Shown: positions 1 through 64,000, counted from the first letter of the stretch. The stretch is 64,000 nucleotides of DNA from Candidatus Omnitrophota bacterium (GCA_903836515.1 CAILQW010000003.1:33529-97528); one strand, 5' to 3'. Notes: generated from the letters alone by a model not told the origin. A program made the numbers and translations.

Positions 1-228
1 GCACGCGCTGGGTCAGATCAGCCACCTGGGTCTGAATCGGACTCGACGCTGTTTTGGATGTCGTTGCACAACCGGAGAGAATCAAAGCAAACACCGCGAT
101 CATAAGGAACCGAATAGCCACGTGACCTGCCTCCCTTTATACGATTGAACACACAGGCCGCATGGCCTGTATTTGTCTTGAAAAGTAACTTAGTCTAGCA
201 AAAAGTCGGCTGAATGGGAAATTTATTT

Positions 229-262
229 ATAAAAAAAACAGGGGGCGAAACCGCCCCCTGAA
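229..262 (-). terminator. Rho-independent terminator downstream of the large exported protein gene
   Basis: GC hairpin cagggggcgaaaccgccccctg (~239-260), followed on the minus strand by a run of 8 T (plus-strand A-run 231-238). Confidence 0.6.
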
Positions 263-316
263 AAAACATGAAAAGGATTAAACGCACACAACACATCATG
301 GCTGTCCAAATTAAGC

Positions 317-374
317 GTAGGGGCCGACCTTGTGTCGGCCCGTTGCGCCGGGCGGACATAAAGTCCGCCCCTAC
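317..374. other. GC-rich nested stem-loop element in the 3' region of the large gene (possible REP-like element or small structured RNA)
   Basis: Outer stem gtaggg/ccctac encloses two hairpins (gccga..tcggc and gcggac ataaa gtccgc). It lies between the CDS stop (502) and the terminator (~240). Confidence 0.3.
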
Positions 375-501
375 ACCAAATTCATACCCCAAATAGCATT
401 GACCGACGACATATGCTGTCCCAATTGGACATATATGACAACACATGTTGTGTTACGGGAGGAAACCTGCCTACCGGCAGGCAGACAAGGTCCTCCCCTA
501 C

Positions 502-3500
502 TCAGCCACGATTCACGGCATCATCGGCATCGACCTTCGCCGGATCAAGCTGGCTGACCTGAAAATTATCATTGCCGCTATGCGCATCCAGACCCAACAA
601 CGGACGCAGGTTCACCGGCTGGGGACCGCCCACAGGTACCGGCACAATGCCACGCAGGTCTTTCTGCAGCTGCATGAGCTGGGCCGGATCGAACTGCGGC
701 ATGCCCGCCGCATCCGTGCCAACAACCTTAAGATAATCCCCCTGGCCCAGGTCGATACCACCCTTGACCTTCCCGGCATCATCAGCCGGGTTTGTAAGCC
801 CTTTTTTTTCTGCAATAGACTTTAGCTTAGGATCAATTGCTTGACTTAACGCCTCAGCCGCAAGCGTCTTTTGAACAACCTGAAAAAGATTTTCGTGTAT
901 AAGCTTCCAAGATTTCGTTCCCTTCTTCGCTTTTAACAATTCCTCTAATGTCCTTAAAAATACCGCCTGACTGTTACCGGACTTATTCTTCGAAACAACC
1001 TCCTCCAAAAGCGCTCGAACCCCTTCTGTACTGCTAAGCATCTGACCCAATTTTGTTCTTTCTTCCTTAGACATAACACTACGAATAATCACTTTTGTGA
1101 GACCCGTAGGATCAAACGTATCGCCTTCCTTCTTATCAACCGTCCCCGCCGCGTCGTAAGCCTTCAACAGCTCAACGACATCTGTAGGGGCAATGCCAGC
1201 CTTCTGAATCTGCTCGACCAGTGCTATCCTTGCAAGGAACAACTCTTTCAATCTTGCTCTCACCGCATCCCGAATAGCCGTAATTCGACCATAGTCAACA
1301 TTCTTTAAATATGAAAGCAACTCATCCAGATTTTGTGGTTTCAAACTATTAATATCTTCAACCATCCTATTAATATTTCCAACCATCTCCATAGTTTTTT
1401 CTGCCTGGTCCCACGCCGCCCTGACAACTTCTTTCTGTTTTAAAGGCAAATCGGAAAGCCTTAACAACGTCTCCAATATGGCTAGGGTAGGCGAAAAAAA
1501 ATGCAATCTGTCTTGAGCACGACCCTTTATATACGGATCATCATTAATCAAATAAGGCATCAAATCCGTCCACTTTGCTGCCGTTATCCCTTTAATTTCC
1601 CTTTGAATCTGCAAATAATGCTCCGGCGTCTCCGTTACTTCCGCCGCGTTATCTTTCACCAGTCTCGCGGCAATCCCTGCGAAATAGGGATCGACAGCCG
1701 TATTATTTGCTAAATCCTTCAATACACCCCAGGCTCCCATTTTCACTAAATCACCTAACGCCTGATTCCCTTTCACACGTAAAGAAACACTGCCTTCATT
1801 ACTGCTCAACACCTTATTTTTCGCTATCATTTGCTTGAAAAGATATATGGCACCCGCCAATGACGGGATGCCGGCAATAAACGCTTCAATTTTAAGTGTC
1901 AACGGCAAATAAATAGCCGTATCAGGCCCCCGCTCTAGACCGCTCGTCGCCGTATAATACCCGCCCCCCACAACAGCAACCGCCGCACCCGTTATAAATG
2001 CCAGTTTCCAAAGCTTTCGAACATTGTTTGAATTGATGACATCTACGGGAAGATTATCCTTATGAAATTGCTCCATATTCGCATCACTGGCTAACGCAAC
2101 CTTCTCCACCTGATCTGACGTTGACACAGCCTCTGCCTGATCTAATGACAAAAATAACCGAGCAACCACTATACCGTCAGGCGTTAAACGGTCTTTGATC
2201 CACATATCTGAAATCGTTCGGTTTGCACCGATTGTTTTAAGAATCCACAAGGCTCGAAATTGATCTATACGCGTGGCTCCGCCTTTCAACAACAGTCTTT
2301 TCGCGGCACTCTCGTAAAAAAGAAACAAAGAGGTGTAAATCGGGATCCCTACCCCCAGAACAGCAGATGCAACAATCGCACCATCTGGCACCGGAATATT
2401 AGTACCCACACTAAACATTGCCTCCCCCATTAAACTCGCCGCCCCTAACACCCAGGCCAAATACCCCAGGAACCCTGTCCTGAAACTTATTAACTTTGTC
2501 GTTACCCCTAAAGGACTACCCATCGCGACAAGAAGATCGCTCTTTGCCTCATCACTTAAGCCAGTGATACCACCGACTAACGTCTGTCCCATGTTGTCCG
2601 CCAATTGATCACGAACCTTGTCAACTTGCGTAAGAAAAAGTTTATAGGGTACAACAAGATATTTATCAAGATTCTTCTTAACCCCTCGCATTATTCTTGT
2701 CACAATGGGACGCATCATTTTCGCACAATCAAGACCGCCCGAGAAATACTTGCGGGGCAGGGTTTCCTGGGTGGTGCGGTCGAATTCTTCCTTCACATAG
2801 TTGTACACGCCCTTCTGATAGGCCTGCAGGTACTGCGCGTACACCTGGGCCTTGGCGTTCTTTTCCGCGATATCAATGCCCTCCACCTTGTTGGTGCCCG
2901 CATAGACCTGGTTCAACAGGCTGTTCTTCAAGGCATTCTTGTACCAGCCCGCGAGGATCAGGGAATGGAAGATCTGCCTCAAGGGGGCGAAATTCTTGCC
3001 TTCATTCACTTCTTTTTCAAGCACCGGCAGGATCACCTCCCGCACCACATCCCGCGCCAGTTCGACGGTCTGGGTATTATCCGCGTCCGTTACAGCGGCG
3101 GCAATCCCCTGCGCCGCATGATAATCCGCCTCCAGCATCACCTTCAGGTGCGCTTTGGTCACGAACGCATTGCCTTCGTGCTGATAGACTTCCGCCACAT
3201 CAGGTGTGATCCACACCTTATTGAAGGTGTCCACCGGAACTTGGGTATTACCGAACTTCGTATACACACGGCTGTAAATTTCATCCCAGAACTTGCGCCC
3301 CAGATCCTTTTCCGGGTACATGAGTGTGGAGGTGATCTGCTTGAGGATATAATCCTGGCCCAGCATGTCGCGCCCGGCATCGGTGTGGCTCAGCTGATCC
3401 GCCATGATCCGGTCTTTTTCGACCGGCGACAAGTTGACCCACAGCTCTTTCTCGGGTACCGCCAGCCCGGCCAGAAAATATTTGACGAGTTTGGTGGTCT

Positions 3501-3777
3501 CATCGGTCAAAGCCTGGCCCTTTAAATCCGAATTACCATTGTCCACAATGAAATCAAACAAAAGCGGGTCTTCAGGATGGATGGCCATGCCCTGCAGAAC
3601 AACCGGGGTGTAATTCCCGGACAGGCCGATCATCTCTCCCGGCTGGGGCAAATTGAACACCGCCTGGGCATAACTAGCCGGCACAAGGCTGGTCAGCATG
3701 AAGGCAGCCATGACGATCAGGCATAACGCCTTCCGGATAAATGATTTACAAGAGATCTCCATGCCTTGATCTACCAT
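502..3777 (-). CDS. large exported/membrane protein, function unknown (1091 aa from the ATG at 3777; the ORF track begins at a TTG at 3798)
   Basis: Single uninterrupted ORF. An AGGAGAG RBS sits 5 nt before the ATG at 3777. N-terminus MVDQGMEISCKSFIRKALCLIVMAAFMLTSLVPASYAQA resembles a signal peptide. Several predicted TM helices occur mid-protein and the C-terminal region is long and alpha-helical. No recognisable catalytic motif. The central ~830-2700 is AT-rich with distinct codon usage. Confidence 0.75.
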   Translation of the reverse strand: MVDQGMEISCKSFIRKALCLIVMAAFMLTSLVPASYAQAVFNLPQPGEMIGLSGNYTPVVLQGMAIHPEDPLLFDFIVDNGNSDLKGQALTDETTKLVKYFLAGLAVPEKELWVNLSPVEKDRIMADQLSHTDAGRDMLGQDYILKQITSTLMYPEKDLGRKFWDEIYSRVYTKFGNTQVPVDTFNKVWITPDVAEVYQHEGNAFVTKAHLKVMLEADYHAAQGIAAAVTDADNTQTVELARDVVREVILPVLEKEVNEGKNFAPLRQIFHSLILAGWYKNALKNSLLNQVYAGTNKVEGIDIAEKNAKAQVYAQYLQAYQKGVYNYVKEEFDRTTQETLPRKYFSGGLDCAKMMRPIVTRIMRGVKKNLDKYLVVPYKLFLTQVDKVRDQLADNMGQTLVGGITGLSDEAKSDLLVAMGSPLGVTTKLISFRTGFLGYLAWVLGAASLMGEAMFSVGTNIPVPDGAIVASAVLGVGIPIYTSLFLFYESAAKRLLLKGGATRIDQFRALWILKTIGANRTISDMWIKDRLTPDGIVVARLFLSLDQAEAVSTSDQVEKVALASDANMEQFHKDNLPVDVINSNNVRKLWKLAFITGAAVAVVGGGYYTATSGLERGPDTAIYLPLTLKIEAFIAGIPSLAGAIYLFKQMIAKNKVLSSNEGSVSLRVKGNQALGDLVKMGAWGVLKDLANNTAVDPYFAGIAARLVKDNAAEVTETPEHYLQIQREIKGITAAKWTDLMPYLINDDPYIKGRAQDRLHFFSPTLAILETLLRLSDLPLKQKEVVRAAWDQAEKTMEMVGNINRMVEDINSLKPQNLDELLSYLKNVDYGRITAIRDAVRARLKELFLARIALVEQIQKAGIAPTDVVELLKAYDAAGTVDKKEGDTFDPTGLTKVIIRSVMSKEERTKLGQMLSSTEGVRALLEEVVSKNKSGNSQAVFLRTLEELLKAKKGTKSWKLIHENLFQVVQKTLAAEALSQAIDPKLKSIAEKKGLTNPADDAGKVKGGIDLGQGDYLKVVGTDAAGMPQFDPAQLMQLQKDLRGIVPVPVGGPQPVNLRPLLGLDAHSGNDNFQVSQLDPAKVDADDAVNRG

Positions 3778-3842
3778 AACAACTCTCCTGTTCTGCAAGT
3801 TTCTTGTTATTTAGAATGTCAACGGATGTCTGACGATGCCAC

Positions 3843-3873
3843 AAATATATATTATAGATACCAGAAAGTCAAG
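3843..3873 (-). promoter_or_regulatory. putative sigma70-type promoter for the large exported protein gene
   Basis: On the minus strand: TTGACT, a 17-nt spacer, then TATATT, about 70-100 nt upstream of the ATG at 3777. Confidence 0.3.
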
Positions 3874-3904
3874 GGCAGGAGGGTTCCAATAGCAAAAGCC
3901 TGGC

Positions 3905-4258
3905 TCACGCCGCCACAGACGGCTTTTGGGAAGAAAGGAGCTGCGTCTTCCAGCTCATGAGGATGTTGAGGCTATGGCAATACCTTATCTGAAAAATGAA
4001 CCGGTTCTTTTTGATATAGATCACCCCCTTGACCTTGAAGACAAAGTGTTCTTGCTGGGCCGTAGTGTCAACCCGCTTCATCATGCGGATCTGCGGAGCC
4101 GGGAGCGCTGCCGGGAGGGCATCCACACGCGTAACAAGATAAATAAAATTTTTCACAACACGGCTATCGCAATCGTTTTCTGCGACTGTTTCCCCCACAG
4201 AAATGGCACGGCCGCGATAACGGGCAAGATCATGTTTGCGGTATGAAACCTGTTTCAT
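3905..4258 (-). CDS. small hypothetical protein (117 aa)
   Basis: Minus-strand ORF with a strong GAGGAG RBS 6 nt before the ATG. Preferred over the overlapping plus-strand ORF 3926..4246, which starts TTG and has no well-placed RBS. No recognisable domain. Confidence 0.5.
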   Translation of the reverse strand: MKQVSYRKHDLARYRGRAISVGETVAENDCDSRVVKNFIYLVTRVDALPAALPAPQIRMMKRVDTTAQQEHFVFKVKGVIYIKKNRFIFQIRYCHSLNILMSWKTQLLSSQKPSVAA

Positions 4259-4371
4259 GGTGTTCTCCTCTCAACTAATGTCTCAAGGATAACATCCGCT
4301 TTCCGCAGAAACAAGGCAGAGGCCCCGGTACCGGGAAAAGGTTTTCTCCAGACGGTAAAAGGCGAAAGGCT

Positions 4372-5022
4372 TCAGGAAGAACGGGGCTTGGAACGCCAGG
4401 GCAGGGGGACGCGCGGCTCCTGGCCGTTAAGAAGGCGGTGGATGTTGGGCCTGTGGCGCAGGACCACAAAGACACAAAAAAGGATGCTCAAAAGAACAAG
4501 GCTCAGGGGCGCGTTGAAAAAAACCATGAGGACCGGCAACAGCACGGCCGCCACCAGCGATGACAAAGAAACGATGGCGGTGATACCAAACGACACAAGC
4601 CAGCCCAGAACGCACAGACCCACGGCCGCGCGCGCTTCGGGGATCGCGATCGTGAACCCGATCAGGACGCCCAGCGTGGTAGCAATACCCTTCCCGCCCT
4701 TGAAATTCAGGAAACATGTCCAGTTATGCCCGCACACAGCAGCTAACGCCGCCGCCATGCGCCCCAGGGTGTAGGGCGCCAGAACCCCGGCCACCCCGGC
4801 CACGGCGATAATCCCTTTAATAATATCAATGATGAGCACCGCGGTCCCCGGCCCCTTGCCCAGGACACGGAAAGCATTGGTCGCGCCCACATTACCTGAA
4901 CCCTGCTGACGGATATCGATCCCTTTCAACACCCGTCCAAAAATATACGCGGTAGGGATGGACCCGATGAGATAACTCAAACTGAGGGTCGCGATAAATT
5001 TAACGGCTGTCATGGTGTCCAT
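4372..5022 (-). CDS. plsY: glycerol-3-phosphate acyltransferase PlsY
   Basis: SGNVGATNAFRVLG motif, multi-TM protein of 216 aa. A GGGAGG RBS sits 8 nt upstream. Neighbours pgsA. Confidence 0.9.
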   Translation of the reverse strand: MDTMTAVKFIATLSLSYLIGSIPTAYIFGRVLKGIDIRQQGSGNVGATNAFRVLGKGPGTAVLIIDIIKGIIAVAGVAGVLAPYTLGRMAAALAAVCGHNWTCFLNFKGGKGIATTLGVLIGFTIAIPEARAAVGLCVLGWLVSFGITAIVSLSSLVAAVLLPVLMVFFNAPLSLVLLSILFCVFVVLRHRPNIHRLLNGQEPRVPLPWRSKPRSS

Positions 5023-5572
5023 TATTAAGCCTCCCGATCCCTTCCTGCATATAGATGATGCCCGACACGATCGTCACCCCCAGCGCCACCCACCACAGCC
5101 ACAGCGCCATGGGCCATTGGAGAAAGACCGCCACCACGCAAACGGCCTGAAAGCAGGCGGTCATCTTGCCCCAGATGTTGGGCTTGATCTCAAGCGCCCC
5201 GGCATGAACCTGCAAAAGAAGCGCGCCCAGGACCAAGATCGCATCCCGCGCAATAAACGCCACCACCAGCCACAAGGGCAGCTGGACCGCCCACCCAAAG
5301 GCACTGCCCTGGCGATAAAGGCACAATAGCGCGCTGATAAAAAGCAATTTGTCAGCCAGCGGGTCCAGGATGGAACCGGCGCGTGTTTTCTGGCGATAAT
5401 GGCGTGCGATATAACCGTCGACCACATCCGATATCTCGGCCAGAAGGTAAACGGCAAAGGCCGCCCAGTGGAACTCCGGGCGTGCCGGCGTGGCGTAAAG
5501 CATCAGGGAAATAAAGAAGGGAACTGCAAGTATCCGCGCCAGGGTGATCTTGTTGGCCAGGGTCAATGCCAT
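5000..5572 (-). CDS. pgsA: CDP-diacylglycerol--glycerol-3-phosphate 3-phosphatidyltransferase
   Basis: CDP-alcohol phosphatidyltransferase motif DGYIAR...GSILDPLADK. About 190 aa, membrane protein. Confidence 0.88.
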   Translation of the reverse strand: MALTLANKITLARILAVPFFISLMLYATPARPEFHWAAFAVYLLAEISDVVDGYIARHYRQKTRAGSILDPLADKLLFISALLCLYRQGSAFGWAVQLPLWLVVAFIARDAILVLGALLLQVHAGALEIKPNIWGKMTACFQAVCVVAVFLQWPMALWLWWVALGVTIVSGIIYMQEGIGRLNNGHHDSR

Positions 5573-5574
5573 AG

Positions 5575-5835
5575 CTATTCCTCAACAGGGACAAGCCGGG
5601 CGCCCGTGCCTGGTTCAAATTCAATCGCACCGCTGTAATGGCGGCCTGTTACGGGCGAATATTTCTCGACAGGGCTCCGCGAGGGGGCCATGGCGCCCAC
5701 AATCTTCTTCGCCGCATCGATCTGCGCGGGGATTGTTTCTGTCCGGCCCGGTAAGGCTGCGTTGCGGCCCGCGGCGCATCCGGGCAGGAGCAGGCATAAC
5801 AAAAGGACAAGAGCAGCGTTTCTCATCTGATCCAT
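5575..5835 (-). CDS. small lipoprotein, hypothetical
   Basis: N-terminal signal with lipobox LLLPGC. 86 aa. Confidence 0.55.
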   Translation of the reverse strand: MDQMRNAALVLLLCLLLPGCAAGRNAALPGRTETIPAQIDAAKKIVGAMAPSRSPVEKYSPVTGRHYSGAIEFEPGTGARLVPVEE

Positions 5836-6413
5836 TTGAGACGGTTCAAGGGCCAGAAAATAACTTCCGCCTTGCCGACCACCAGTTCCTCGGGCACAAA
5901 CCCCCAGTAACGGCTGTCGTGGCTGGAGGCACTGTTATCCCCCATGACAAAATACTGGCCTGGCGGCACGGTGATCTTCTGGCCTGTCTTGGCATAATCG
6001 CCATAGTTGTAATAATGGATCCTGGCCATCGCCCCCTCGGCCACAGGCTTGTCATTGATATACACCACACCGTCCCTGATCTCCACGGTCTCGCCGCCGA
6101 CAGCAATGAGGCGCTTGATGAAATCCTTGTTGCGCTGGACCGGATATTTGAACACCAGGACATCGCCCCGGTGCGGGCGCGTAAAGCCCGGCAGGCGGTA
6201 CGTGGTCCACGGAAGAAGCGCCCCGTAGGCAAGCTTGTTCACAAAAAGCCGGTCGCCCTCCACGAGCGTCATGCGCATGGACCCCGAGGGGATCTTGAAG
6301 GGCTGGATCAAAAACGTGCGGATGGCCATGGCAAGCACGAATGCCACCACCAAAGATTCGGCCCATTCCCACGCGATTTTCTTATTGTTATCGGAAAACA
6401 GTTTGTCCAACAT
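5823..6413 (-). CDS. lepB: signal peptidase I
   Basis: Motifs GSMRMTL, GDNSASSHDSRYWGFVPEELVVGKA. Start chosen at MLDKLF..., which has an AGGAG RBS 8 nt upstream. The ORF track extends to 6626 but that overlaps lepA. Confidence 0.88.
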   Translation of the reverse strand: MLDKLFSDNNKKIAWEWAESLVVAFVLAMAIRTFLIQPFKIPSGSMRMTLVEGDRLFVNKLAYGALLPWTTYRLPGFTRPHRGDVLVFKYPVQRNKDFIKRLIAVGGETVEIRDGVVYINDKPVAEGAMARIHYYNYGDYAKTGQKITVPPGQYFVMGDNSASSHDSRYWGFVPEELVVGKAEVIFWPLNRLKWIR

Positions 6414-6433
6414 GTCAACTCCTGTCATTCGGA

Positions 6434-8224
6434 TTAAATTTTTAACGCCGCCAGGAACGCGGCCTGGGGAACTTCCACACGGCCGATCGATTTCATCTTC
6501 TTCTTGCCTTCCTTCTGCTTCTCCCAAAGTTTGCGCTTGCGCGAAATATCGCCGCCGTAACACTTGGCCGTGACATTCTTGCCCATGGACTTGATGCGCG
6601 AAGAGGCAATGACGCGCCCGTCGCACGTGGCCTGGATGCGGATCTCAAAGAGCTGGGCCGGGATGAGTTCCTTCAGCTTCTCGCAGAGCGCCGCCCCCTT
6701 TTCATACGCGCGGTCCTTGTGCACCAGGCACGCGAAAGCGTCGCAAGCTTCGTCGTTGATGAGGATATCGAGCTTGGCGATGGGCGCGGGCTTGTACCCG
6801 GTAAATTCGTAGTCGATCGACCCGTACCCGCGGGTGGCCGACTTGACCATGTCGTTAAAATCCACGATCACCTCCGCCAGCGGAATATCGTAAATGATGC
6901 GCATGCGGTCGGAGATGTACTCGCTCTTGATAAAAATACCGCGTTTGCGTTTGGCCAGTTCCATCACCGCGTCCATGGTGGTGACAGGGGTCATGACGGC
7001 GACCTTGAGATAAGGCTCCTCAACGGACTTAACATCGCTGGAACCCGGCAGCTGGGAGGGGTTCTCGATGTCGGTCATGACGCCGCTTTTGGTCACATAA
7101 CGGTACCCGACATTGGGTGTTGTCAACACAAGGCTCAGGTTATACTCGCGCTCCAGGCGCTCCTGCACCACTTCCATGTGCAAAAGGCCCAGAAAACCGC
7201 AGCGGAACCCGTGGCCGAAGGACTGGGATGTTTCAGGCTCGTAGGTGAAGCTGGGGTCGCTCAGGCGCAGTTTGTCGATGGCTTCGCGCAGTTCCATATA
7301 CTGGTCGGCCGTGACAGGATAGACCCCGCAAAAAACAAGAGGCTTGAGCAGACGGTACCCCTCCAGCGGCGCCTCACAAGGATTGGCCGCATCGGTGACC
7401 GTGTCGCCCACGCGCACTTCCTTGGGATCGCGCACATTGCAGGTGATATAACCGACCTCGCCCGCCCCAAAGCCCTTGGTCTTCACGTCAAAGGGGGTGA
7501 AATACCCCATCCCCTCGACCGTGTACTCACGGTTCATGTGCATAAGCCGGATGCGCGTCCCGATGCCGAGTTTGCCGTCGATGACGCGGATAAAAATGAT
7601 GATACCCTTGTAGACATCGTATTTCATGTCAAAAATGAGCGCCTTGAGCGGCCGGGCCTCCTCGCCGTAAGGCGCGGGAATAAACGCCACGATCTTCTCA
7701 AGGAGCTCGCCGATGAAAAGGCCCTCTTTCGCCGAAACCTTCTGGATGTCCTCTTCCCGGAACCCGAGCACCTCCTTGAACTGGCGCACGGCTTCATTCA
7801 GGTCGATGTTGGCGATGTCGATCTTGTTGATGACCGGCAGGATCTCGAGGTTGTTGTTGATGGCCAGGTAATAGTTCGCCACCGTCTGAGACTCGACCCC
7901 CTGCGACGCGTCGATGATGAGCAAAGCGCCCTCGCAGGCCTTGAGGGATTTCTCAACCTCGTAGGTGAAATCCACATGCCCAGGGGTATCGATGAGATTG
8001 AAAAGATACTCCTGGCCGTCTTTGGCCTTGTAGGTGAGGCGCACAGCCGATGCCTTGATGGTGATGCCGCGCTCGCGCTCCAGGTCCATGTCGTCCAAAA
8101 GCTGGTTCTTGAAACTGCGCTCGTCGATAGCGCCGCAGGAAAGCATGAGCCGGTCGGCAAGTGTGGACTTGCCGTGGTCAATGTGGGCGATGATGGAAAA
8201 ATTACGGATGCGTGACTGGTCCAT
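6434..8224 (-). CDS. lepA: elongation factor 4 (LepA)
   Basis: N-terminus MDQSRIRNFSIIAHIDHGKSTLADRL with GTPase motifs. 596 aa. Confidence 0.95.
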   Translation of the reverse strand: MDQSRIRNFSIIAHIDHGKSTLADRLMLSCGAIDERSFKNQLLDDMDLERERGITIKASAVRLTYKAKDGQEYLFNLIDTPGHVDFTYEVEKSLKACEGALLIIDASQGVESQTVANYYLAINNNLEILPVINKIDIANIDLNEAVRQFKEVLGFREEDIQKVSAKEGLFIGELLEKIVAFIPAPYGEEARPLKALIFDMKYDVYKGIIIFIRVIDGKLGIGTRIRLMHMNREYTVEGMGYFTPFDVKTKGFGAGEVGYITCNVRDPKEVRVGDTVTDAANPCEAPLEGYRLLKPLVFCGVYPVTADQYMELREAIDKLRLSDPSFTYEPETSQSFGHGFRCGFLGLLHMEVVQERLEREYNLSLVLTTPNVGYRYVTKSGVMTDIENPSQLPGSSDVKSVEEPYLKVAVMTPVTTMDAVMELAKRKRGIFIKSEYISDRMRIIYDIPLAEVIVDFNDMVKSATRGYGSIDYEFTGYKPAPIAKLDILINDEACDAFACLVHKDRAYEKGAALCEKLKELIPAQLFEIRIQATCDGRVIASSRIKSMGKNVTAKCYGGDISRKRKLWEKQKEGKKKMKSIGRVEVPQAAFLAALKI

Positions 8225-8225
8225 G

Positions 8226-8927
8226 CTAAACGCGGCCTGCCGGAGACCGGTCAGCCTCCTGTTTCCCTGTTATACGACGATAAAGTGCTTCCACGACCTG
8301 GTCAATATTCATGTGCGTTGAATCGATGAGCAAGGCATCATCCGCCCGGCGCAGGGGGCCAACGGCGCGGGTCATGTCCCTGTGGTCGCGCGCGGCCAGG
8401 TCTTCCCGGAGCGCTTTTTCGTCCACCGCCTGCCCTTTGGCCTTCAATTCATCGATGCGCCGCTGACAGCGGACGTCAAAATCAGCGTCAAGATAAAATT
8501 TGTACTTCGCCTGGGGGAACACCACGGTCCCCAGGTCCCGCCCGTCCCCCACCAAAGACCTCCTGGCGCCAAGCACGCGCTGCCACTCAACCATGATATG
8601 GCGGACCTCCGGCGTCCGGGCGGCGTAAAACGTATTGTTGGTGACATCCAGGGAACGTATCGCCTCGCTCACGTCCTCGCCGTCCAAGAGGACCTTGAGC
8701 TGTTGCCCGGGCTCATTGACAAGGTCGATCACGCTCATCCCGGCAAGCGCCGTGAGGGCCTGCGCGTCCTTAAGGTCGACGCCCTGGCGCAGGGCCTTGA
8801 GCGTGAGCGCCCTGTACATCGCCCCCGTGTCCATGAACGCGACACCGAGTTGCCTTGCCAGGACCCTGGCCACGGTGCTTTTCCCCGCACCCGCCGGCCC
8901 GTCAATCGTAACAACAAAATCAGGCAT
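8226..8927 (-). CDS. cmk: cytidylate kinase
   Basis: P-loop IDGPAGAGKSTVARVLA. 233 aa. Confidence 0.9.
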   Translation of the reverse strand: MPDFVVTIDGPAGAGKSTVARVLARQLGVAFMDTGAMYRALTLKALRQGVDLKDAQALTALAGMSVIDLVNEPGQQLKVLLDGEDVSEAIRSLDVTNNTFYAARTPEVRHIMVEWQRVLGARRSLVGDGRDLGTVVFPQAKYKFYLDADFDVRCQRRIDELKAKGQAVDEKALREDLAARDHRDMTRAVGPLRRADDALLIDSTHMNIDQVVEALYRRITGKQEADRSPAGRV

Positions 8928-9786
8928 GGCTCTTTTTCTCCAGCAACTCCCGTTTCGCCTTGGCCTGGTTGAAAAGTTGCACCAGAGCCGCTTCGTCCCG
9001 GTCGACGACCGCCTTGCGGATCTCGGCCAGGGATTTCACCGCCTCGTCAATGGCCTTGGCCACATGCCGATAATTGGAAGCACAGATATCCGCCCACATC
9101 TGGCTCGACGAACCCGCCACACGGGTGGTGTCCATCAAGCCGGCGGCGCCATAGACCAGAAAATCTTCGGGAATAGCCCGCACAAGGGCAAAAGCCATCA
9201 TGTGCGGCAAATGGCTCACATACGCCAGCGCCTCGTCATGCTGTAATGGTTCCATGGTCTTGACATGGGCGCCGAACAGTGTCCAGAGCTGTTTGACCTT
9301 GTCCCGGGCCGCGCGGCTGGTCTTGTCCGTGGGCGTCATGATGCAGACGGCCCCCTTGAAAAGGTCGGCATTCGCGTGGGCGACCCCGCTCTTTTCAGAA
9401 CCGGCCATCGGATGCGAACCGACAAAAAGCACATGCGGCGGAAAATGTTTCTGGGCCGCGTCAACGATTGCAGCCTTGGAACTGCCCACATCGGTCACCA
9501 CACAACCCCGGCGCAGGTGTTTGGAAATATCCTCGATATGCGCCAGGATCACCTTGACGGGCGCAGCCAGGATCACAAGGTCCGCGCCCTGGATGGCCTT
9601 GCGCGGATCCGTTGTGCCCTCGTCAATGATCTTCATGTCAACAGCCGTCTTGATCGAGGCTTCCTGGCGCGACATGCCAACAACCTGCGTGGCCAGCCCG
9701 TGTTTCTTGAGGGCCAGCGCGATGGACCCGCCGATCATGCCCGTCCCCAGAATGACCGCTTTTCTGAACATATGCCGATGGAACAT
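8920..9786 (-). CDS. tyrA: prephenate/arogenate dehydrogenase
   Basis: Rossmann motif [10 protein letters not shown]. 288 aa. Sits in an aromatic amino-acid gene cluster. Confidence 0.85.
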
Positions 9787-9815
9787 TATTTATCTCCTGT
9801 AAGATCCATGACGGA

Positions 9816-10832
9816 TCAAATTTCTCTGCCGACAGCCTGCGCCACGCGCGCAAGCTCCTGCATCAACGCTTCAAACTGCCCGGGACGCAGCGACTGCTCG
9901 CCGTCCGACCAGGCCTCCTCCGGATTGTCGTGCACCTCGATGATCAGGCCGTCCGCGCCCGCCGCGACACCGGCTTTGGCCACACTCCCCACGAGCGCAC
10001 AGCGCCCGGTCCCGTGGCTGGGGTCGACCATCACCGGCAGATGCGATTTGAGCTTTACCACCGCAACCGCGTTGATGTCAAGGGTGTTGCGGGTCTCAGT
10101 TTCAAAGGTGCGGATCCCCCGTTCGCAGAGGATCACATCATGATTCCCGTTGGCCATCACATATTCGGCGGACATGAGCCATTCCTTGATGGTGGCGCTG
10201 ATGCCCCGCTTGAGGAGCACCGGCTTGCGCGCCTTGCCCACTTCCTTGAGCAGTGAAAAATTCTGCATGTTGCGTGCCCCCAGCTGGAGCACATCGGCAT
10301 GACGGGCGACAAGCTCCACATCCCGCGGATCCATGACCTCGGTCACGGTGGCCAGCCCGGTCTCCTGCCCCACCGCGGCAAGCATCTTCAAGCCCTCGGC
10401 ACCCAGGCCCTGAAAATCGTAAGGCGACGTGCGGGGCTTGAACGCTCCCGCGCGCAGGGCGGTACAACCCGCGGCCTTGACCTTGCGGGCAATAGACAAA
10501 AGCATGTCATACCCTTCAATGGCACAGGGCCCGGCCATGACCAGGATCTTCTTTCCGCCGATGGTGATATCCCCTTTGACCGTGATGACGGAACCTTCTT
10601 TGCGGATCTCGCGCGACACAAGCTTGTAAGGCGCCAGGACCGGCATGACCTTCTCGACCCCCGGAAAGACCTCCAGAGGGACCACCTGCAGTTTGTCTTC
10701 GGGCCCGATCAGCCCGATGATAGTGCGCGCCACACCCCGCGACACATTGGCCCTCAGCCCCAGCGCCGCCGTCTTTTCCAGAATATGGGTGACGTTCTCC
10801 TCTGTGGCTTCCGGCTTTAACACGATGATCAT
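9816..10832 (-). CDS. 3-deoxy-7-phosphoheptulonate (DAHP) synthase, type I-beta with N-terminal regulatory domain
   Basis: KDSA/DAHP-synthase core ([34 protein letters not shown]) preceded by a ~70-aa ferredoxin-like N-terminal domain. Start [12 protein letters not shown]. The ORF track extends to 10964. Confidence 0.85.
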
Positions 10833-10974
10833 AAAATTCCTTTGAAAATTATTAATCGCACGTTTGAAACCCGTACATGTACGGGCGGGTCTAAGACCCG
10901 CCCCTACCCACCATGGAAGACATCCACCATGGAAAACATCCATCGTGGGTATCGGGCGACCCAACGGGTCGTCC

Positions 10975-12057
10975 CTACAAGAGCTCTTTCAACGACCTTA
11001 AGAATCTCTTATTCTCCGCGGGCGTGCCGACCGTCACGCGGATATAATCCTTAAGACCCCATGCGCTCATGTCGCGCACAATCACGCCTTTTTTCATCAG
11101 CTTCAGCGCCGCGTCAGTGCCGGACCCGGGCCAACGAACCTGGATAAAATTGGTTGCCCCCCGGCTGTAGGCAAGTCCCAGCCTCTCCAACCCCGCGCAA
11201 AGCCCATCACGCTCGCGCTTTAAGATCTTGAGTATCCTGGTGTAATACGCCTCATCCTTGAGCGCCGCCAACGCCGCTGCCTGGGCGATGGAGGTGACAT
11301 TAAACGGCTCACGGGCGCGGTTTAAAAGATCAGCCACAGGCGCGCTTGCCGCCGCATAGCCGATGCGCAGGCCGGCCAGGCCAAAAAGCTTGGAGAACGT
11401 CCGCGCCACGATGATATTGCCGCGGCCCTTGAGGAGCGTCATCGCGTCAAGGTAATCCTTTTCATCCCGGGCGAACTCAAAATAAGCTTCATCAAAAAAA
11501 ACGATCACGTCAGCCGGAAGCCCCTTGAGGAATGCCGCGATGGCGTCCCCGGAGGGAAACGTGCCCGCCGGATTGTCAGGATTGCCGATAAAAACGATCC
11601 GGGTTTTGGCGGTAACCGCCTTTTTCATGGCCGCAAGATCGTAGGAAAGGCCCTTGAGCGGCACTTCCACCAGCGTTGCGCCGACAGCCGTGGACGCGAT
11701 CGAATAGACGAGAAACGACGGCTTGGCCATCACAACCGCGTCGCCCTCATTGACAAAGGCGCGCAGGGCCATCACGATGATCTCGTCCGACCCGCAGCCA
11801 AAAACCAGCTGATCCGGCGCCACCTTCAGCCTCCGGGACAGTTCCTGGCGCAGGGCATAGCAGGACCCGTCCGGATAACGGTTCACATCCCTGGCCGCCG
11901 CAGCCATGGCTTTTAATACCCCGGGCGAAGGCGGGAAAGGATTCTCGTTGGACGCCAGCTTGATCACGCGCGCCAGGCCAAACTCACGCTTGACCTCCGC
12001 GATCGGCTTACCGCCGACATAGGGCTTGATCTTGAGGATATTCCTGTTTATTTTCAT
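10975..12057 (-). CDS. hisC: histidinol-phosphate/aromatic aminotransferase (class II PLP)
   Basis: Motifs IKLASNENPFPPSP, FSKLFGLAGLRIGY. 360 aa. Lies between the DAHP synthase and pheA. Confidence 0.85.
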   Translation of the reverse strand: MKINRNILKIKPYVGGKPIAEVKREFGLARVIKLASNENPFPPSPGVLKAMAAAARDVNRYPDGSCYALRQELSRRLKVAPDQLVFGCGSDEIIVMALRAFVNEGDAVVMAKPSFLVYSIASTAVGATLVEVPLKGLSYDLAAMKKAVTAKTRIVFIGNPDNPAGTFPSGDAIAAFLKGLPADVIVFFDEAYFEFARDEKDYLDAMTLLKGRGNIIVARTFSKLFGLAGLRIGYAAASAPVADLLNRAREPFNVTSIAQAAALAALKDEAYYTRILKILKRERDGLCAGLERLGLAYSRGATNFIQVRWPGSGTDAALKLMKKGVIVRDMSAWGLKDYIRVTVGTPAENKRFLRSLKELL

Positions 12058-12060
12058 ACG

Positions 12061-13134
12061 TCAAACATTCTCGGGGTACGACCCCAGGATCTTGAGAAAT
12101 TTGCACATGTTCTCGACTTCTTGAAGTGCTTTCTGGACTTTTTTGTCCTCGCGATGCCCCTTGAAGTCCACGAAGAAATAATAATCCCACGCCTTTTTCT
12201 TGATGGGCCGCGATTCAATCCGCGTAAGCGTAATGCCGTTGCGGGCAAAAGGTCCCAAAATGGAATAAAGCACCCCCACACGGTCCTTGATCGAGAAAAC
12301 AATGGAGGTCCGGTCCCTGCCGGTGGGCCGGGCATCCTGTCCGGCGATCACAAAGAAACGCGTCGAATTGTGGGCGATATCCTGCACATGGTTACGCAGG
12401 GGCGTGAGGCCGTAAATGCGCGCGCATTCCAGGGGTGCCAGGGCCGCCGCGCCTTTTTCCGCCGCCGCCGTCATGGCGCCGTCCGTTGTGGACGCCACGC
12501 TGATCTGGCGGACATTGCCGGGTGGCAGGTTCGCCATAAGCCAGTTACGGCACTGGGCCAGTACCTGCGGATTCGAATAAACTTTCCGGATCTTCTCGAA
12601 AGGCCCTTTCGCCATCAGGGCATAGGAAATCTTGAGCGTCAGCTGGGCGCACACCTGAAGTTCCGATTCCGCCAACAAGTCTGCTGTCGGAGTGACCGTC
12701 CCCTCGACCGAATTTTCGATAGGGACAACACCATGGTCGCAATCCCCCTGCGCCACGCGCTGGAACACCTCGGCAATGCTGGCACAGCCGACATAGGCCA
12801 GCTGGGACCCGAACTTCCTGACCGCCGCAGAATGGGAATTCGACCCCTCGGCCCCAAGATACGCGATGCGCAGGGGTTTCTCCAGCGAAAGGGACGAGGA
12901 CATGATCTCACGGTAAATGGCCTCGAAAGCGCCATCGGCCATGGGCCCCTTGTTGAGCGCCCGCACGCCGTCAAGGACCTGACGTTCCCGTTCGGGTGAA
13001 TAGATACCCTTGCCGGTCTTGACCTTGACCTTGCCGATCTCAAGCGACGCATGGGCGCGCTCGTTCAGCAGGGAAACAAGTTTTCCGTCAATCAGATCAA
13101 TTTTCTGGCGAAGTTGTTTCAGGTCCATCTCCAT
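12061..13134 (-). CDS. pheA: bifunctional chorismate mutase / prephenate dehydratase
   Basis: N-terminal CM domain (LRQKIDLIDGKLVSLLNERA), PDT domain, and C-terminal ACT domain. 357 aa. Confidence 0.9.
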   Translation of the reverse strand: MEMDLKQLRQKIDLIDGKLVSLLNERAHASLEIGKVKVKTGKGIYSPERERQVLDGVRALNKGPMADGAFEAIYREIMSSSLSLEKPLRIAYLGAEGSNSHSAAVRKFGSQLAYVGCASIAEVFQRVAQGDCDHGVVPIENSVEGTVTPTADLLAESELQVCAQLTLKISYALMAKGPFEKIRKVYSNPQVLAQCRNWLMANLPPGNVRQISVASTTDGAMTAAAEKGAAALAPLECARIYGLTPLRNHVQDIAHNSTRFFVIAGQDARPTGRDRTSIVFSIKDRVGVLYSILGPFARNGITLTRIESRPIKKKAWDYYFFVDFKGHREDKKVQKALQEVENMCKFLKILGSYPENV

Positions 13135-13774
13135 CCCCTTCCGGCATTATGTCCGACCCCATCAATCGCGCCTGGCCGCTCGATTCGCCCGGGATCCCGG
13201 GATCCTCCGCTGGCACACCGACTTCCTGCACATTCCCGGACATGAGCGACGGAAATTCTTCGAGCCGGGGCAAATCTTCCAGGGACCGCAGGCCGAAAAA
13301 TTCCAGAAACTGTGCGGTTGTGCCATACACATACGGCCGGCCGGGCACTTCCTTGCGCCCCGCCATCCGGACCAGACCCTTGTTGAGCAGATGCATGACG
13401 GTTCCGTCGGAGTTGACCCCGCGGATCACTTCCACATCCGTGCGGGACACCGGCTGTTTATAGGCAATGATCGCCAGGACTTCCAGCGCGGCGCGCGAGA
13501 GCTTTTCCTTATGGCGCGTCTTGTAGAACTCGCGGATATATTCCGCGAAAGCAGGGCTCGAGAGCATCTGCCAGCCGCCCGCGATCTCCACCACACTCAT
13601 CCCGCGGGGGTTATTGTCATAATCGGTCTTTAACTGGGCCAGGACAGCCTTGATATCCGCGCCGCCCGTCCCGGCAATGGCCTCCTTGAGCTGATCCACC
13701 GAAACCGGCTTCTCGCTCACGAACAACAAGGCTTCCACAGCACCCTTCACATGATCTAACGCATTCTGGTCCAT
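13097..13774 (-). CDS. scpB: segregation and condensation protein B
   Basis: Motifs EALLFVSEKPVSVDQL and tandem wHTH. 225 aa. No scpA is adjacent. Confidence 0.88.
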   Translation of the reverse strand: MDQNALDHVKGAVEALLFVSEKPVSVDQLKEAIAGTGGADIKAVLAQLKTDYDNNPRGMSVVEIAGGWQMLSSPAFAEYIREFYKTRHKEKLSRAALEVLAIIAYKQPVSRTDVEVIRGVNSDGTVMHLLNKGLVRMAGRKEVPGRPYVYGTTAQFLEFFGLRSLEDLPRLEEFPSLMSGNVQEVGVPAEDPGIPGESSGQARLMGSDIMPEGDGDGPETTSPEN

Positions 13775-13817
13775 CAGGTATCCATCCTCTCCAGGTCCTC
13801 ATCCCCCAAGACGCGCC

Positions 13818-14447
13818 TCATGTCCTGGTGGATCCGGCGTATATCTCATTCAACAGTTCTTCGACAGTAGCGATCGCGGCCTTGCGTGCCAGCGCGTGGG
13901 CGATCATATCCAACGCTTCCTGTTTCTTGTACTGAAGCTGGACCAGCACCGCGAGGGCTTCTTCCTTGAGGGCTTCCGTACCGGAAGGCACCGACGGCTT
14001 GACAGCTTTATCGGGGATGAGCGCAAAACGCCCCACCCGCCCCTGCAGTTTGGCGATGATATCCCTGGCCTTCTGCTGTCCGATACCCGGCAGGGTTTTA
14101 AGAAACGCGGCATCGCCCCCGTCAATGGCCTGGGCGATCTGGGCAATGGACCTGTTGAGCGCCCGGACCGCGGCCTTGGGGCCTATCCCGGAAACGGAGA
14201 TAAACTGTAAAAAGAATTCTTTTTCGAGCTCATTGAGAAACCCCACGAGGACCGGTGTGGCAGAGCTGGGTGTCATCAGGAAATAGTGGTAGGTGGTAAA
14301 GGAAATATGGCCGTCAGCACCAAGGGCGGCATCCAGGCGCTGGAAAACCGATGAGGGAACAAGCACCTCGTAGCCGACGCCGTTGGCCTCGACAACAACC
14401 GTGTTGTCTTTGCGTTCAACAACCTTTCCTGTGAGGCGGGAGATCAT
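13818..14447 (-). CDS. ruvA: Holliday junction DNA helicase RuvA
   Basis: N-terminus MISRLTGKVVE..ANGVGYEV, HhH motifs (GIGPKAA). 209 aa. Confidence 0.9.
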   Translation of the reverse strand: MISRLTGKVVERKDNTVVVEANGVGYEVLVPSSVFQRLDAALGADGHISFTTYHYFLMTPSSATPVLVGFLNELEKEFFLQFISVSGIGPKAAVRALNRSIAQIAQAIDGGDAAFLKTLPGIGQQKARDIIAKLQGRVGRFALIPDKAVKPSVPSGTEALKEEALAVLVQLQYKKQEALDMIAHALARKAAIATVEELLNEIYAGSTRT

Positions 14448-14478
14448 GGGCCTTCCCGACCGGCGGTCAAGCCGGTGC

Positions 14479-14976
14479 TTAACGTGAAAAACGTATCATC
14501 CCGGCGTAACCAAGCGCGAGGGCCAACGCATCGGAGGTATCGAGCGTAAGCTTTGCCGGATCAATTTTCAGAAAACTGGCGACCACACGGCGGGTCTGCT
14601 CTTTCGAGGCATTCCCGTTCCCGGACAACGCCTTGCGGATGCGTTTGGGGCTCTCTTCCACGACCGCGACAGCCTTCTGGGCGCAGACCAGGCAGATCAC
14701 GCCGCGCGCATGCCCCATCACCACCGCCGTCATCGGATGCGCCTGGTGCGCATACAATTTCTCAAGAACAACCACATCCGGCTTTTGCCTCTCCAGGATA
14801 TCGGCCAGATGCCCATGGATCTTCAAAAGTCTTTCGGCCAAAGACGCCCCTGCCTTGGGCTCGATCGACCCGGCTTCAACCGCCTGCGGGCGGCCGTCGG
14901 GGGCATACCCCACGACACCGTACCCCGTGGCCTTCAGCCCCGGGTCAATGCCCATCACGCGCCGCGTTGGCGTCAT
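14479..14976 (-). CDS. ruvC: crossover junction endodeoxyribonuclease RuvC
   Basis: Motif GIDPGLKATGYGVV. 165 aa. Confidence 0.9.
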   Translation of the reverse strand: MTPTRRVMGIDPGLKATGYGVVGYAPDGRPQAVEAGSIEPKAGASLAERLLKIHGHLADILERQKPDVVVLEKLYAHQAHPMTAVVMGHARGVICLVCAQKAVAVVEESPKRIRKALSGNGNASKEQTRRVVASFLKIDPAKLTLDTSDALALALGYAGMIRFSR

Positions 14977-15722
14977 TCGCCCAGCGCCGCCATATCTTCG
15001 TCGGAAATATCGAAATTGGCGTACACGTTCTGCACGTCCTCGTAATCCTCGATCGCCTCGATGAGGGCCAGCACATTTTTGGCCTCTGAGCCGGAAACCT
15101 TTTTGGTCGTGGTCGGGATCATGGTGACCTCGGCGGTCTTCATGGAGATCTTCTTGCCTTCCAGCGCCTTGCGGACCGGTTCCAGCTGGGAAGGTTCGGT
15201 CGTGATGGAATAAACATCGCCTTCGGTGACCATATCCTCGGCACCGGCCTCAAGGATAATGTCCATGAGGGAAGATTCGTCGATGCCCTTGGTCTCGACC
15301 TCGATCAGGCCTTTTTTACTGAAAATAAACGCGGTGGATCCCGGGGACGCCAGCGCACCGTTCTTGCGGTTCAAGATGGTGCGGATCTCCGCGGTCGTAC
15401 GATTCTTGTTGTCGGTCAGGCCCTCGATATACAGTGCGACACCGCCGGGAGCATACGCATCGAACGTGAAAGATTCATAAATCACGCCTTCAATGTCGCC
15501 CGTGCCTTTCTTGATAGCATTCTCGACGTTGGTGGAAGGCATCCCCAGTCCCCGGGCACGCAGCATGGCGGTACGCAGACGCGGATTGACATCAGGGTCC
15601 CCGCCGCCTTCCTTCGCCGCCGTAACGATCTCACGGGTGATCTTGGTGAACGCCGCGCCGCGCTTGGCGTCAGTGATACCTTTTTTATGTTTGATCTTGG
15701 CCCATTTTGAATGACCTGACAT
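14973..15722 (-). CDS. yebC: YebC/PmpR-family transcriptional regulator
   Basis: N-terminus MSGHSKWAKIKHKKG. 249 aa. Forms the conserved yebC-ruvC-ruvA arrangement. Confidence 0.9.
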   Translation of the reverse strand: MSGHSKWAKIKHKKGITDAKRGAAFTKITREIVTAAKEGGGDPDVNPRLRTAMLRARGLGMPSTNVENAIKKGTGDIEGVIYESFTFDAYAPGGVALYIEGLTDNKNRTTAEIRTILNRKNGALASPGSTAFIFSKKGLIEVETKGIDESSLMDIILEAGAEDMVTEGDVYSITTEPSQLEPVRKALEGKKISMKTAEVTMIPTTTKKVSGSEAKNVLALIEAIEDYEDVQNVYANFDISDEDMAALGE

Positions 15723-15809
15723 TGAATCTCTCCTGTTGACTACCTTTTAACTTTAAGTGCAATCTTTTTATCGTCAATGCCCCGTCTTATACGGAAGCAT
15801 GCTGATCAT

Positions 15810-16207
15810 ACAGAAAGCAGGCCACATAAGCCGAGTTCTGTGCCCGGACGGCACGTGCATGCCGTCAGAGGACGACCATCCAACTTACTCCCGGAGTCGC
15901 CTCCGGGACTCTTGCGGCCTACCCGAGAATAATAACAAGGCGGATCGCCTCGCCTTCCTTTAAGACCTTGCGGCCCACGGAAGATCTTCTCCTATTTGGC
16001 CTTGCTCCACGCAGAGATGCCTCGTTTCACTCCCCACTGAAGGGACTCGTCTCTGTGGCTCTTTTCGTCCACTCCGGATCTGCCCGCCGTGAAAGCGCGC
16101 GCACACGGAATGTCCCCAGCATTACCTGGGTGCGTTATCCTTGGGAGCTCGGACTTTCCTCCCCCATGATGAATACATCGGGGCGGTCGTCTATGGCCGC
16201 TTTCTGC
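15810..16207 (-). ncRNA. rnpB: RNase P RNA (bacterial type A)
   Basis: Minus strand carries GGGAGGAAAGUCCGAGCUCC (P4 5' strand), GGAGCAAGGCCAAAUAGG, GGGUAGGCCGCAAGAG and ACAGAACUCGGCUUAU (P4 3' strand). P1 is formed by CAGAAAGCGGCCAUA / UGUGGCCUGCUUUCUG. Confidence 0.85.
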
Positions 16208-16608
16208 GAAATTTTTGCCTTGAGCGCCGATGTGGCCAGGAGATCAGCGTCCTTGTTCTCCTCCCGTGGCACCACCTTGCACTCCACCTTGCTGAAACCT
16301 TTCAAGAGATCCAGGGCTTGCGCATGCAGAGGCTTCATGTTGGGGTGCTTGACCTTGTAATCGCCCTTGAGCTGATAAAACAACAACTGGCTGTCGGTGC
16401 GCAGGCGGACATGTTCGGCCCCCAGGGCTTTTGCCTCACAAAGACCGCGGATGAATGCCCGGTATTCCGCGATATTATTGGTGGCCTCGCCGATGGCCTG
16501 CGAAACTTCCAGGACCTTGACACCGTCTTTGCGGATGACAACGCCGATCCCGGCAGGGCCAGGATTCCCGCTGCAGGCGCCATCCGAGAATATTTCAAAA
16601 ACATGCAT
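16135..16608 (-). CDS. rnhA: ribonuclease H-like protein (RNase HI family)
   Basis: Motifs IFSDGACSGNPGPAGIGVV, TNNIAEYRA. Start MHVFEIF at 16608 overlaps the upstream stop (TGATG). The last ~24 codons run into the rnpB 5' region. Confidence 0.8.
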   Translation of the reverse strand: MHVFEIFSDGACSGNPGPAGIGVVIRKDGVKVLEVSQAIGEATNNIAEYRAFIRGLCEAKALGAEHVRLRTDSQLLFYQLKGDYKVKHPNMKPLHAQALDLLKGFSKVECKVVPREENKDADLLATSALKAKISQKAAIDDRPDVFIMGEESPSSQG

Positions 16609-17333
16609 CAGAGCTCGCCCGCAAGATACAGGATCCGGGCACAGGTCTCGCAACGGACAACTTCATCGCACATCTTGAGTTTATTAAGCATCTGCGAGGT
16701 CTGCTTCATGTAGCATCCGCCGCAGGCATCATTCAGGATCGGGACCATGGCCAGGCCCATGCGGTTTTCCACCAGGCGCTCGTACATCGCGAGCGTGACC
16801 GCATCGATCCCTTCACAGGCCACGTTACGCTCCGCCTCAAAGGTCGCCACCTTGTCCTGCAAATCCTTGAGCAGGGCATCTACTTTTTGCTTCTCGGCAA
16901 GGTATTTGCTTTCTTCCGCATCCACCACCGTTTTTTCACGGGACATTTCTTCCGTCACCTTGGTGGTCTCGTCAAAGAAACGCAGGATCTCATCTTCAAG
17001 GGCCGACTGGTCGGCTTTCATGTTCTCGATCTCAAAAAGCTTGGCCTGGTATTCCCTGTTGGTCTTGAGGGTCATCAAGACTGTATTGGCCTTGACGATC
17101 TCCTGCTCTTTGGACTTAAGGTCAAGTTCCTTGGCCTTGCGGGAACGTTCCAGGTCAAAAAGACGCGTTTCAAGCTCGCGGTAACGCGTCTGCTTCTTTT
17201 CAAACACGGACTTCACGTCATCCAGCAGAGCCGGTTTGGCCTTGATCTCGCGCTTGAACTCATAGACCTCAGCATCGATCTTCTGCAGTGCAACGAGTTT
17301 TCTTAAAAGGTCTTTCACATCCTTGCCAGCCAC
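16608..17333 (-). CDS. C4-type zinc-ribbon domain protein (COG1579/DUF164 family)
   Basis: Long coiled-coil region plus C-terminal CGGC...CETC zinc ribbon. A GTG start at 17333 has GAAAGG 7-8 nt upstream. The ORF-track GTG at 17384 lies inside the tRNA-Val trailer duplication, so it is probably not the start. Confidence 0.75.
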   Translation of the reverse strand: MAGKDVKDLLRKLVALQKIDAEVYEFKREIKAKPALLDDVKSVFEKKQTRYRELETRLFDLERSRKAKELDLKSKEQEIVKANTVLMTLKTNREYQAKLFEIENMKADQSALEDEILRFFDETTKVTEEMSREKTVVDAEESKYLAEKQKVDALLKDLQDKVATFEAERNVACEGIDAVTLAMYERLVENRMGLAMVPILNDACGGCYMKQTSQMLNKLKMCDEVVRCETCARILYLAGEL

Positions 17334-17371
17334 AACATGCCTTTCTATTAAGATCGAAAAACTTTTGAAGC

Positions 17372-17419
17372 CCTTCTGAATCACTTACTCAAAAAATCTG
17401 GTGGACGCAGAAGGACTTG
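17372..17419 (-). repeat. 48-nt direct-repeat copy of the tRNA-Val 3' end plus trailer
   Basis: Near-identical to 17511-17558 (tRNA-Val T-loop 3' half, acceptor 3' strand, CCA and 28 nt of trailer). Confidence 0.7.
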
Positions 17420-17510
17420 GCGCCCTCACGCCCTGCGGGCTTCGGGTCGGCCATTCGGCCCGCCTCAAGCATCCTCCTATGCGTCGGATGCAGCGGGCCT
17501 CAAATCAAGT
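17420..17510 (-). repeat. ~90-nt GC-rich structured element, copy 1 (tRNA-Val-associated)
   Basis: About 96% identical to copy 2 (17699-17788). Internal nested hairpins GGCCCGC/GCGGGCC and GCATCC/GGATGC. Flanked by the tRNA 3'-end direct repeat and preceded (minus strand) by an inverted T-arm fragment CAGAAGGACTT. Confidence 0.65.
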
Positions 17511-17537
17511 CCTTCTGAATCACTTACTCAAAAAATC

Positions 17538-17614
17538 TGGTGGACGCAGAAGGACTTGAACCTTCGACCTCTGCCATGTGAGGGCAGCGCTCTAACCAGC
17601 TGAGCTATGCGTCC
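17538..17614 (-). tRNA. tRNA-Val (anticodon CAC)
   Basis: GGACGCATAGCTCAGCTGGTTAGAGCGCTGCCCTCACATGGCAGAGGTCGAAGGTTCAAGTCCTTCTGCGTCCACCA. Cloverleaf fits, anticodon loop CTCACAT, CCA is encoded. Confidence 0.9.
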
Positions 17615-17680
17615 GTGATATATCAATCAATGCAGAGCCGTTGCACGCAACGGCTCTACCACACCAACCAAATAATAAAA

Positions 17681-17698
17681 CTGGGCCCGCCAGGACTC
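17681..17698 (-). repeat. 18-nt direct-repeat copy of the tRNA-Ile2 3' end
   Basis: ctgggcccgccaggactc is identical to 17818-17835 (tRNA-Ile2 T-loop 3' half, acceptor 3' strand and discriminator). Confidence 0.65.
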
Positions 17699-17788
17699 GG
17701 CGCCCTCACGCCCTGCGGGCTTCGGGTCGGCCACTCGGCCCGCCTCAAGCATCCTCCTATGCGTCGGATGCAGCGGGCCTCAAGTCTC
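17699..17788 (-). repeat. ~90-nt GC-rich structured element, copy 2 (tRNA-Ile2-associated)
   Basis: Same element as 17420-17510 with 2-3 substitutions. Preceded (minus strand) by a trailer and an inverted T-stem fragment GCCAGGAC. Confidence 0.65.
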
Positions 17789-17818
17789 GTCCTGGCAAAA
17801 ACTTATTTAAAAAATTAC

Positions 17819-17892
17819 TGGGCCCGCCAGGACTCGAACCCGGGACCAAGAGATTATGAGTCTCCTGCTCTAACCGACTGAGCTACAGGCCC
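17819..17892 (-). tRNA. tRNA with CAU anticodon, most like tRNA-Ile2 (lysidine), alternatively elongator Met
   Basis: GGGCCTGTAGCTCAGTCGGTTAGAGCAGGAGACTCATAATCTCTTGGTCCCGGGTTCGAGTCCTGGCGGGCCCA. Anticodon loop CTCATAA, variable loop TTGGTC as in ileX-type tRNAs. CCA is not encoded. Confidence 0.85.
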
Positions 17893-17922
17893 GGAAATCT
17901 GTACTCCTGATCCAGGTAAAAA

Positions 17923-17950
17923 TCCGAGATGAAAGAGAATATCACAAGGG
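17923..17950 (-). promoter_or_regulatory. putative sigma70 promoter for the tRNA-Ile2/tRNA-Val transcript
   Basis: On the minus strand: TTGAAA, a 17-nt spacer, then TATTCT, about 30 nt upstream of the tRNA 5' end. Confidence 0.3.
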
Positions 17951-17972
17951 ATAAATATTTTCAACTTATTAA

Positions 17973-18004
17973 TATATGATAAAGGGCCTGTTTGGGTAGC
18001 CCCA
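17973..18004 (-). terminator. putative terminator hairpin downstream of rpoD
   Basis: 14-bp perfect stem agggcctgtttggg / cccaaacaggccct, followed on the minus strand by TTATCATATATT. Confidence 0.5.
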
Positions 18005-18037
18005 AACAGGCCCTAACTATCGCCTCAATCCCGAAGA

Positions 18038-19621
18038 TCAAATGACATAATCTTCCTTGGATGACATATCCAGGAACATCTTGATCCGGCGCGAACGCGT
18101 GGGATGACGCAGCTTCCGCAGGGCCTTGGATTCAATCTGGCGTACACGTTCACGGGTCACATTGAATTCTGCACCGACCTCTTCCAGGGTCCGGCTGGTG
18201 CCGTCAACAATGCCGAAACGCAGCTCCAGGATCTTGCGCTCGCGCTCATCGAGGGTATCCAGGACCGCCTGGATCTCATCCTTGAGCATGGAATGCAGGG
18301 TGGCATTCGCCGGCGAAATAGCCTTCTTGTCCTCGATAAAATCCCCGAAATGCGTGTCCCCCTCATCGCCGATGGGCGTCTGCAGGGAGATGGGCACCTG
18401 GGATATCTTCATGATCTCCTTGACCTTGCTGACCGGGATCTTCATCTGCTTGGCGATCTCCTGGGCAGCCGGCTCGCGGCCGTTCTCCTGGACAAAAAGA
18501 CGGGAGATACGGATGATCTTGTTGATGGTCTCGGTCATATGCACCGGGATGCGGATCGTGCGCGCCTGGTCCGCGATAGAGCGGGTGATCGCCTGGCGGA
18601 TCCACCATGTGGCGTAGGTCGAGAACTTGTAACCGCGTTTGTATTCAAACTTCTCCACCGCGCGGATAAGGCCCATGTTGCCTTCCTGGATCAAATCCAG
18701 GAACGACAAACCGCGGTTGATGTATTTCTTGGCGATCGATACCACAAGACGCAGGTTGGCTTCCACAAGCTTCTTCTTGGTCTTGTTGAACTGCGACTGG
18801 CGCATCCGGATGACACGCAGCTGCTCGCGCACACGGTCCACCGGCTCGCCCAGCTCCTTGAGGAGCCTGCGGCGGTCTTCTTCCGTCTGCTTCTTGGGCA
18901 CATCGGTCTTTTTGGCCGCCAGCAGTCTGTCGGCGCGGTGCAGGCGGTAAAGGATCTCGTCGATACGGCCGATGATCTGTTCATTGACAGAAGCCGTCAA
19001 CTTGAAATCCGCCACACAGGCAATGGCGTCCTCGATCTTTTTGGCGTGACGGGCCTTGTCCAGGGTGCGCTTCAAGTCCTTTAAAAGCGTAGGCCGGCGT
19101 TCAAGCTCGTCCTTGACCACATCCTCGACGCTGATCTCTTCCTTGAGCGCCCGTTCAATGGTGTTCATGGCCTCCAGGCGGGCGTAAGCGTTCACAAAAA
19201 GCGCTTCGGCAAACTTGTTCTCCGCCTCTTCGATGCGTTTGGCCAGGAAGATCTCCTCTTCACGCGTCAACAGGGAGATCGACCCCATCTGTTTTAAATA
19301 CATCTTGACCGGGTCATCCAGCGGGATGAACTTCTCGGCATAGCCTTCTTCGTCGGCATTTTCGTCCGCGGGGCGCTTGACCTGGTCGCGGGCATCCTCC
19401 GCCGAAGCCTCGGCATCGACCTCTTCCTCTTCGCCGGAATCAACGACCCTGATCCCCTTGCCGTCAAGGATCTCGAACACCTGGTCGATATCTTCCGAGG
19501 AATCAAGGGAATCGGAAAGGGTGTCGTTGACCTCGTCGTAGGTCAAAAACCCTTTCTTCTTGCCGGACGCCACGAGCTTTTCAAGATCGTGCTGAAAATC
19601 CTTTTCCTTGTCTTCCTTCAT
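18038..19621 (-). CDS. rpoD: RNA polymerase sigma factor RpoD (sigma-70)
   Basis: Conserved regions 2-4 ([37 protein letters not shown]..). ATG at 19621 with a GGGTGAGG RBS. The ORF-track start at 19633 is GTG. Confidence 0.95.
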
Positions 19622-19629
19622 GCGCGGCC

Positions 19630-21414
19630 TCACCCTTTCAAAAGTTGATTGAATTCTTCCTGGGCGCGTCGGAGCGCCTCCTGATCATCTGTCTGTTCAG
19701 CCCTGCGGATGACACCCCGCAGTTCCTGGCGGCGCGCCTTGCGCGCACGGTCCCGGATGGCCTTGATACTGTCTGCAAACGCCCGTGACGCTGTCGCCGG
19801 GTCCAGAATCTCCGCACCCGCGCAGGACAATGCCGTCAACCTGCGCCTCAACGCCTCATCCTCAAACGCGACGGCCAGTGAAGCCGGGCCGGCATCACGC
19901 CCCTCATCGAGAAGGCGGTAGGCCGTTGCCAGAACCTGTCGGGCCGCTTTCCCGGAAAGTTCTTCCGGGCTGATCTGTGTTCTTGCTTTCTGCAGCCACT
20001 GGACATCCGCCATGACGAACCGGAGAAGCCATTCCTCATCAGAGGAGAATTCTGCAACAAGGGCAGATTCGACGGCTTCTTCCTGGGGCCGCACAGGCGC
20101 ACCGGGCTGTTTCTTCAAAATATTCTGCCGCTCGCGCAACACCACATCCTCGCTCACATTGAGGCGACTGGCGAGCTCTCGCAAATACCCGTTCTTGACG
20201 ATCTCGTTCTTGACCTTCTCGATGGTCGTCAGCATCTCCCGGCAAACCGCTCCCCGGCCTTCGGGTTTGTCCATCCCGAAAGCGGACACCAGGTATTCCA
20301 GCTTAAAATCAAAAAGGCTTTTGGCCCCCGCCACGCGCCGGCGAAAATCGTCCGCGCCATAAGCCCGGATGAAGGAATCGGGATCTTCCCCGTCGGCCAA
20401 TGCCGCCACCTTCACATCCATCTCCTCTTCCAGGAGAATGTCCAGGCTGCGCAACGCGGCGGACTGGCCGGCCTTGTCCATGTCGAAGAGCATGGTGACG
20501 TTATGCGTGTAGCGCCGGATCAACCGTATCTGGTCAGGCGTGAGCGCTGTGCCCTGCGACGCCGCCACATGCTCGACACCCGCCAGGAAAGGACGGATAA
20601 AATCCAGATACCCTTCCACAATAATCACGCGGTCTTCGCGGCCTGCGGCCTCTTTCGACCAGTTAAACCCGTAAAGATGCCGGCCTTTCGTGTAAACCGG
20701 CGTTTCCGGTGAATTGATGTACTTGGCCTTATCTTCTTGCCTGAGCGCGCGCGCGCCGAAAGCCACCGGGCGTCCACGGTAATCAAAGATCGGAAAGATC
20801 ACCCGGCCGCGAAACCGGTCATAGCAACCCTTATGGTCATCCCGCTGGACGACCAGTCCGGACTTCTCGATGATCCCGGCTTCAAACCCGTTGGTACGCA
20901 AATGCTTGATGAGACCGTCCCACGCATCCGGGGCGTATCCAAGCTGGAAACGCTTTACCGCCTCAAGATGCAGGTCGCGGCCCTTGAGATAATCCCTCGC
21001 CGCATCGAATGCCTGCCCGCGGCCTGCCAGCAGATTGTGGTGGAAGTATGCCACAGCCGCGGCATTCGCTGCAAATATTTTATCCCGTATGCTGTCCTCC
21101 GGCATGCCGTCCCTGCCACCGACGGGAATTTCGATGCCGGCTTTTTCCGCGAGGAACCGGACCGCTTCAGGGAATTCAAGCCGCTCCTGTTTCATCACAA
21201 ACGAAACGACGTTGCCGCCCGCCCCGCACCCGAAACAATGGAAGATCTGCTTGTCGGGCGTCACCGTGAACGAAGGCGTCTTCTCGTTATGAAAAGGACA
21301 CAGCCCCTTGAAGTTCCTGCCCGCACGTTTCAAGGGCGTATACGTACCTATCAACGCAACGATATCCGTCCGTTCAACGACGCGGGTGATAACATCTTCC
21401 GGGATCAGGCTCAC
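19630..21414 (-). CDS. dnaG: DNA primase
   Basis: Zinc finger [17 protein letters not shown] region. GTG start with a GAGGAG RBS 8 nt upstream. 594 aa. Confidence 0.93.
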
Positions 21415-21445
21415 GCGACGCGCTCCTCAACCTATGTGCGGGGAT

Positions 21446-22012
21446 TTACTGTTTCCCAGCCCCGTCGAGAACTTCACCTACCGCCGGATTGACTTTCTGT
21501 CCGGGAATGACCTTCGCGATAAACCCGCGGGTCACCTTCCGGTATGTGTCGGGCGCGGCAAAAAGAACATACTTACGGGCAAAAGAATCAAGCGTCATGC
21601 GCTGAAGGTAAGGATAACCTGTCGCCAGAAAAAAGAACATCAGCAGGCTGCCCGTCAAAAAGAATCTGACCAGCGACACAATGCCCGCCCCCCAGCAGTC
21701 GACCACAGAAACAGTCTGGACCGTAAAGACAAGCAGAAAGCCGTCGCGCATGAATTTGCACACCACCACCACAAAGATGCCGATGAGCGCCAGCGCGGCC
21801 GGCTCAAGCAGGTCCTTGGGGATAGATGTAAAATGGCTGGTGAATGCCGCCAACCGGGTATAAAAATGAAATGACGCCAGCACGGCCAGGAAAATGGCGG
21901 CCGTTTTCATGAACTCGATCACAAACCCCGTCTTGACGCTGATATAGACAATCCTCACCAGCAGCGCCAGCAGCAGCACGTCGACCCAGTTAAAATTTTT
22001 CAGGAATTCCAT
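21446..22012 (-). CDS. cvpA: CvpA-family membrane protein
   Basis: N-terminus MEFLKNFNWVDVLLLALLVRIVYISVKTGF is CvpA-like. Four TM helices. 188 aa. Confidence 0.7.
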   Translation of the reverse strand: MEFLKNFNWVDVLLLALLVRIVYISVKTGFVIEFMKTAAIFLAVLASFHFYTRLAAFTSHFTSIPKDLLEPAALALIGIFVVVVCKFMRDGFLLVFTVQTVSVVDCWGAGIVSLVRFFLTGSLLMFFFLATGYPYLQRMTLDSFARKYVLFAAPDTYRKVTRGFIAKVIPGQKVNPAVGEVLDGAGKQ

Positions 22013-22119
22013 AAGGTCACCTCAGCATCCCGCACCCGGTAAAAAGCACGGTATTTTTTGTAGAGAGGGTGAAGTATAACATATATTTTTTAAAAGTGTC
22101 AAGATGAACCGCGGCAGGC

Positions 22120-22156
22120 ATAAAAAAACGCCAAAGGAACAAAATCCTTTGGCGTT
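22120..22156 (-). terminator. Rho-independent terminator downstream of smc
   Basis: Hairpin acgccaaagga acaaaa tcctttggcgt followed by a T-run on the minus strand. Coordinates are approximate. Confidence 0.6.
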
Positions 22157-22186
22157 TCTAAGGTTACATCCCTTGACCTGTCAGAT

Positions 22187-25100
22187 TCAGACCCCGGCAA
22201 ATTCTTCGACCGCAGGCTCACTGGCCGCAGGAGGCTGTCCAGCCGCAGGCGCTTCCTGCCGGTCCCCGGAAAACTTGACGGAAACAACCTTGGATATGCC
22301 ACGCTGCTGCATCGTCACGCCATACATGACATTGGCATGAGCCATGGTCTTTTTATTATGCGTGATCACAATGAACTGGGATATTTTGGCAAACTCCTTG
22401 AGAACCGATGAAAAACGGTCCACGTTGGCTTCATCCAGCGCCGCATCGATCTCGTCCAGTACGCAAAAGGGGCTGGGGTTGACGCGGAACACGGCGAAGA
22501 TCAGTGCAATGGCGGTCATGGTCTTCTCGCCGCCCGAAAGAAGGCTGATGGTCTGCAGCTTTTTGCCCGGAGGCCGTGCCACGATCTCGATGCCGGATTC
22601 AAGGGCATTTTCAGGATCCAAGAGGACAAGCTGGGACTCGCCGCCGTTGAAAAGAAGCTTGAAGTACTCGCGGAACTGTTCATTAACTTTGGTAAAAGTG
22701 TCGATGAACAGGTCGCGGGTGGTCTTGTTGATCTTGCGGATAGTCTGCTCCAGGGAGGTCTTCGCCTCGAGCAGGTCGCTCTGCTGACGGGTCAGGAACT
22801 GAAAGCGCCCCTTGAGCTCTTCAAATTCCTCGATGGCCAAAAGATTGACCCCGCCGAAAGCATCGCAGCGCTTCGTGAGCGCCTGGATCTCCTGGCGGAG
22901 CACCTCGATGTCAGGCACAGACCGCGCCCCCTCGGGCGCATCCTGCCGTGCGCCGGCAACCGCCGCCGCCAGATCGATATTATATTTCTGGGCCATGCGC
23001 TCCCGGACAGCCTGCTCCTGGAAATCCAGCTGCTGGATACGCATCGCCATATCATGGGCATTATCACGGCCGTCGGCCAGCTCCTTCTCCATCCCCGCGA
23101 TCTGGGCACGAAGACTGTTCAAGCGCTGGGAAAGGTCTTTTTCCTCGGCTTCAAGGCGTCCGCGCGATTCCCTGAACCCTTCCTTCTCGCGGCGCAGGGA
23201 TACCAGCGATGTCTCGATCCGCAGGGTATCATCCTGAAGCTGCTGCCGGCGTTCTCCAAATGAAAGCGCCTCCTGGTCCAGACGGAACATCTCCTCCAGG
23301 TACCCGTTCATGGATGAACGGAACATATCCATGTTGGCCTGCCAGGATTTCTCGCGTTCACGCATCGCGGCGATCTCGGATTCGAACTGGGCCAGCGCCA
23401 CAGCGGCTTCCTCGCGCGCCACACGCTTCACGGCCAGCGCATCCTGCCGGGTGCGGGAGGCTTCCTGGGCCGCGCCAAGATCGCCTTCAAGCCCATGGAT
23501 TTCTCCGGTCAGGCGGATCTCGCCTTCACCCAGGCGCGCCAACCCGGCGTCGACTTCCACAATTTCTTCCGCCACAGCCTGCAGCTCCTGAAGGAGTTTC
23601 ATGGCTTCCGCGCCGATATCGGTCTGCTGGGCTTCACACACGGACAAACGGCGGTCCTCCGCATGCCCTTGCTGGGCCAGGCTCTCGCTGGTGCGTGTGT
23701 ACTGGGCGATCGTTGAAAGTTTAGCGGTGCGCTCCACGGCCAGTTCGGCAAGCCTGGCATCGATGGTCCCGATCTCGCCGGCGATGGCCAACGGGTCAAG
23801 CTCCACGAACTTGGTTTCGCACATGATCTCATAAAGGGCCGACGCGTCCATGCCGTCAAGATAACGGCGCAGGTCTTCCTGACGCTCAGGGGCAACCTGC
23901 TGAACCGACTTGAGTTTCCCGATAAACCCGGTATGCCGCTCCGCCGGAGGAATAGGCGAGAAAAAACGGCCGGTGATGACAGGGTCCGGCATGTCCTGAT
24001 ACTGCACATGGAGTTTTTCAATAAATTCTTTCTGGGACACCAAAAAAAGTCTGCGGTGTTCCAGCGTTTCAATACCGGTATCCAGGGCCGCAAGTTCTTC
24101 ATGGGCAAGGGCCAGGGCCGCCTTTTCACGGTCGAGCTCATCGAAGATCGACTGGCGTTTGGCCATGATGGCGCGAATCCCGTCGGAAAGGCCGCTGAGT
24201 TTACGCTCCGTCTCGGCGCGTTCCAAGGTAACCTTGGACTGCTCAAGGTCCAGGCGGCGGCGGCGCGCCAGATAACCCTCCCGCTCCTTCATGATCTCGG
24301 TAAGCCCGCCCTTGATCTCGGCCAGGCGCGAAGATATCTGGCGGATATGTTCCTCATCGGCGCGCATGGACTGTTCATATTCCTGGATAAGGGCGGCAAG
24401 GCCCGCAAAAGCCCGGCGCCGTTCATCGAGCTCGCCGGAGGCGGCGGCAATATTCTCAAGGGACGAGGCGAGCATGCCCTCCAGTTCCGTGATCTTCTCC
24501 TGCTGAAGCCGGCATTTCTCCTTCAGGCCTTCCTTTTGACTGGACACCCGCGTGACGTTCTGCTCCAGATTTTCAAGCCGCTCGTCATTAAAAGCCATAT
24601 GGCGGACCGCAAGTTCAACCTGGTTCTCGAGTTTCATATCCTGGGCGCGAACCTCCTGGACACTCTGCTCAAGTTCCTCCAGGGCGGACATCTCGCGCTC
24701 CAGCACGCCGCGAAATTCTCCCAGTTCCCGGTGGGCATTCTCTTCGGCCCCCTTCATGGCATCGATCCGCTCCTGGATGCCGGAACGCGCCTGGGCAAAC
24801 TCATCGCATTGACACAACGCCTGGACCTGCTCCAGGCTTTTTAATTTCTCGAACTCTTCCTTATAACGCCGGGCCTTCTGGGCCTGACGCTCCAGGGATG
24901 TGATCTGGCGTTTGACTTCCGTCACGATATCGTTCAGACGCAAGAGGTTATCGTCCGTCTCTTTGAGCTTATTCATGGCCTCGCGCTTCTTGGCCTTATA
25001 TTTGGTGATCCCCGCGGCCTCATCAAAGATCATGCGCCTGTCATCAGGCCGGGCGCTGACCACCAGATCAACCTTGCCTTGCTGGACCAGGGAATAAGAC

Positions 25101-25507
25101 TCCGCACCAACCCCCGTACCCATGAACGTTTCAACCACATCTTTCAGGCGCACCGTTTCTTTATTGATAAGATACTCGCTCTCGCCGGAACGGAACAAAC
25201 GCCGGGTTACCGTGATCTCGTCATGGTCGAAAGGAAGGGTTCTGGAGGCGTTATCAAAGGTCACGCTGACTTCCGCGAAACCAAGGGCAAGTTTCGTGTC
25301 GGTGCCGTTAAAGATGACGTCTTCCATGGCGCCGCCGCGCAGCTGCTTGACGCTCTGCTCGCCCAGCACCCAGCGGATGGCGTCAAACACATTGCTTTTG
25401 CCGCACCCGTTGGGCCCGACAACAGCCGTGATCCCCGGCTCGAAATGGAGGATGGTCTTTTCGGCGAACGATTTGAACCCGAAAATCTCAAGTTTTTTGA
25501 AATACAT
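22187..25507 (-). CDS. smc: chromosome partition protein Smc
   Basis: N-terminal Walker A FKSFAEKTILHFEPGITAVVGPNGCGKSN, long coiled coils, hinge, and C-terminal signature LSGGEKTMTAIALIFA and Walker B VLDEIDAALD. 1106 aa. Confidence 0.95.
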   Translation of the reverse strand: MYFKKLEIFGFKSFAEKTILHFEPGITAVVGPNGCGKSNVFDAIRWVLGEQSVKQLRGGAMEDVIFNGTDTKLALGFAEVSVTFDNASRTLPFDHDEITVTRRLFRSGESEYLINKETVRLKDVVETFMGTGVGAESYSLVQQGKVDLVVSARPDDRRMIFDEAAGITKYKAKKREAMNKLKETDDNLLRLNDIVTEVKRQITSLERQAQKARRYKEEFEKLKSLEQVQALCQCDEFAQARSGIQERIDAMKGAEENAHRELGEFRGVLEREMSALEELEQSVQEVRAQDMKLENQVELAVRHMAFNDERLENLEQNVTRVSSQKEGLKEKCRLQQEKITELEGMLASSLENIAAASGELDERRRAFAGLAALIQEYEQSMRADEEHIRQISSRLAEIKGGLTEIMKEREGYLARRRRLDLEQSKVTLERAETERKLSGLSDGIRAIMAKRQSIFDELDREKAALALAHEELAALDTGIETLEHRRLFLVSQKEFIEKLHVQYQDMPDPVITGRFFSPIPPAERHTGFIGKLKSVQQVAPERQEDLRRYLDGMDASALYEIMCETKFVELDPLAIAGEIGTIDARLAELAVERTAKLSTIAQYTRTSESLAQQGHAEDRRLSVCEAQQTDIGAEAMKLLQELQAVAEEIVEVDAGLARLGEGEIRLTGEIHGLEGDLGAAQEASRTRQDALAVKRVAREEAAVALAQFESEIAAMREREKSWQANMDMFRSSMNGYLEEMFRLDQEALSFGERRQQLQDDTLRIETSLVSLRREKEGFRESRGRLEAEEKDLSQRLNSLRAQIAGMEKELADGRDNAHDMAMRIQQLDFQEQAVRERMAQKYNIDLAAAVAGARQDAPEGARSVPDIEVLRQEIQALTKRCDAFGGVNLLAIEEFEELKGRFQFLTRQQSDLLEAKTSLEQTIRKINKTTRDLFIDTFTKVNEQFREYFKLLFNGGESQLVLLDPENALESGIEIVARPPGKKLQTISLLSGGEKTMTAIALIFAVFRVNPSPFCVLDEIDAALDEANVDRFSSVLKEFAKISQFIVITHNKKTMAHANVMYGVTMQQRGISKVVSVKFSGDRQEAPAAGQPPAASEPAVEEFAGV

Positions 25508-25545
25508 GCAACGGACTCCCCTGAATGAACCCTGACGTGATGGCG

Positions 25546-25761
25546 TTATAACGCGGCGGAACCCTGGCTTTTAACAGGCTGTTCTTCTTCGGCATCCTGG
25601 TCAAGCCATGAATCGATGCGGTCCTTGCGGAAACGCCACAGCCCGACCGTCTTGATCGCCGGGATCTTTCCCTTTTTGACCCAGTCGTAAACCGTGCGTT
25701 TTTTGACACGTAAATAATCAGCCACCTCATCGATGGTCATCAAATTGCCGAATTGTTCCAT
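25546..25761 (-). CDS. small helix-turn-helix DNA-binding protein (excisionase/HTH_17-like)
   Basis: 71 aa. Motif MTIDEVADYLRVKKRTVYDWVKKGKIPAIKTVGLWRF is typical of MerR-superfamily excisionase-type HTH. Sits directly upstream of smc. Confidence 0.6.
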   Translation of the reverse strand: MEQFGNLMTIDEVADYLRVKKRTVYDWVKKGKIPAIKTVGLWRFRKDRIDSWLDQDAEEEQPVKSQGSAAL

Positions 25762-26010
25762 AAAGCCTCCCGCCCAAATTTACAACATATTGAACCAATA
25801 GAAACAACAGACACAAAATATCGTGTCCAGACTCTTTTAATTTATCGGTCAAAAGCCGGAGTGTCAATAAAGGTTTGAAAAATATTTTTACGCAGGCCAG
25901 GGGCCGTCATCATGTTTGTTGATGTTTAAGTCCAGAGGGTGTTGTTCTTTGACATCCTGTAGCTTTAATAAACCAACACATACACCTTCACCGCGGAGCT
26001 TTCCCGGGGA

Positions 26011-27204
26011 TCAATCAGCCTTGATATCTATCTCGACATCCGCGTTATAATCAACATCCGGATAACCAAAACCGAACAATTTCAGGAATTCCTGGTTGTA
26101 CCCGGCCACATCCCCGTTGCGCAGGACGTTGTCGGTGCTTACATTTTTCCAGACATCGCTGACAGCCGCCTGAACATCATCACGGACCTCCCAGTCATCC
26201 ACGCGCACACGGCCCTTGCCATCGACCGGGATATCCTGGAGGGCGCGGCCGTTAAACAGGCGGTCGCGGAACAAGCGGTCCATTTGCTCAATGCACCCCT
26301 CATGGATCCCGCGTGCCTTCATCTCCTTCATCAACAAAACGATATAAAGGGAAATAAACGGAATGGCCGAACTGGCCTGTGTCACCAGCGCCTTGTTGAC
26401 GGAAACAAGGGCCCGCCCTCCCACCTGCCCCATGAACTTGTCCAGCTGGCGCGCGGTCGTTTCAAGATGGTCTTTGGCGGCACCGATGGTGCCGTTGCGA
26501 TAAATGGGCTGTGTCACATCCGGGCCGATATAAGAATACGCCACGGTGAGGCAGCCCGGGGCGAGCAATTTTTCAGCTTTCAAAAATTCCATCCACATCT
26601 GCCAATCTTCGCCGCCCATGACCTGGACGGTCTGCTGCACATCTTCAGGCGTGGCCTGCTCGAGGGTCACATTGATCACCTCGTTTTTTTCAAAATCCAT
26701 CGACTTGTTCGTATACGTCCCGCAGACAGGCTTAAGCGACGACTTGAACGTTTCCCCGGTCCTGGGATGGACGCGCCGCGGCGATGCCAGGCTGTAAACG
26801 ACCATATCCACCGGCCCCATATCCTTGCGGATGGCATCGGCGACCTGGCGTTTTGTCTCATCGGCAAACGCGTCGCCGCAGAGGCTTTTGGCGTAAAGCC
26901 CCCTGGCGCGGGCGGCCTTCTCGAAGGCGGCGGTATTGTACCATCCGGCCGTGGCGGTACGCTTCCCGTCAGAGGGGCGCTCGAAATAAACGCCGTAGGT
27001 CGCCGCACCGCCGGCAAACGCCGCGACGATGCGCGAAGCCAGACCAAACCCGGCCGAAGCGCCGATCACAAGGACTTTCTTGGGAGCGCTCGTCAGCGGC
27101 TCGTGACGCAGAACATAATCGATCTGCTCCTGGACATGGCGGGCACATCCCACAGGATGCGCGGTCGTACAGATAAATCCCCTGATCTTCGGCTGGACAA
27201 TCAT
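26011..27204 (-). CDS. fabV: trans-2-enoyl-CoA/ACP reductase FabV
   Basis: N-terminus MIVQPKIRGFICTTAHPVGC, GASAGFGLASRI. 397 aa, typical of the FabV/TER family. Confidence 0.85.
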   Translation of the reverse strand: MIVQPKIRGFICTTAHPVGCARHVQEQIDYVLRHEPLTSAPKKVLVIGASAGFGLASRIVAAFAGGAATYGVYFERPSDGKRTATAGWYNTAAFEKAARARGLYAKSLCGDAFADETKRQVADAIRKDMGPVDMVVYSLASPRRVHPRTGETFKSSLKPVCGTYTNKSMDFEKNEVINVTLEQATPEDVQQTVQVMGGEDWQMWMEFLKAEKLLAPGCLTVAYSYIGPDVTQPIYRNGTIGAAKDHLETTARQLDKFMGQVGGRALVSVNKALVTQASSAIPFISLYIVLLMKEMKARGIHEGCIEQMDRLFRDRLFNGRALQDIPVDGKGRVRVDDWEVRDDVQAAVSDVWKNVSTDNVLRNGDVAGYNQEFLKLFGFGYPDVDYNADVEIDIKAD

Positions 27205-27228
27205 TTTTCCCTCATAAGATATATAGGT

Positions 27229-28455
27229 TCAACTTAACTCGGCAATCGCGGTCTTCTTGGCCACAATGACGATCCCCGACGCGGTCACGGCAAACCGGGC
27301 ACGGTCGATCTCCAGGTCATACCCGATCTTCTCGCCGGCGGGAATGACCACGTGCTTGTCGATGATGGCGTTTCTGATCTGCGCCCCTTCACCGACGACA
27401 ACGCCCTCCATGATCACGGAATCCTGGATCAACGCGCCCTGGCGGACAGTGACCAGCGGCGAGAGGACGGAACGCTCCACGCGCGCGCCCTCGATGAAAC
27501 ATCCGGGGGAAATAATCGCATCAACGGCCGCCCCCGCCACATTCTTCCCGCCCTGATGGACCGTCTTGAGGCAGACGGGCGGATAATGCGAATGATGCGT
27601 GCGCAGCGGCCATGTCTTGTCGTAAAGGTCAAAGGGCGATTTTTCACGGACCAGGTCCATGTTAGCCTGATAATACGCGTCGCGTGTCCCGATATCGCGC
27701 CAGTAATTGGACTGCTCGCCGAAATTGTAGGCCAAAAGCTTCTTGCCGGCCGCCAGCATCTTGGGAATGATGTTCTTGCCAAAATCATGGTCGGAACGCA
27801 CGTCCACCGCGTCACGCTCAAGCTCGCTTACAAGGACCTTGGCATTGAAAAGATAAATGCCCATGGACGCATAAATAGCCTCGGGGTCGCCAGGGATCGT
27901 CTTGGGCGCCTGGGGTTTTTCCTGGAATCCGCAGATAAAATTGCGGTCGTCCACCTCAATGACACCGAAATGAGGCGCCTCTTCCCGCGGCATCCGGATA
28001 CAGGGGACCGTCACATCCGCCTGGTTGGCCAAATGGGCGTTGATCAGCTTCTGATAATCCATCTTGTAAAGATGGTCGCCCGCAAGGATCAGGACCAGCT
28101 CGGGAACATGGTCATTGATCGCGTAAATGTTCTGATAGATCGCGTCCGCTGTGCCCTTATACCAGTCCTGTCCCAGGCGCTGCTGGGCCGGGATAACATC
28201 AATGAACTCGCCCAGCTGGGTGGAAACAACATCCCATCCGGCCAGGATATGCTTCTGCAGGGAAAAAGACTTGTACTGGATCAGCACATAAATACGCCGC
28301 AGCCCCGAATTGATGCAGTTGGACAGCGTAAAATCAATGATCCGGTAATTGCCGCCAAAGGGAACCGCAGGCTTGGCACGATCTCGCGTCAGAGGGTTCA
28401 GCCGTTCTCCCTTGCCGCCGGCAAGGACAAACGTCAACACATTCCTTGACATCAT
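27229..28455 (-). CDS. glgC: glucose-1-phosphate adenylyltransferase
   Basis: Motifs LAGGKGERLNPLTRDRAKPAVPFGGNYRIIDFTLSNCINSG, YWRDIGT. 408 aa. Confidence 0.85.
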   Translation of the reverse strand: MMSRNVLTFVLAGGKGERLNPLTRDRAKPAVPFGGNYRIIDFTLSNCINSGLRRIYVLIQYKSFSLQKHILAGWDVVSTQLGEFIDVIPAQQRLGQDWYKGTADAIYQNIYAINDHVPELVLILAGDHLYKMDYQKLINAHLANQADVTVPCIRMPREEAPHFGVIEVDDRNFICGFQEKPQAPKTIPGDPEAIYASMGIYLFNAKVLVSELERDAVDVRSDHDFGKNIIPKMLAAGKKLLAYNFGEQSNYWRDIGTRDAYYQANMDLVREKSPFDLYDKTWPLRTHHSHYPPVCLKTVHQGGKNVAGAAVDAIISPGCFIEGARVERSVLSPLVTVRQGALIQDSVIMEGVVVGEGAQIRNAIIDKHVVIPAGEKIGYDLEIDRARFAVTASGIVIVAKKTAIAELS

Positions 28456-30692
28456 CTGTCTTTTCCTTTTCCTTCGCGCCGCCTGGCGGCAGCGTCCTTG
28501 AATTTTTTGAGGGCCTCCGCGTCACCGGTATTCTTTCTCAACGCGAGGCCATAGGCCTTGACCGCCCAGTCATCGGCACCGTCTTCCGCGTAAAAATCGC
28601 CGATGGCCGAGATCTCGGCGGCACCGCGTTCCAGCGGAAAAATCCGTTTGATTAATATATCATAAGCCTCGCGATATTGCTTTTTTTTCACGAACACTTT
28701 CGCATGGATATACGGCCCGGAAGGATTGCCGGCAACGCCATCCATGCGCGCGGCCTGTTCCAGCGCGCGCGGATAATCCCCCAGCCCGATATACGCCAGG
28801 GCCAGCCCCCGGCGCAATTTGATGTCGCCCGACGACTGCAGGAGCGCGTAGCGGTAATACTCAAAGGCTTTCGCGAAATCCTTGCGTTCCAGATAGATCC
28901 TCGCCTTGAGGAAAAGAGCCTCCTCGCATGCTGGCGCGATGAGCAGCGCCGCATCCGCCTCGGCCATGGCCTGGTCCATATACCCCATGTCGTACAGCGT
29001 GGTGGCGCGATTGACCTGGCGGTAAGGAAACGCCCGGGCCGTCCCCATCCTCAGAATATCGGGAGCTATGACCTTGAGGGATTTGACATCAATGGCAAAC
29101 TTCCCGATGAGCGCGGCATTTTCCGGAATATCGCGCAGAAAGACCACCCCGTCATGATCGAAATAAACGAGTTTCCAATCAGGCCGCCCGCTGAACAGTT
29201 TAAGCGCTTTCTCCGGGATACGCGCATAAGCCGACCCCAGCACAGCGGCCCTGAGCTTGTAACGCGCCACCGCTTCATCCAGGGCCTTGCCGCTGCCCTC
29301 TTCCCAAATCTTCCGGTAAAACGCAAAAAACGCCGCCCCATACACTTCCGTCCTGCCGTCGATGAAAACCCTGACCTGCGGGTACATGCGCCCGGCAAGA
29401 TACGCCCCTGTGTTGAAATCATTGAACACAGCCCCGCTGATCTTGTTAGCCGCGCAAAAATCCACGGCACCGGAGGGAAAGGTGCGCTGGGCCACACCGA
29501 AAAATTCGCTCTTGCGCGCATACGTGTCAAAATCGTAATATCCGTGCTGGGCAAAGTCACCGCCGTAATTGAGCAGGAAGCCGATGAACGCGATCTTGAC
29601 CAGCCATCCGGTCAACAGCTCCAGGTGTTCGGACACGAATTGCACCGGCACCAGCTTGCGCAAGTCCAGGCTCAGGAGATTCATCATGGTGGCCAGGTAG
29701 GCCACAAAAGCGAAATAGACCATATTACGCAGTGCCATGCATGAAAAAGCCAGAAAAACTCCCCATACCAGCAGCCAGCGCAAGTCGATCCGCCGGATGT
29801 TCAGCAGGAAACTTATGGCGGAAACCAGGATCGTGGCCTTAAACGGCGCCTGGTCGGTGAGGTCCCAAAATGGAGCGCCCCGGAAAGGCGACTGGAGTTC
29901 GGTAATGTATTTGAAGAAAATGCTGTTGTCTCCCGAGAGCGAAAAGAACACCTTGAAAGGGTAGGCCGCCCCCGTAAATCCGAGGGGGTTGATCAAGGCT
30001 GCTGCCGCCACAACCGCCAGCGCCAGCCAAAGCCTGCCGTACCCTTCATCCGTCGCACGGGATTCATCCCTCCAGGCAAAAGGAAGGGGCACCCAACGCT
30101 TGAGTGTTTCAGCGCCCAGGAACAAAACGACAAGGACCGGCCCCCAAAAAAAATAGCCGTGCATATTCGTCCATACCACCTGCAGGATAAAAAGCGCGGG
30201 CAGGGCCCAGCGGCGCTGGATGCATGCGGCAAGGATCATCAGAAAAAGGATGACAAAAAGCACACTGAAAAGATCGGGCCTGACGGTGAAACGTGTCTGA
30301 TACACCTGGAATACGGCAAACAACAGCGGGATGATCACCAGCTGACGGTCACGCCGGTACGTCCACAAGAGCACCACAAGAAATGTGAAGGCGACCAGCC
30401 CGGCCTGCATATAAAGAAGAGCATCCATGCCGAACACCGCGCGCACGGCATGCACCACCGTCTGGAAAAGCCACTCGTGATTGACCCATGCCCTGCCGGC
30501 GATCGTGGCGGAAAGCATATCCTGCGAAGGCACCCCGCCGGAGGACGTGATCACCTCGCCCATTTTCATGTGAAGCCACAGGTCCAGGTCCTTGATCTCG
30601 GTCATGGACGCGAACGTGATCAAGGCGAAAAGAACGCCCAGGGCCAGAAAACCGAAAACCTGCGTCAACCGGCGGTAGAAATCAAGGCTCAT
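28452..30692 (-). CDS. polytopic membrane protein with C-terminal TPR repeats (possible PMT/ArnT-like glycosyltransferase)
   Basis: About 11 predicted TM helices in the N-terminal 400 aa (DLWLHMKMGE loop motif), then a soluble domain and TPR-like repeats near the C-terminus. 746 aa. Confidence 0.55.
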   Translation of the reverse strand: MSLDFYRRLTQVFGFLALGVLFALITFASMTEIKDLDLWLHMKMGEVITSSGGVPSQDMLSATIAGRAWVNHEWLFQTVVHAVRAVFGMDALLYMQAGLVAFTFLVVLLWTYRRDRQLVIIPLLFAVFQVYQTRFTVRPDLFSVLFVILFLMILAACIQRRWALPALFILQVVWTNMHGYFFWGPVLVVLFLGAETLKRWVPLPFAWRDESRATDEGYGRLWLALAVVAAAALINPLGFTGAAYPFKVFFSLSGDNSIFFKYITELQSPFRGAPFWDLTDQAPFKATILVSAISFLLNIRRIDLRWLLVWGVFLAFSCMALRNMVYFAFVAYLATMMNLLSLDLRKLVPVQFVSEHLELLTGWLVKIAFIGFLLNYGGDFAQHGYYDFDTYARKSEFFGVAQRTFPSGAVDFCAANKISGAVFNDFNTGAYLAGRMYPQVRVFIDGRTEVYGAAFFAFYRKIWEEGSGKALDEAVARYKLRAAVLGSAYARIPEKALKLFSGRPDWKLVYFDHDGVVFLRDIPENAALIGKFAIDVKSLKVIAPDILRMGTARAFPYRQVNRATTLYDMGYMDQAMAEADAALLIAPACEEALFLKARIYLERKDFAKAFEYYRYALLQSSGDIKLRRGLALAYIGLGDYPRALEQAARMDGVAGNPSGPYIHAKVFVKKKQYREAYDILIKRIFPLERGAAEISAIGDFYAEDGADDWAVKAYGLALRKNTGDAEALKKFKDAAARRREGKGKDR

Positions 30693-31447
30693 ACACTCAC
30701 CTCATAGTTAAAAGCCGCTTTTAAGAGAGCCTGCGTATAGGGATGGGACGGGCTTGAAAAAAGCTCATCCCGTCCCGCACATTCGATGATGCGGCCCTGC
30801 CGCATCACCGCCACCCGGCGGCTGAGACGGCGGACCGCGCGCAAATTATGCGCGATGAAAAGATACGTCACCCCGGTGCGGCGCGGAAGTTCTTCAAGCA
30901 CGCTCAAGATATCCTGCTGGACCAGCACATCCAGCGACGAGAGCGCTTCATCCAGAATAAGCAGGGACGGCTGGCTCATCAGGGCGCGTGCCATAGCGAT
31001 GCGCTGGCGCTCCCCCCCGGAAAACTCATGAGGGTACCGCGCCAGGATATCGGGCGGCAGGCGCACAAGGGCCAGCACCCCGCGCATCCGCGCCAGTTCC
31101 TCCCCCCGCGTCATCCGCGGCTCCAGCCTGAGCGCCTCACCCAGGATCGCCCGGACAGAATAGCGCGGGTCCAGGCTCGTGAAGGGGTCCTGAAAAACCA
31201 TGCGCACCTTGCGGCAGAACATGCCCCGGCGCGCCCTGACCGAAGAAAATTCCCGGCCTTCAAAAAAAACCCGGCCCGCATCGGGCGCCACAAGCCCCAT
31301 CACCACACGCGCGAGCGTTGTCTTGCCGCACCCCGACTCGCCCACGAGGCTCACATGCTCGCCCGGCATAAGGTCAAGGCTCACATCGTCAAGTGCGGTC
31401 ACTCCGCCGGGATAGGACTTGCGCAATCCCTCAAGTTTCAACAGCAT
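30689..31447 (-). CDS. ABC transporter ATP-binding protein (OppF/DppF-like)
   Basis: Walker A GESGCGKTT, signature LSGGERQR, Walker B LLILDEALS. Start MLLKLEGL with a GGGGAG RBS. The ORF track extends to 31564. Confidence 0.85.
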   Translation of the reverse strand: MLLKLEGLRKSYPGGVTALDDVSLDLMPGEHVSLVGESGCGKTTLARVVMGLVAPDAGRVFFEGREFSSVRARRGMFCRKVRMVFQDPFTSLDPRYSVRAILGEALRLEPRMTRGEELARMRGVLALVRLPPDILARYPHEFSGGERQRIAMARALMSQPSLLILDEALSSLDVLVQQDILSVLEELPRRTGVTYLFIAHNLRAVRRLSRRVAVMRQGRIIECAGRDELFSSPSHPYTQALLKAAFNYEVSV

Positions 31448-31448
31448 T

Positions 31449-32210
31449 TCACATCTCCCCGGCGGACATAAGCGCCCGCGCATCCGGATGATCGGGCGCG
31501 ACCACTCGCCCGCGGGAAAGAATGACCAGCTCATCGGCCAGGCGCCGCACCATGCCCAGGTCATGGGCGATCAGGACGATCGACAGGTCAAGTTCACGCC
31601 GAAGTTTCCGGAAAAGTTCCATGAGGCGCGCCTGCAGGGTCACATCGAGGCTGCTGGTCGGCTCGTCCGCCACCAGCACCGAAGGCGTTGTGCACAGCGC
31701 CATGGCCAGCATCGCCCGCTGACGCAGGCCGCCGGACAATTCATGCGGATAACAGCGTTCCACCCGCCGCGGATCATCGATCCCGGCCAGGGACAAGAAG
31801 CTCAGGGCCCTTTCCCGGGCCCGCGCCCGGCCGCCGCCCTCATGCGCGCCATGCGCCATGATCGTCTCCACAATCTGATCACCAACGGTAAACACAGGAT
31901 CGAACGCGCTTGAAGCTTCCTGGAACGACAGGCTCACACACGCCCCCCGCCACCGGCGCAGGGCCAGCGCATCCATGGCGAGTATATCCTGCCCTTGCCA
32001 GAGAACCTGGCCGCGCTGCCGGCACATGGCATCCGGAATGAATCCCAACAGGGTGCAGGCCAGTGTTGTCTTGCCGCTTCCCGATCCACCCACCACACCG
32101 ACGATCTTGCCCCGTGCCAGCGACAACGAAACATCCTCCAGGATAAAAGTCCCGGGCTTTTCCCGCAGGGTCAGGGTGATCCCCCGGGCGGCAAGGATCG
32201 GGGCGCTCAT
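31449..32210 (-). CDS. ABC transporter ATP-binding protein (OppD/DppD-like)
   Basis: Walker A GGSGSGKTT, signature LSGGLRQR, Walker B LVADEPTSSLD. Confidence 0.85.
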   Translation of the reverse strand: MSAPILAARGITLTLREKPGTFILEDVSLSLARGKIVGVVGGSGSGKTTLACTLLGFIPDAMCRQRGQVLWQGQDILAMDALALRRWRGACVSLSFQEASSAFDPVFTVGDQIVETIMAHGAHEGGGRARARERALSFLSLAGIDDPRRVERCYPHELSGGLRQRAMLAMALCTTPSVLVADEPTSSLDVTLQARLMELFRKLRRELDLSIVLIAHDLGMVRRLADELVILSRGRVVAPDHPDARALMSAGEM

Positions 32211-33307
32211 GTGCTTTCCCCCCGCCCCTTGAGCAAGGGGTCCCAGGCGTCGCGCAGCGCGTCGCCGGCCACATTAAACGACAGGACCGTAATGCCGATA
32301 AAAAATGCCGGCCAGAGGATCCATGGCGCAAACTGTATCCTCACAATGCTCATGGCTTCGGCCAGCATGTTGCCCCAGCTGGCATACGGGTCCTGGATCC
32401 CCAGTCCGATGAGGCTCAGGGCCGATTCACCCAGGATATACCCCGGCACGGCCAGTGTCACAGCGGCCAGTGAATACGAAATCGTATGCGGCAGGACATG
32501 CCGCACGATGATCTCCATGTCAGTCAGGCCCATGGTCCGTGCCGCAAGTACATAATCGCGTTCTTTAAGCGAAAGGCACATCCCCCGGATGACGCGGGCC
32601 AGCCCTGCCCAGCCGATGAACGACAGGATGATGATGATCGCCGCATAGACCTGCAGGGGATCAAGGCTGTCAGGCACCGCGGCGCGCAAGGCGAGCAACA
32701 GATAAAACCCCGGCACCATCATCACCATCTCGCAGACGCGCATGAGCACATCATCCACCCGTCCGCCCCAATACCCCGCGATACCTCCCACAAGAAGTCC
32801 TATGCCGAATGAAATGATGACGCCAAAAAGCCCGATGGTCAACGAGACGCGCGCGCCGTGCAATATCCTCGAAAAAATATCACGCCCGCGGCTGTCAGCC
32901 CCCAACAGGTACACACGGCCCGGAGCGTCCACGATGAACAGGTGCCTGTCGAAAGGCAAAAACCCCAACAGCCTGTAAGGCTCTCCCTTCCCGAAGAATC
33001 GCAGGGGATAAACCTCAGGAGTCGCGCGGTAGACACGCCGCCGGAAGGTATCATACGCCATAGCCATCCCGCGCACATGCGGCCCGATCAAGCGCCCGTC
33101 CGGTGCCAGGAGATGGATCGCCGTCGGGGGACAATAAGGGTGTTCCCGGGATTCATCCTTTAGTGAATACGGCGCAGCCACATCCGCCAGCAGGGCTGCG
33201 GCATAAAGCGCCCCCAGAACCCAGAGCGCCGCCAGCGCCGCGCGGTCGCTGGTGAAGCGCTGCCAGGCCAGCCCTGTTTCACTCCGGGGTTTTTCCATCA
33301 ATGTCAC
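32207..33307 (-). CDS. ABC transporter permease (OppC/DppC-like)
   Basis: Six TM helices, EAA-like loop, N-terminal periplasmic extension typical of OppC. 366 aa. Confidence 0.8.
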   Translation of the reverse strand: MTLMEKPRSETGLAWQRFTSDRAALAALWVLGALYAAALLADVAAPYSLKDESREHPYCPPTAIHLLAPDGRLIGPHVRGMAMAYDTFRRRVYRATPEVYPLRFFGKGEPYRLLGFLPFDRHLFIVDAPGRVYLLGADSRGRDIFSRILHGARVSLTIGLFGVIISFGIGLLVGGIAGYWGGRVDDVLMRVCEMVMMVPGFYLLLALRAAVPDSLDPLQVYAAIIIILSFIGWAGLARVIRGMCLSLKERDYVLAARTMGLTDMEIIVRHVLPHTISYSLAAVTLAVPGYILGESALSLIGLGIQDPYASWGNMLAEAMSIVRIQFAPWILWPAFFIGITVLSFNVAGDALRDAWDPLLKGRGEST

Positions 33308-34269
33308 CTGATCCTTATCCGGGGATCGGCCTTGGCAAGCGCGATATCCGCCAGCAAATTTCCGGCCACGAACAATACACCACCCATCATCATGCTGGCC
33401 ATAACCAGATAAATGTCTTTGGAACGCACCGCGGTCAGCATCAGGCTGCCCAGCCCCGGCCAGCTGGTGACGATTTCCATGAGCGCCGCGCCGCTTAACA
33501 GCGCTGAAAATTCATACCCCAAAAGTGTGATCATGGGGTTGATGGCATTGCGCAGGGCATGCCCATAAATGACCCGGTTCTCGGGGAGCCCGCGGGCCCG
33601 GGCCGCGAAAATATACTGACGGCCCAGCACCTCGAGCATATTGCCGCGCATGATCTTTTGCAAGAGCGCGATCGACCCCAGCGAAAGGGCGGTCACCGGG
33701 ATCACCAGATGCCGGAGCATGTCCCCCGCACGGGCAAACCAGGGAAGGTCCGCGCTCCCCGGGCTTTCCATACCGCCCAGCGGCAGCCAGCCCGTGACAC
33801 TTGCCCCCCATAACAGCACCATGGCCACAAAAAAACCCGGCAAAGAAAGCACCGCATATGCCGTAAACTGGATCATCCGGTCCCTTAAGCCCCCGCGATG
33901 AAGCGCGGCCCAGATGCCCAGGGGGATCGCCACGGCCCACGTCAGCAAGAAAGCGGCCAAAGAAAGGATAAACGTATTACCCAGGCGCGACGCCAGGATC
34001 TTGACCACCGGCACATTATAATAGAATGAATATCCCAGTTCCCCGCGGGCCAGCCCGGCCAGCCAGTACAGATACTGCTGCCAGGCGGGTTTGTCCAGCT
34101 GGTAGAGTTTACCGTAATATGCCAGCGTGTCCTTGGAGATCTGGGGATCCAGGCGCAGGGTATCGAGAAAATTCCCCGGCGTCAGGCGCATGAGCATGAA
34201 CGTCACGAAACTCATGACAACAAGCAAAAGCAGGGCTGTTAAAATGCGTCTGAAAATATACGGGGCCAT
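33304..34269 (-). CDS. ABC transporter permease (OppB/DppB-like)
   Basis: N-terminus MAPYIFRRILTALLLLVVMSFVTFMLMRLTPGNF. The ORF-track start at 34347 is a TTG inside the upstream SBP gene. Confidence 0.8.
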   Translation of the reverse strand: MAPYIFRRILTALLLLVVMSFVTFMLMRLTPGNFLDTLRLDPQISKDTLAYYGKLYQLDKPAWQQYLYWLAGLARGELGYSFYYNVPVVKILASRLGNTFILSLAAFLLTWAVAIPLGIWAALHRGGLRDRMIQFTAYAVLSLPGFFVAMVLLWGASVTGWLPLGGMESPGSADLPWFARAGDMLRHLVIPVTALSLGSIALLQKIMRGNMLEVLGRQYIFAARARGLPENRVIYGHALRNAINPMITLLGYEFSALLSGAALMEIVTSWPGLGSLMLTAVRSKDIYLVMASMMMGGVLFVAGNLLADIALAKADPRIRIR

Positions 34270-34303
34270 GGTCGTGTCGGCGCGGCGTGCCGCGCGTCCC
34301 GGG

Positions 34304-36025
34304 TTACTTGATGTATATCTCTTCGAGATTATGAAACACACCGCCAAAGGGCGAAGGCTTCAGATTGCCAAAGCGATCCCTCACCGCGGTGAGGCGGGCG
34401 CCCAGCGCCGTATAGATCACAGGCAGTTCTTCGGCCACGATCTTCTGGTATTCATCGTAAAGAACTTTTCTTTTATCTTCGTCGAACTCCTGCACGGCCG
34501 CCGTAAAAATATCATCCACACGTTTTTCCCACGCTGTGGCCGGCGTTTTCTGGCGCGGATCCCACATATGGAGCTGGCCCGAAGAACGCCACACATTCTG
34601 CCCGAAATGAGGATCCACACCGCCGGTCAAGCCCAGCACGACCGCATCCCAGTCGCAGGTCGATGTCAGCTTGGCCACCAGGGTATTGAACTCGACGAGC
34701 TGCAGATTAACCTTCATACCCGCGCGTTCCAGATCGCTGCGGATGATGGCGGCGATATCCGCGCGTTCCGTATTGTCCGCGTTGGTGTACATATTGAATT
34801 CCAGCTTGCGCCCGGCACCATCCTCGAGAATACCGTCGCCGTCCTTGTCCGCAAACCCCATCTCCCCCAAAAGCGCGCGAGCGGCATCAAGGTCGTAGGT
34901 GTATGTCATGACATCCCCGCAATAAAAAAAACCTGCCGCCGGGCTTTCCGGTGAAATTTGCGGATACCCCAGGCCGTTCTTGACGATCTCGATGATGCGT
35001 TTTTTGTCCACCGCGTGGGCCACGGCACGCCGGAAACGGATATCCGTAAACCAGGCGCGCTTGTAAGGCAGAACATACGGCCTCCCGCTGACAGGATCCT
35101 GGCCCGGATTCTGGTTGAATGTGATAAAGCTGGTGCCCAGATCGGGCCCAAGGTCATACACCGTAAAACCTTTGGCCGCTTCCCGGGGCTTCAGCAAGGG
35201 ATAATCCATGCCGCGCATGGTATAGGCATCGATGCTCCCCTCAAGAAATTTCAGGAGTTCGACATCCATTCCCGGGACAATCGTATATTCGATCTTGGCG
35301 ATGTAAGGAAGGCGTCCTCCGCCGGGGGCCGTTTTCCAGTAATACGGGTTCGCGCGGAACACCACCCGCCGTCCAGGCTGATAATCCACCAGCATGTACG
35401 GCCCGGTGCCAATAATATCCGCGGGCCTGGCATCAATGCCCCAGGTGAAAGCGAATTTCTTGTCATGGACAGCCTGCGCCAGCACATGCCGGGGAAGGAT
35501 CTCCTGGCCCAGGCTCCTTAAAAAAGGCGCGAAACGGCCCGGCAGGATAAAACGGACTGTTGTGTCGTCGACAACCTCGACCCGTACCGGCTTGCCTTCG
35601 ATCGTAAAAATATCGCGCGCGGAATTGGGCACATCATCGTTAAAAATCAGGTCATTGAACGTGAAGGCCACATCCCCGGCGGTAAAAGGCTCCCCGTCCG
35701 ACCAGTGCAGGCCATGGCGCAGGTGAAATGTCCAGACGAGGCCGTCCTTGTCCGCTCCCCAGCTTTCGGCAAGGTTGGGGATCACTTTAAGCGTGAAAGG
35801 ATCCATGGTGGTCAGGCCTTCAAACATGTGCCCCGTCATCGCGGTGGTTGATGTTTCCTTGGCGAGGATGGGATTAAATGACTTGGGATCGGATGTGACA
35901 GCCAGGACGAGCGTCCCTCCGTAGCGCGGGGCTTGCGCGGCGGCGGCGGAAAAGGACAAAAAAAGTAAAATAAAAGAGCACAACAGGGCTGGCCCGGTTG
36001 TGCTCTTGAACATCCTTGAAACCAT
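34304..36025 (-). CDS. ABC transporter substrate-binding protein, family 5 (peptide/nickel type)
   Basis: Signal peptide MVSRMFKSTTGPALLCSFILLFLSFSAAAAQA, followed by an SBP_bac_5-like domain (~570 aa). The ORF track extends to 36211, overlapping secG. Confidence 0.8.
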   Translation of the reverse strand: MVSRMFKSTTGPALLCSFILLFLSFSAAAAQAPRYGGTLVLAVTSDPKSFNPILAKETSTTAMTGHMFEGLTTMDPFTLKVIPNLAESWGADKDGLVWTFHLRHGLHWSDGEPFTAGDVAFTFNDLIFNDDVPNSARDIFTIEGKPVRVEVVDDTTVRFILPGRFAPFLRSLGQEILPRHVLAQAVHDKKFAFTWGIDARPADIIGTGPYMLVDYQPGRRVVFRANPYYWKTAPGGGRLPYIAKIEYTIVPGMDVELLKFLEGSIDAYTMRGMDYPLLKPREAAKGFTVYDLGPDLGTSFITFNQNPGQDPVSGRPYVLPYKRAWFTDIRFRRAVAHAVDKKRIIEIVKNGLGYPQISPESPAAGFFYCGDVMTYTYDLDAARALLGEMGFADKDGDGILEDGAGRKLEFNMYTNADNTERADIAAIIRSDLERAGMKVNLQLVEFNTLVAKLTSTCDWDAVVLGLTGGVDPHFGQNVWRSSGQLHMWDPRQKTPATAWEKRVDDIFTAAVQEFDEDKRKVLYDEYQKIVAEELPVIYTALGARLTAVRDRFGNLKPSPFGGVFHNLEEIYIK

Positions 36026-36027
36026 CT

Positions 36028-36378
36028 TCACTTCGCGCTGTTGGTCGCCGCGTTGATCACGATCGTCTGCGCGGGAGCCTGGTCGAACAACTGTTCGACG
36101 TTCACAACGGCGGGAGCCTTGCGGGTATCGGGCAGATCCTCCAGCAGGGAACGCTGCTTCTTGGATGTCATGACCGCGAGCCCCAGGCAGGTGATCAAAA
36201 AGATCACGCACAACACCGTGGTCACCTTGAGCATGAACTGGTTGGTCTGGGCCCCTAAAAGATTTTCCGCCGAATCAAATCCCTGCGCCAGTCCGCCCCC
36301 TTTACCCGATTGCATGAGGATAGAAACAATGAGGAGGACACAGGTGATGACATGAATGACTGTAACGAAAGTGCTCAC
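36028..36378 (-). CDS. secG: preprotein translocase subunit SecG
   Basis: N-terminus MSTFVTVIHVITCVLLIVSILMQSGKGGGL. 116 aa. Confidence 0.85.
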   Translation of the reverse strand: MSTFVTVIHVITCVLLIVSILMQSGKGGGLAQGFDSAENLLGAQTNQFMLKVTTVLCVIFLITCLGLAVMTSKKQRSLLEDLPDTRKAPAVVNVEQLFDQAPAQTIVINAATNSAK

Positions 36379-36392
36379 AGAGGCTCCTTAAA

Positions 36393-37148
36393 TTAAGCAA
36401 TGTTCTTGATAATGGCCGCGAAAGAATCCGCCTTCAGGCTCGCTCCGCCGACCAGCGCGCCGTCAATATCCGGCTGGGACATGAGTTCCGCCGCATTTTC
36501 AGGCTTCACGCTGCCGCCGTACTGGATCCTCAGGGCATCGGCCGTTGCCTGGTCGAAAAGTTTGGCGACTATACCGCGTATAAACTTGTGCACTTCCTGG
36601 GCCTGGGCCGCTGTGGCGGTCTTCCCCGTGCCAATGGCCCATACAGGTTCATAGGCAATGACCACCGTATTCATATCTTCCTTGCCAAGACCCGCGAGCG
36701 AACCTGTCACATGGTCTTTGACCACATCAAAGGTCTTCCCCGCTTCGCGCTCGGCCAGGTTTTCGCCGACGCATACGATCGGCTTGAGCCCGTAGCTGAA
36801 GGCGGCCTTAAGGCGGCGGTTAACGGTCGCATTGGTCTCGCCGAAGAACTGACGCCGCTCGGAATGCCCGATGATGACATATTCCGCGCCTGCGGCCTTG
36901 ATCATGGGACCGGAAATTTCACCCGTAAACGCCCCCTCCGCTTCCCAAAAAAGATTCTGCGCCCCCAGCGCAATCCCTGAACCCGCCAGGACCCGGGAGA
37001 CTTCCGTCAGGCTCACAAACGGAGGGCAGACCACCGCATCGACCGCCGTCTGTCCGCCAAGCGCCTTCTTCAGACCATCCACCAGCGCCACCGCTTCCGC
37101 CGGAGTCTTGTACATTTTCCAGTTGCCCGCAATGATCTTCTTACGCAT
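36393..37148 (-). CDS. tpiA: triosephosphate isomerase
   Basis: Motifs [31 protein letters not shown]. An alternative ATG lies at 37166. Confidence 0.9.
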
Positions 37149-37169
37149 AAAACCCGCTTTCGTCATAAT

Positions 37170-38387
37170 TTAACGGCAGCCGCAGCAGCAGCCGGAAGCC
37201 TTTTTCTTGTCGTTGAGCGCCGTGATCCCCGGGAGTTCTTTGCCTTCAAGGTACTCGAGCGCCGCGCCGCCGCCCGTGGAAATATGCGTCATTTTGTCAT
37301 CCAGTCCGAACTTGGAAACCGCGGCCGCCGAATCGCCGCCGCCGATGATCGTCTTCACACCCTTGTCCTTGAGAGACGCCAGATGAAGCGCGATCTCCTT
37401 GGTCCCGTTCTCGAACGCCGCCCGCTCGAACACGCCCAGCGGACCGTTCCAGATGACCGTCCTGGCGCCCGAAAGGATGGTCTTGAACTTGGCGCGGGTC
37501 TTGGGCCCGATATCGAGCGACTCAAACCCGTCGGGGATGACATCGGAAATCCTGGCATCGTCAGAATCGAAATTCGGAACGATCACAAAATCCTCGGTCA
37601 TTTCGATCCGGACACCCGCGGCCTTGGCCTTGGCCAGGATCTCTGCCGCGAGGCCGATCCTGTCTTTTTCAAGCTTGGAATTCCCGATATTGATCCCGCG
37701 CGCCTTGAGGAACGTGTACGCCATCCCTCCGCCGATCAAAATGGTGTCGGCCTTCTTGAGAAGGTTCTCGATCAGGAGGATCTTGTCGGAAACTTTCTTG
37801 CCGCCAAGAATAACGACAAAGGGACGCTCGGGGTCATTGATAGCCTTGCCGAGGTACTCGATCTCTTTCTCGATCAGAAAACCGCTCACGGCGGGAAGAT
37901 ACGCCGCGAGGCCCGCGGTCGAGGCATGCGCGCGGTGCGCGGTGCCGAAAGCGTCATTGACATAAATATCCGCCAGGGACGCGAGCTCCTTGGCAAACAC
38001 AGGATCGTTCTTTTCTTCCTCTTTATGGAACCTGAGATTCTCGAGCAAAATGACCTTGGCCGGAGCCGCGCCCGCTTCCTTCCTGACCGCTTCGCCCACG
38101 CAGTCGGAAAGAAGTGTCACCGGCTGGCCCAAAAGTTCGGCCAGGCGCTTTGCCGCCGGCGCGAGCGAAAATTCTTTTTCAAAACCGGTACCGGCCGGGC
38201 GCCCGAGATGGCTCATCAGGATCACCCTGGAGGCACCATGCTCAATGACATATTTAATGGTCGGAACGGCCGCGCGGATACGGATATCGTCGGTGATCCT
38301 TTCGCCGTCCAGGGGAACATTGAAATCTACGCGGATAATGACCCTTTTGCCCTTCAGGTCAACATCACGCACGGTCATTTTGTTCAT
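37170..38387 (-). CDS. pgk: phosphoglycerate kinase
   Basis: Start [27 protein letters not shown] with a GGAGG RBS. Motifs ILMSHLGRP and GGGMAYTFL present. Unusual C-terminal tail [12 protein letters not shown]. Confidence 0.9.
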
Positions 38388-38501
38388 AACAGCCTCCGGG
38401 AACAATAACGGTTAAAAAACTTTTTTCCATCCCGGCCCTGATCCAGGCGCGGTAGGAAGGAATTTAAAATTTTAAGTATTATATATAGGGAAACAGGTTT
38501 G

Positions 38502-39812
38502 TCAAATATCAGGATCCGTTTCCGTTACGGGCCTGTCTTTCGCCATCATCACCGCCGCGGCCAAGAGAAGCCCCATAACCAGCCACAACATCCGGCTCAA
38601 TTGGACCGAATAGAATGTTGTATCCAATCCGCTCTGGACCATAATCCCGGCCCACCCGGCCAAAAAACCCACGGCCAACGCCCCCGCGGCATCATGGTTT
38701 GACCGCGCGATCCTGCGGGCCGTCACCTGCACAAAACTCCAGATGAACCACAAAAAGACGATCAGGCCCGCCATGCCGATCTCGGCCGCCATCTGAAGAT
38801 ATGAATTGTGCGGGTAAGCGTGCCAGGTGGTGACATATTTCCGGATAACGACCGTATAGGTATTCAGCCCTGTCCCCAGCGGATAATCACTGATGATATG
38901 TACGGCATCCTTCCAGAAGCCTATCCTTCCGGAACCTACAACATCCAGACTCTGGGTAAACAAGGGATTATTGGAAAACAAGGCTGCATGACGAAAAGAA
39001 ATGATCAATGGCAAGAAAATAACCAGAAACAGAACAACAACCAGCACGAGTGGCACCAGATACCTGCGCCGCAGGGCAACCAGGACTCCCCCTCCTACCA
39101 AAAAACCGACCCAAGCCCCGCGCGAAAAAGTAAATCCCAGAACCACGCATAAGACCACCGTTAACCCGGTGATAAGCGATCGTACTGAGATCAAGCTAAA
39201 CACACCCTGCGCCTCTTTGGTCCATGACCATAACATCAGCGAAAGGGCGGGAAGAAGCGCAAAGATCAAATAGGCTCCCAACCCGTTGGGATGGTTCATC
39301 GACGCGCTGACACAGCCCCTGAGAAGTGCCTCGCCCCTCAAGAGGTCATGGCCCTGCCACAACTGCCAGCCCCCATCCATCGCCACCACAAAAGCAGACG
39401 CCAGCAGGCACAGGGAAAAACGCAGGATCCTGTCACGCGATGTGAGCGTGCCTGCCGCTGTGACCAGCAGAAGAGCCGCGCCGATCGATTTCCCTCCAAA
39501 CGCCCGAAGGCTAAGCTTGGGATCAACGCTCCAAAGAATGGACAAGCCGCAGATCCCCAGAAAGAACACCAGCGGGATAACGAGCCTCAGCGGGACCGCG
39601 CCCATCGCGCCTGCCGCGCCTCCCTGCCGGCATCCCGTGATCCCCCGGTTAATAAGGAACAGGAAAATCGCGGCAGCACCGCAAATCTCAACCCCGGCCG
39701 TAGACACAGGCAAAACAACCGCCAGCGCACACAGCAAAACAAAAACAGCACGATCAAGGCGCGCCCGTACAACATCAACGCCCATGCTTCCCTGGATATC
39801 AAGTGTAGCCAC
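38502..39812 (-). CDS. O-antigen ligase/polymerase-family membrane protein (Wzy_C-like)
   Basis: About 10 TM helices, Wzy_C-type loop FSRGAWVGFLVGG. 436 aa. Last gene of the glycan operon. Confidence 0.65.
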   Translation of the reverse strand: MATLDIQGSMGVDVVRARLDRAVFVLLCALAVVLPVSTAGVEICGAAAIFLFLINRGITGCRQGGAAGAMGAVPLRLVIPLVFFLGICGLSILWSVDPKLSLRAFGGKSIGAALLLVTAAGTLTSRDRILRFSLCLLASAFVVAMDGGWQLWQGHDLLRGEALLRGCVSASMNHPNGLGAYLIFALLPALSLMLWSWTKEAQGVFSLISVRSLITGLTVVLCVVLGFTFSRGAWVGFLVGGGVLVALRRRYLVPLVLVVVLFLVIFLPLIISFRHAALFSNNPLFTQSLDVVGSGRIGFWKDAVHIISDYPLGTGLNTYTVVIRKYVTTWHAYPHNSYLQMAAEIGMAGLIVFLWFIWSFVQVTARRIARSNHDAAGALAVGFLAGWAGIMVQSGLDTTFYSVQLSRMLWLVMGLLLAAAVMMAKDRPVTETDPDI

Positions 39813-41230
39813 TAATATGCCCCCTTCCCCTTCAAGACCACGGGAATAGTAGCCAGAAGGATCTCGAGATCCAGGGTGAACGACCAGTTATTGATATACC
39901 AGGTGTCCCACTTGACCAGCTGACCAAATGTCAGATCACTGCGGCCCCGGACCTGCCACAGGCCCGTGATCCCCGGACGGACTTCCAGACGCTTGAGCTG
40001 TTTGGGATCTTCCTGTTCGACCTGGTCGATGGGCAGGGGCCTGGGCCCGACAAGGCTCATGTCACCTAAAAGTACATTGACGATCTGCGGCAGTTCATCC
40101 AGGCTGTATTTGCGCAGGAAACGCCCGATGCGTGTGACACGCGGGTCGCGGCGGATCTTGAAAATAGGCCCGTCCACCTCATTCTTTTCCTTGAGCGCGG
40201 CGAGTTTGCCATCCGCATCCGCTGTCATACTGCGAAACTTCCACATCCTAAAACCCTGGCTGCCGCGGCCGTAACGCATGGAAAAATAAAAAACCGGCCC
40301 CGGACTGTCGAGTTTGATCAACACCGCGATCAACGCAAAGAGCGGCGCCAGCGCCGCCAGGCCGAGCAGTGAAAGCGTCACATCAAAAAAACGCTTGCCG
40401 GCTTGACGGCGGGTATGGCCGATATCGCAATACTCCAGCACAGGAATATACCCGATGTTATACCTGAAAAGTTCGCCCGTGGCCTTGTCAAACGCCTGCG
40501 GCACCACACGCACCCCCATCCCCAGCGCATTGGCCGTCTCCAGCATGTCATGAAAAATACCGCCGTCCGGATGGATCGTGATCAGGATCTTGTCCACGAA
40601 ACACCGGGCCGCGACCTCCCGCAGGTCGGACAAACGTCCGAGCACCCGGTAACGCCCGCCCAACGATGCCGTTGTTTTGGCGTCATCCAGAAAGCCGATG
40701 ATGCGAAACCCCATCCCCGGCCGCCGCTCGATCTCGGCGGCCAGCATCATCCCCACCTTCCCCGCACCAATGATAACGATGTTGAAATTGTTATACCCGC
40801 GCGCGACAATGAACTCGACGAACCACCGCTTGGCCACACGCCAGAGCGTTAAGAACACGGCTGTCAGCGCCATCATGATCAAAAACGCCGAACGCGGAAA
40901 ATTGTGGGCCTTGACGGTGTACACAAAAGCCATGACAACGATGCCCGCAGAAAGAACCGAACGGAGGATTTGCCCGATCTCATGCCCTTCCAGAAGCTCA
41001 CGGTGCGTCGCGTAAAGCTTGTGCATGCCGTTAAAAAAAAGCACCGCGATCAGCCAGCTCAAAAAGACAATATAAAAAGGATTCGTCGTATCCAGAATAA
41101 GGGCGCGCAAATTCACAGGGAAAGCCGTCTGACGCAGCCAGCAGGCAAGAATGATCGCCATAAAAACACTGGCCACATCGAACAGAATATAAATGCCGCG
41201 GATAAAAAGACCGGACAGACGCTTGATCAT
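39812..41230 (-). CDS. undecaprenyl-phosphate sugar phosphotransferase (WbaP/PssY-like bacterial sugar transferase)
   Basis: C-terminal catalytic domain DELPQIVNVLLGDMSLVGPRP...PGITGLWQV, N-terminal TM helices plus Rossmann domain. Start MIKRLSGLF with a GGGGGGTGAG RBS. Confidence 0.85.
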   Translation of the reverse strand: MIKRLSGLFIRGIYILFDVASVFMAIILACWLRQTAFPVNLRALILDTTNPFYIVFLSWLIAVLFFNGMHKLYATHRELLEGHEIGQILRSVLSAGIVVMAFVYTVKAHNFPRSAFLIMMALTAVFLTLWRVAKRWFVEFIVARGYNNFNIVIIGAGKVGMMLAAEIERRPGMGFRIIGFLDDAKTTASLGGRYRVLGRLSDLREVAARCFVDKILITIHPDGGIFHDMLETANALGMGVRVVPQAFDKATGELFRYNIGYIPVLEYCDIGHTRRQAGKRFFDVTLSLLGLAALAPLFALIAVLIKLDSPGPVFYFSMRYGRGSQGFRMWKFRSMTADADGKLAALKEKNEVDGPIFKIRRDPRVTRIGRFLRKYSLDELPQIVNVLLGDMSLVGPRPLPIDQVEQEDPKQLKRLEVRPGITGLWQVRGRSDLTFGQLVKWDTWYINNWSFTLDLEILLATIPVVLKGKGAY

Positions 41231-41985
41231 CTCACCCCCCCAAAGCGTTCCTTGACAAGAAGCCAGACAAACAATGTGTTGCCCAGAAGATACCTGCGCC
41301 AAAGCCGGCGCGGCTCACAGCACAGGCGAAACAGCCATTCCAACCCGGCCCCCTGCATCCAGCGCGGGGCCTGGGGCTTCATCCCGGACAAGAAATCGAA
41401 CGCGGCACCGATCCCGATCAGGACCGGGGCGTCCAGGGCGTCGCGGTTGATGGCGCTCCAGAAATCCTGTTTGGGAGCACCCAGCCCCACCCAGATAATG
41501 TCCGGTCTGGCCGCATTGATAAAACGCACCACGTCCGCCTCCGCATGGCCGGCCCTGGCCATATAGGGCGGCGATAATTTGCCGACAATATCAAGGCCGG
41601 GGAATTTGGCCTTCAAAACCCGCTCCAATTTATCACACGCCTGGGTTGTTCCGCCATAAAAAAAATGCCGCCATCCAAAGGCCCTGCCGCGGTCGCACAA
41701 ACGCTCCATCAAATCCGGGCCATACGTCCGCCGGACATCCTTGTGCCCGGCCATCCGGCCCAGCCAGGCCACAGGCGCACCGTCGGGCGTGACCAGGCTG
41801 GCCTTGCCGACGATCTCCCGGTAAGCCGGGTCCTTCCGGCAATCCATGACCGTGGATACCGGTGCCACGCACACATACCCCTTTTCCCGGCCGGCGATCA
41901 TCGATGCAACCGCCTGCTCGGCCTTGTCGAGATTCAAAGCCGAGATCTTTACGCCCAGGACATCGTAGGTTTCAATACAATGCAT
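41227..41985 (-). CDS. WecB/TagA/CpsF-family glycosyltransferase
   Basis: Start MHCIETYDVLGVKISAL with an AAGGAAG RBS. Family-typical motifs (VTPDGAPV, GVGAAFDF). Confidence 0.8.
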   Translation of the reverse strand: MHCIETYDVLGVKISALNLDKAEQAVASMIAGREKGYVCVAPVSTVMDCRKDPAYREIVGKASLVTPDGAPVAWLGRMAGHKDVRRTYGPDLMERLCDRGRAFGWRHFFYGGTTQACDKLERVLKAKFPGLDIVGKLSPPYMARAGHAEADVVRFINAARPDIIWVGLGAPKQDFWSAINRDALDAPVLIGIGAAFDFLSGMKPQAPRWMQGAGLEWLFRLCCEPRRLWRRYLLGNTLFVWLLVKERFGGVR

Positions 41986-41998
41986 AAACTTCCTTACA

Positions 41999-42703
41999 TT
42001 ACGCAGCAATAGCGTAGCGGATGATCGAAAAGACCGCCTTCACCCCATCCACCCATGTAATCTTCTTGCCTTGCGCATAGGTGCGGCCGTTATAGCTGAT
42101 CCCCACTTCGTACATACGGCAGTGCCGGCGCGCCGCTTTCGCGGTGATCTCGGGTTCGAAACCGAATCGCTCGGACTTGATCGGGATATTTTTAATCACA
42201 TCGGCACGGAAAGCCTTGAAGCCCGTTTCCATGTCCGTTAAATTCAAGTTCGTCAGGATATTGCTGAACAGTGTCAACAACCGGTTCCCCGCATAATGCC
42301 AGAAATAAAGGACACGCTTGGCCTGCTGGCCGGAAAAACGGGAACCATAAACCACATCGGCCCGCCCCGCGATGATGGGTTCCAGCATGAGGGGATAGTC
42401 TGCCGGAGAATATTCAAGGTCCGCGTCCTGAATGATCACCGCATCCCCCGTAACCTTGGCCAGCGCGGAACGCACCGCAGCCCCCTTGCCGCGATTGCGC
42501 GGATGGCGCAGCAACACAAGCTCGGCGGGGAATTCAGGGGCCAGGGCTGTCAGGACGCGCGCGGTCGTATCCGTCGAACCGTCATCAACCACCACAACCT
42601 CCCGCCGGGCGATCCCGGGTACGGCCTGGGCCAGGCAGGAGCGGACCACCGCCTCGATCGTGGCGGTTTCATTGTAAACGGGTATAAGGATGGAAAGTTT
42701 CAT
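41999..42703 (-). CDS. glycosyltransferase family 2
   Basis: N-terminus MKLSILIPVYNETATIE...VVVVDDGSTDTT, DAD motif (IQDADLE). Confidence 0.85.
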   Translation of the reverse strand: MKLSILIPVYNETATIEAVVRSCLAQAVPGIARREVVVVDDGSTDTTARVLTALAPEFPAELVLLRHPRNRGKGAAVRSALAKVTGDAVIIQDADLEYSPADYPLMLEPIIAGRADVVYGSRFSGQQAKRVLYFWHYAGNRLLTLFSNILTNLNLTDMETGFKAFRADVIKNIPIKSERFGFEPEITAKAARRHCRMYEVGISYNGRTYAQGKKITWVDGVKAVFSIIRYAIAA

Positions 42704-42743
42704 AAGCCAGGTTTTAACCTCACACTAAAACACCGTTCAACGC

Positions 42744-43586
42744 TCAGGCTTTTACCGCGCGGCGCCTGCAAAAGATATGTCCTTCTTTGGCTAAAGAAGA
42801 ATTGCCGGACGCAATATCCTGGTGTGTCTCAACATGACGCAGTCCGTAACCCCAGGATTCAAACAACGCCGTGACCCGGCGGATGTTTTCGCATTTGCCC
42901 GCGTCATCGGCCCCATGGATCTCGATATAGAATTGCGGTGAAAAATGCTTTACGATTTGGGGCATCCCCAGCAACGCCTGGTATTCCATCCCTTCGATGT
43001 CGATCTTGATGAAATCCGGTTCAGGCAGGCCATGGGCCGCCATGGCCCCGTCCAGGGTATCAATGCTGACCTTGAGCTGCTTGAATTTCTTTTCCTTGAT
43101 GATCTGGGATTGAAGCGTTTCACTCATGCTGCCCGTACCCGTGGAACCCTGCCGGACAATGAACGTTTGATCTTCCTTCTTGGTGTCGGCGATCCCCAGG
43201 CGCAGCAGTTTCACATTGGTCAGCGCATTCAACCGGATGTGTCCTTCGATCCTGGAACAATTTTCTTCATTGGGCTCAAACACAACAACCTTGCCTGCCG
43301 GGCCCACAGCCTTGGCAAAAACAACGCTTAAGACACCGATATGCCCGCCAATGTCATAAACCGTCTTCCCCCGCAGATTCAGTGAGGTCAAAAACTCCTC
43401 TTCCTGCGTGGGTCTTCCGAAAGCTTTTTTAAGAAACCCCAACCCGCCTTTACGCTTGATCCTGATGCGTCCATAATCCATCTCGTAAATAAAATTGGCC
43501 GAAATCTGCTGGCACACCGGCAGCAGCTTCTCCTTTAAATTAGAAAGCATCGACATCATCTCCGCGTTCCTTTCTGGAAAGATCAT
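42744..43586 (-). CDS. FkbM-family methyltransferase
   Basis: Motif YDIGGHIGVLSVVFAKAVGPAGKVVVFEPNEEN. Typical of sugar O-methyltransferases in O-antigen loci. Confidence 0.75.
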   Translation of the reverse strand: MIFPERNAEMMSMLSNLKEKLLPVCQQISANFIYEMDYGRIRIKRKGGLGFLKKAFGRPTQEEEFLTSLNLRGKTVYDIGGHIGVLSVVFAKAVGPAGKVVVFEPNEENCSRIEGHIRLNALTNVKLLRLGIADTKKEDQTFIVRQGSTGTGSMSETLQSQIIKEKKFKQLKVSIDTLDGAMAAHGLPEPDFIKIDIEGMEYQALLGMPQIVKHFSPQFYIEIHGADDAGKCENIRRVTALFESWGYGLRHVETHQDIASGNSSLAKEGHIFCRRRAVKA

Positions 43587-44575
43587 TACACTTTCTTTTC
43601 AACAACCCGCCATACATCATCCAAAGAAACAGCATCCAGGCAGTCCATTTTAACGGCCTGACGGCACCTGTCAAAACAGGGACGATGCGCGCAGGGACGG
43701 ATCACCACGGCACCATGATCCCGCGGGCCGATGAAGGAGGGGTCTCCCGGCCCGAACACAGCCACCAGGGGCACGCCCAGACCATGGGCCATATGCATCA
43801 CGCCCGTGTCATTACAAACCAAAAGATCCAGTTGCGCTACAACAGCCATCAGCGCACGCAGAGAACCTTTTAGATATGGAATCCCCAGGCGCAAGGCCGC
43901 ATCTTCCCCGCAGCCATCCGGATCGACAAGCATAAGCACATCCGCGCCGGCGTGCTGGCGCAGCCTTGATGCCAGCGCTTCAAAACGCGCCAGGGACCAG
44001 CGCCGCACAGGTTGCGCCGCGCCGGGATGGATCCCGACAAGCTTCCCGGCCCGGCGCGGGAATTTATCCCCGATGAATTCCCTGGCCTGGGCCGATTCTT
44101 CCTGTCCGATCACCAGATGCGGCTGCAAGCCCGCATCCCGGGCATCCAGCATGTTCAATAAACGGCCCCAATCATCCAGTCGATGCCTCCCGGCCCTGGG
44201 ACCGCCGGGGCGCCGCACATACCGCCGGGGTGCGATCAGCCAGGACAAGACATCGTTGCGCGGATCTCCGCGGGCATCGAGAACAAGATCGAATTTCTCC
44301 CGGCGCAGCGTCCTGACCATCGCCAGCAGCCCCTTGCCATCCCAGCGCCACAGGCAATACTTCCGCTGAAATGCCGTCCATGGGAATTTGTAAACAAAAA
44401 CCCGCGACACATCCTTGTCGTGTAAAAGGACCTGCCGCCCGTGCTCCTGCGCCAGAATGCATATCTCCGCCACAGGAAATTTCTCCCGAAGAGGCTTAAG
44501 CACCGCGGACATCATCACCACGTCCCCGATGCCCCATAACTCGACCACAAGGATCTTGCGCACGGGTTCATTCAT
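43586..44575 (-). CDS. glycosyltransferase family 9 (heptosyltransferase-like)
   Basis: Motifs ILVVELWGIGDVVMMSAVLKPL, VGIHPGAA, NDTGVMHMAHGLGVPLVAVFGP. Confidence 0.8.
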   Translation of the reverse strand: MNEPVRKILVVELWGIGDVVMMSAVLKPLREKFPVAEICILAQEHGRQVLLHDKDVSRVFVYKFPWTAFQRKYCLWRWDGKGLLAMVRTLRREKFDLVLDARGDPRNDVLSWLIAPRRYVRRPGGPRAGRHRLDDWGRLLNMLDARDAGLQPHLVIGQEESAQAREFIGDKFPRRAGKLVGIHPGAAQPVRRWSLARFEALASRLRQHAGADVLMLVDPDGCGEDAALRLGIPYLKGSLRALMAVVAQLDLLVCNDTGVMHMAHGLGVPLVAVFGPGDPSFIGPRDHGAVVIRPCAHRPCFDRCRQAVKMDCLDAVSLDDVWRVVEKKV

Positions 44576-45954
44576 GCCCCACGCTCCTCAGGGACAGCCT
44601 TCTGCCCATAAACAAGCACCAGCACAAACCCCAGCAATACCCAGAGAAAAATATTTGTCGGCGGGGAATCGATGACATCAAAGGATTGGGCCATGGCATG
44701 CCACGCGACAAGACTGCCCAATGCTCCGGCAAGATACACGCGCCGGGAGGCATGCCCGGATCGCTCGAGGGCTTTCACCCCCTGCACGAACACAAAGCCG
44801 TTGATCCATAAAAATAATGCCAGGCCCAAAAAGCCCATCTTGTAAAAAATCGTCATGAACTCATTGTGCGGCGGCGTTATCCCAGAATTTTCAGCAAAGC
44901 CGCGCACCGGGGACGTCCTCCCGATAGCCGAAGGATCATAGATCAGGACATCCCGGAACCCGTGCCCCCAGATGAGCGAAGTTTTTCCGGCCTGCCATGT
45001 CGCTTTCCATATCTTCAGCCGCCAGGTAATATTGCCATACGCCACGCGCCGCTCCGGCGGGATTTGTTCCGGCGGATGGTTTGACGTCAGAACCTCATCA
45101 AGGAACAACACCGTCCCGGCCGCGCGCTCGATATAAGCCGGTTTTTGGGCTCTGCCGGACTCCCAAAAACTCTGGGCCAGCAAAAAACCAAGGATAAAAA
45201 TAAAAATGACAACGAGCGCCGTCAATAATTTTTTTATTCTCCCTCTGAAAACAAAGAAAAAGAAAACCACAAGGCAGATCACCTCAACCCAGGCGGTGCG
45301 AAGGCCGCTCATGACGATCAAGGCTATGTTGAGCCCGCAAAGGGCGCCTAACGCCCATCGGGAAAAGCCCTTGGCTTTTTCCATCCCGTAGGACAGAAAA
45401 AATGCGATGGCGATCCCGCTATAGAGCAGGATATTGAACGTACGCATCTGGGCAAAATGAAAGGGCAACCCGTCCCAGGGCACGGGCCAATGATTGATAA
45501 TGATCGCCCCGTTAACCAAGGCGATCAGATTGCACACGCCTAATATCACACAGAATATCCTGCCGTTAAAATGACGTTCCACGACAACCCATATCAAAGG
45601 CAGAAACAATAAATACGTCGAAAGGACAACCCCCCGCAGCGCAAACTCACTGCGGTAAACCAGAACCCCCAGGATCAGATAAAACATCCCGAAAAAAAAC
45701 ATCGCCAGAAATGGCCCGCGGAACATCATCGGGACCCTTGGCTCCATAGCCTTGATCCCCTCCCAGGCCAGCGGCAAGGCGAAAAGAATAAAAACATCCG
45801 TGATATACAACGGCACACCAAAGATCACGGCTAATTTTTGAAGGGAAAACGCGCGCGCAAAACAGAACGTGCCGCACAGGATGATCATCAAGGCGATGAA
45901 CACCGATCGGCGATACCCTGCCCCCAGCCTGCCGGAACATATTGTGGAAATCAT
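44572..45954 (-). CDS. second O-antigen ligase/polymerase-like membrane protein
   Basis: Polytopic, Wzy_C-type loop MSGLRTAWVEVICLVVFFFFVF. 460 aa. Confidence 0.65.
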   Translation of the reverse strand: MISTICSGRLGAGYRRSVFIALMIILCGTFCFARAFSLQKLAVIFGVPLYITDVFILFALPLAWEGIKAMEPRVPMMFRGPFLAMFFFGMFYLILGVLVYRSEFALRGVVLSTYLLFLPLIWVVVERHFNGRIFCVILGVCNLIALVNGAIIINHWPVPWDGLPFHFAQMRTFNILLYSGIAIAFFLSYGMEKAKGFSRWALGALCGLNIALIVMSGLRTAWVEVICLVVFFFFVFRGRIKKLLTALVVIFIFILGFLLAQSFWESGRAQKPAYIERAAGTVLFLDEVLTSNHPPEQIPPERRVAYGNITWRLKIWKATWQAGKTSLIWGHGFRDVLIYDPSAIGRTSPVRGFAENSGITPPHNEFMTIFYKMGFLGLALFLWINGFVFVQGVKALERSGHASRRVYLAGALGSLVAWHAMAQSFDVIDSPPTNIFLWVLLGFVLVLVYGQKAVPEERGA

Positions 45955-47129
45955 ACACCCCCTCCGCAGGCAATCTCGCCATAAATCTCGCGCAGGCGCG
46001 CCATTTCACGCTCAACATGGAACGCGGTGTGGACCTTCTGCAGCCCCCGGCGTCCCATGTCAACGGCCCCGGGGATATTCCGGCACAGCTTGATGATGGC
46101 CTGGGCAAATGCCTGTGGATCCGCCGTATCGACCAAAACACCGTCGACCCCGTTGTCGATCACCTCGCGAACCCCTTCAATATCAGAAGCGATCGAGGGC
46201 CTGCCCATGGACATGGCCTCCAAAAGCGTGATCGGGAGGCCTTCTCTCAACGAAGGGAAGGCGTAAATATCATAGGTCTTAAAAACATCCCTGATATCCG
46301 CCGTAAAAGGCAGCGATCGGAATTCAACCCTGTCCTCCACCCCCAACTCTTTGGCCAGGGCCCTGAGCCGAAGCGCATCGGGGCCATACCCGCAGATCAC
46401 AAAACGGACCGCCGGGACCTCGCCGATGACCAGGGGCGCGGCCCTGATAAAACGGTCAATTCCTTTTTCAACGCTCAGCCGGGACAATGTCCCGACCACC
46501 GGAGCGCCTGAAGAAAAACCCGGATACGTCAGGCTCGCGGGATCGCCCCCGTCAAGCGGCGTGATGCCCAGGTGCAGGACTTCAACCTTGCGCGCAGGCC
46601 TGAACCCTCCCCGGATCAATTCATCGGCCAACCCGCGGGATACCGCCAACGATCGGATGAAATAATCCTTCAGGAAAAAATTGATCACCCTGTACAACAG
46701 CCTTTTGGGCCAGGATACCGTTGTCGCCAGGAACTGACCCTCGCAATGACAGAGCACCTTGAGACCTTTGATACGGTACGCCGCCAACCCGGCCAGGACA
46801 TGGCTCTGGACATCAAAGGCATGGACAATATCAAATTGCCCCCCTACAAAGATCTTTTCTAATTCCATAATAAAAGGAATAAAGAATTTCTTGGTGATGT
46901 TGGGGATAAAGATCATGTCCCTGGGGTCACACCCCCCGGCGATCATGTAATCACGCAAGGCCTTTTCCTGCAGGGAACAGAAGATCAGCGTCAAACGGAC
47001 ACCGCGCCCCTGCAAATGAGAATAAATATGGCGGACATGCGTTGACGTCCCGCCGAGCTGGTTCATGGTGCATACCAGCGCAACGCGCACAGGCCTGCCG
47101 GCCGGGACAAGATCCGCCGGGTTACTCAC
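45951..47129 (-). CDS. glycosyltransferase family 4 (GT-B)
   Basis: C-terminal GT1/GT4 motif FPSLREGLPITLLEAMSMGRPSIASD. Confidence 0.85.
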   Translation of the reverse strand: MSNPADLVPAGRPVRVALVCTMNQLGGTSTHVRHIYSHLQGRGVRLTLIFCSLQEKALRDYMIAGGCDPRDMIFIPNITKKFFIPFIMELEKIFVGGQFDIVHAFDVQSHVLAGLAAYRIKGLKVLCHCEGQFLATTVSWPKRLLYRVINFFLKDYFIRSLAVSRGLADELIRGGFRPARKVEVLHLGITPLDGGDPASLTYPGFSSGAPVVGTLSRLSVEKGIDRFIRAAPLVIGEVPAVRFVICGYGPDALRLRALAKELGVEDRVEFRSLPFTADIRDVFKTYDIYAFPSLREGLPITLLEAMSMGRPSIASDIEGVREVIDNGVDGVLVDTADPQAFAQAIIKLCRNIPGAVDMGRRGLQKVHTAFHVEREMARLREIYGEIACGGGV

Positions 47130-48055
47130 GGGCCAGCCTTAACGATCGCGCGGTAATATCCCAATGTCGCCTCCACGCTCTGGCGCCATGTATAGTGCGG
47201 CCGCCAGCCGGTATCGCGGCGCAATTTCGCGTTGGATCCCACCGCGCACGGGATGCCGCAGCCGCCGCGCTTGTCTTCCCGAACCTTAAGCCCTCTCCGG
47301 CGGGAAAGATGGATCATGTGTGCCAGGAGCATCTTCATGGGCACCCCCTTGCGGGAACAAATATTATAAATCTCGCCGGCGAGCCCCTTGTGCGCCACAG
47401 CAAGAAGGGCGCCGCACACATCGCGGATGTCGAGAAAATCCCTGACAGCACCCAGATGCCCGGTAGCGATACAGCCGGCCCCGGGCTTGTCCTCAAGCCC
47501 GGCGATCTGCAGGGCAAACCGTCCCCCGGCTGTGGCCGCGGGGATCCCCGGACCCAGGATATTGAATGGCCGCGCGATCACGACATCCGCCCCGGCTTGC
47601 CCGAAACAAAGTGCCGCCTGGGTCTGCGCCCGTTTGCACTGGCCATACGCCGTATCGATAACACCCAGCCTGTCTTCGGTGATGGGCTCCGGCCCGAGAC
47701 CGCAGCCGTATTCAGCCGCCGACCCCATGACAACCACCCGCGGCCGATACCTGCCGATCCCCGCCAGCGCATCAAAAAGTGCGACCGTCGTCCTGACGTT
47801 GGCGGCAAACATGGCCGCAGCATCCAAAGACCTTCCTCCTGCCAGATGAAAAATGATCCCGGGACGCCGTTGGCACAGCGCCCGCGCCGCTTTTGTGTGA
47901 TCGAAAAGATCAATGTTCAACAATTCAAGACCCGGGACATCTTTGCCCTGAACATCCATGCCCCACAGCTCATGCGACGTGTGTGAACGCAAATAAAGGG
48001 CCAAGGCCCGCCCGATGAAACCGGCGGCACCGGTGATCAGGATGTTTTTTTTCAT
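47126..48055 (-). CDS. NAD-dependent epimerase/dehydratase (extended SDR)
   Basis: N-terminus MKKNILITGAAGFIGRALALYL. 309 aa. Confidence 0.8.
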   Translation of the reverse strand: MKKNILITGAAGFIGRALALYLRSHTSHELWGMDVQGKDVPGLELLNIDLFDHTKAARALCQRRPGIIFHLAGGRSLDAAAMFAANVRTTVALFDALAGIGRYRPRVVVMGSAAEYGCGLGPEPITEDRLGVIDTAYGQCKRAQTQAALCFGQAGADVVIARPFNILGPGIPAATAGGRFALQIAGLEDKPGAGCIATGHLGAVRDFLDIRDVCGALLAVAHKGLAGEIYNICSRKGVPMKMLLAHMIHLSRRRGLKVREDKRGGCGIPCAVGSNAKLRRDTGWRPHYTWRQSVEATLGYYRAIVKAGP

Positions 48056-48777
48056 ACCGGACCCGCTGGCAGGAACCTTGCCTTATGCGGCACGAAAATT
48101 TCCTGTGCCCGTTCCAGATCTTCCAGTCGGCCCAGGTCCAGCCACTCGTCGCGCACCTTGTAACAGGAAACTTTTTTGGACAAAGATTTCAGGCGGAGCA
48201 TCAGATCCGGCATGCCGATAGACTCTCCCTTGCCAATGAATGTTTTGGCCTCCGCGCGGAACGCATTCACCCCCATGCTGACAAAAGACTGGTGTTCAGG
48301 CTTCTCATGATACGCCTCAAGCCTGTCATCCGCCCCCACTTCGATCACGCCAAAATCGCTCCTGATCCTGCGCTCCTTCACGGCAAGGCTGGCCATGGCC
48401 CCCTGGCGCACATGCCAGCGCAAGAAAGCAGAAAAATCCATATCCGTGAGGATATCGCCGTTAAGGACAAGAAAATTCGGGGCCGTATCCTTGACAAGTT
48501 TCAGGGCCCCGGCGGTTCCCAGGGGTTTGTCTTCCCGCACATAGCGGATCTCCACCCCCCACTTGGCGCCTTTGCCGAAATACGCCTCGATCAATGCCGC
48601 CATGTATCCCGTCGATATGACGATATGCCGCAACCCGGCGTGCCGCAGCTGGCAGACAAGGATCTCCAGGATGGGTTTGTCGCCAATCGGCAAAAGCGGT
48701 TTGGGCAGGACCGTGGTATAGGGCCTCAGGCGGGATCCCTGCCCGCCGGCCAGAATAATGACGTGGGCCTTAGACAT
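48052..48777 (-). CDS. sugar-1-phosphate nucleotidyltransferase
   Basis: N-terminus MSKAHVIILAGGQGSRLRPYTTVLPKPLLPIGDKPILE. 241 aa. Confidence 0.85.
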   Translation of the reverse strand: MSKAHVIILAGGQGSRLRPYTTVLPKPLLPIGDKPILEILVCQLRHAGLRHIVISTGYMAALIEAYFGKGAKWGVEIRYVREDKPLGTAGALKLVKDTAPNFLVLNGDILTDMDFSAFLRWHVRQGAMASLAVKERRIRSDFGVIEVGADDRLEAYHEKPEHQSFVSMGVNAFRAEAKTFIGKGESIGMPDLMLRLKSLSKKVSCYKVRDEWLDLGRLEDLERAQEIFVPHKARFLPAGPV

Positions 48778-49762
48778 TGTAGATGTCCGTTTTAAAATGG
48801 TTTAAATGTTCTTTAACCCAGGCGCATGTGGCCCGCAGCCCTTGCTCGAGCGGGATCCCGGGTGACCATCCGGTCAGGGCGGTTAACTTGCGCGCGTCGC
48901 AGACAAGGCGCTCCACTTCGCTCTTGGCCGGACGGATCCTGGCCGGATCAACCTCGACACGGACCTTTGAGCGCAGAATATGCTGGATGATCCCCACCAC
49001 CTCCCGGACAGAAACCTCGACGCCGCTGCCGGTATTATAAACCTCTCCCAGCCCTTGATCCACCTGCGCCAGGCGCATGAACGCCTCCACCGTATTGCCG
49101 ACATAATTCAGGTCGCGTGTGGCCTCAAGATTGCCGAGGCGGATGGTCTTCTTCCGTGCCAGGATCTGGGAAATGATCGTCGGGATGACCGCGCGTGCCG
49201 ACTGACGCGGCCCAAAGGTGTTAAACGGGCGCAGGACCGCCACAGGCAGGTCAAAGGAACGATAGAAAGAAACGGCAAAACTGTCCGCGGCCGACTTGGA
49301 CGCGGCGTAAGGCGACTGCGGGTTCAGCGGATGATCTTCGCCGATAGGAACTTTCTGCGCGGTGCCATACACCTCGCTCGTGGAGGTATGAATGACCTTT
49401 CGCACCCCCTGCAGGCGCGCCGCCTGGAGGATATTGACCGTGCCATTGATGTTCGTGGCCACATAACTTTCAGGGGCCTGGTAACTGTAGGGAATGCTGA
49501 TCAAGGCGGCCAGATGGAACACCACATCCACCCCGCGGCAGGCGGTATGGACACAGCCCTGATCGCGCACATCGCCCGCGACCACCTCTATCTTTTTCAA
49601 CACCGCCGCCGGCAACGTATCCAGCCAGCCCCAGGTATTGAACGAATTATAGTACACAAAAGCCCGTACGCCGGCCCCTTCGCGGACACAGCGCTCGACC
49701 AAATGACTGCCGATAAAACCATCCGCTCCCGTCACAAGGACTTTCCTGCCTTTTAACTTCAT
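48770..49762 (-). CDS. NDP-sugar 4,6-dehydratase-like extended SDR
   Basis: Motifs VLVTGADGFIGSHLVE, TSTSEVYG, YAASKSAAD. Start MKLKGRKVLVTG with an AGGAAGG RBS. The ORF track extends to 49780. Confidence 0.8.
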   Translation of the reverse strand: MKLKGRKVLVTGADGFIGSHLVERCVREGAGVRAFVYYNSFNTWGWLDTLPAAVLKKIEVVAGDVRDQGCVHTACRGVDVVFHLAALISIPYSYQAPESYVATNINGTVNILQAARLQGVRKVIHTSTSEVYGTAQKVPIGEDHPLNPQSPYAASKSAADSFAVSFYRSFDLPVAVLRPFNTFGPRQSARAVIPTIISQILARKKTIRLGNLEATRDLNYVGNTVEAFMRLAQVDQGLGEVYNTGSGVEVSVREVVGIIQHILRSKVRVEVDPARIRPAKSEVERLVCDARKLTALTGWSPGIPLEQGLRATCAWVKEHLNHFKTDIYNV

Positions 49763-49776
49763 ATGCACCTTCCTGG

Positions 49777-50664
49777 TCATCGTGCCGTGCTGTTAACATT
49801 CCCCTGCGTCAGAAAATGCACCATCCCGAGCGCCATCGTGCCCAGGCCATCCCAAACCTTCCCATGCCAAAAAATCTCGCGGCCATGCCTGAACTCACAC
49901 CTGGCGGCGGCGCCACGATTCATCGCCACCCCGCGGATGCTCAACGGTAACACCTTGCCGGCGCGGCGGATCAGCTCGAATTCCTCGGCCACAACCGCCA
50001 GGCGATACGTTCGGGAGCGCGTCATGCTGCCCTCTAAAAAACGCAGGGCGCCTAGGTACTCCGGGATCATGGCGATCTCCCCTCGTCCTGCCAACGCCAG
50101 AATCAGGGCAAAATCCTGGGCATACTGATACGGCTGCGCATATCCCCCGGCGTCCTCGGCCGCTTTTCTGCGGTACATGACCGATGAATGCACGATCACA
50201 TTCCTGGCGCCCAGCTGATCGTAGAGCCCATCAGGCGGCGGCGTCCACGCGCCTGCCGGTTCCCCGTGGCGGTCAATATAACGCACCCAGCTTCCCACCA
50301 GCACGACCCGGGAATGTGCATCCATAAACTCGGTTTCCCGCCGGAGGCGGTCAGGATAAGCGATGTCATCGGCATCCAGGACCGCAATATATTCACCGCG
50401 CGCATGCGCCAAAGCATGGCGCAACGCTGGCGTCCGCCCGGTGTTCCGTGCAAAAGTAAACACATGCAGCCGGGGATCCGTATACCCGGACAGCATCGCC
50501 GCGGAAGCATCCGTTGAACCATCATCGACAATGACCAGCTCCCAGTCACCGAAAGTCTGCGCCAGGATGCTCTCGATGCTCTCCCGTAAGAACGGAGCCG
50601 CATTATAAACAGTCATGAGAACCGATACGCGGGGGGCAGCAGCCAGGTGCATGTCAGCAACCAT
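49777..50664 (-). CDS. glycosyltransferase family 2
   Basis: Motifs VSVLMTVYNAAPFLRESIESILAQTF..LVIVDDGSTD, LDADDIAY. Confidence 0.85.
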   Translation of the reverse strand: MVADMHLAAAPRVSVLMTVYNAAPFLRESIESILAQTFGDWELVIVDDGSTDASAAMLSGYTDPRLHVFTFARNTGRTPALRHALAHARGEYIAVLDADDIAYPDRLRRETEFMDAHSRVVLVGSWVRYIDRHGEPAGAWTPPPDGLYDQLGARNVIVHSSVMYRRKAAEDAGGYAQPYQYAQDFALILALAGRGEIAMIPEYLGALRFLEGSMTRSRTYRLAVVAEEFELIRRAGKVLPLSIRGVAMNRGAAARCEFRHGREIFWHGKVWDGLGTMALGMVHFLTQGNVNSTAR

Positions 50665-52474
50665 ATGTTAAACGCCCGCCCCTTTCAACGCCCTTGGCAC
50701 CATGGTCCCAAAAAGCTTTAAAGTCCGGATGGCTGAAATACGCCGCCACATCCCAGTCCACAACGCCCGTGTCGTTAACGGCGTCGATGAATCTTTCGGA
50801 AAAATCATCCTCATACGCCAGGAAGATATGGTCTTTGATAAAATATTCGACTTCCCACGATACTGATTCAGGCACATACACCAGTGTTTTAACCCCCATG
50901 GCCAAGGACTCAAAGACAACGGTAGATGCCGCTGTGACCAACAAAGAACAATCGGCAAGCAACAAAGGAATATTATCATGAACAAACACACAATTTTTAT
51001 ATTTCAGGAACAATGGCGTCAGCACGGCATCCGCCGGCAAATATGGATGCGCCTTGATCTTCACACAAAAACCATCCAGCTTGCCCTCACGCGCCAGCGC
51101 GAGCAAGCGGACCTGCAGCGAAAAAGCGATCAGCGGATCCAAGGGCAAGGCCACGACAACAGATTGAGGGTGCCTTATCGCCGGCCTGATGCCCTTGGAC
51201 CCGATCAAATGGGTATAACGTATCGCGCCGGCGACTTCGACAGGAATATTCGGATAAAAAGGACGAAGGAAATCTGCCCACCGCTGGCCTGCCGTTAATA
51301 TGACATCAGGGCACGGCGCGGAACGCTCAAGGGCCGATGTCCGGTAATCCAGCCAATTATACGGGATTGCGGCATGGGCATAACCGATTTTCCGGATTTT
51401 CTCGGGCAGCGCCAACATCAGCATTTTCTCCCAGGGCTGATTCTCAAACGGATAGATCACGGCCGCCGTATCCTTTAACCGCTCAAACAGGCCGCGATAA
51501 CCATGGAATAACAACAAATTTCCCATGTAAACATTTTCGCAGTTTTCCCGCCAGGCCTCGTTGATCACCAGCTCCCGCAAAACCACGCCATCCTCACGGC
51601 CATCCTCAAGGATCGTGATGGTGAATCGACGGCCAAGAACCCGCCAAAGATCCCTGAACGATACGGAACGCAACGGATAAATGATCGACCTGAAACGCCG
51701 CCGCAAGGCTCCCATGTGCCGCAACGGGATCATGAGCGGGGCCATTCTCCGCACAACCAGATCTTGCTTTTTGAACCACGCTTCCAGGCCGCCAAAGTAA
51801 GGATCGTGGAATCCCGCGAGATCATTGAATGTCCGTTGATCGATCCAGCTATGGATCACCACATCACACGCACCTGAGGGCGCCGGCGTTAACAGCCGGC
51901 CCAACAACCAGAAAAAACCATACCTCACAAGCTGAATATATCCTTGCAGGCATCGCCTCACCCGCGACATACAAAAGGTACGGGCTGGGGCAACATCCAT
52001 ATTTTTGCCGCCGACCTTCCCCATGACCTTTAAAAAATCATGGTCATCTGTAACAACAAGGATGTCGTCCTTTTCACGGGAAGCCAATGCCTCCAGCAGC
52101 TTGAAATAAACATAATGGTCAAAGATCAACGTCTGACTGTTGGATTTCGAGGCCATCCGCGAAGAATACCACAGGACTTTATCCTGTTGGAGCTCCGCCA
52201 TGGCCCCGATATAATCGACAAATCTGTCCCGCACAGCCGCGGTGACCTCTTCGATCATCCTGCCGATAAAAATACGTTTCTCATCCGGCAAATAACCTGA
52301 GGCCGATGTTAACCCCTTGTAACTGCCGATATACAGCCAGGCCGATCGACAACGGTCTTTTAATCCTGGTAACGCCTGTGTTGAAACGACGCGGATCATG
52401 AACCATGCCCCCTGGAATACGGTGTATCGTTCAAGAACTGGCCAACAAAGAAAAATCCCGCACAACATCCACAT
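50654..52474 (-). CDS. large hypothetical protein, possibly GT-B-like surface carbohydrate biosynthesis protein
   Basis: No recognised catalytic motif. The C-terminal half has an alternating beta-alpha pattern. Alternative start MIRVVSTQ at 52399 with an AGGGGG RBS. Confidence 0.55.
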   Translation of the reverse strand: MWMLCGIFLCWPVLERYTVFQGAWFMIRVVSTQALPGLKDRCRSAWLYIGSYKGLTSASGYLPDEKRIFIGRMIEEVTAAVRDRFVDYIGAMAELQQDKVLWYSSRMASKSNSQTLIFDHYVYFKLLEALASREKDDILVVTDDHDFLKVMGKVGGKNMDVAPARTFCMSRVRRCLQGYIQLVRYGFFWLLGRLLTPAPSGACDVVIHSWIDQRTFNDLAGFHDPYFGGLEAWFKKQDLVVRRMAPLMIPLRHMGALRRRFRSIIYPLRSVSFRDLWRVLGRRFTITILEDGREDGVVLRELVINEAWRENCENVYMGNLLLFHGYRGLFERLKDTAAVIYPFENQPWEKMLMLALPEKIRKIGYAHAAIPYNWLDYRTSALERSAPCPDVILTAGQRWADFLRPFYPNIPVEVAGAIRYTHLIGSKGIRPAIRHPQSVVVALPLDPLIAFSLQVRLLALAREGKLDGFCVKIKAHPYLPADAVLTPLFLKYKNCVFVHDNIPLLLADCSLLVTAASTVVFESLAMGVKTLVYVPESVSWEVEYFIKDHIFLAYEDDFSERFIDAVNDTGVVDWDVAAYFSHPDFKAFWDHGAKGVERGGRLTYGC

Positions 52475-53087
52475 GGGTGCCGCTGGTGATGCCGCCGGGA
52501 TCCGTGACCTCGGAATACCGGCTCATAAAAACAAAATCAAAACCGAAGAGGCCGGCGACATGCTGGTCGTAACGGCTGTCCCCGAAAAAAACCGCAGGTG
52601 TCAGGATGCGGCCACCCGCCACCTCGGCGGAAAGGATTTCTTCCTTGGAGCGCGGGCTGCCATAAATGGCGTGAAAATACTGTGCCAGCCCCCGGCGCTT
52701 GAAAACATCCCGCAACTCCGTCTCCAGGCCCCCTGAAACAACGATCTTCACGCTTTCAGGCGGCAATCGGCGCAGAAAATCTTCGCAGGCATGTGTTAAC
52801 GGGCACGCCAGAAGGGCCTCGAACACAAGCCGCCCATACTGCGCCACGGATCCCGCGACCTGGTCCTGCGGGTCCTTTTGCCCCAGAATCTCGTTATAAA
52901 GATATTCGATCTTGCGGAAACGGGAAATCCCGCCGTTATGTTGATGGTATGCCACCAGCCGTTCTGCCGCGGCTTTGCCGTAAGCAATGGCCAGGTCATA
53001 AAAAGCTTTTGTCTTGATCGCGTTGGAATCCAGGATCACCCCGTCGCAATCAAACAAAAAAGTCCTGTACGCGGAAAGCTCAAGCAT
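52431..53087 (-). CDS. HAD-superfamily phosphatase
   Basis: Start MLELSAYRTFLFDCDGVILDS (DxDGV motif I). Later motifs SGG and GDSRYD. The ORF-track N-terminal extension to 53288 would overlap the upstream gene. Confidence 0.7.
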   Translation of the reverse strand: MLELSAYRTFLFDCDGVILDSNAIKTKAFYDLAIAYGKAAAERLVAYHQHNGGISRFRKIEYLYNEILGQKDPQDQVAGSVAQYGRLVFEALLACPLTHACEDFLRRLPPESVKIVVSGGLETELRDVFKRRGLAQYFHAIYGSPRSKEEILSAEVAGGRILTPAVFFGDSRYDQHVAGLFGFDFVFMSRYSEVTDPGGITSGTHVDVVRDFSLLASS

Positions 53088-53820
53088 CCCTTGCCTTTCG
53101 CAGCACCGCGTCAACCGCAGCGACATCTCCCGGGACATCCACGGCCAGAGACCCGCCGGCCACTTCACACATACGGACAACAATCCCCAGGTCCAGGAAT
53201 CTGAGGATCTCGATGTCCTCGATCTTCTCCAGGGCGCTCTTGCGGCCGAAGCCTTTAAATCTTTGCAACTGCTCACGGTCAAAGGCATAAATACAGACCT
53301 GCTTATAGCGCGTTATGCCATCGTTAACACCCTTTTTGCTCCCCGGAACGGGCAAGCGTGACATGTAAACGAGTTCGCCGCGTTCATTGAAAACAACCTT
53401 GGGAAGGTTCACACTGGCCACATCTTCCCCGGGCAGTACCCGGGCCATGGCGTTAACCACCACCCCGGGAAAATTTTTCTTTTCAGCGGCCACTTTAAGG
53501 ATGCTCGCCGGATCCAGGAGCGGCTCATCGCCCTGGATATCCAGATAAATATCCGCCGGGATCTGCTCTGCCGCGCACGCCACCCGGTCCGTACCGGTCA
53601 AAAGGTCTCCGGGGGTCATCACCACCTCAAACCCGTGGCTCTGGACCGCCTCACGGATGCGTTCATCATCTGTCGCCACATAAACATTTTCTTTCCCCAG
53701 CGCGCGCTCCACCGCCTGAGCCACCCATATGATCATCGGGTGGCCGGCAAGATTTACCAGCGGCTTCCCGGGGAACCTTGAGGAGGCATAACGCGCAGGA
53801 ATAACACCGACCGTCCTCAT
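53080..53820 (-). CDS. acylneuraminate/3-deoxy-octulosonate-type cytidylyltransferase (KdsB/NeuA family)
   Basis: N-terminus MRTVGVIPARYASSRFPGKPL, a KdsB/CMP-sugar synthetase hallmark. The ATG overlaps the upstream stop (TGATG) and has an AAGGA RBS. Confidence 0.85.
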   Translation of the reverse strand: MRTVGVIPARYASSRFPGKPLVNLAGHPMIIWVAQAVERALGKENVYVATDDERIREAVQSHGFEVVMTPGDLLTGTDRVACAAEQIPADIYLDIQGDEPLLDPASILKVAAEKKNFPGVVVNAMARVLPGEDVASVNLPKVVFNERGELVYMSRLPVPGSKKGVNDGITRYKQVCIYAFDREQLQRFKGFGRKSALEKIEDIEILRFLDLGIVVRMCEVAGGSLAVDVPGDVAAVDAVLRKARDA

Positions 53821-55412
53821 CAAGAACCATCCTTGAAGAGCGAAGGTGTCAAAAATTCAACCTGGATCTTCGGTGCCAGCTGCCGGAGCGCCTTGGCAAT
53901 GGCGCCGTTCTGCTCCGCCAGCGCCTTCTTATCGATCACACGCCCCATTTCCGGATAACTGTAATTTTCATGCGCGGACATGCTGTAACCATCCAGGCCC
54001 GCCACCGCCACACGAGCCACCCGCAGCTGCACCAGAATATTCAGCAAAAGGACCGCCACATTGTCGCATCGGTCTGCTGTTTTATTGACCAACGCATCGT
54101 AATCGACGACAAAACAGCCCTGGTGCCGGGGCTGAAGCTCAATGTTGCTCGTAACAATCAGGGCTGCCTTATCCAGCTGCTCATGAAACTCGTCGTACCG
54201 TTTTTGATTCGAAAAAAAGAACAAACCGGCCGGGATCAACGCAGGGACATGATTGAGGGCAACCGGAAGTTCTCCCTTCCTGCGGATACGCTCCAGGATA
54301 TTACCGGCCTCGGCCTTGATGCTTGGCCCTGAAGCGATCGCCACGATCTCCCTGGAAACAAGCATCTCATCCGGACTTTTTCCTGTGGCCCGTTTGACCG
54401 ATCGGGAGGCGATATACAGCTCTTCGATGCATTCCTGGCTGAAAATACGGCGCCGCGCGTCAGGGATGGAGGCGAGGACTTTCTCAATATCCACCACCGA
54501 AAGCGTCTTCTTGTCCAGCAGGTAACTGGCATAATTGGGATGACAGTTCAGCGTCGCCGAGAGAAAGTAAGCGATCGAATAACCCCACGCATTTTCCCGG
54601 TAAATGGCCTCAATGGGATTATCGATACATTCCAGGAGCGGCACAATGTCATAATTTTTGGCATGCTTGACATTCAGATAATGCATCAAAAGCTCGGTAT
54701 TCAAATTCCCCGCGCCACGCCCCATGCCAAAGATCGACGCATCAATGAGAAGTTCACGCGCAGGCCCGACCGCCTCGATCATGTCAATGGCATTGGCATA
54801 GGCTAACTGCAAATTATTATGGGCATGATACCCCAGCGCCAGGTTCGGGCGCAAATATTGATCCAGATTTTTCCAGAGTTGAACGAGTTCCTTGGTGAAC
54901 AAAAGCCCGAAACTGTCAACAATGTAGACAGCCACGACATCGATCGGATTGAACGTATCGGCCAACGCCTTGAGGTCAGCATCCGTGTAGGCGGTTGTCA
55001 CCATCGGCTGAACGTAGACATGATATCCTTTGGCCGCCATCTTGCGCGCCTCTTCAGCCGCCTGAGCCATCTGCTCTTTATGAAACGCGAGCCGGATACC
55101 GGAAATATGCTGTCCCTGGTAAGGCGGCAGATCACCCGCCGAGAATTTGCCAAGGTCAACCATCAGGCAAAATCGGGCCTTGACGCCTGCAGGGGCAAGA
55201 TCGCCAAGGATCTTCTCCGGCGCTTGAAGATCACAAAAAATCGAACTGTCCGCGCCGCCCTGGCTTTTGCGGTCCAGATACCCCAGCTCAATGATATCAA
55301 CACCACTGGTCATGAGCGCCTTGACAATATTCTGCCAGCTCTTGCGGTCAAATTGCCAGTCATTGACATAACCGCCATCCCGCAGTGTGCAATCAAGAAT
55401 TTTCACCATCAT
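53820..55412 (-). CDS. HMGL-like (DRE-TIM metallolyase) aldolase/synthase domain fused to a C-terminal domain of unknown function
   Basis: Motifs ILDCTLRDGGY, YHAHNNLQLAYANAI and GMGRGAGN match the IPMS/4-hydroxy-2-oxovalerate aldolase family. About 200 C-terminal residues have no recognisable motif. Start MMVKIL with an AAAGG RBS. Confidence 0.75.
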   Translation of the reverse strand: MMVKILDCTLRDGGYVNDWQFDRKSWQNIVKALMTSGVDIIELGYLDRKSQGGADSSIFCDLQAPEKILGDLAPAGVKARFCLMVDLGKFSAGDLPPYQGQHISGIRLAFHKEQMAQAAEEARKMAAKGYHVYVQPMVTTAYTDADLKALADTFNPIDVVAVYIVDSFGLLFTKELVQLWKNLDQYLRPNLALGYHAHNNLQLAYANAIDMIEAVGPARELLIDASIFGMGRGAGNLNTELLMHYLNVKHAKNYDIVPLLECIDNPIEAIYRENAWGYSIAYFLSATLNCHPNYASYLLDKKTLSVVDIEKVLASIPDARRRIFSQECIEELYIASRSVKRATGKSPDEMLVSREIVAIASGPSIKAEAGNILERIRRKGELPVALNHVPALIPAGLFFFSNQKRYDEFHEQLDKAALIVTSNIELQPRHQGCFVVDYDALVNKTADRCDNVAVLLLNILVQLRVARVAVAGLDGYSMSAHENYSYPEMGRVIDKKALAEQNGAIAKALRQLAPKIQVEFLTPSLFKDGS

Positions 55413-56521
55413 CAACCTTTCTTCATCTGATGCCGATTCCGGCTCATCCGCCCCATGGCACGCTCGAATTCTTTCATGAACTGCATCATGACCGGCTTGG
55501 GCCCCAGGGTAAGCCGGACACAATTTTCCACAGGAAATTCGAATGACCCCCTGATATAGATCTTCTTTTTCTTGAGCGCCTCGAGCAATTCATGCGTTTC
55601 TTGCGTGTCACGTAAAAAGATCAACATCCCGTTGGAGAAATTACCGCCGGACCAGCGGATACCCAGCTGCGAGAGCCTGTGCTGGACATAATCTTTCCCC
55701 TGCTTGAGGCCTTTAACATATTGCCGCATCAGCCCGGCGTGCTTCAACATGTATTCCCCCACAGCCATGGAAAGCGCATTACATTCGACAAGCGAGCGTG
55801 TTTTGGAAAGATACTCAATATTATCCTTCGAGCTGATCATATACCCCAAACGCACACCCGCCAGGCCAAACGCCTTGGAAAATGTCTGAAAAATAATGAT
55901 ATTGTCATACGCATGAAGCAACGGCAGGGCGCTCTCTGCCCCGAAAAAAGCATACGCTTCATCCACCACAAGAAAAGCATCGCACGCCCGGCATTTATCG
56001 GCGATCCGGCGGATATCGGCAAGGCCGAAGACACTCTCAATGGGCAGATTGGGATTGGGCAGACAAACCAGGACCGTACGCTCGTTGATGGCATCACAGA
56101 TAGACTGCACGTCCAGCGCAAGGTCCTTGTTGAAGGCCACTTCCCGGATCTTGGCCTGATAAATCTGCGCATAGATCCTGTACATGGGATAGGTGGGCTG
56201 AAGCATGACCACCTCATCCCCGGGTGAAACAAGCGTCTCAAAAATAATGCGGATCCCTTCGGTGATCGCATTGGTCACATAAAGCTGTTCCACAGGAACT
56301 TTCACCCATCGGGACAAAGCCGCATAAAAACGGTCCGTATCCGGATAGGCGTTCAAAAGATATGCGGGCAAAAGTTTGTGCAGGTCCTGCATGACCTTTT
56401 TGGGAAATTCGGTAACGCGTTCATTCCTGTCCAGGCGCAGGCCTTCCTTCAAATTCCGCCCGACGGATGTCCTTTTTCTCTCGATAGCGGCCAAATGGCC
56501 CTTGAATCTTCGTTTGATCAT
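55412..56521 (-). CDS. class I/II PLP-dependent enzyme, HisC/CobD-like (aminotransferase or decarboxylase)
   Basis: Motifs LRLDRNE (cf. HisC LSSNENP) and FQTFSKAFGLAGVRLGY (PLP-lysine region). 369 aa. Confidence 0.8.
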   Translation of the reverse strand: MIKRRFKGHLAAIERKRTSVGRNLKEGLRLDRNERVTEFPKKVMQDLHKLLPAYLLNAYPDTDRFYAALSRWVKVPVEQLYVTNAITEGIRIIFETLVSPGDEVVMLQPTYPMYRIYAQIYQAKIREVAFNKDLALDVQSICDAINERTVLVCLPNPNLPIESVFGLADIRRIADKCRACDAFLVVDEAYAFFGAESALPLLHAYDNIIIFQTFSKAFGLAGVRLGYMISSKDNIEYLSKTRSLVECNALSMAVGEYMLKHAGLMRQYVKGLKQGKDYVQHRLSQLGIRWSGGNFSNGMLIFLRDTQETHELLEALKKKKIYIRGSFEFPVENCVRLTLGPKPVMMQFMKEFERAMGRMSRNRHQMKKG

Positions 56522-57513
56522 GTCTTCCCTTGCCCCTCTCTTTTAATCTTGGGTTCTTTGGCCAGCGCAGGATCCAGGGGTTCTGCCGGCATATCGCAAT
56601 TGTTCAGGCAATTATGGCATACCGTCCCCAAAAGATTGCCCGCCGCATGCCTCCGGCGCAAGGCAACATACGCCTCATGATGCCAGGCATCCTTGATATT
56701 CGTTTTATGCAGATCCGCGACGACCAGGTAATTCTGATAATCGACAACACACGCCGAAAGATAGCCCTCGGGAGTCACCGTGCATCGGGAAAAAACATCC
56801 GGACACTTGCCGGAGTGATGTCCCTGCCGCAAGCTTCCCAGGAGGTTGCCCTTGTCGATCTTTTCTGTCTTGTTATTCTCGAGCATGTTCCCGCCCTGAT
56901 TACTGCACCCCCGGCCATCGATCTCGTCCACAAAATCATTGAGCAATCCCGCCAATAACGGGAATTCACCCTCTGTCAACGTCGTCGGAACCATGCTCAC
57001 ATAGATACGGAAAGACAGGCCGCTTTTGATCCTGTACCCATGCAGCCATTGAATATTCTCGATCACCTGGTCAAAACGATCCACCCCGTGCACCTTCTTG
57101 TATGACGCGCGCGTGCCGGCATTCACGGAAAACTTGATGCTGTCCAGGCCGGCTTCCAGGACCGGCATGACCCGCTGCGGTGTCGCGGCGATGCCATTGG
57201 AATTCAGAAAAACATATTCATACCCTATGGCTTTGGCTTCCCGGACGAATGCCGCGAGGTCCTGACGCAAAAAAGGCTCTCCGGTCGCAAAGAACGCCAC
57301 CTCCCGTGCCCCGCAGGCAAAGAAATCCCTCAACAGCTTAAACCCGAACGCTTGGTCAAGGTATGCGGGCTTTCCCACCTTGGAATTGCTGCAAAAGAAA
57401 CATTTGGAATTGCAGGTGTTATTCAGGTCAAAGAATACTTCCCGCGGGAAAGGCGGATAAAGGTTATTGAAATCGACATCCATCCTTTTTGATTTCTTGG
57501 CCGACAAACTCAT
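56518..57513 (-). CDS. radical SAM protein with C-terminal SPASM-like cysteine cluster
   Basis: Radical SAM motif CNSKCFFCS (CxxxCxxC). C-terminal cysteines CPDVFSRC...C...CHNCLNNC. Confidence 0.8.
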   Translation of the reverse strand: MSLSAKKSKRMDVDFNNLYPPFPREVFFDLNNTCNSKCFFCSNSKVGKPAYLDQAFGFKLLRDFFACGAREVAFFATGEPFLRQDLAAFVREAKAIGYEYVFLNSNGIAATPQRVMPVLEAGLDSIKFSVNAGTRASYKKVHGVDRFDQVIENIQWLHGYRIKSGLSFRIYVSMVPTTLTEGEFPLLAGLLNDFVDEIDGRGCSNQGGNMLENNKTEKIDKGNLLGSLRQGHHSGKCPDVFSRCTVTPEGYLSACVVDYQNYLVVADLHKTNIKDAWHHEAYVALRRRHAAGNLLGTVCHNCLNNCDMPAEPLDPALAKEPKIKREGQGKT

Positions 57514-57523
57514 CTGAAGTCCT

Positions 57524-58495
57524 TTATTGATGTTTTACGGATGACGGCCGCTTGATCGTCAGGATGATCTGGTTGCCGGAAGATCTTTTTTCAATGGCCT
57601 CCCGATAATGGCGGTCAAACGCCCGGATCAGCCCGGCGAGTTCGCGCCCCAGCCCTGTCGCAGACGCCGCCAATCGCTGGGCCGCATCCAGGGCATAACG
57701 ATCTCCGCCCACAATCCCGGTGGTCCTGGGTTTTCCGTCAAGATGCCATAACAGGTGATTCAAGGGGCCATACCCCTGGCGCGTTGTCACCTGAAAAGCG
57801 ACCCCGTGAGAGCGTTTGAATATTTTCCCCAATTGAGCCGCCGCCTGTACGGAATAATAGGCGCTGGTCATTTTTTCATGGAAAAAATCCTTGTAGGCCT
57901 TGATGTTCCAGACATCGTTTAGCACATCGTGATAATTCGGGGTGATGATATAGATCTGCCCGCCGGGTTCCAGCAGCTCAATTAACCGCTGGCCATACGT
58001 TACCGGATCCTTGATATACTGGATCACATAAAAAAGGAATATCTTCCGGAAACGCAAGCCGTCCTGCTCTACCGCATCCAATGTTTGATGGCACGGGATC
58101 CCCAGCTGCCGCCGTACAAATCCCGCCCGCACGGGATTGATCTCAAGCCCTACAGGCTTTATCCCGGCATCCTGCAATGCCTTCAAGAAATAACCCCACG
58201 AACAGCCGGCCTCCAGCACACGCTTGCCCCGGTCGGCGGGACCGGTATATTCTTTCCGGTACTCCAAGGCCTGCCTGAATCCGTTATCAAAATCAGTCTT
58301 GATATCCGGCACATCTAAAGCGGCGGTACGCAGCCGCGCCTGCTCGAATTTATCCTCCACGATCAATCGTGTATGATCCGTGTTGAGAAAGGCAAAGTCG
58401 CACGACGGGCAGTGAAAAAGCCGCTCTGTTTCCCCCCCGCGGGCCTTGACAGGCCGCGCCCTGGGAACAAGCTTTCCGCAAATACTACATGTCAT
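57524..58495 (-). CDS. class I SAM-dependent methyltransferase with N-terminal zinc ribbon (sugar C-methyltransferase-like architecture)
   Basis: Start MTCSICGKL...CPSCDF (Cys4 ribbon) with a GGAGG RBS. SAM motif VLEAGCSWGYF. The ORF track extends to 58642. Confidence 0.75.
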   Translation of the reverse strand: MTCSICGKLVPRARPVKARGGETERLFHCPSCDFAFLNTDHTRLIVEDKFEQARLRTAALDVPDIKTDFDNGFRQALEYRKEYTGPADRGKRVLEAGCSWGYFLKALQDAGIKPVGLEINPVRAGFVRRQLGIPCHQTLDAVEQDGLRFRKIFLFYVIQYIKDPVTYGQRLIELLEPGGQIYIITPNYHDVLNDVWNIKAYKDFFHEKMTSAYYSVQAAAQLGKIFKRSHGVAFQVTTRQGYGPLNHLLWHLDGKPRTTGIVGGDRYALDAAQRLAASATGLGRELAGLIRAFDRHYREAIEKRSSGNQIILTIKRPSSVKHQ

Positions 58496-59570
58496 CCCTG
58501 CTCCTCCCATCAAGGGGCCTGGGCCGGTCCAATTCAGCCGCGAGCCTTTCCGCCAACGCATTCTCGGTTCTTTCCCCGATAAAATGAGCCGCATCAAAAA
58601 AGTCATCCATGAAATAACACCCGGCAATATCCTTCGCTTCAAGGAAACTTATGCCGCCATAAGATTCCTTCCTGAAAAATTCCCGCCATTGCGCGTTAAG
58701 CTGCTGCAACAAAGGATCCGTATCGATCATCCGCTGATAATCAGGGGTCTTCACCGTTTCAAACAAAACCGTCCGTATCTTGCGTGCACGCAGCTCCTGG
58801 AACATCCTGATATAAACACGCTGGGCTTGAGCTGAAAGTCTTTTGTTTTTTAAGAACGTCGCTTCACTGTCTTCCCTGTCGAAATACGCCTGCGCATCAC
58901 GGTTCTTGACAAAATCATACGCACCCGCCTTGATCTGCCGGCGTATCTCCTGATACTCCTTGTTCCCGTATAGATCGTTGAGGCGCGGGATTTCCTGATG
59001 AAGCGCCTGTTTGATGCCATAAAGAGCCATGGCCCGGAAACGGCTTTTAGCGGCGTCGCACATAAACCACGTTATGGCCTTGGCCTGACGCAGCCTGTTC
59101 ATGATACCATGCGCCGGAGATAATTCCTGCTTCAATCCCCATAAATCACCGATCCTGGGATCTGTGAATGGAACAGACTGGACATACCTCGCGTAGGAAA
59201 AGACTTTGGTCATGGCCATGGATTCGAAACTGACACCCAGCACAACACGCTTGATGTCCCCATAAAGCAGGGCATGGTTGAGCTGCAGGGCCGCATCCAC
59301 AGGATCCACCCCGGACAAGCTCCAGTTAAAAGGGGCCCAGTGCCTTTTCAGGAAAGGGGTCAATGCCATCCTTTGAGCACGGGAATCCCCGCAAATGACC
59401 GTATCAACCCGCGGCTTTCTCATAAAATCGAAATGTTTTAACTGCGGCTCCGCCAGCCAGTCCATTCCCAGAACCTGCTCATTGGAAATGAAAGGGCCTG
59501 CGAGGTTGATGCCCGCGACCAGCACGATGGGCGTCACAACAAATAATATAAGGCCGATTTTCTTCATCAT
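58485..59570 (-). CDS. SGNH/DltD-like extracytoplasmic acyl-transfer protein (AlgX/DltD analog)
   Basis: Start MMKKIGLILFVV (signal anchor) with an AAGGT RBS. Motif VICGDSRAQ (GDS) and C-terminal DFFDAAHF (DxxH). Directly downstream of an MBOAT gene. Confidence 0.55.
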   Translation of the reverse strand: MMKKIGLILFVVTPIVLVAGINLAGPFISNEQVLGMDWLAEPQLKHFDFMRKPRVDTVICGDSRAQRMALTPFLKRHWAPFNWSLSGVDPVDAALQLNHALLYGDIKRVVLGVSFESMAMTKVFSYARYVQSVPFTDPRIGDLWGLKQELSPAHGIMNRLRQAKAITWFMCDAAKSRFRAMALYGIKQALHQEIPRLNDLYGNKEYQEIRRQIKAGAYDFVKNRDAQAYFDREDSEATFLKNKRLSAQAQRVYIRMFQELRARKIRTVLFETVKTPDYQRMIDTDPLLQQLNAQWREFFRKESYGGISFLEAKDIAGCYFMDDFFDAAHFIGERTENALAERLAAELDRPRPLDGRSRDDM

Positions 59571-59712
59571 AAAGAAATACCTTAGAACTGCTGGTATGCA
59601 ATAAATTGAGATTTGGTCTCCATCCCCAAGAGGCACAACCAATAAATGACCAGCTGCAGCACAAGGACAACGAGCAGTACCTTTTTATTATCCGCAAGGA
59701 CCTTGACGATCT

Positions 59713-60924
59713 TCATACGGAGCGCCCTCCGATCACCGCCATCACCTGATACAGGTCATGGAACGAATACTGGAAGACCAGGAACGTGGCCATCACATAA
59801 CATTGGCACACCACGATCGCAGCGGCCCTGACCGCACCATTATTCTTATAGGCTTTCAGGGCTGGCTTGGGCAGCAGCGCCTTCAATAATTCACCATAAA
59901 GAAGGGTGATGACCACTCCCAACCCCTGAAGCACCCCGAAAAGGACAAAACGGATCTCATTGCCATGCCATATCCCCATTAAAAAGAAGGAAATAAAAGT
60001 AACGCCAACCAGGGACAATAACGGATTAAAACGCCTTGATGCGGCCACCATCATCGGGTAATACAGATAATCACGGAAGAATTCCGAGAGAGAAATATGC
60101 CACCGGTTCCAGAAATCGACCATGTTCCTGGCGATAAAAGGAACCCTGAAATTTTCAGGGACCCTGAACCCGACAGCCCTTCCCACGCCGATCACCGTAT
60201 CGCAATACCCGGAAAAGTTCAGATACAAATAGAGCGGAAAAGATATGAAAAAAAGCGCGAACGCGGCCGCCGACGGTGCGGCGGTAAATGTCGTTATCAC
60301 CGCATACTGCTGAAAGAAAGGAGCGATGACCGCCATTTTGATCAGCCCCCAGACGATCCGGTTGAACGCTTTCAATGAATCCTGGAGCGGCACGTCTTCT
60401 GTTTCGAAACGCCGCATGTGTTCGATAAAGTCATCGTAGCGCTGGATGGGCCCGGCCAGGAACGTCCAGAACGCCAGATTATAGTTAAGGTAATCCAGGG
60501 GGCGGACCGATTTGATCATGCCATCGCGCACATGCACGCTCAGATGGATCTGGCGGAACAAGATGAACGAATACCCCAGCACCGACCACCAAATCGCAAA
60601 GGCATGCCCCCCCAGGAAACTCCCCGTGATCCAGTGATATTCTTTAACCGTCACGAACCACACCAGGTCAAGGATCAGCCAAAGGATGAAAACGAGCCTC
60701 TTCGCCTCCACGCGCAGCATGAGCTGCAACGACAGGTAATGGCTCAGCATCCACGCAAGCAAGATGAGACCTGAAAACAGCCGCGGCTGAGGGATGACCA
60801 GCAGGATAAATATGATATTAAGGGCCAGAAAAACATGGCGTTTCACCCGGTTCAGCGACGCCATCCCCAGCAGCAGCAAGGCCGACGAGAGAAAAATATA
60901 CATTCCCGGTGATTGGAACGTCAT
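59713..60924 (-). CDS. MBOAT-family membrane O-acyltransferase (DltB/AlgI-like)
   Basis: Polytopic. Conserved histidine region FWNRWHISLSEFFRDYLYYP. Start MTFQSPG at 60924 overlaps the ACP stop (ATGA) and has a GGAGA RBS. Confidence 0.85.
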   Translation of the reverse strand: MTFQSPGMYIFLSSALLLLGMASLNRVKRHVFLALNIIFILLVIPQPRLFSGLILLAWMLSHYLSLQLMLRVEAKRLVFILWLILDLVWFVTVKEYHWITGSFLGGHAFAIWWSVLGYSFILFRQIHLSVHVRDGMIKSVRPLDYLNYNLAFWTFLAGPIQRYDDFIEHMRRFETEDVPLQDSLKAFNRIVWGLIKMAVIAPFFQQYAVITTFTAAPSAAAFALFFISFPLYLYLNFSGYCDTVIGVGRAVGFRVPENFRVPFIARNMVDFWNRWHISLSEFFRDYLYYPMMVAASRRFNPLLSLVGVTFISFFLMGIWHGNEIRFVLFGVLQGLGVVITLLYGELLKALLPKPALKAYKNNGAVRAAAIVVCQCYVMATFLVFQYSFHDLYQVMAVIGGRSV

Positions 60925-61187
60925 GCGCCGTGATCTCCGCATTTTTGCTGGATCATCCTGGCGAAACTTCCGACATTCTGACCCGGCTTTTTCGTTTCAG
61001 CGATCTCCGCGGTCGTAAAACGGATCTTGAATGATTTTTCCACGGCCAGCATCAGGGTGATATGCCCCAGCGAATCCCATTCATCAATCGCCTCTGCCGT
61101 GGTTGCCGGGCCGATCACCAGGCTGTCATCATCAAAAACCTCGCCAAAAACAACGTTCAACTGCCTGATCACATCCTGCATATCCAT
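60921..61187 (-). CDS. acyl/peptidyl carrier protein (DltC-like)
   Basis: 88 aa. Phosphopantetheine-attachment motif DEWDSLGHITLM. Confidence 0.8.
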   Translation of the reverse strand: MDMQDVIRQLNVVFGEVFDDDSLVIGPATTAEAIDEWDSLGHITLMLAVEKSFKIRFTTAEIAETKKPGQNVGSFARMIQQKCGDHGA

Positions 61188-61199
61188 CGCGTTAACCTT

Positions 61200-63074
61200 T
61201 CATGTCTTGGACGTTCCAATGTAGGTCTCATACTTGCCGGGCAGCCTGTCCAGGTCCAGCTGCCAGCGCATCGTCCCGCCGGCAACCGGTGCGATGGGGG
61301 TAAATCCAAGCCTCGGGTAAAGGTCAGCCACCAGACCGTTCTTGGCTGTGGGAATATAAACCCCGATAATACGCCTGATCCCCCGCTCCAACCCGAGGTC
61401 GATCATGGTGCGGCAAATATACTCTTCCATCCCGCGGGCCAGCACACGGCAGCTCATGCACCATGTATCCACAACATACTCCAGGTCACCGGCCCTCTTG
61501 AGGATCACCACGGCGATCAGGCCATTGTCGCCGAACTTGTCCTTTAAAGAAAAATGCCGGCAGATCACATCCTGGTCCCCCGCCAGTTCCTTGACCACAC
61601 TTTCGCCATAGCGTGTCGTTGTCAGGTGGAACTGATTGCTCTTATTGATCAACTGCACCACCCGCGGCAAATGAAAATCATCAACAATGCCGACGGAAGC
61701 TTCCATCTCCAGGCTTTGCAGATAACCTGCCAGGTCACATGAATCCTGCCTGGCACTGTCCCTGGCCATATTGCTGCGGTAATACTCCGTCCGCTTCCCA
61801 TCTTCAGCCGATATCCCGATGGTCTCAAAATAGCGGCCATGATCCAGCGTTTGCCTGTAGCGCGAAGGGTCATCGGGCATCACCGGCACAACCACCTGGG
61901 GCAGAAACCTTGCCACCAGCTCACGCTCGGCGGGATTGTCATCCACGAAAACGATCGCATCAAGGCCGATATTCAGCTGGTGCGCGATATCTTTGATGTT
62001 GTCCGCCTTATTGCCCCAGTTGGCTTTAAACACACTGATATCCTCAAGTTTGAGCCGCATGTCAGGGTGCTTCAGAAAAGGCTCCCGGGCTTTCTCTTCG
62101 TCGTTCTTGCTGCAAACAGCAAGGATGACCCCCCGTTCTTTCAGCTCAAGGATATAACGTTGAAAGTCGACAAAAGCCTCGCCGACCGGCCCGTCCCCCA
62201 GGGCGATCCCCCCCAGGCCGTCATCTGCGATCACCCCGCCCCAAAGGGTGTTGTCAAGATCAAGGACCAGGCATTTTTGGGCCTGCCCTTTGATCGCCGC
62301 GATCAGCCGTGCGGCCTGATGCGCCACCTCGCCCACCGCATCCAGGCTGAAAGGGATCTTGGAGTTGTACCAATGCGTGAATTCAAACCATTTCTCTTTG
62401 CCAAAAAATGCGGAAATATACTCCAGATCAAAGATCATGACACCGTCTTTCAGCGCCTCCGTGAGCCTGGAATTATACCGCCTGAGGATGCTGGAATGAC
62501 TCCAGGAAGCCACACTGTCATAATTCCCCAGAGTCCGGTACGGCGGCAGGTCCGCATTGTTCTGGATAATATACGCCCGGCAGCGCTCTTGCAGGACACC
62601 CCACAACGAAGAATACCCGCGGATGACCTCATCGACATCCTCACAGGTTTCCTCCCGAGAGCGCCCCCATTGCCGGGGGATCTGCACATCCCTGAAGGTC
62701 GTGAAAATCCATACAATATCCGGATCGAACGCATACAATTTACTGTCCGGGGCCAGGATCGTCTGCGCGATCGTGTCATAGGCGGCCTCGAAAAATACGG
62801 CGTTGAATCCCGCCAGGGCAAGCCAGAACCCAAGCACATCGCGCAGGAATTTATCCGTTGAGGAGGCAAGGACCGCAACCCTGATCGGAGTCATCGCCTT
62901 GAATACACCCTGATCCAGGGTTGAAAGAATCCTGGCATAACGCGCCTGAAGGACCGCATTGTCCTCCCGTTGCGCAAGGCGGACAAGCGCCTGAAATGCC
63001 TCGGCATGGCGGCCTTCTTTACGCAAAGCGGCCACATGGGCGATGCCCGACAGCTTGGCCTCATGGTCGCTCAT
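61200..63074 (-). CDS. FkbH-like (HAD-IIIC) domain protein fused to a C-terminal GNAT acyltransferase domain
   Basis: HAD-IIIC core LVLDLDNTLWGGVIADDG...VCSKNDE...VFVDDNP. The C-terminal ~150 aa are GNAT-like (GLIAVVIL...RVLARGMEE). Confidence 0.75.
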   Translation of the reverse strand: MSDHEAKLSGIAHVAALRKEGRHAEAFQALVRLAQREDNAVLQARYARILSTLDQGVFKAMTPIRVAVLASSTDKFLRDVLGFWLALAGFNAVFFEAAYDTIAQTILAPDSKLYAFDPDIVWIFTTFRDVQIPRQWGRSREETCEDVDEVIRGYSSLWGVLQERCRAYIIQNNADLPPYRTLGNYDSVASWSHSSILRRYNSRLTEALKDGVMIFDLEYISAFFGKEKWFEFTHWYNSKIPFSLDAVGEVAHQAARLIAAIKGQAQKCLVLDLDNTLWGGVIADDGLGGIALGDGPVGEAFVDFQRYILELKERGVILAVCSKNDEEKAREPFLKHPDMRLKLEDISVFKANWGNKADNIKDIAHQLNIGLDAIVFVDDNPAERELVARFLPQVVVPVMPDDPSRYRQTLDHGRYFETIGISAEDGKRTEYYRSNMARDSARQDSCDLAGYLQSLEMEASVGIVDDFHLPRVVQLINKSNQFHLTTTRYGESVVKELAGDQDVICRHFSLKDKFGDNGLIAVVILKRAGDLEYVVDTWCMSCRVLARGMEEYICRTMIDLGLERGIRRIIGVYIPTAKNGLVADLYPRLGFTPIAPVAGGTMRWQLDLDRLPGKYETYIGTSKT

Positions 63075-64000
63075 GGCTGAACACTCCTTACGATACGGTT
63101 GATCTGGGCAAAAGCCGGGTGGACCGGATCAAACTTCCCGTCCAGCTGATCGCCGATGATGGTGTTGATCGCCGTCTGGATACCTTTGACCTGGGCCATC
63201 GAATAGCCCTGATCGTTCAAATAGGCGACATACCACATGCTCGTATCCGGATCGACGGCAGTCGCCCCCTTGATCTGCCGGAACATGGACAGTTTCAGGT
63301 CTGAGGCCTGACGGTAATTCATCGTGGCATGTTCCCAGTTGGCACCAAGCCCGGTCAGTTGATAGCGTTGCCGGTTTTCATGAACAGGGGCATGTTTCAT
63401 ATAATAGAATTCTTTAAGCGTGTAAAAATCGATCCCGTTACTCTCGATGAAATCAATATTTTCCATGGCCGTCTTTTCCGTCTCACCCGGAAAACCGATG
63501 ACAAAACCCGCCAGCATGGGGATGCCGTACTTCTTCAACAGGCGGACCCCCTTTTCAAACTCATGGCGGGTCGCCTTTTTATTCATGTTGCCAAGGATCG
63601 TGTCATTGGCAGACTCAATGCCCATATACACCATGGCGCATCCGGAATCTTTCATAAGCCGGACGATCTCTTCATCAACGAATTGCACCCGCAAAAACGA
63701 ATACCACGCAACCTTCATTTTGGAGAGGGTGGCGCAGATCTTCTTGAACCTTTCTTTGGGCACATTGAACGTGTCATCAATGAAGATGATCCTGTCGGCG
63801 GATGACTGCTTGAGCATCCGCTTAAGATCCTCTTCAAACATGCCCAGTCCGGAGGGATGAAAACCCTTCGTGGTCACAGGATACGAACAAAAAGCACAGC
63901 TGAACGGGCAACCGGATGAAACGCGCAGCTGGATGGTGTGATTGATAAAAGACAGGTTCAGCTTGTCCCAGTTGACCGCAACACCCTCCAGCACCGGCAC
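63071..64000 (-). CDS. radical SAM enzyme (B12-binding radical SAM-like), 5'-truncated by the window edge
   Basis: Motif CPFSCAFCS (CxxxCxxC) and Fe-S/TIM half-barrel features. The N-terminus lies beyond 64000. Confidence 0.7.
   Translation of the reverse strand: MPVLEGVAVNWDKLNLSFINHTIQLRVSSGCPFSCAFCSYPVTTKGFHPSGLGMFEEDLKRMLKQSSADRIIFIDDTFNVPKERFKKICATLSKMKVAWYSFLRVQFVDEEIVRLMKDSGCAMVYMGIESANDTILGNMNKKATRHEFEKGVRLLKKYGIPMLAGFVIGFPGETEKTAMENIDFIESNGIDFYTLKEFYYMKHAPVHENRQRYQLTGLGANWEHATMNYRQASDLKLSMFRQIKGATAVDPDTSMWYVAYLNDQGYSMAQVKGIQTAINTIIGDQLDGKFDPVHPAFAQINRIVRSVQP

Follow-up and report, generated by a model that had tools for sequence, protein, structure and literature searches.

A Predicted Dlt-Like Acylation Relay with an FkbH-Type Loader and a DltX-Like Microprotein in a Surface-Glycan Cluster of an Omnitrophota Bacterium

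Related Acylation Systems

In the Dlt system of Firmicutes, D-alanine is loaded by the adenylating enzyme DltA and travels from a carrier protein through a short MBOAT without a fused motif and a Tyr-x-x-Phe microprotein to an anchored SGNH-fold transferase. Among Gram-negatives, dedicated carrier proteins also serve the Bordetella dra locus and Vibrio AlmEFG, where they deliver a small acyl or aminoacyl group to a molecule at the outer surface. The loaders of these two systems are adenylating enzymes, the cargo is an amino acid, and AlmG is not an MBOAT.

Another kind of loader is the FkbH protein, which in the BryA loading module of bryostatin synthesis stands in the order DH-KR-FkbH-ACP. 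[quoted passage not shown]

In DltX and PatA, the acyl group is shuttled by the tyrosine of the FxYxxF motif (PMC12148441). The acetyl-CoA-dependent systems of the PatA/AlgI type use an MBOAT of about 460–520 residues with this motif fused to its C-terminus, and work without a carrier protein or a microprotein; MBOAT-SGNH pathways other than Dlt lack both the carrier protein and the DltX-like microprotein (PMC12148441). The window analysed here, a stretch of 64,000 nucleotides from a Candidatus Omnitrophota bacterium, holds a cassette that has both of these parts, in a diderm candidate phylum and with a different loader. The cassette is reasonably likely to encode a Dlt-like, FkbH-primed, carrier-protein-dependent acyl relay across the membrane, whose acceptor would most likely be a glycan of the Wzx/Wzy type. 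By comparison with known FkbH enzymes, the cargo is probably a three-carbon acyl group derived from glycerate and placed on a cell-surface polymer, and D-alanine is unlikely. A published description of this combination was not found, in line with the first-pass annotation, which did not recognise it as a characterised system; the literature searches, which paired FkbH or HAD-IIIC with MBOAT, O-antigen, lipopolysaccharide or capsule and covered the DltX literature in part, left the cassette undescribed.

Layout of the Cassette

The module consists of six tightly spaced genes on the minus strand in the order rSAM-FkbH-ACP-MBOAT-microprotein-SGNH. Three gene pairs (rSAM/FkbH, ACP/MBOAT and MBOAT/microprotein) share ATGA stop/start overlaps, and the remaining intergenic gaps are 12–14 nt. 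No strong intergenic terminator was seen between the module genes, and an Rfam scan of the module found no RNA element. Judged from the sequence, the five relay parts (FkbH, ACP, MBOAT, microprotein and SGNH) appear to be intact and translationally coupled. The first-pass annotation had described a module of four adjacent genes; the adjacency and the overlaps stand, but a fifth relay gene, which encodes the microprotein of 44 residues at 59582–59716, had been overlooked. Many plus-strand ORFs overlap the module genes and were treated as antisense artefacts of the GC-rich coding strand.

Components of the Cassette

The putative loader is a protein of 624 residues (61200–63074). It belongs to the FkbH family by its score of 292.3 bits against TIGR01686, about twice the curated cut-off of 146.65, and the HAD-IIIC model TIGR01681 gave 65.8 bits against a cut-off of 35.75, so that the earlier FkbH/HAD-IIIC call is borne out. 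It also matches Pfam FkbH_N (57.5 bits) and PDB entry 3slr (BF1531; E 7e-69). Its three parts are FkbH_N at the N-terminus, a HAD-IIIC phosphatase domain and, at the C-terminus, a GNAT-like domain for acyl transfer. The motifs DLDNT, SKN, K, DDNP and SCR are invariant among 15 aligned sequences, including the FkbH of the zwittermicin cluster, and the invariant cysteine of the C-terminal domain lies within SCR. The profile search with this domain returned GNAT folds only, which agrees with the GNAT domain claimed before, but the matches are weak (best E 0.002). The FkbH_N domain of about 255 residues is an extra of the glycan-type FkbH and is absent from polyketide FkbH.

The carrier protein of 88 residues (60921–61187) matches the solved putative ACP 2lml with an E-value of 3e-13. 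The serine of its WDSL motif, Ser39, is aligned in this match and is the candidate phosphopantetheine site. The phosphopantetheinyl carrier proposed in the first-pass annotation is upheld by this match, though not by Pfam: a Pfam/NCBIfam search with the protein gave nothing significant. It falls outside the DltC family, as BLASTP against S. infantis DltC gave an E-value of only 0.65.

The gene callers place the MBOAT, a protein of 403 residues, at 59713–60924, with an alternative opening at 60942. Its membership of the MBOAT family is confirmed by 65.9 bits against PF03062 (gathering score 27), and it has the size of DltB and aligns colinearly, over its full length, with structure 6bug of that protein (E 7e-31). 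Against the NCBIfam DltB model TIGR04091 it scored 193.5 bits, under the equivalog cut-off of 375. The catalytic histidine is kept: the WHG and WNRWH histidines are invariant, with H276 and H320 unchanged across 27 homologues. A fused FxYxxF tail was present in nearly all long MBOATs sampled and is missing from this short one, which ends in IGGRSV without a Tyr motif or any fused acyl-shuttle tail. In a rough neighbour-joining tree, drawn without support values, the protein groups with Streptococcus DltB, apart from the AlgI/PatA-like MBOATs. It is best described as DltB-like rather than as DltB itself. An acetyl-CoA-using MBOAT of the AlgI/PatA type was also considered and was rejected on the length and ending of the protein, as the extra C-terminal helices and the fused FxYxxF are absent.

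The microprotein (MKIVKVLADNKKVLLVVLVLQLVIYWLCLLGMETKSQFIAYQQF) has a basic N-terminus, one transmembrane helix and the C-terminal hexapeptide IAYQQF, and it is a called gene on all source contigs. Compared with FxYxxF, the hexapeptide retains the tyrosine and the terminal phenylalanine, while the first phenylalanine is replaced by Ile/Val; the genuine DltX of Streptococcus loci ends in FIYNEF. A microprotein ending in [IV]AYQ[QR]F (VVYQRY in the locus L094) adjoins the short MBOAT in all 13 loci examined, with its gene either before or after that of the SGNH protein. It is proposed, by analogy, that the microprotein acts as an acyl-tyrosine shuttle and that IAYQQF is a variant of the DltX/PatA motif.

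The last gene of the module encodes a protein of 360 residues with a predicted membrane anchor (58485–59567); this length is preferred, as the ORF of 385 residues that starts with TTG at 59642 is probably too long. The protein has the α/β/α fold of the SGNH superfamily, to which it belongs, its best structural match is DltD, and the GDS serine of block I and the DxxH of block V are invariant. Pfam and NCBIfam gave no match above threshold, and a profile comparison with DltD showed no significant sequence similarity. The name SGNH/DltD-like, given to it earlier, fits its fold and its GDS and DxxH blocks, but by sequence it lies outside the DltD family. A word-indexed search returned nine relatives and an exhaustive HMMER search 58 representatives; the family is rare, and under-sampling is not the reason. 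Metagenome contigs scanned with the SGNH alignment yielded four loci, three of which were too short for context. By analogy with Dlt, this protein would carry the acyl group over from the microprotein's tyrosine to the acceptor.

The Surrounding Locus

The first-pass annotation placed a B12 radical-SAM gene ahead of the module. The gene is present (63071–64000) but is cut by the window edge, so that only the C-terminal 309 residues of a protein of 546 residues on the full contig fall within the window. Pfam Radical_SAM matches with 73.7 bits, and the CxxxCxxC motif is present. The closest NCBIfam model to the full-length protein is TIGR04479 (PhpK family), with 353.5 bits against a cut-off of 600; assignment as a P-methyltransferase of that family was rejected in favour of a related B12 radical-SAM enzyme. 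It is a candidate tailoring enzyme for the carrier-bound acyl group, probably a methylase. On the full contig it is preceded by a gene for a MaoC dehydratase with an intact hydratase-2 motif, SGDTNPLH.

Downstream, the same tight string continues on the minus strand (52431..58495) with genes for a Methyltransf_23 methyltransferase, a radical SAM/SPASM protein, a HisC-like aminotransferase, an HMGL-like aldolase, a KdsB-like cytidylyltransferase and a HAD phosphatase. These probably form a pathway to a CMP-activated acidic sugar, which might be the acceptor; their membership of the module is uncertain. Similar kinds of genes flank the MBOAT modules of L095 and L096. In the wider cluster, O-antigen-ligase-like genes occur together with those for a GT9 heptosyltransferase, for GT2/GT4 glycosyltransferases and for a WbuX/Y/Z set, and the host is a diderm-type member of the Omnitrophota with LPS genes. 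By its gene content, the locus is a Wzx/Wzy-type cluster that surrounds the module; a surface-glycan setting had been supposed before. None of the genes between 50654 and the upstream limit of the contig, L001, has an AMP-binding domain, and no DltA gene is among them.

Homologous Loci

Eight homologous loci (MBOAT identity 39–64%) were picked by the length of their contigs alone, without regard to gene context. Seven of them contain FkbH, ACP, MBOAT, SGNH protein and microprotein together, with homologous ACPs between FkbH and MBOAT in L085–L087 and L092–L094. The gene order of the cassette is kept in distant relatives and in unrelated genomic contexts. The earlier suggestion of a Dlt-like machinery with FkbH in place of DltA is strengthened both by this conserved order and by the DltX-like microprotein. 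The one exception is L095, in which an AMP-binding enzyme replaces FkbH beside an ACP, a short MBOAT, a microprotein and an AlgX-like protein, so the loader appears to be an exchangeable part.

The genes attached to FkbH cassettes vary between VOC, MaoC, SDR and B12-rSAM. Sister loci have MaoC with a short-chain reductase (SDR) as the putative tailoring partner; L092 has a MaoC and B12-rSAM pair upstream of FkbH, with an IS insertion in between. Genes for sugar nucleotides, glycosyltransferases and flippases surround the cassette in the window and in L085, L094, L095 and L096, whereas it lies outside obvious glycan loci in L086, L087 and L093.

Other arrangements were also seen. AlgI-type MBOATs accompany FkbH and ACP in Alistipes, Clostridia, Ferruginibacter, Rhodocyclales and on pSymB of Sinorhizobium meliloti. 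In Niveispirillum the FkbH-ACP pair occurs with a WcbI-family acyltransferase of the cytoplasm, and a C. perfringens plasmid carries the pair with no MBOAT at all. A scan of genome contigs with the MBOAT alignment, which used generic patterns and serves as a background sample only, returned mostly AlgI-type proteins and no close relative, with FkbH and ACP at four of 80 loci.

Proposed Mechanism and Alternatives

In the proposed relay, FkbH would dephosphorylate 1,3-BPG with its HAD domain, hold the glyceryl group on its conserved cysteine and hand it to the phosphopantetheine arm of the carrier protein, a step modelled on the characterised polyketide FkbH enzymes. More speculatively, the MaoC dehydratase and the B12 radical-SAM enzyme may tailor the carrier-bound C3 unit; the MaoC and SDR of the sister loci parallel FkbH loading modules that yield lactyl-ACP. 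At the cytoplasmic face, the short MBOAT would then accept the acyl group that the carrier protein brings and transfer it to the IAYQQF tyrosine of the microprotein at the outer face. The GDS serine of the SGNH protein would accept it and esterify a periplasmic polymer, most likely the O-antigen-like glycan of Wzx/Wzy type encoded around the module. These last two steps are drawn by analogy with the biochemistry of Dlt and PatAB. Some observations count against the relay: the shuttle motif carries Ile/Val where DltX and PatA carry Phe; neither the ACP nor the SGNH protein is significantly similar to DltC or DltD, and the MBOAT scores under the DltB cut-off; and FkbH-ACP elsewhere pairs with the WcbI-type acyltransferase of the cytoplasm.

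An ordinary dlt operon that performs D-alanylation is exceedingly improbable. In NCBIfam and PDB the MBOAT does match DltB best, but its DltB score is under the cut-off, by sequence the ACP is unlike DltC and the SGNH protein unlike DltD, the host is a diderm with LPS genes, and a canonical operon was rejected for want of DltA or any AMP-binding gene. It is more conceivable, though unlikely, that FkbH and ACP make a cytoplasmic acyl donor, for instance to N- or O-acylate the product of the downstream aminotransferase, aldolase and KdsB-like genes, be it an amino-ulosonic acid or a nucleotide sugar, and that the MBOAT, microprotein and SGNH protein are an independent acetyl-CoA-dependent O-acetylation system next door. 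The Niveispirillum and C. perfringens arrangements and the aminotransferase gene in the window would suit such a donor. However, ACP and MBOAT overlap by ATGA here and lie next to each other in seven sister loci, and the MBOAT falls in the short, DltB-like, microprotein-dependent group, outside the acetyl-CoA-using AlgI/PatA group. L095 also pairs the same MBOAT type with an AMP-binding enzyme and an ACP, the classic carrier-dependent arrangement, and a separate cytoplasmic acyltransferase gene was not seen in the module.

Two further readings keep the relay and change one of its ends. The substrate of FkbH could differ because the glycan-type protein has an extra N-terminal domain missing from polyketide FkbH, in which case another acyl phosphate or substrate would supply a non-glycerate acyl group; the variable attachment of VOC, MaoC, SDR or B12-rSAM genes is compatible with this. 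It is nevertheless improbable, as the HAD catalytic motifs and the acyl-holding cysteine are invariant with the zwittermicin-cluster FkbH, the TIGR01686 cut-off is exceeded twofold, and the set MaoC, SDR, FkbH and ACP parallels the DH-KR-FkbH-ACP module of BryA. At the other end, the acceptor is uncertain because the cassettes of L086, L087 and L093 lie outside obvious glycan loci and have YfhO, RHS, a giant protein of F5/8-type-C or unconnected genes as neighbours in place of glycosyltransferases. There is some small chance that peptidoglycan, a lipid or a protein of the envelope is acylated and the glycan-locus position is incidental; against this, the cassette sits among glycan genes in the window and in L085, L094, L095 and L096.

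Comparison and Significance

The resemblance of the proposed FkbH-primed relay to Dlt is one of architecture and mechanism and not of orthology. The order of parts would be that of Firmicutes Dlt, from carrier protein and short MBOAT without a fused motif to a putative shuttle microprotein with Tyr-x-x-Phe and a putative anchored SGNH-fold transferase. In contrast, FkbH, a HAD phosphatase joined to an acyl-Cys transferase, is the loader here in place of the adenylating DltA; D-alanine is probably replaced as cargo by a C3 acyl group derived from glycerate; the motif is [IV]AYQ[QR]F instead of FxYxxF; and the setting is an O-antigen-type glycan cluster of an LPS-bearing Omnitrophota host. With PatA/PatB and AlgI/AlgJ/AlgX the cassette shares an MBOAT with an SGNH partner and, as proposed, a motif for acyl-tyrosine shuttling and an acceptor that is a surface polymer, but it differs from them in the MBOAT of 403 residues, the motif on a separate microprotein, and the dedicated ACP and loader. 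Like the glyceryl-ACP synthases FkbH, OzmB and ZmaN, the loader is an above-cut-off FkbH with the HAD motifs and the cysteine, next to a stand-alone ACP; the neighbouring MaoC dehydratase, joined in sister loci by an SDR, parallels the DH-KR-FkbH-ACP order of the BryA loading module. Unlike polyketide FkbH, it carries the FkbH_N domain of about 255 residues, and its product would pass to a membrane acyltransferase relay rather than to a ketosynthase.

A wider reading is offered tentatively, as somewhat doubtful: FkbH-primed, carrier-protein-dependent O-acylation with C3 groups that stem from glycerate (glyceryl, lactyl or pyruvoyl-like) would be a widespread, unrecognised modification of envelope polymers, and separate DltX-like acyl-tyrosine microproteins a hallmark of carrier-fed MBOATs generally and no peculiarity of Gram-positive D-alanylation. 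Such a class may span Omnitrophota, Bacteroidota, Clostridia, Planctomycetota-like bacteria and Proteobacteria, including S. meliloti pSymB. Should the relay of this cassette itself work as proposed, the acyl-tyrosine shuttle mechanism would reach beyond D-alanylation, with the loader, FkbH or adenylase, as a swappable part. It would also link glycolysis, through 1,3-BPG, directly to surface-glycan chemistry, and offer a candidate genetic route to bacterial polysaccharides that bear esters of the glycerate or lactate type. Because a related cassette lies on pSymB, the idea can be tested in an organism that is culturable and genetically tractable. L095, with its AMP-binding enzyme, ACP, short MBOAT, microprotein and AlgX-like protein, resembles the dra/AlmEFG kind of system.

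Organization of the Module

The module probably works like the Dlt system, yet it is not a dlt operon, because DltA is absent, the MBOAT falls below the DltB equivalog cut-off (193.5 versus 375), and neither the carrier protein (ACP) nor the SGNH protein is DltC or DltD by sequence; a canonical dlt operon is thereby ruled out. The first-pass annotation had proposed a Dlt-like relay with an FkbH loader in place of DltA, and this interpretation is supported. Each component was found in intact form and linked to the others, and the catalytic signatures are conserved.

All genes of the region lie on the minus strand. In transcription order, they encode a MaoC dehydratase (157 aa, outside the window on the longer source contig, a 115-kb metagenome scaffold), a B12-type radical SAM enzyme (546 aa, 63071 to beyond 64000, cut by the window edge), the FkbH protein (624 aa, 61200-63074), the carrier protein (88 aa, 60921-61187), the MBOAT (403 aa, 59713-60924), a microprotein (44 aa, 59582-59716) and the membrane-anchored SGNH protein (360 aa, 58485-59567). 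The genes described earlier are confirmed and extended by a fifth, that of the microprotein. ATGA overlaps occur at the radical SAM/FkbH, ACP/MBOAT and MBOAT/microprotein junctions, while the remaining junctions are gaps of 12-14 nt or an 11-nt overlap. A consensus scan of the module found no convincing intergenic terminator. Spacing and scan are consistent with a single operon, short of proof.

The Proposed FkbH Loader and the Carrier Protein

Against TIGR01686, whose cut-off is 147, the FkbH protein scores 292 bits; it also matches BF1531 of Bacteroides fragilis, a protein solved in its N-terminal part (E 7e-69). In an alignment of 15 FkbH proteins, including the zwittermicin-cluster FkbH from a B. 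thuringiensis plasmid, the HAD motifs DLDNT, SKN, Lys and DDNP are invariant, as is the Cys within the SCR motif of the C-terminal domain. Searched against the PDB, a profile of the latter domain gave hits solely to GNAT folds, all of them weak (best E 0.002), so the earlier label "GNAT" is plausible but thinly supported. With polyketide-type FkbH proteins the alignment covers residues ~240-600 only; the FkbH_N domain at the N-terminus is specific to the glycan-associated type seen here. The 88-aa carrier protein has no Pfam match; its assignment as such is upheld by a match to the solved putative ACP 2lml (E 3e-13), in which the serine of the WDSL motif is aligned.

Characterized FkbH relatives form glyceryl-S-ACP from 1,3-bisphosphoglycerate (PMC7489565), and an FkbH-like loading domain converts the same compound to D-lactyl-ACP (PMC7901079). 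The glycan locus is followed immediately downstream by genes for phosphoglycerate kinase and triose-phosphate isomerase (36393-38405, minus strand). Phosphoglycerate kinase interconverts 3-phosphoglycerate and 1,3-bisphosphoglycerate, the latter being the presumed FkbH substrate; the two genes are probably an ordinary pgk-tpiA pair placed here by coincidence.

The MBOAT and Its Microprotein

The MBOAT call also stands: the protein passes the Pfam threshold, aligns colinearly with the structure of DltB along almost its full length (E 7e-31) and retains the invariant histidines. Its C-terminus, which ends in IGGRSV, carries no F[ILV]Y..F-type motif; nearly all long MBOATs in a background-sample control end in that motif. 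In the Dlt system, D-alanine travels from DltB to DltD on the tyrosine of the FxYxxF motif that ends the microprotein DltX; acetyl-CoA-dependent MBOATs, PatA among them, carry this motif fused at their own C-terminus (PMC12148441). The 44-aa ORF between the MBOAT and SGNH genes, annotated by gene callers on all source contigs, encodes MKIVKVLADNKKVLLVVLVLQLVIYWLCLLGMETKSQFIAYQQF, which has a basic N-terminus, a single hydrophobic helix and a short tail with terminal IAYQQF. Each of the 13 loci whose MBOAT belongs to this short group encodes a microprotein ending in [IV]AYQ[QR]F (once VVYQRY), placed before or after the SGNH gene; in the control sample, DltX of Streptococcus dlt operons ends in FIYNEF. 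A short MBOAT of 410 aa in L065, a locus of an uncultured bacterium (GTDB), is adjoined by two small ORFs ending in QFVYVMF, which may form another family of stand-alone acyl-shuttle microproteins.

A rough tree, built by neighbour joining and lacking support values, placed the short FkbH-associated MBOATs and those of the sister loci L095 and L096 beside Streptococcus DltB. A separate large AlgI/PatA-like group in this tree holds four of the five long FkbH-associated MBOATs; the remaining one, L006, falls in the clade of short proteins. This suggests that MBOATs acquired FkbH-ACP partners on more than one occasion.

Conservation of the Cassette and Exchange of the Loader

Gene neighbourhoods were compared for eight MBOAT homologues (39-64% identity) chosen solely for sitting on long contigs. 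FkbH, ACP, MBOAT, SGNH-like protein and microprotein are kept together in seven of them, in otherwise unrelated surroundings. The eighth, L095, encodes an AlgX-like SGNH protein, a microprotein, an MBOAT, an AMP-binding enzyme and an ACP; here, the relay is the same and the loader is exchanged. The SGNH partner family is a rare one, with 58 representatives in 1.84 billion clusters. In L092, which has the full cassette, an IS element (HTH_Tnp_1 and rve integrase, 4623-5773) is inserted between the B12 radical SAM gene and FkbH.

FkbH and ACP also stand beside long AlgI-type MBOATs with the fused motif in Rhodocyclales, Alistipes senegalensis, a Clostridia MAG, Ferruginibacter and S. meliloti pSymB, and in Niveispirillum they adjoin a cytoplasmic WcbI-type acyltransferase. 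The S. meliloti locus (L099, CP140921.1, 4706-9740) encodes an MBOAT ending in FLYQGF, a 409-aa protein, an ACP and an FkbH-like protein. The 409-aa protein, annotated as "TonB-dependent receptor", is probably a mis-annotated MBOAT partner. The FkbH query is matched by 40 S. meliloti plasmid records, and this context was inspected in one, L099. A VOC/glyoxalase-family gene lies upstream there, and likewise beside FkbH-ACP in unrelated taxa (the metagenome contigs L085 and L088 and a C. perfringens plasmid, L102); its product may serve to epimerize or isomerize the acyl group while this is bound to the carrier.

Proposed Mechanism

PatAB and AlgIJFX differ from the module in having no carrier protein, loader or separate microprotein, all three of which it contains; non-Dlt MBOAT/SGNH pathways are described as lacking carrier proteins and DltX-like microproteins in a 2025 mechanistic paper (PMC12148441). 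In the literature searched, no paper connects FkbH or HAD-IIIC proteins with MBOATs, nor with the acylation of O-antigen, LPS or capsule, though an earlier mention in primary DltX work is possible.

By analogy with characterized relatives, FkbH would form glyceryl-S-ACP from 1,3-bisphosphoglycerate (PMC7489565), the tyrosine of the microprotein would receive the acyl group from the MBOAT, and the SGNH protein would then pass it on to the polymer (PMC12148441). We regard this FkbH-primed relay as somewhat probable overall, and hold the exact acyl group and the acceptor with less confidence.

Speculatively, the acyl group would be tailored while on the carrier protein. Beside the cassette, MaoC recurs with the B12 radical SAM gene in the window and L092, and with an SDR gene in L086 and L096. 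The hydratase-2 motif is intact in the MaoC protein. Bryostatin BryA has a DH-KR-FkbH-ACP loading module, and MaoC and SDR beside FkbH-ACP would parallel its DH-KR. Since the B12 radical SAM enzyme occupies the place of the SDR in the window, the final acyl group may, speculatively, be a C3-C4 unit that has been dehydrated, methylated or both.

The Surrounding Glycan Locus

The surrounding genes are a Wzx/Wzy-type surface glycan set, with an initiating sugar transferase, a Wzx-like flippase, GT2, GT4 and WecG glycosyltransferases, a GT9 heptosyltransferase and a WbuX/HisH/WbuZ amidotransferase set. Two genes of the Wzy_C/O-antigen-ligase family are present (38502-39812 and 44572-45954, both minus strand). 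Downstream of the module (50654-58495, minus strand), a gene string encodes a Methyltransf_23 methyltransferase, a radical SAM/SPASM protein, a HisC-like aminotransferase, an HMGL-like aldolase (530 aa, its C-terminal half without assignment), a KdsB-like cytidylyltransferase, a HAD phosphatase and a TIGR04326-like protein. This string looks like a pathway to an unusual CMP-activated acidic sugar, and similar kinds of genes flank the MBOAT modules in L095 and L096.

Our best guess for the acceptor, a speculative one, is the product glycan of the locus itself, possibly at a CMP-activated acidic sugar residue supplied by the aldolase, KdsB-like, HAD and aminotransferase genes. It stays a guess because some sister cassettes sit outside glycan loci.

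Elsewhere in the window, a 1098-aa ORF without Pfam match (502-3798, minus strand) was found, and the first 4 kb have a lower GC content (48-50%) than the rest (52-62%). LepA, also encoded in the window, shares 97% identity with a MAG labelled Candidatus Omnitrophota. A bacterial RNase P class A RNA (15810-16203, minus strand, 143 bits) is also present, as are tRNA-Val and tRNA-Met at 17538-17892.
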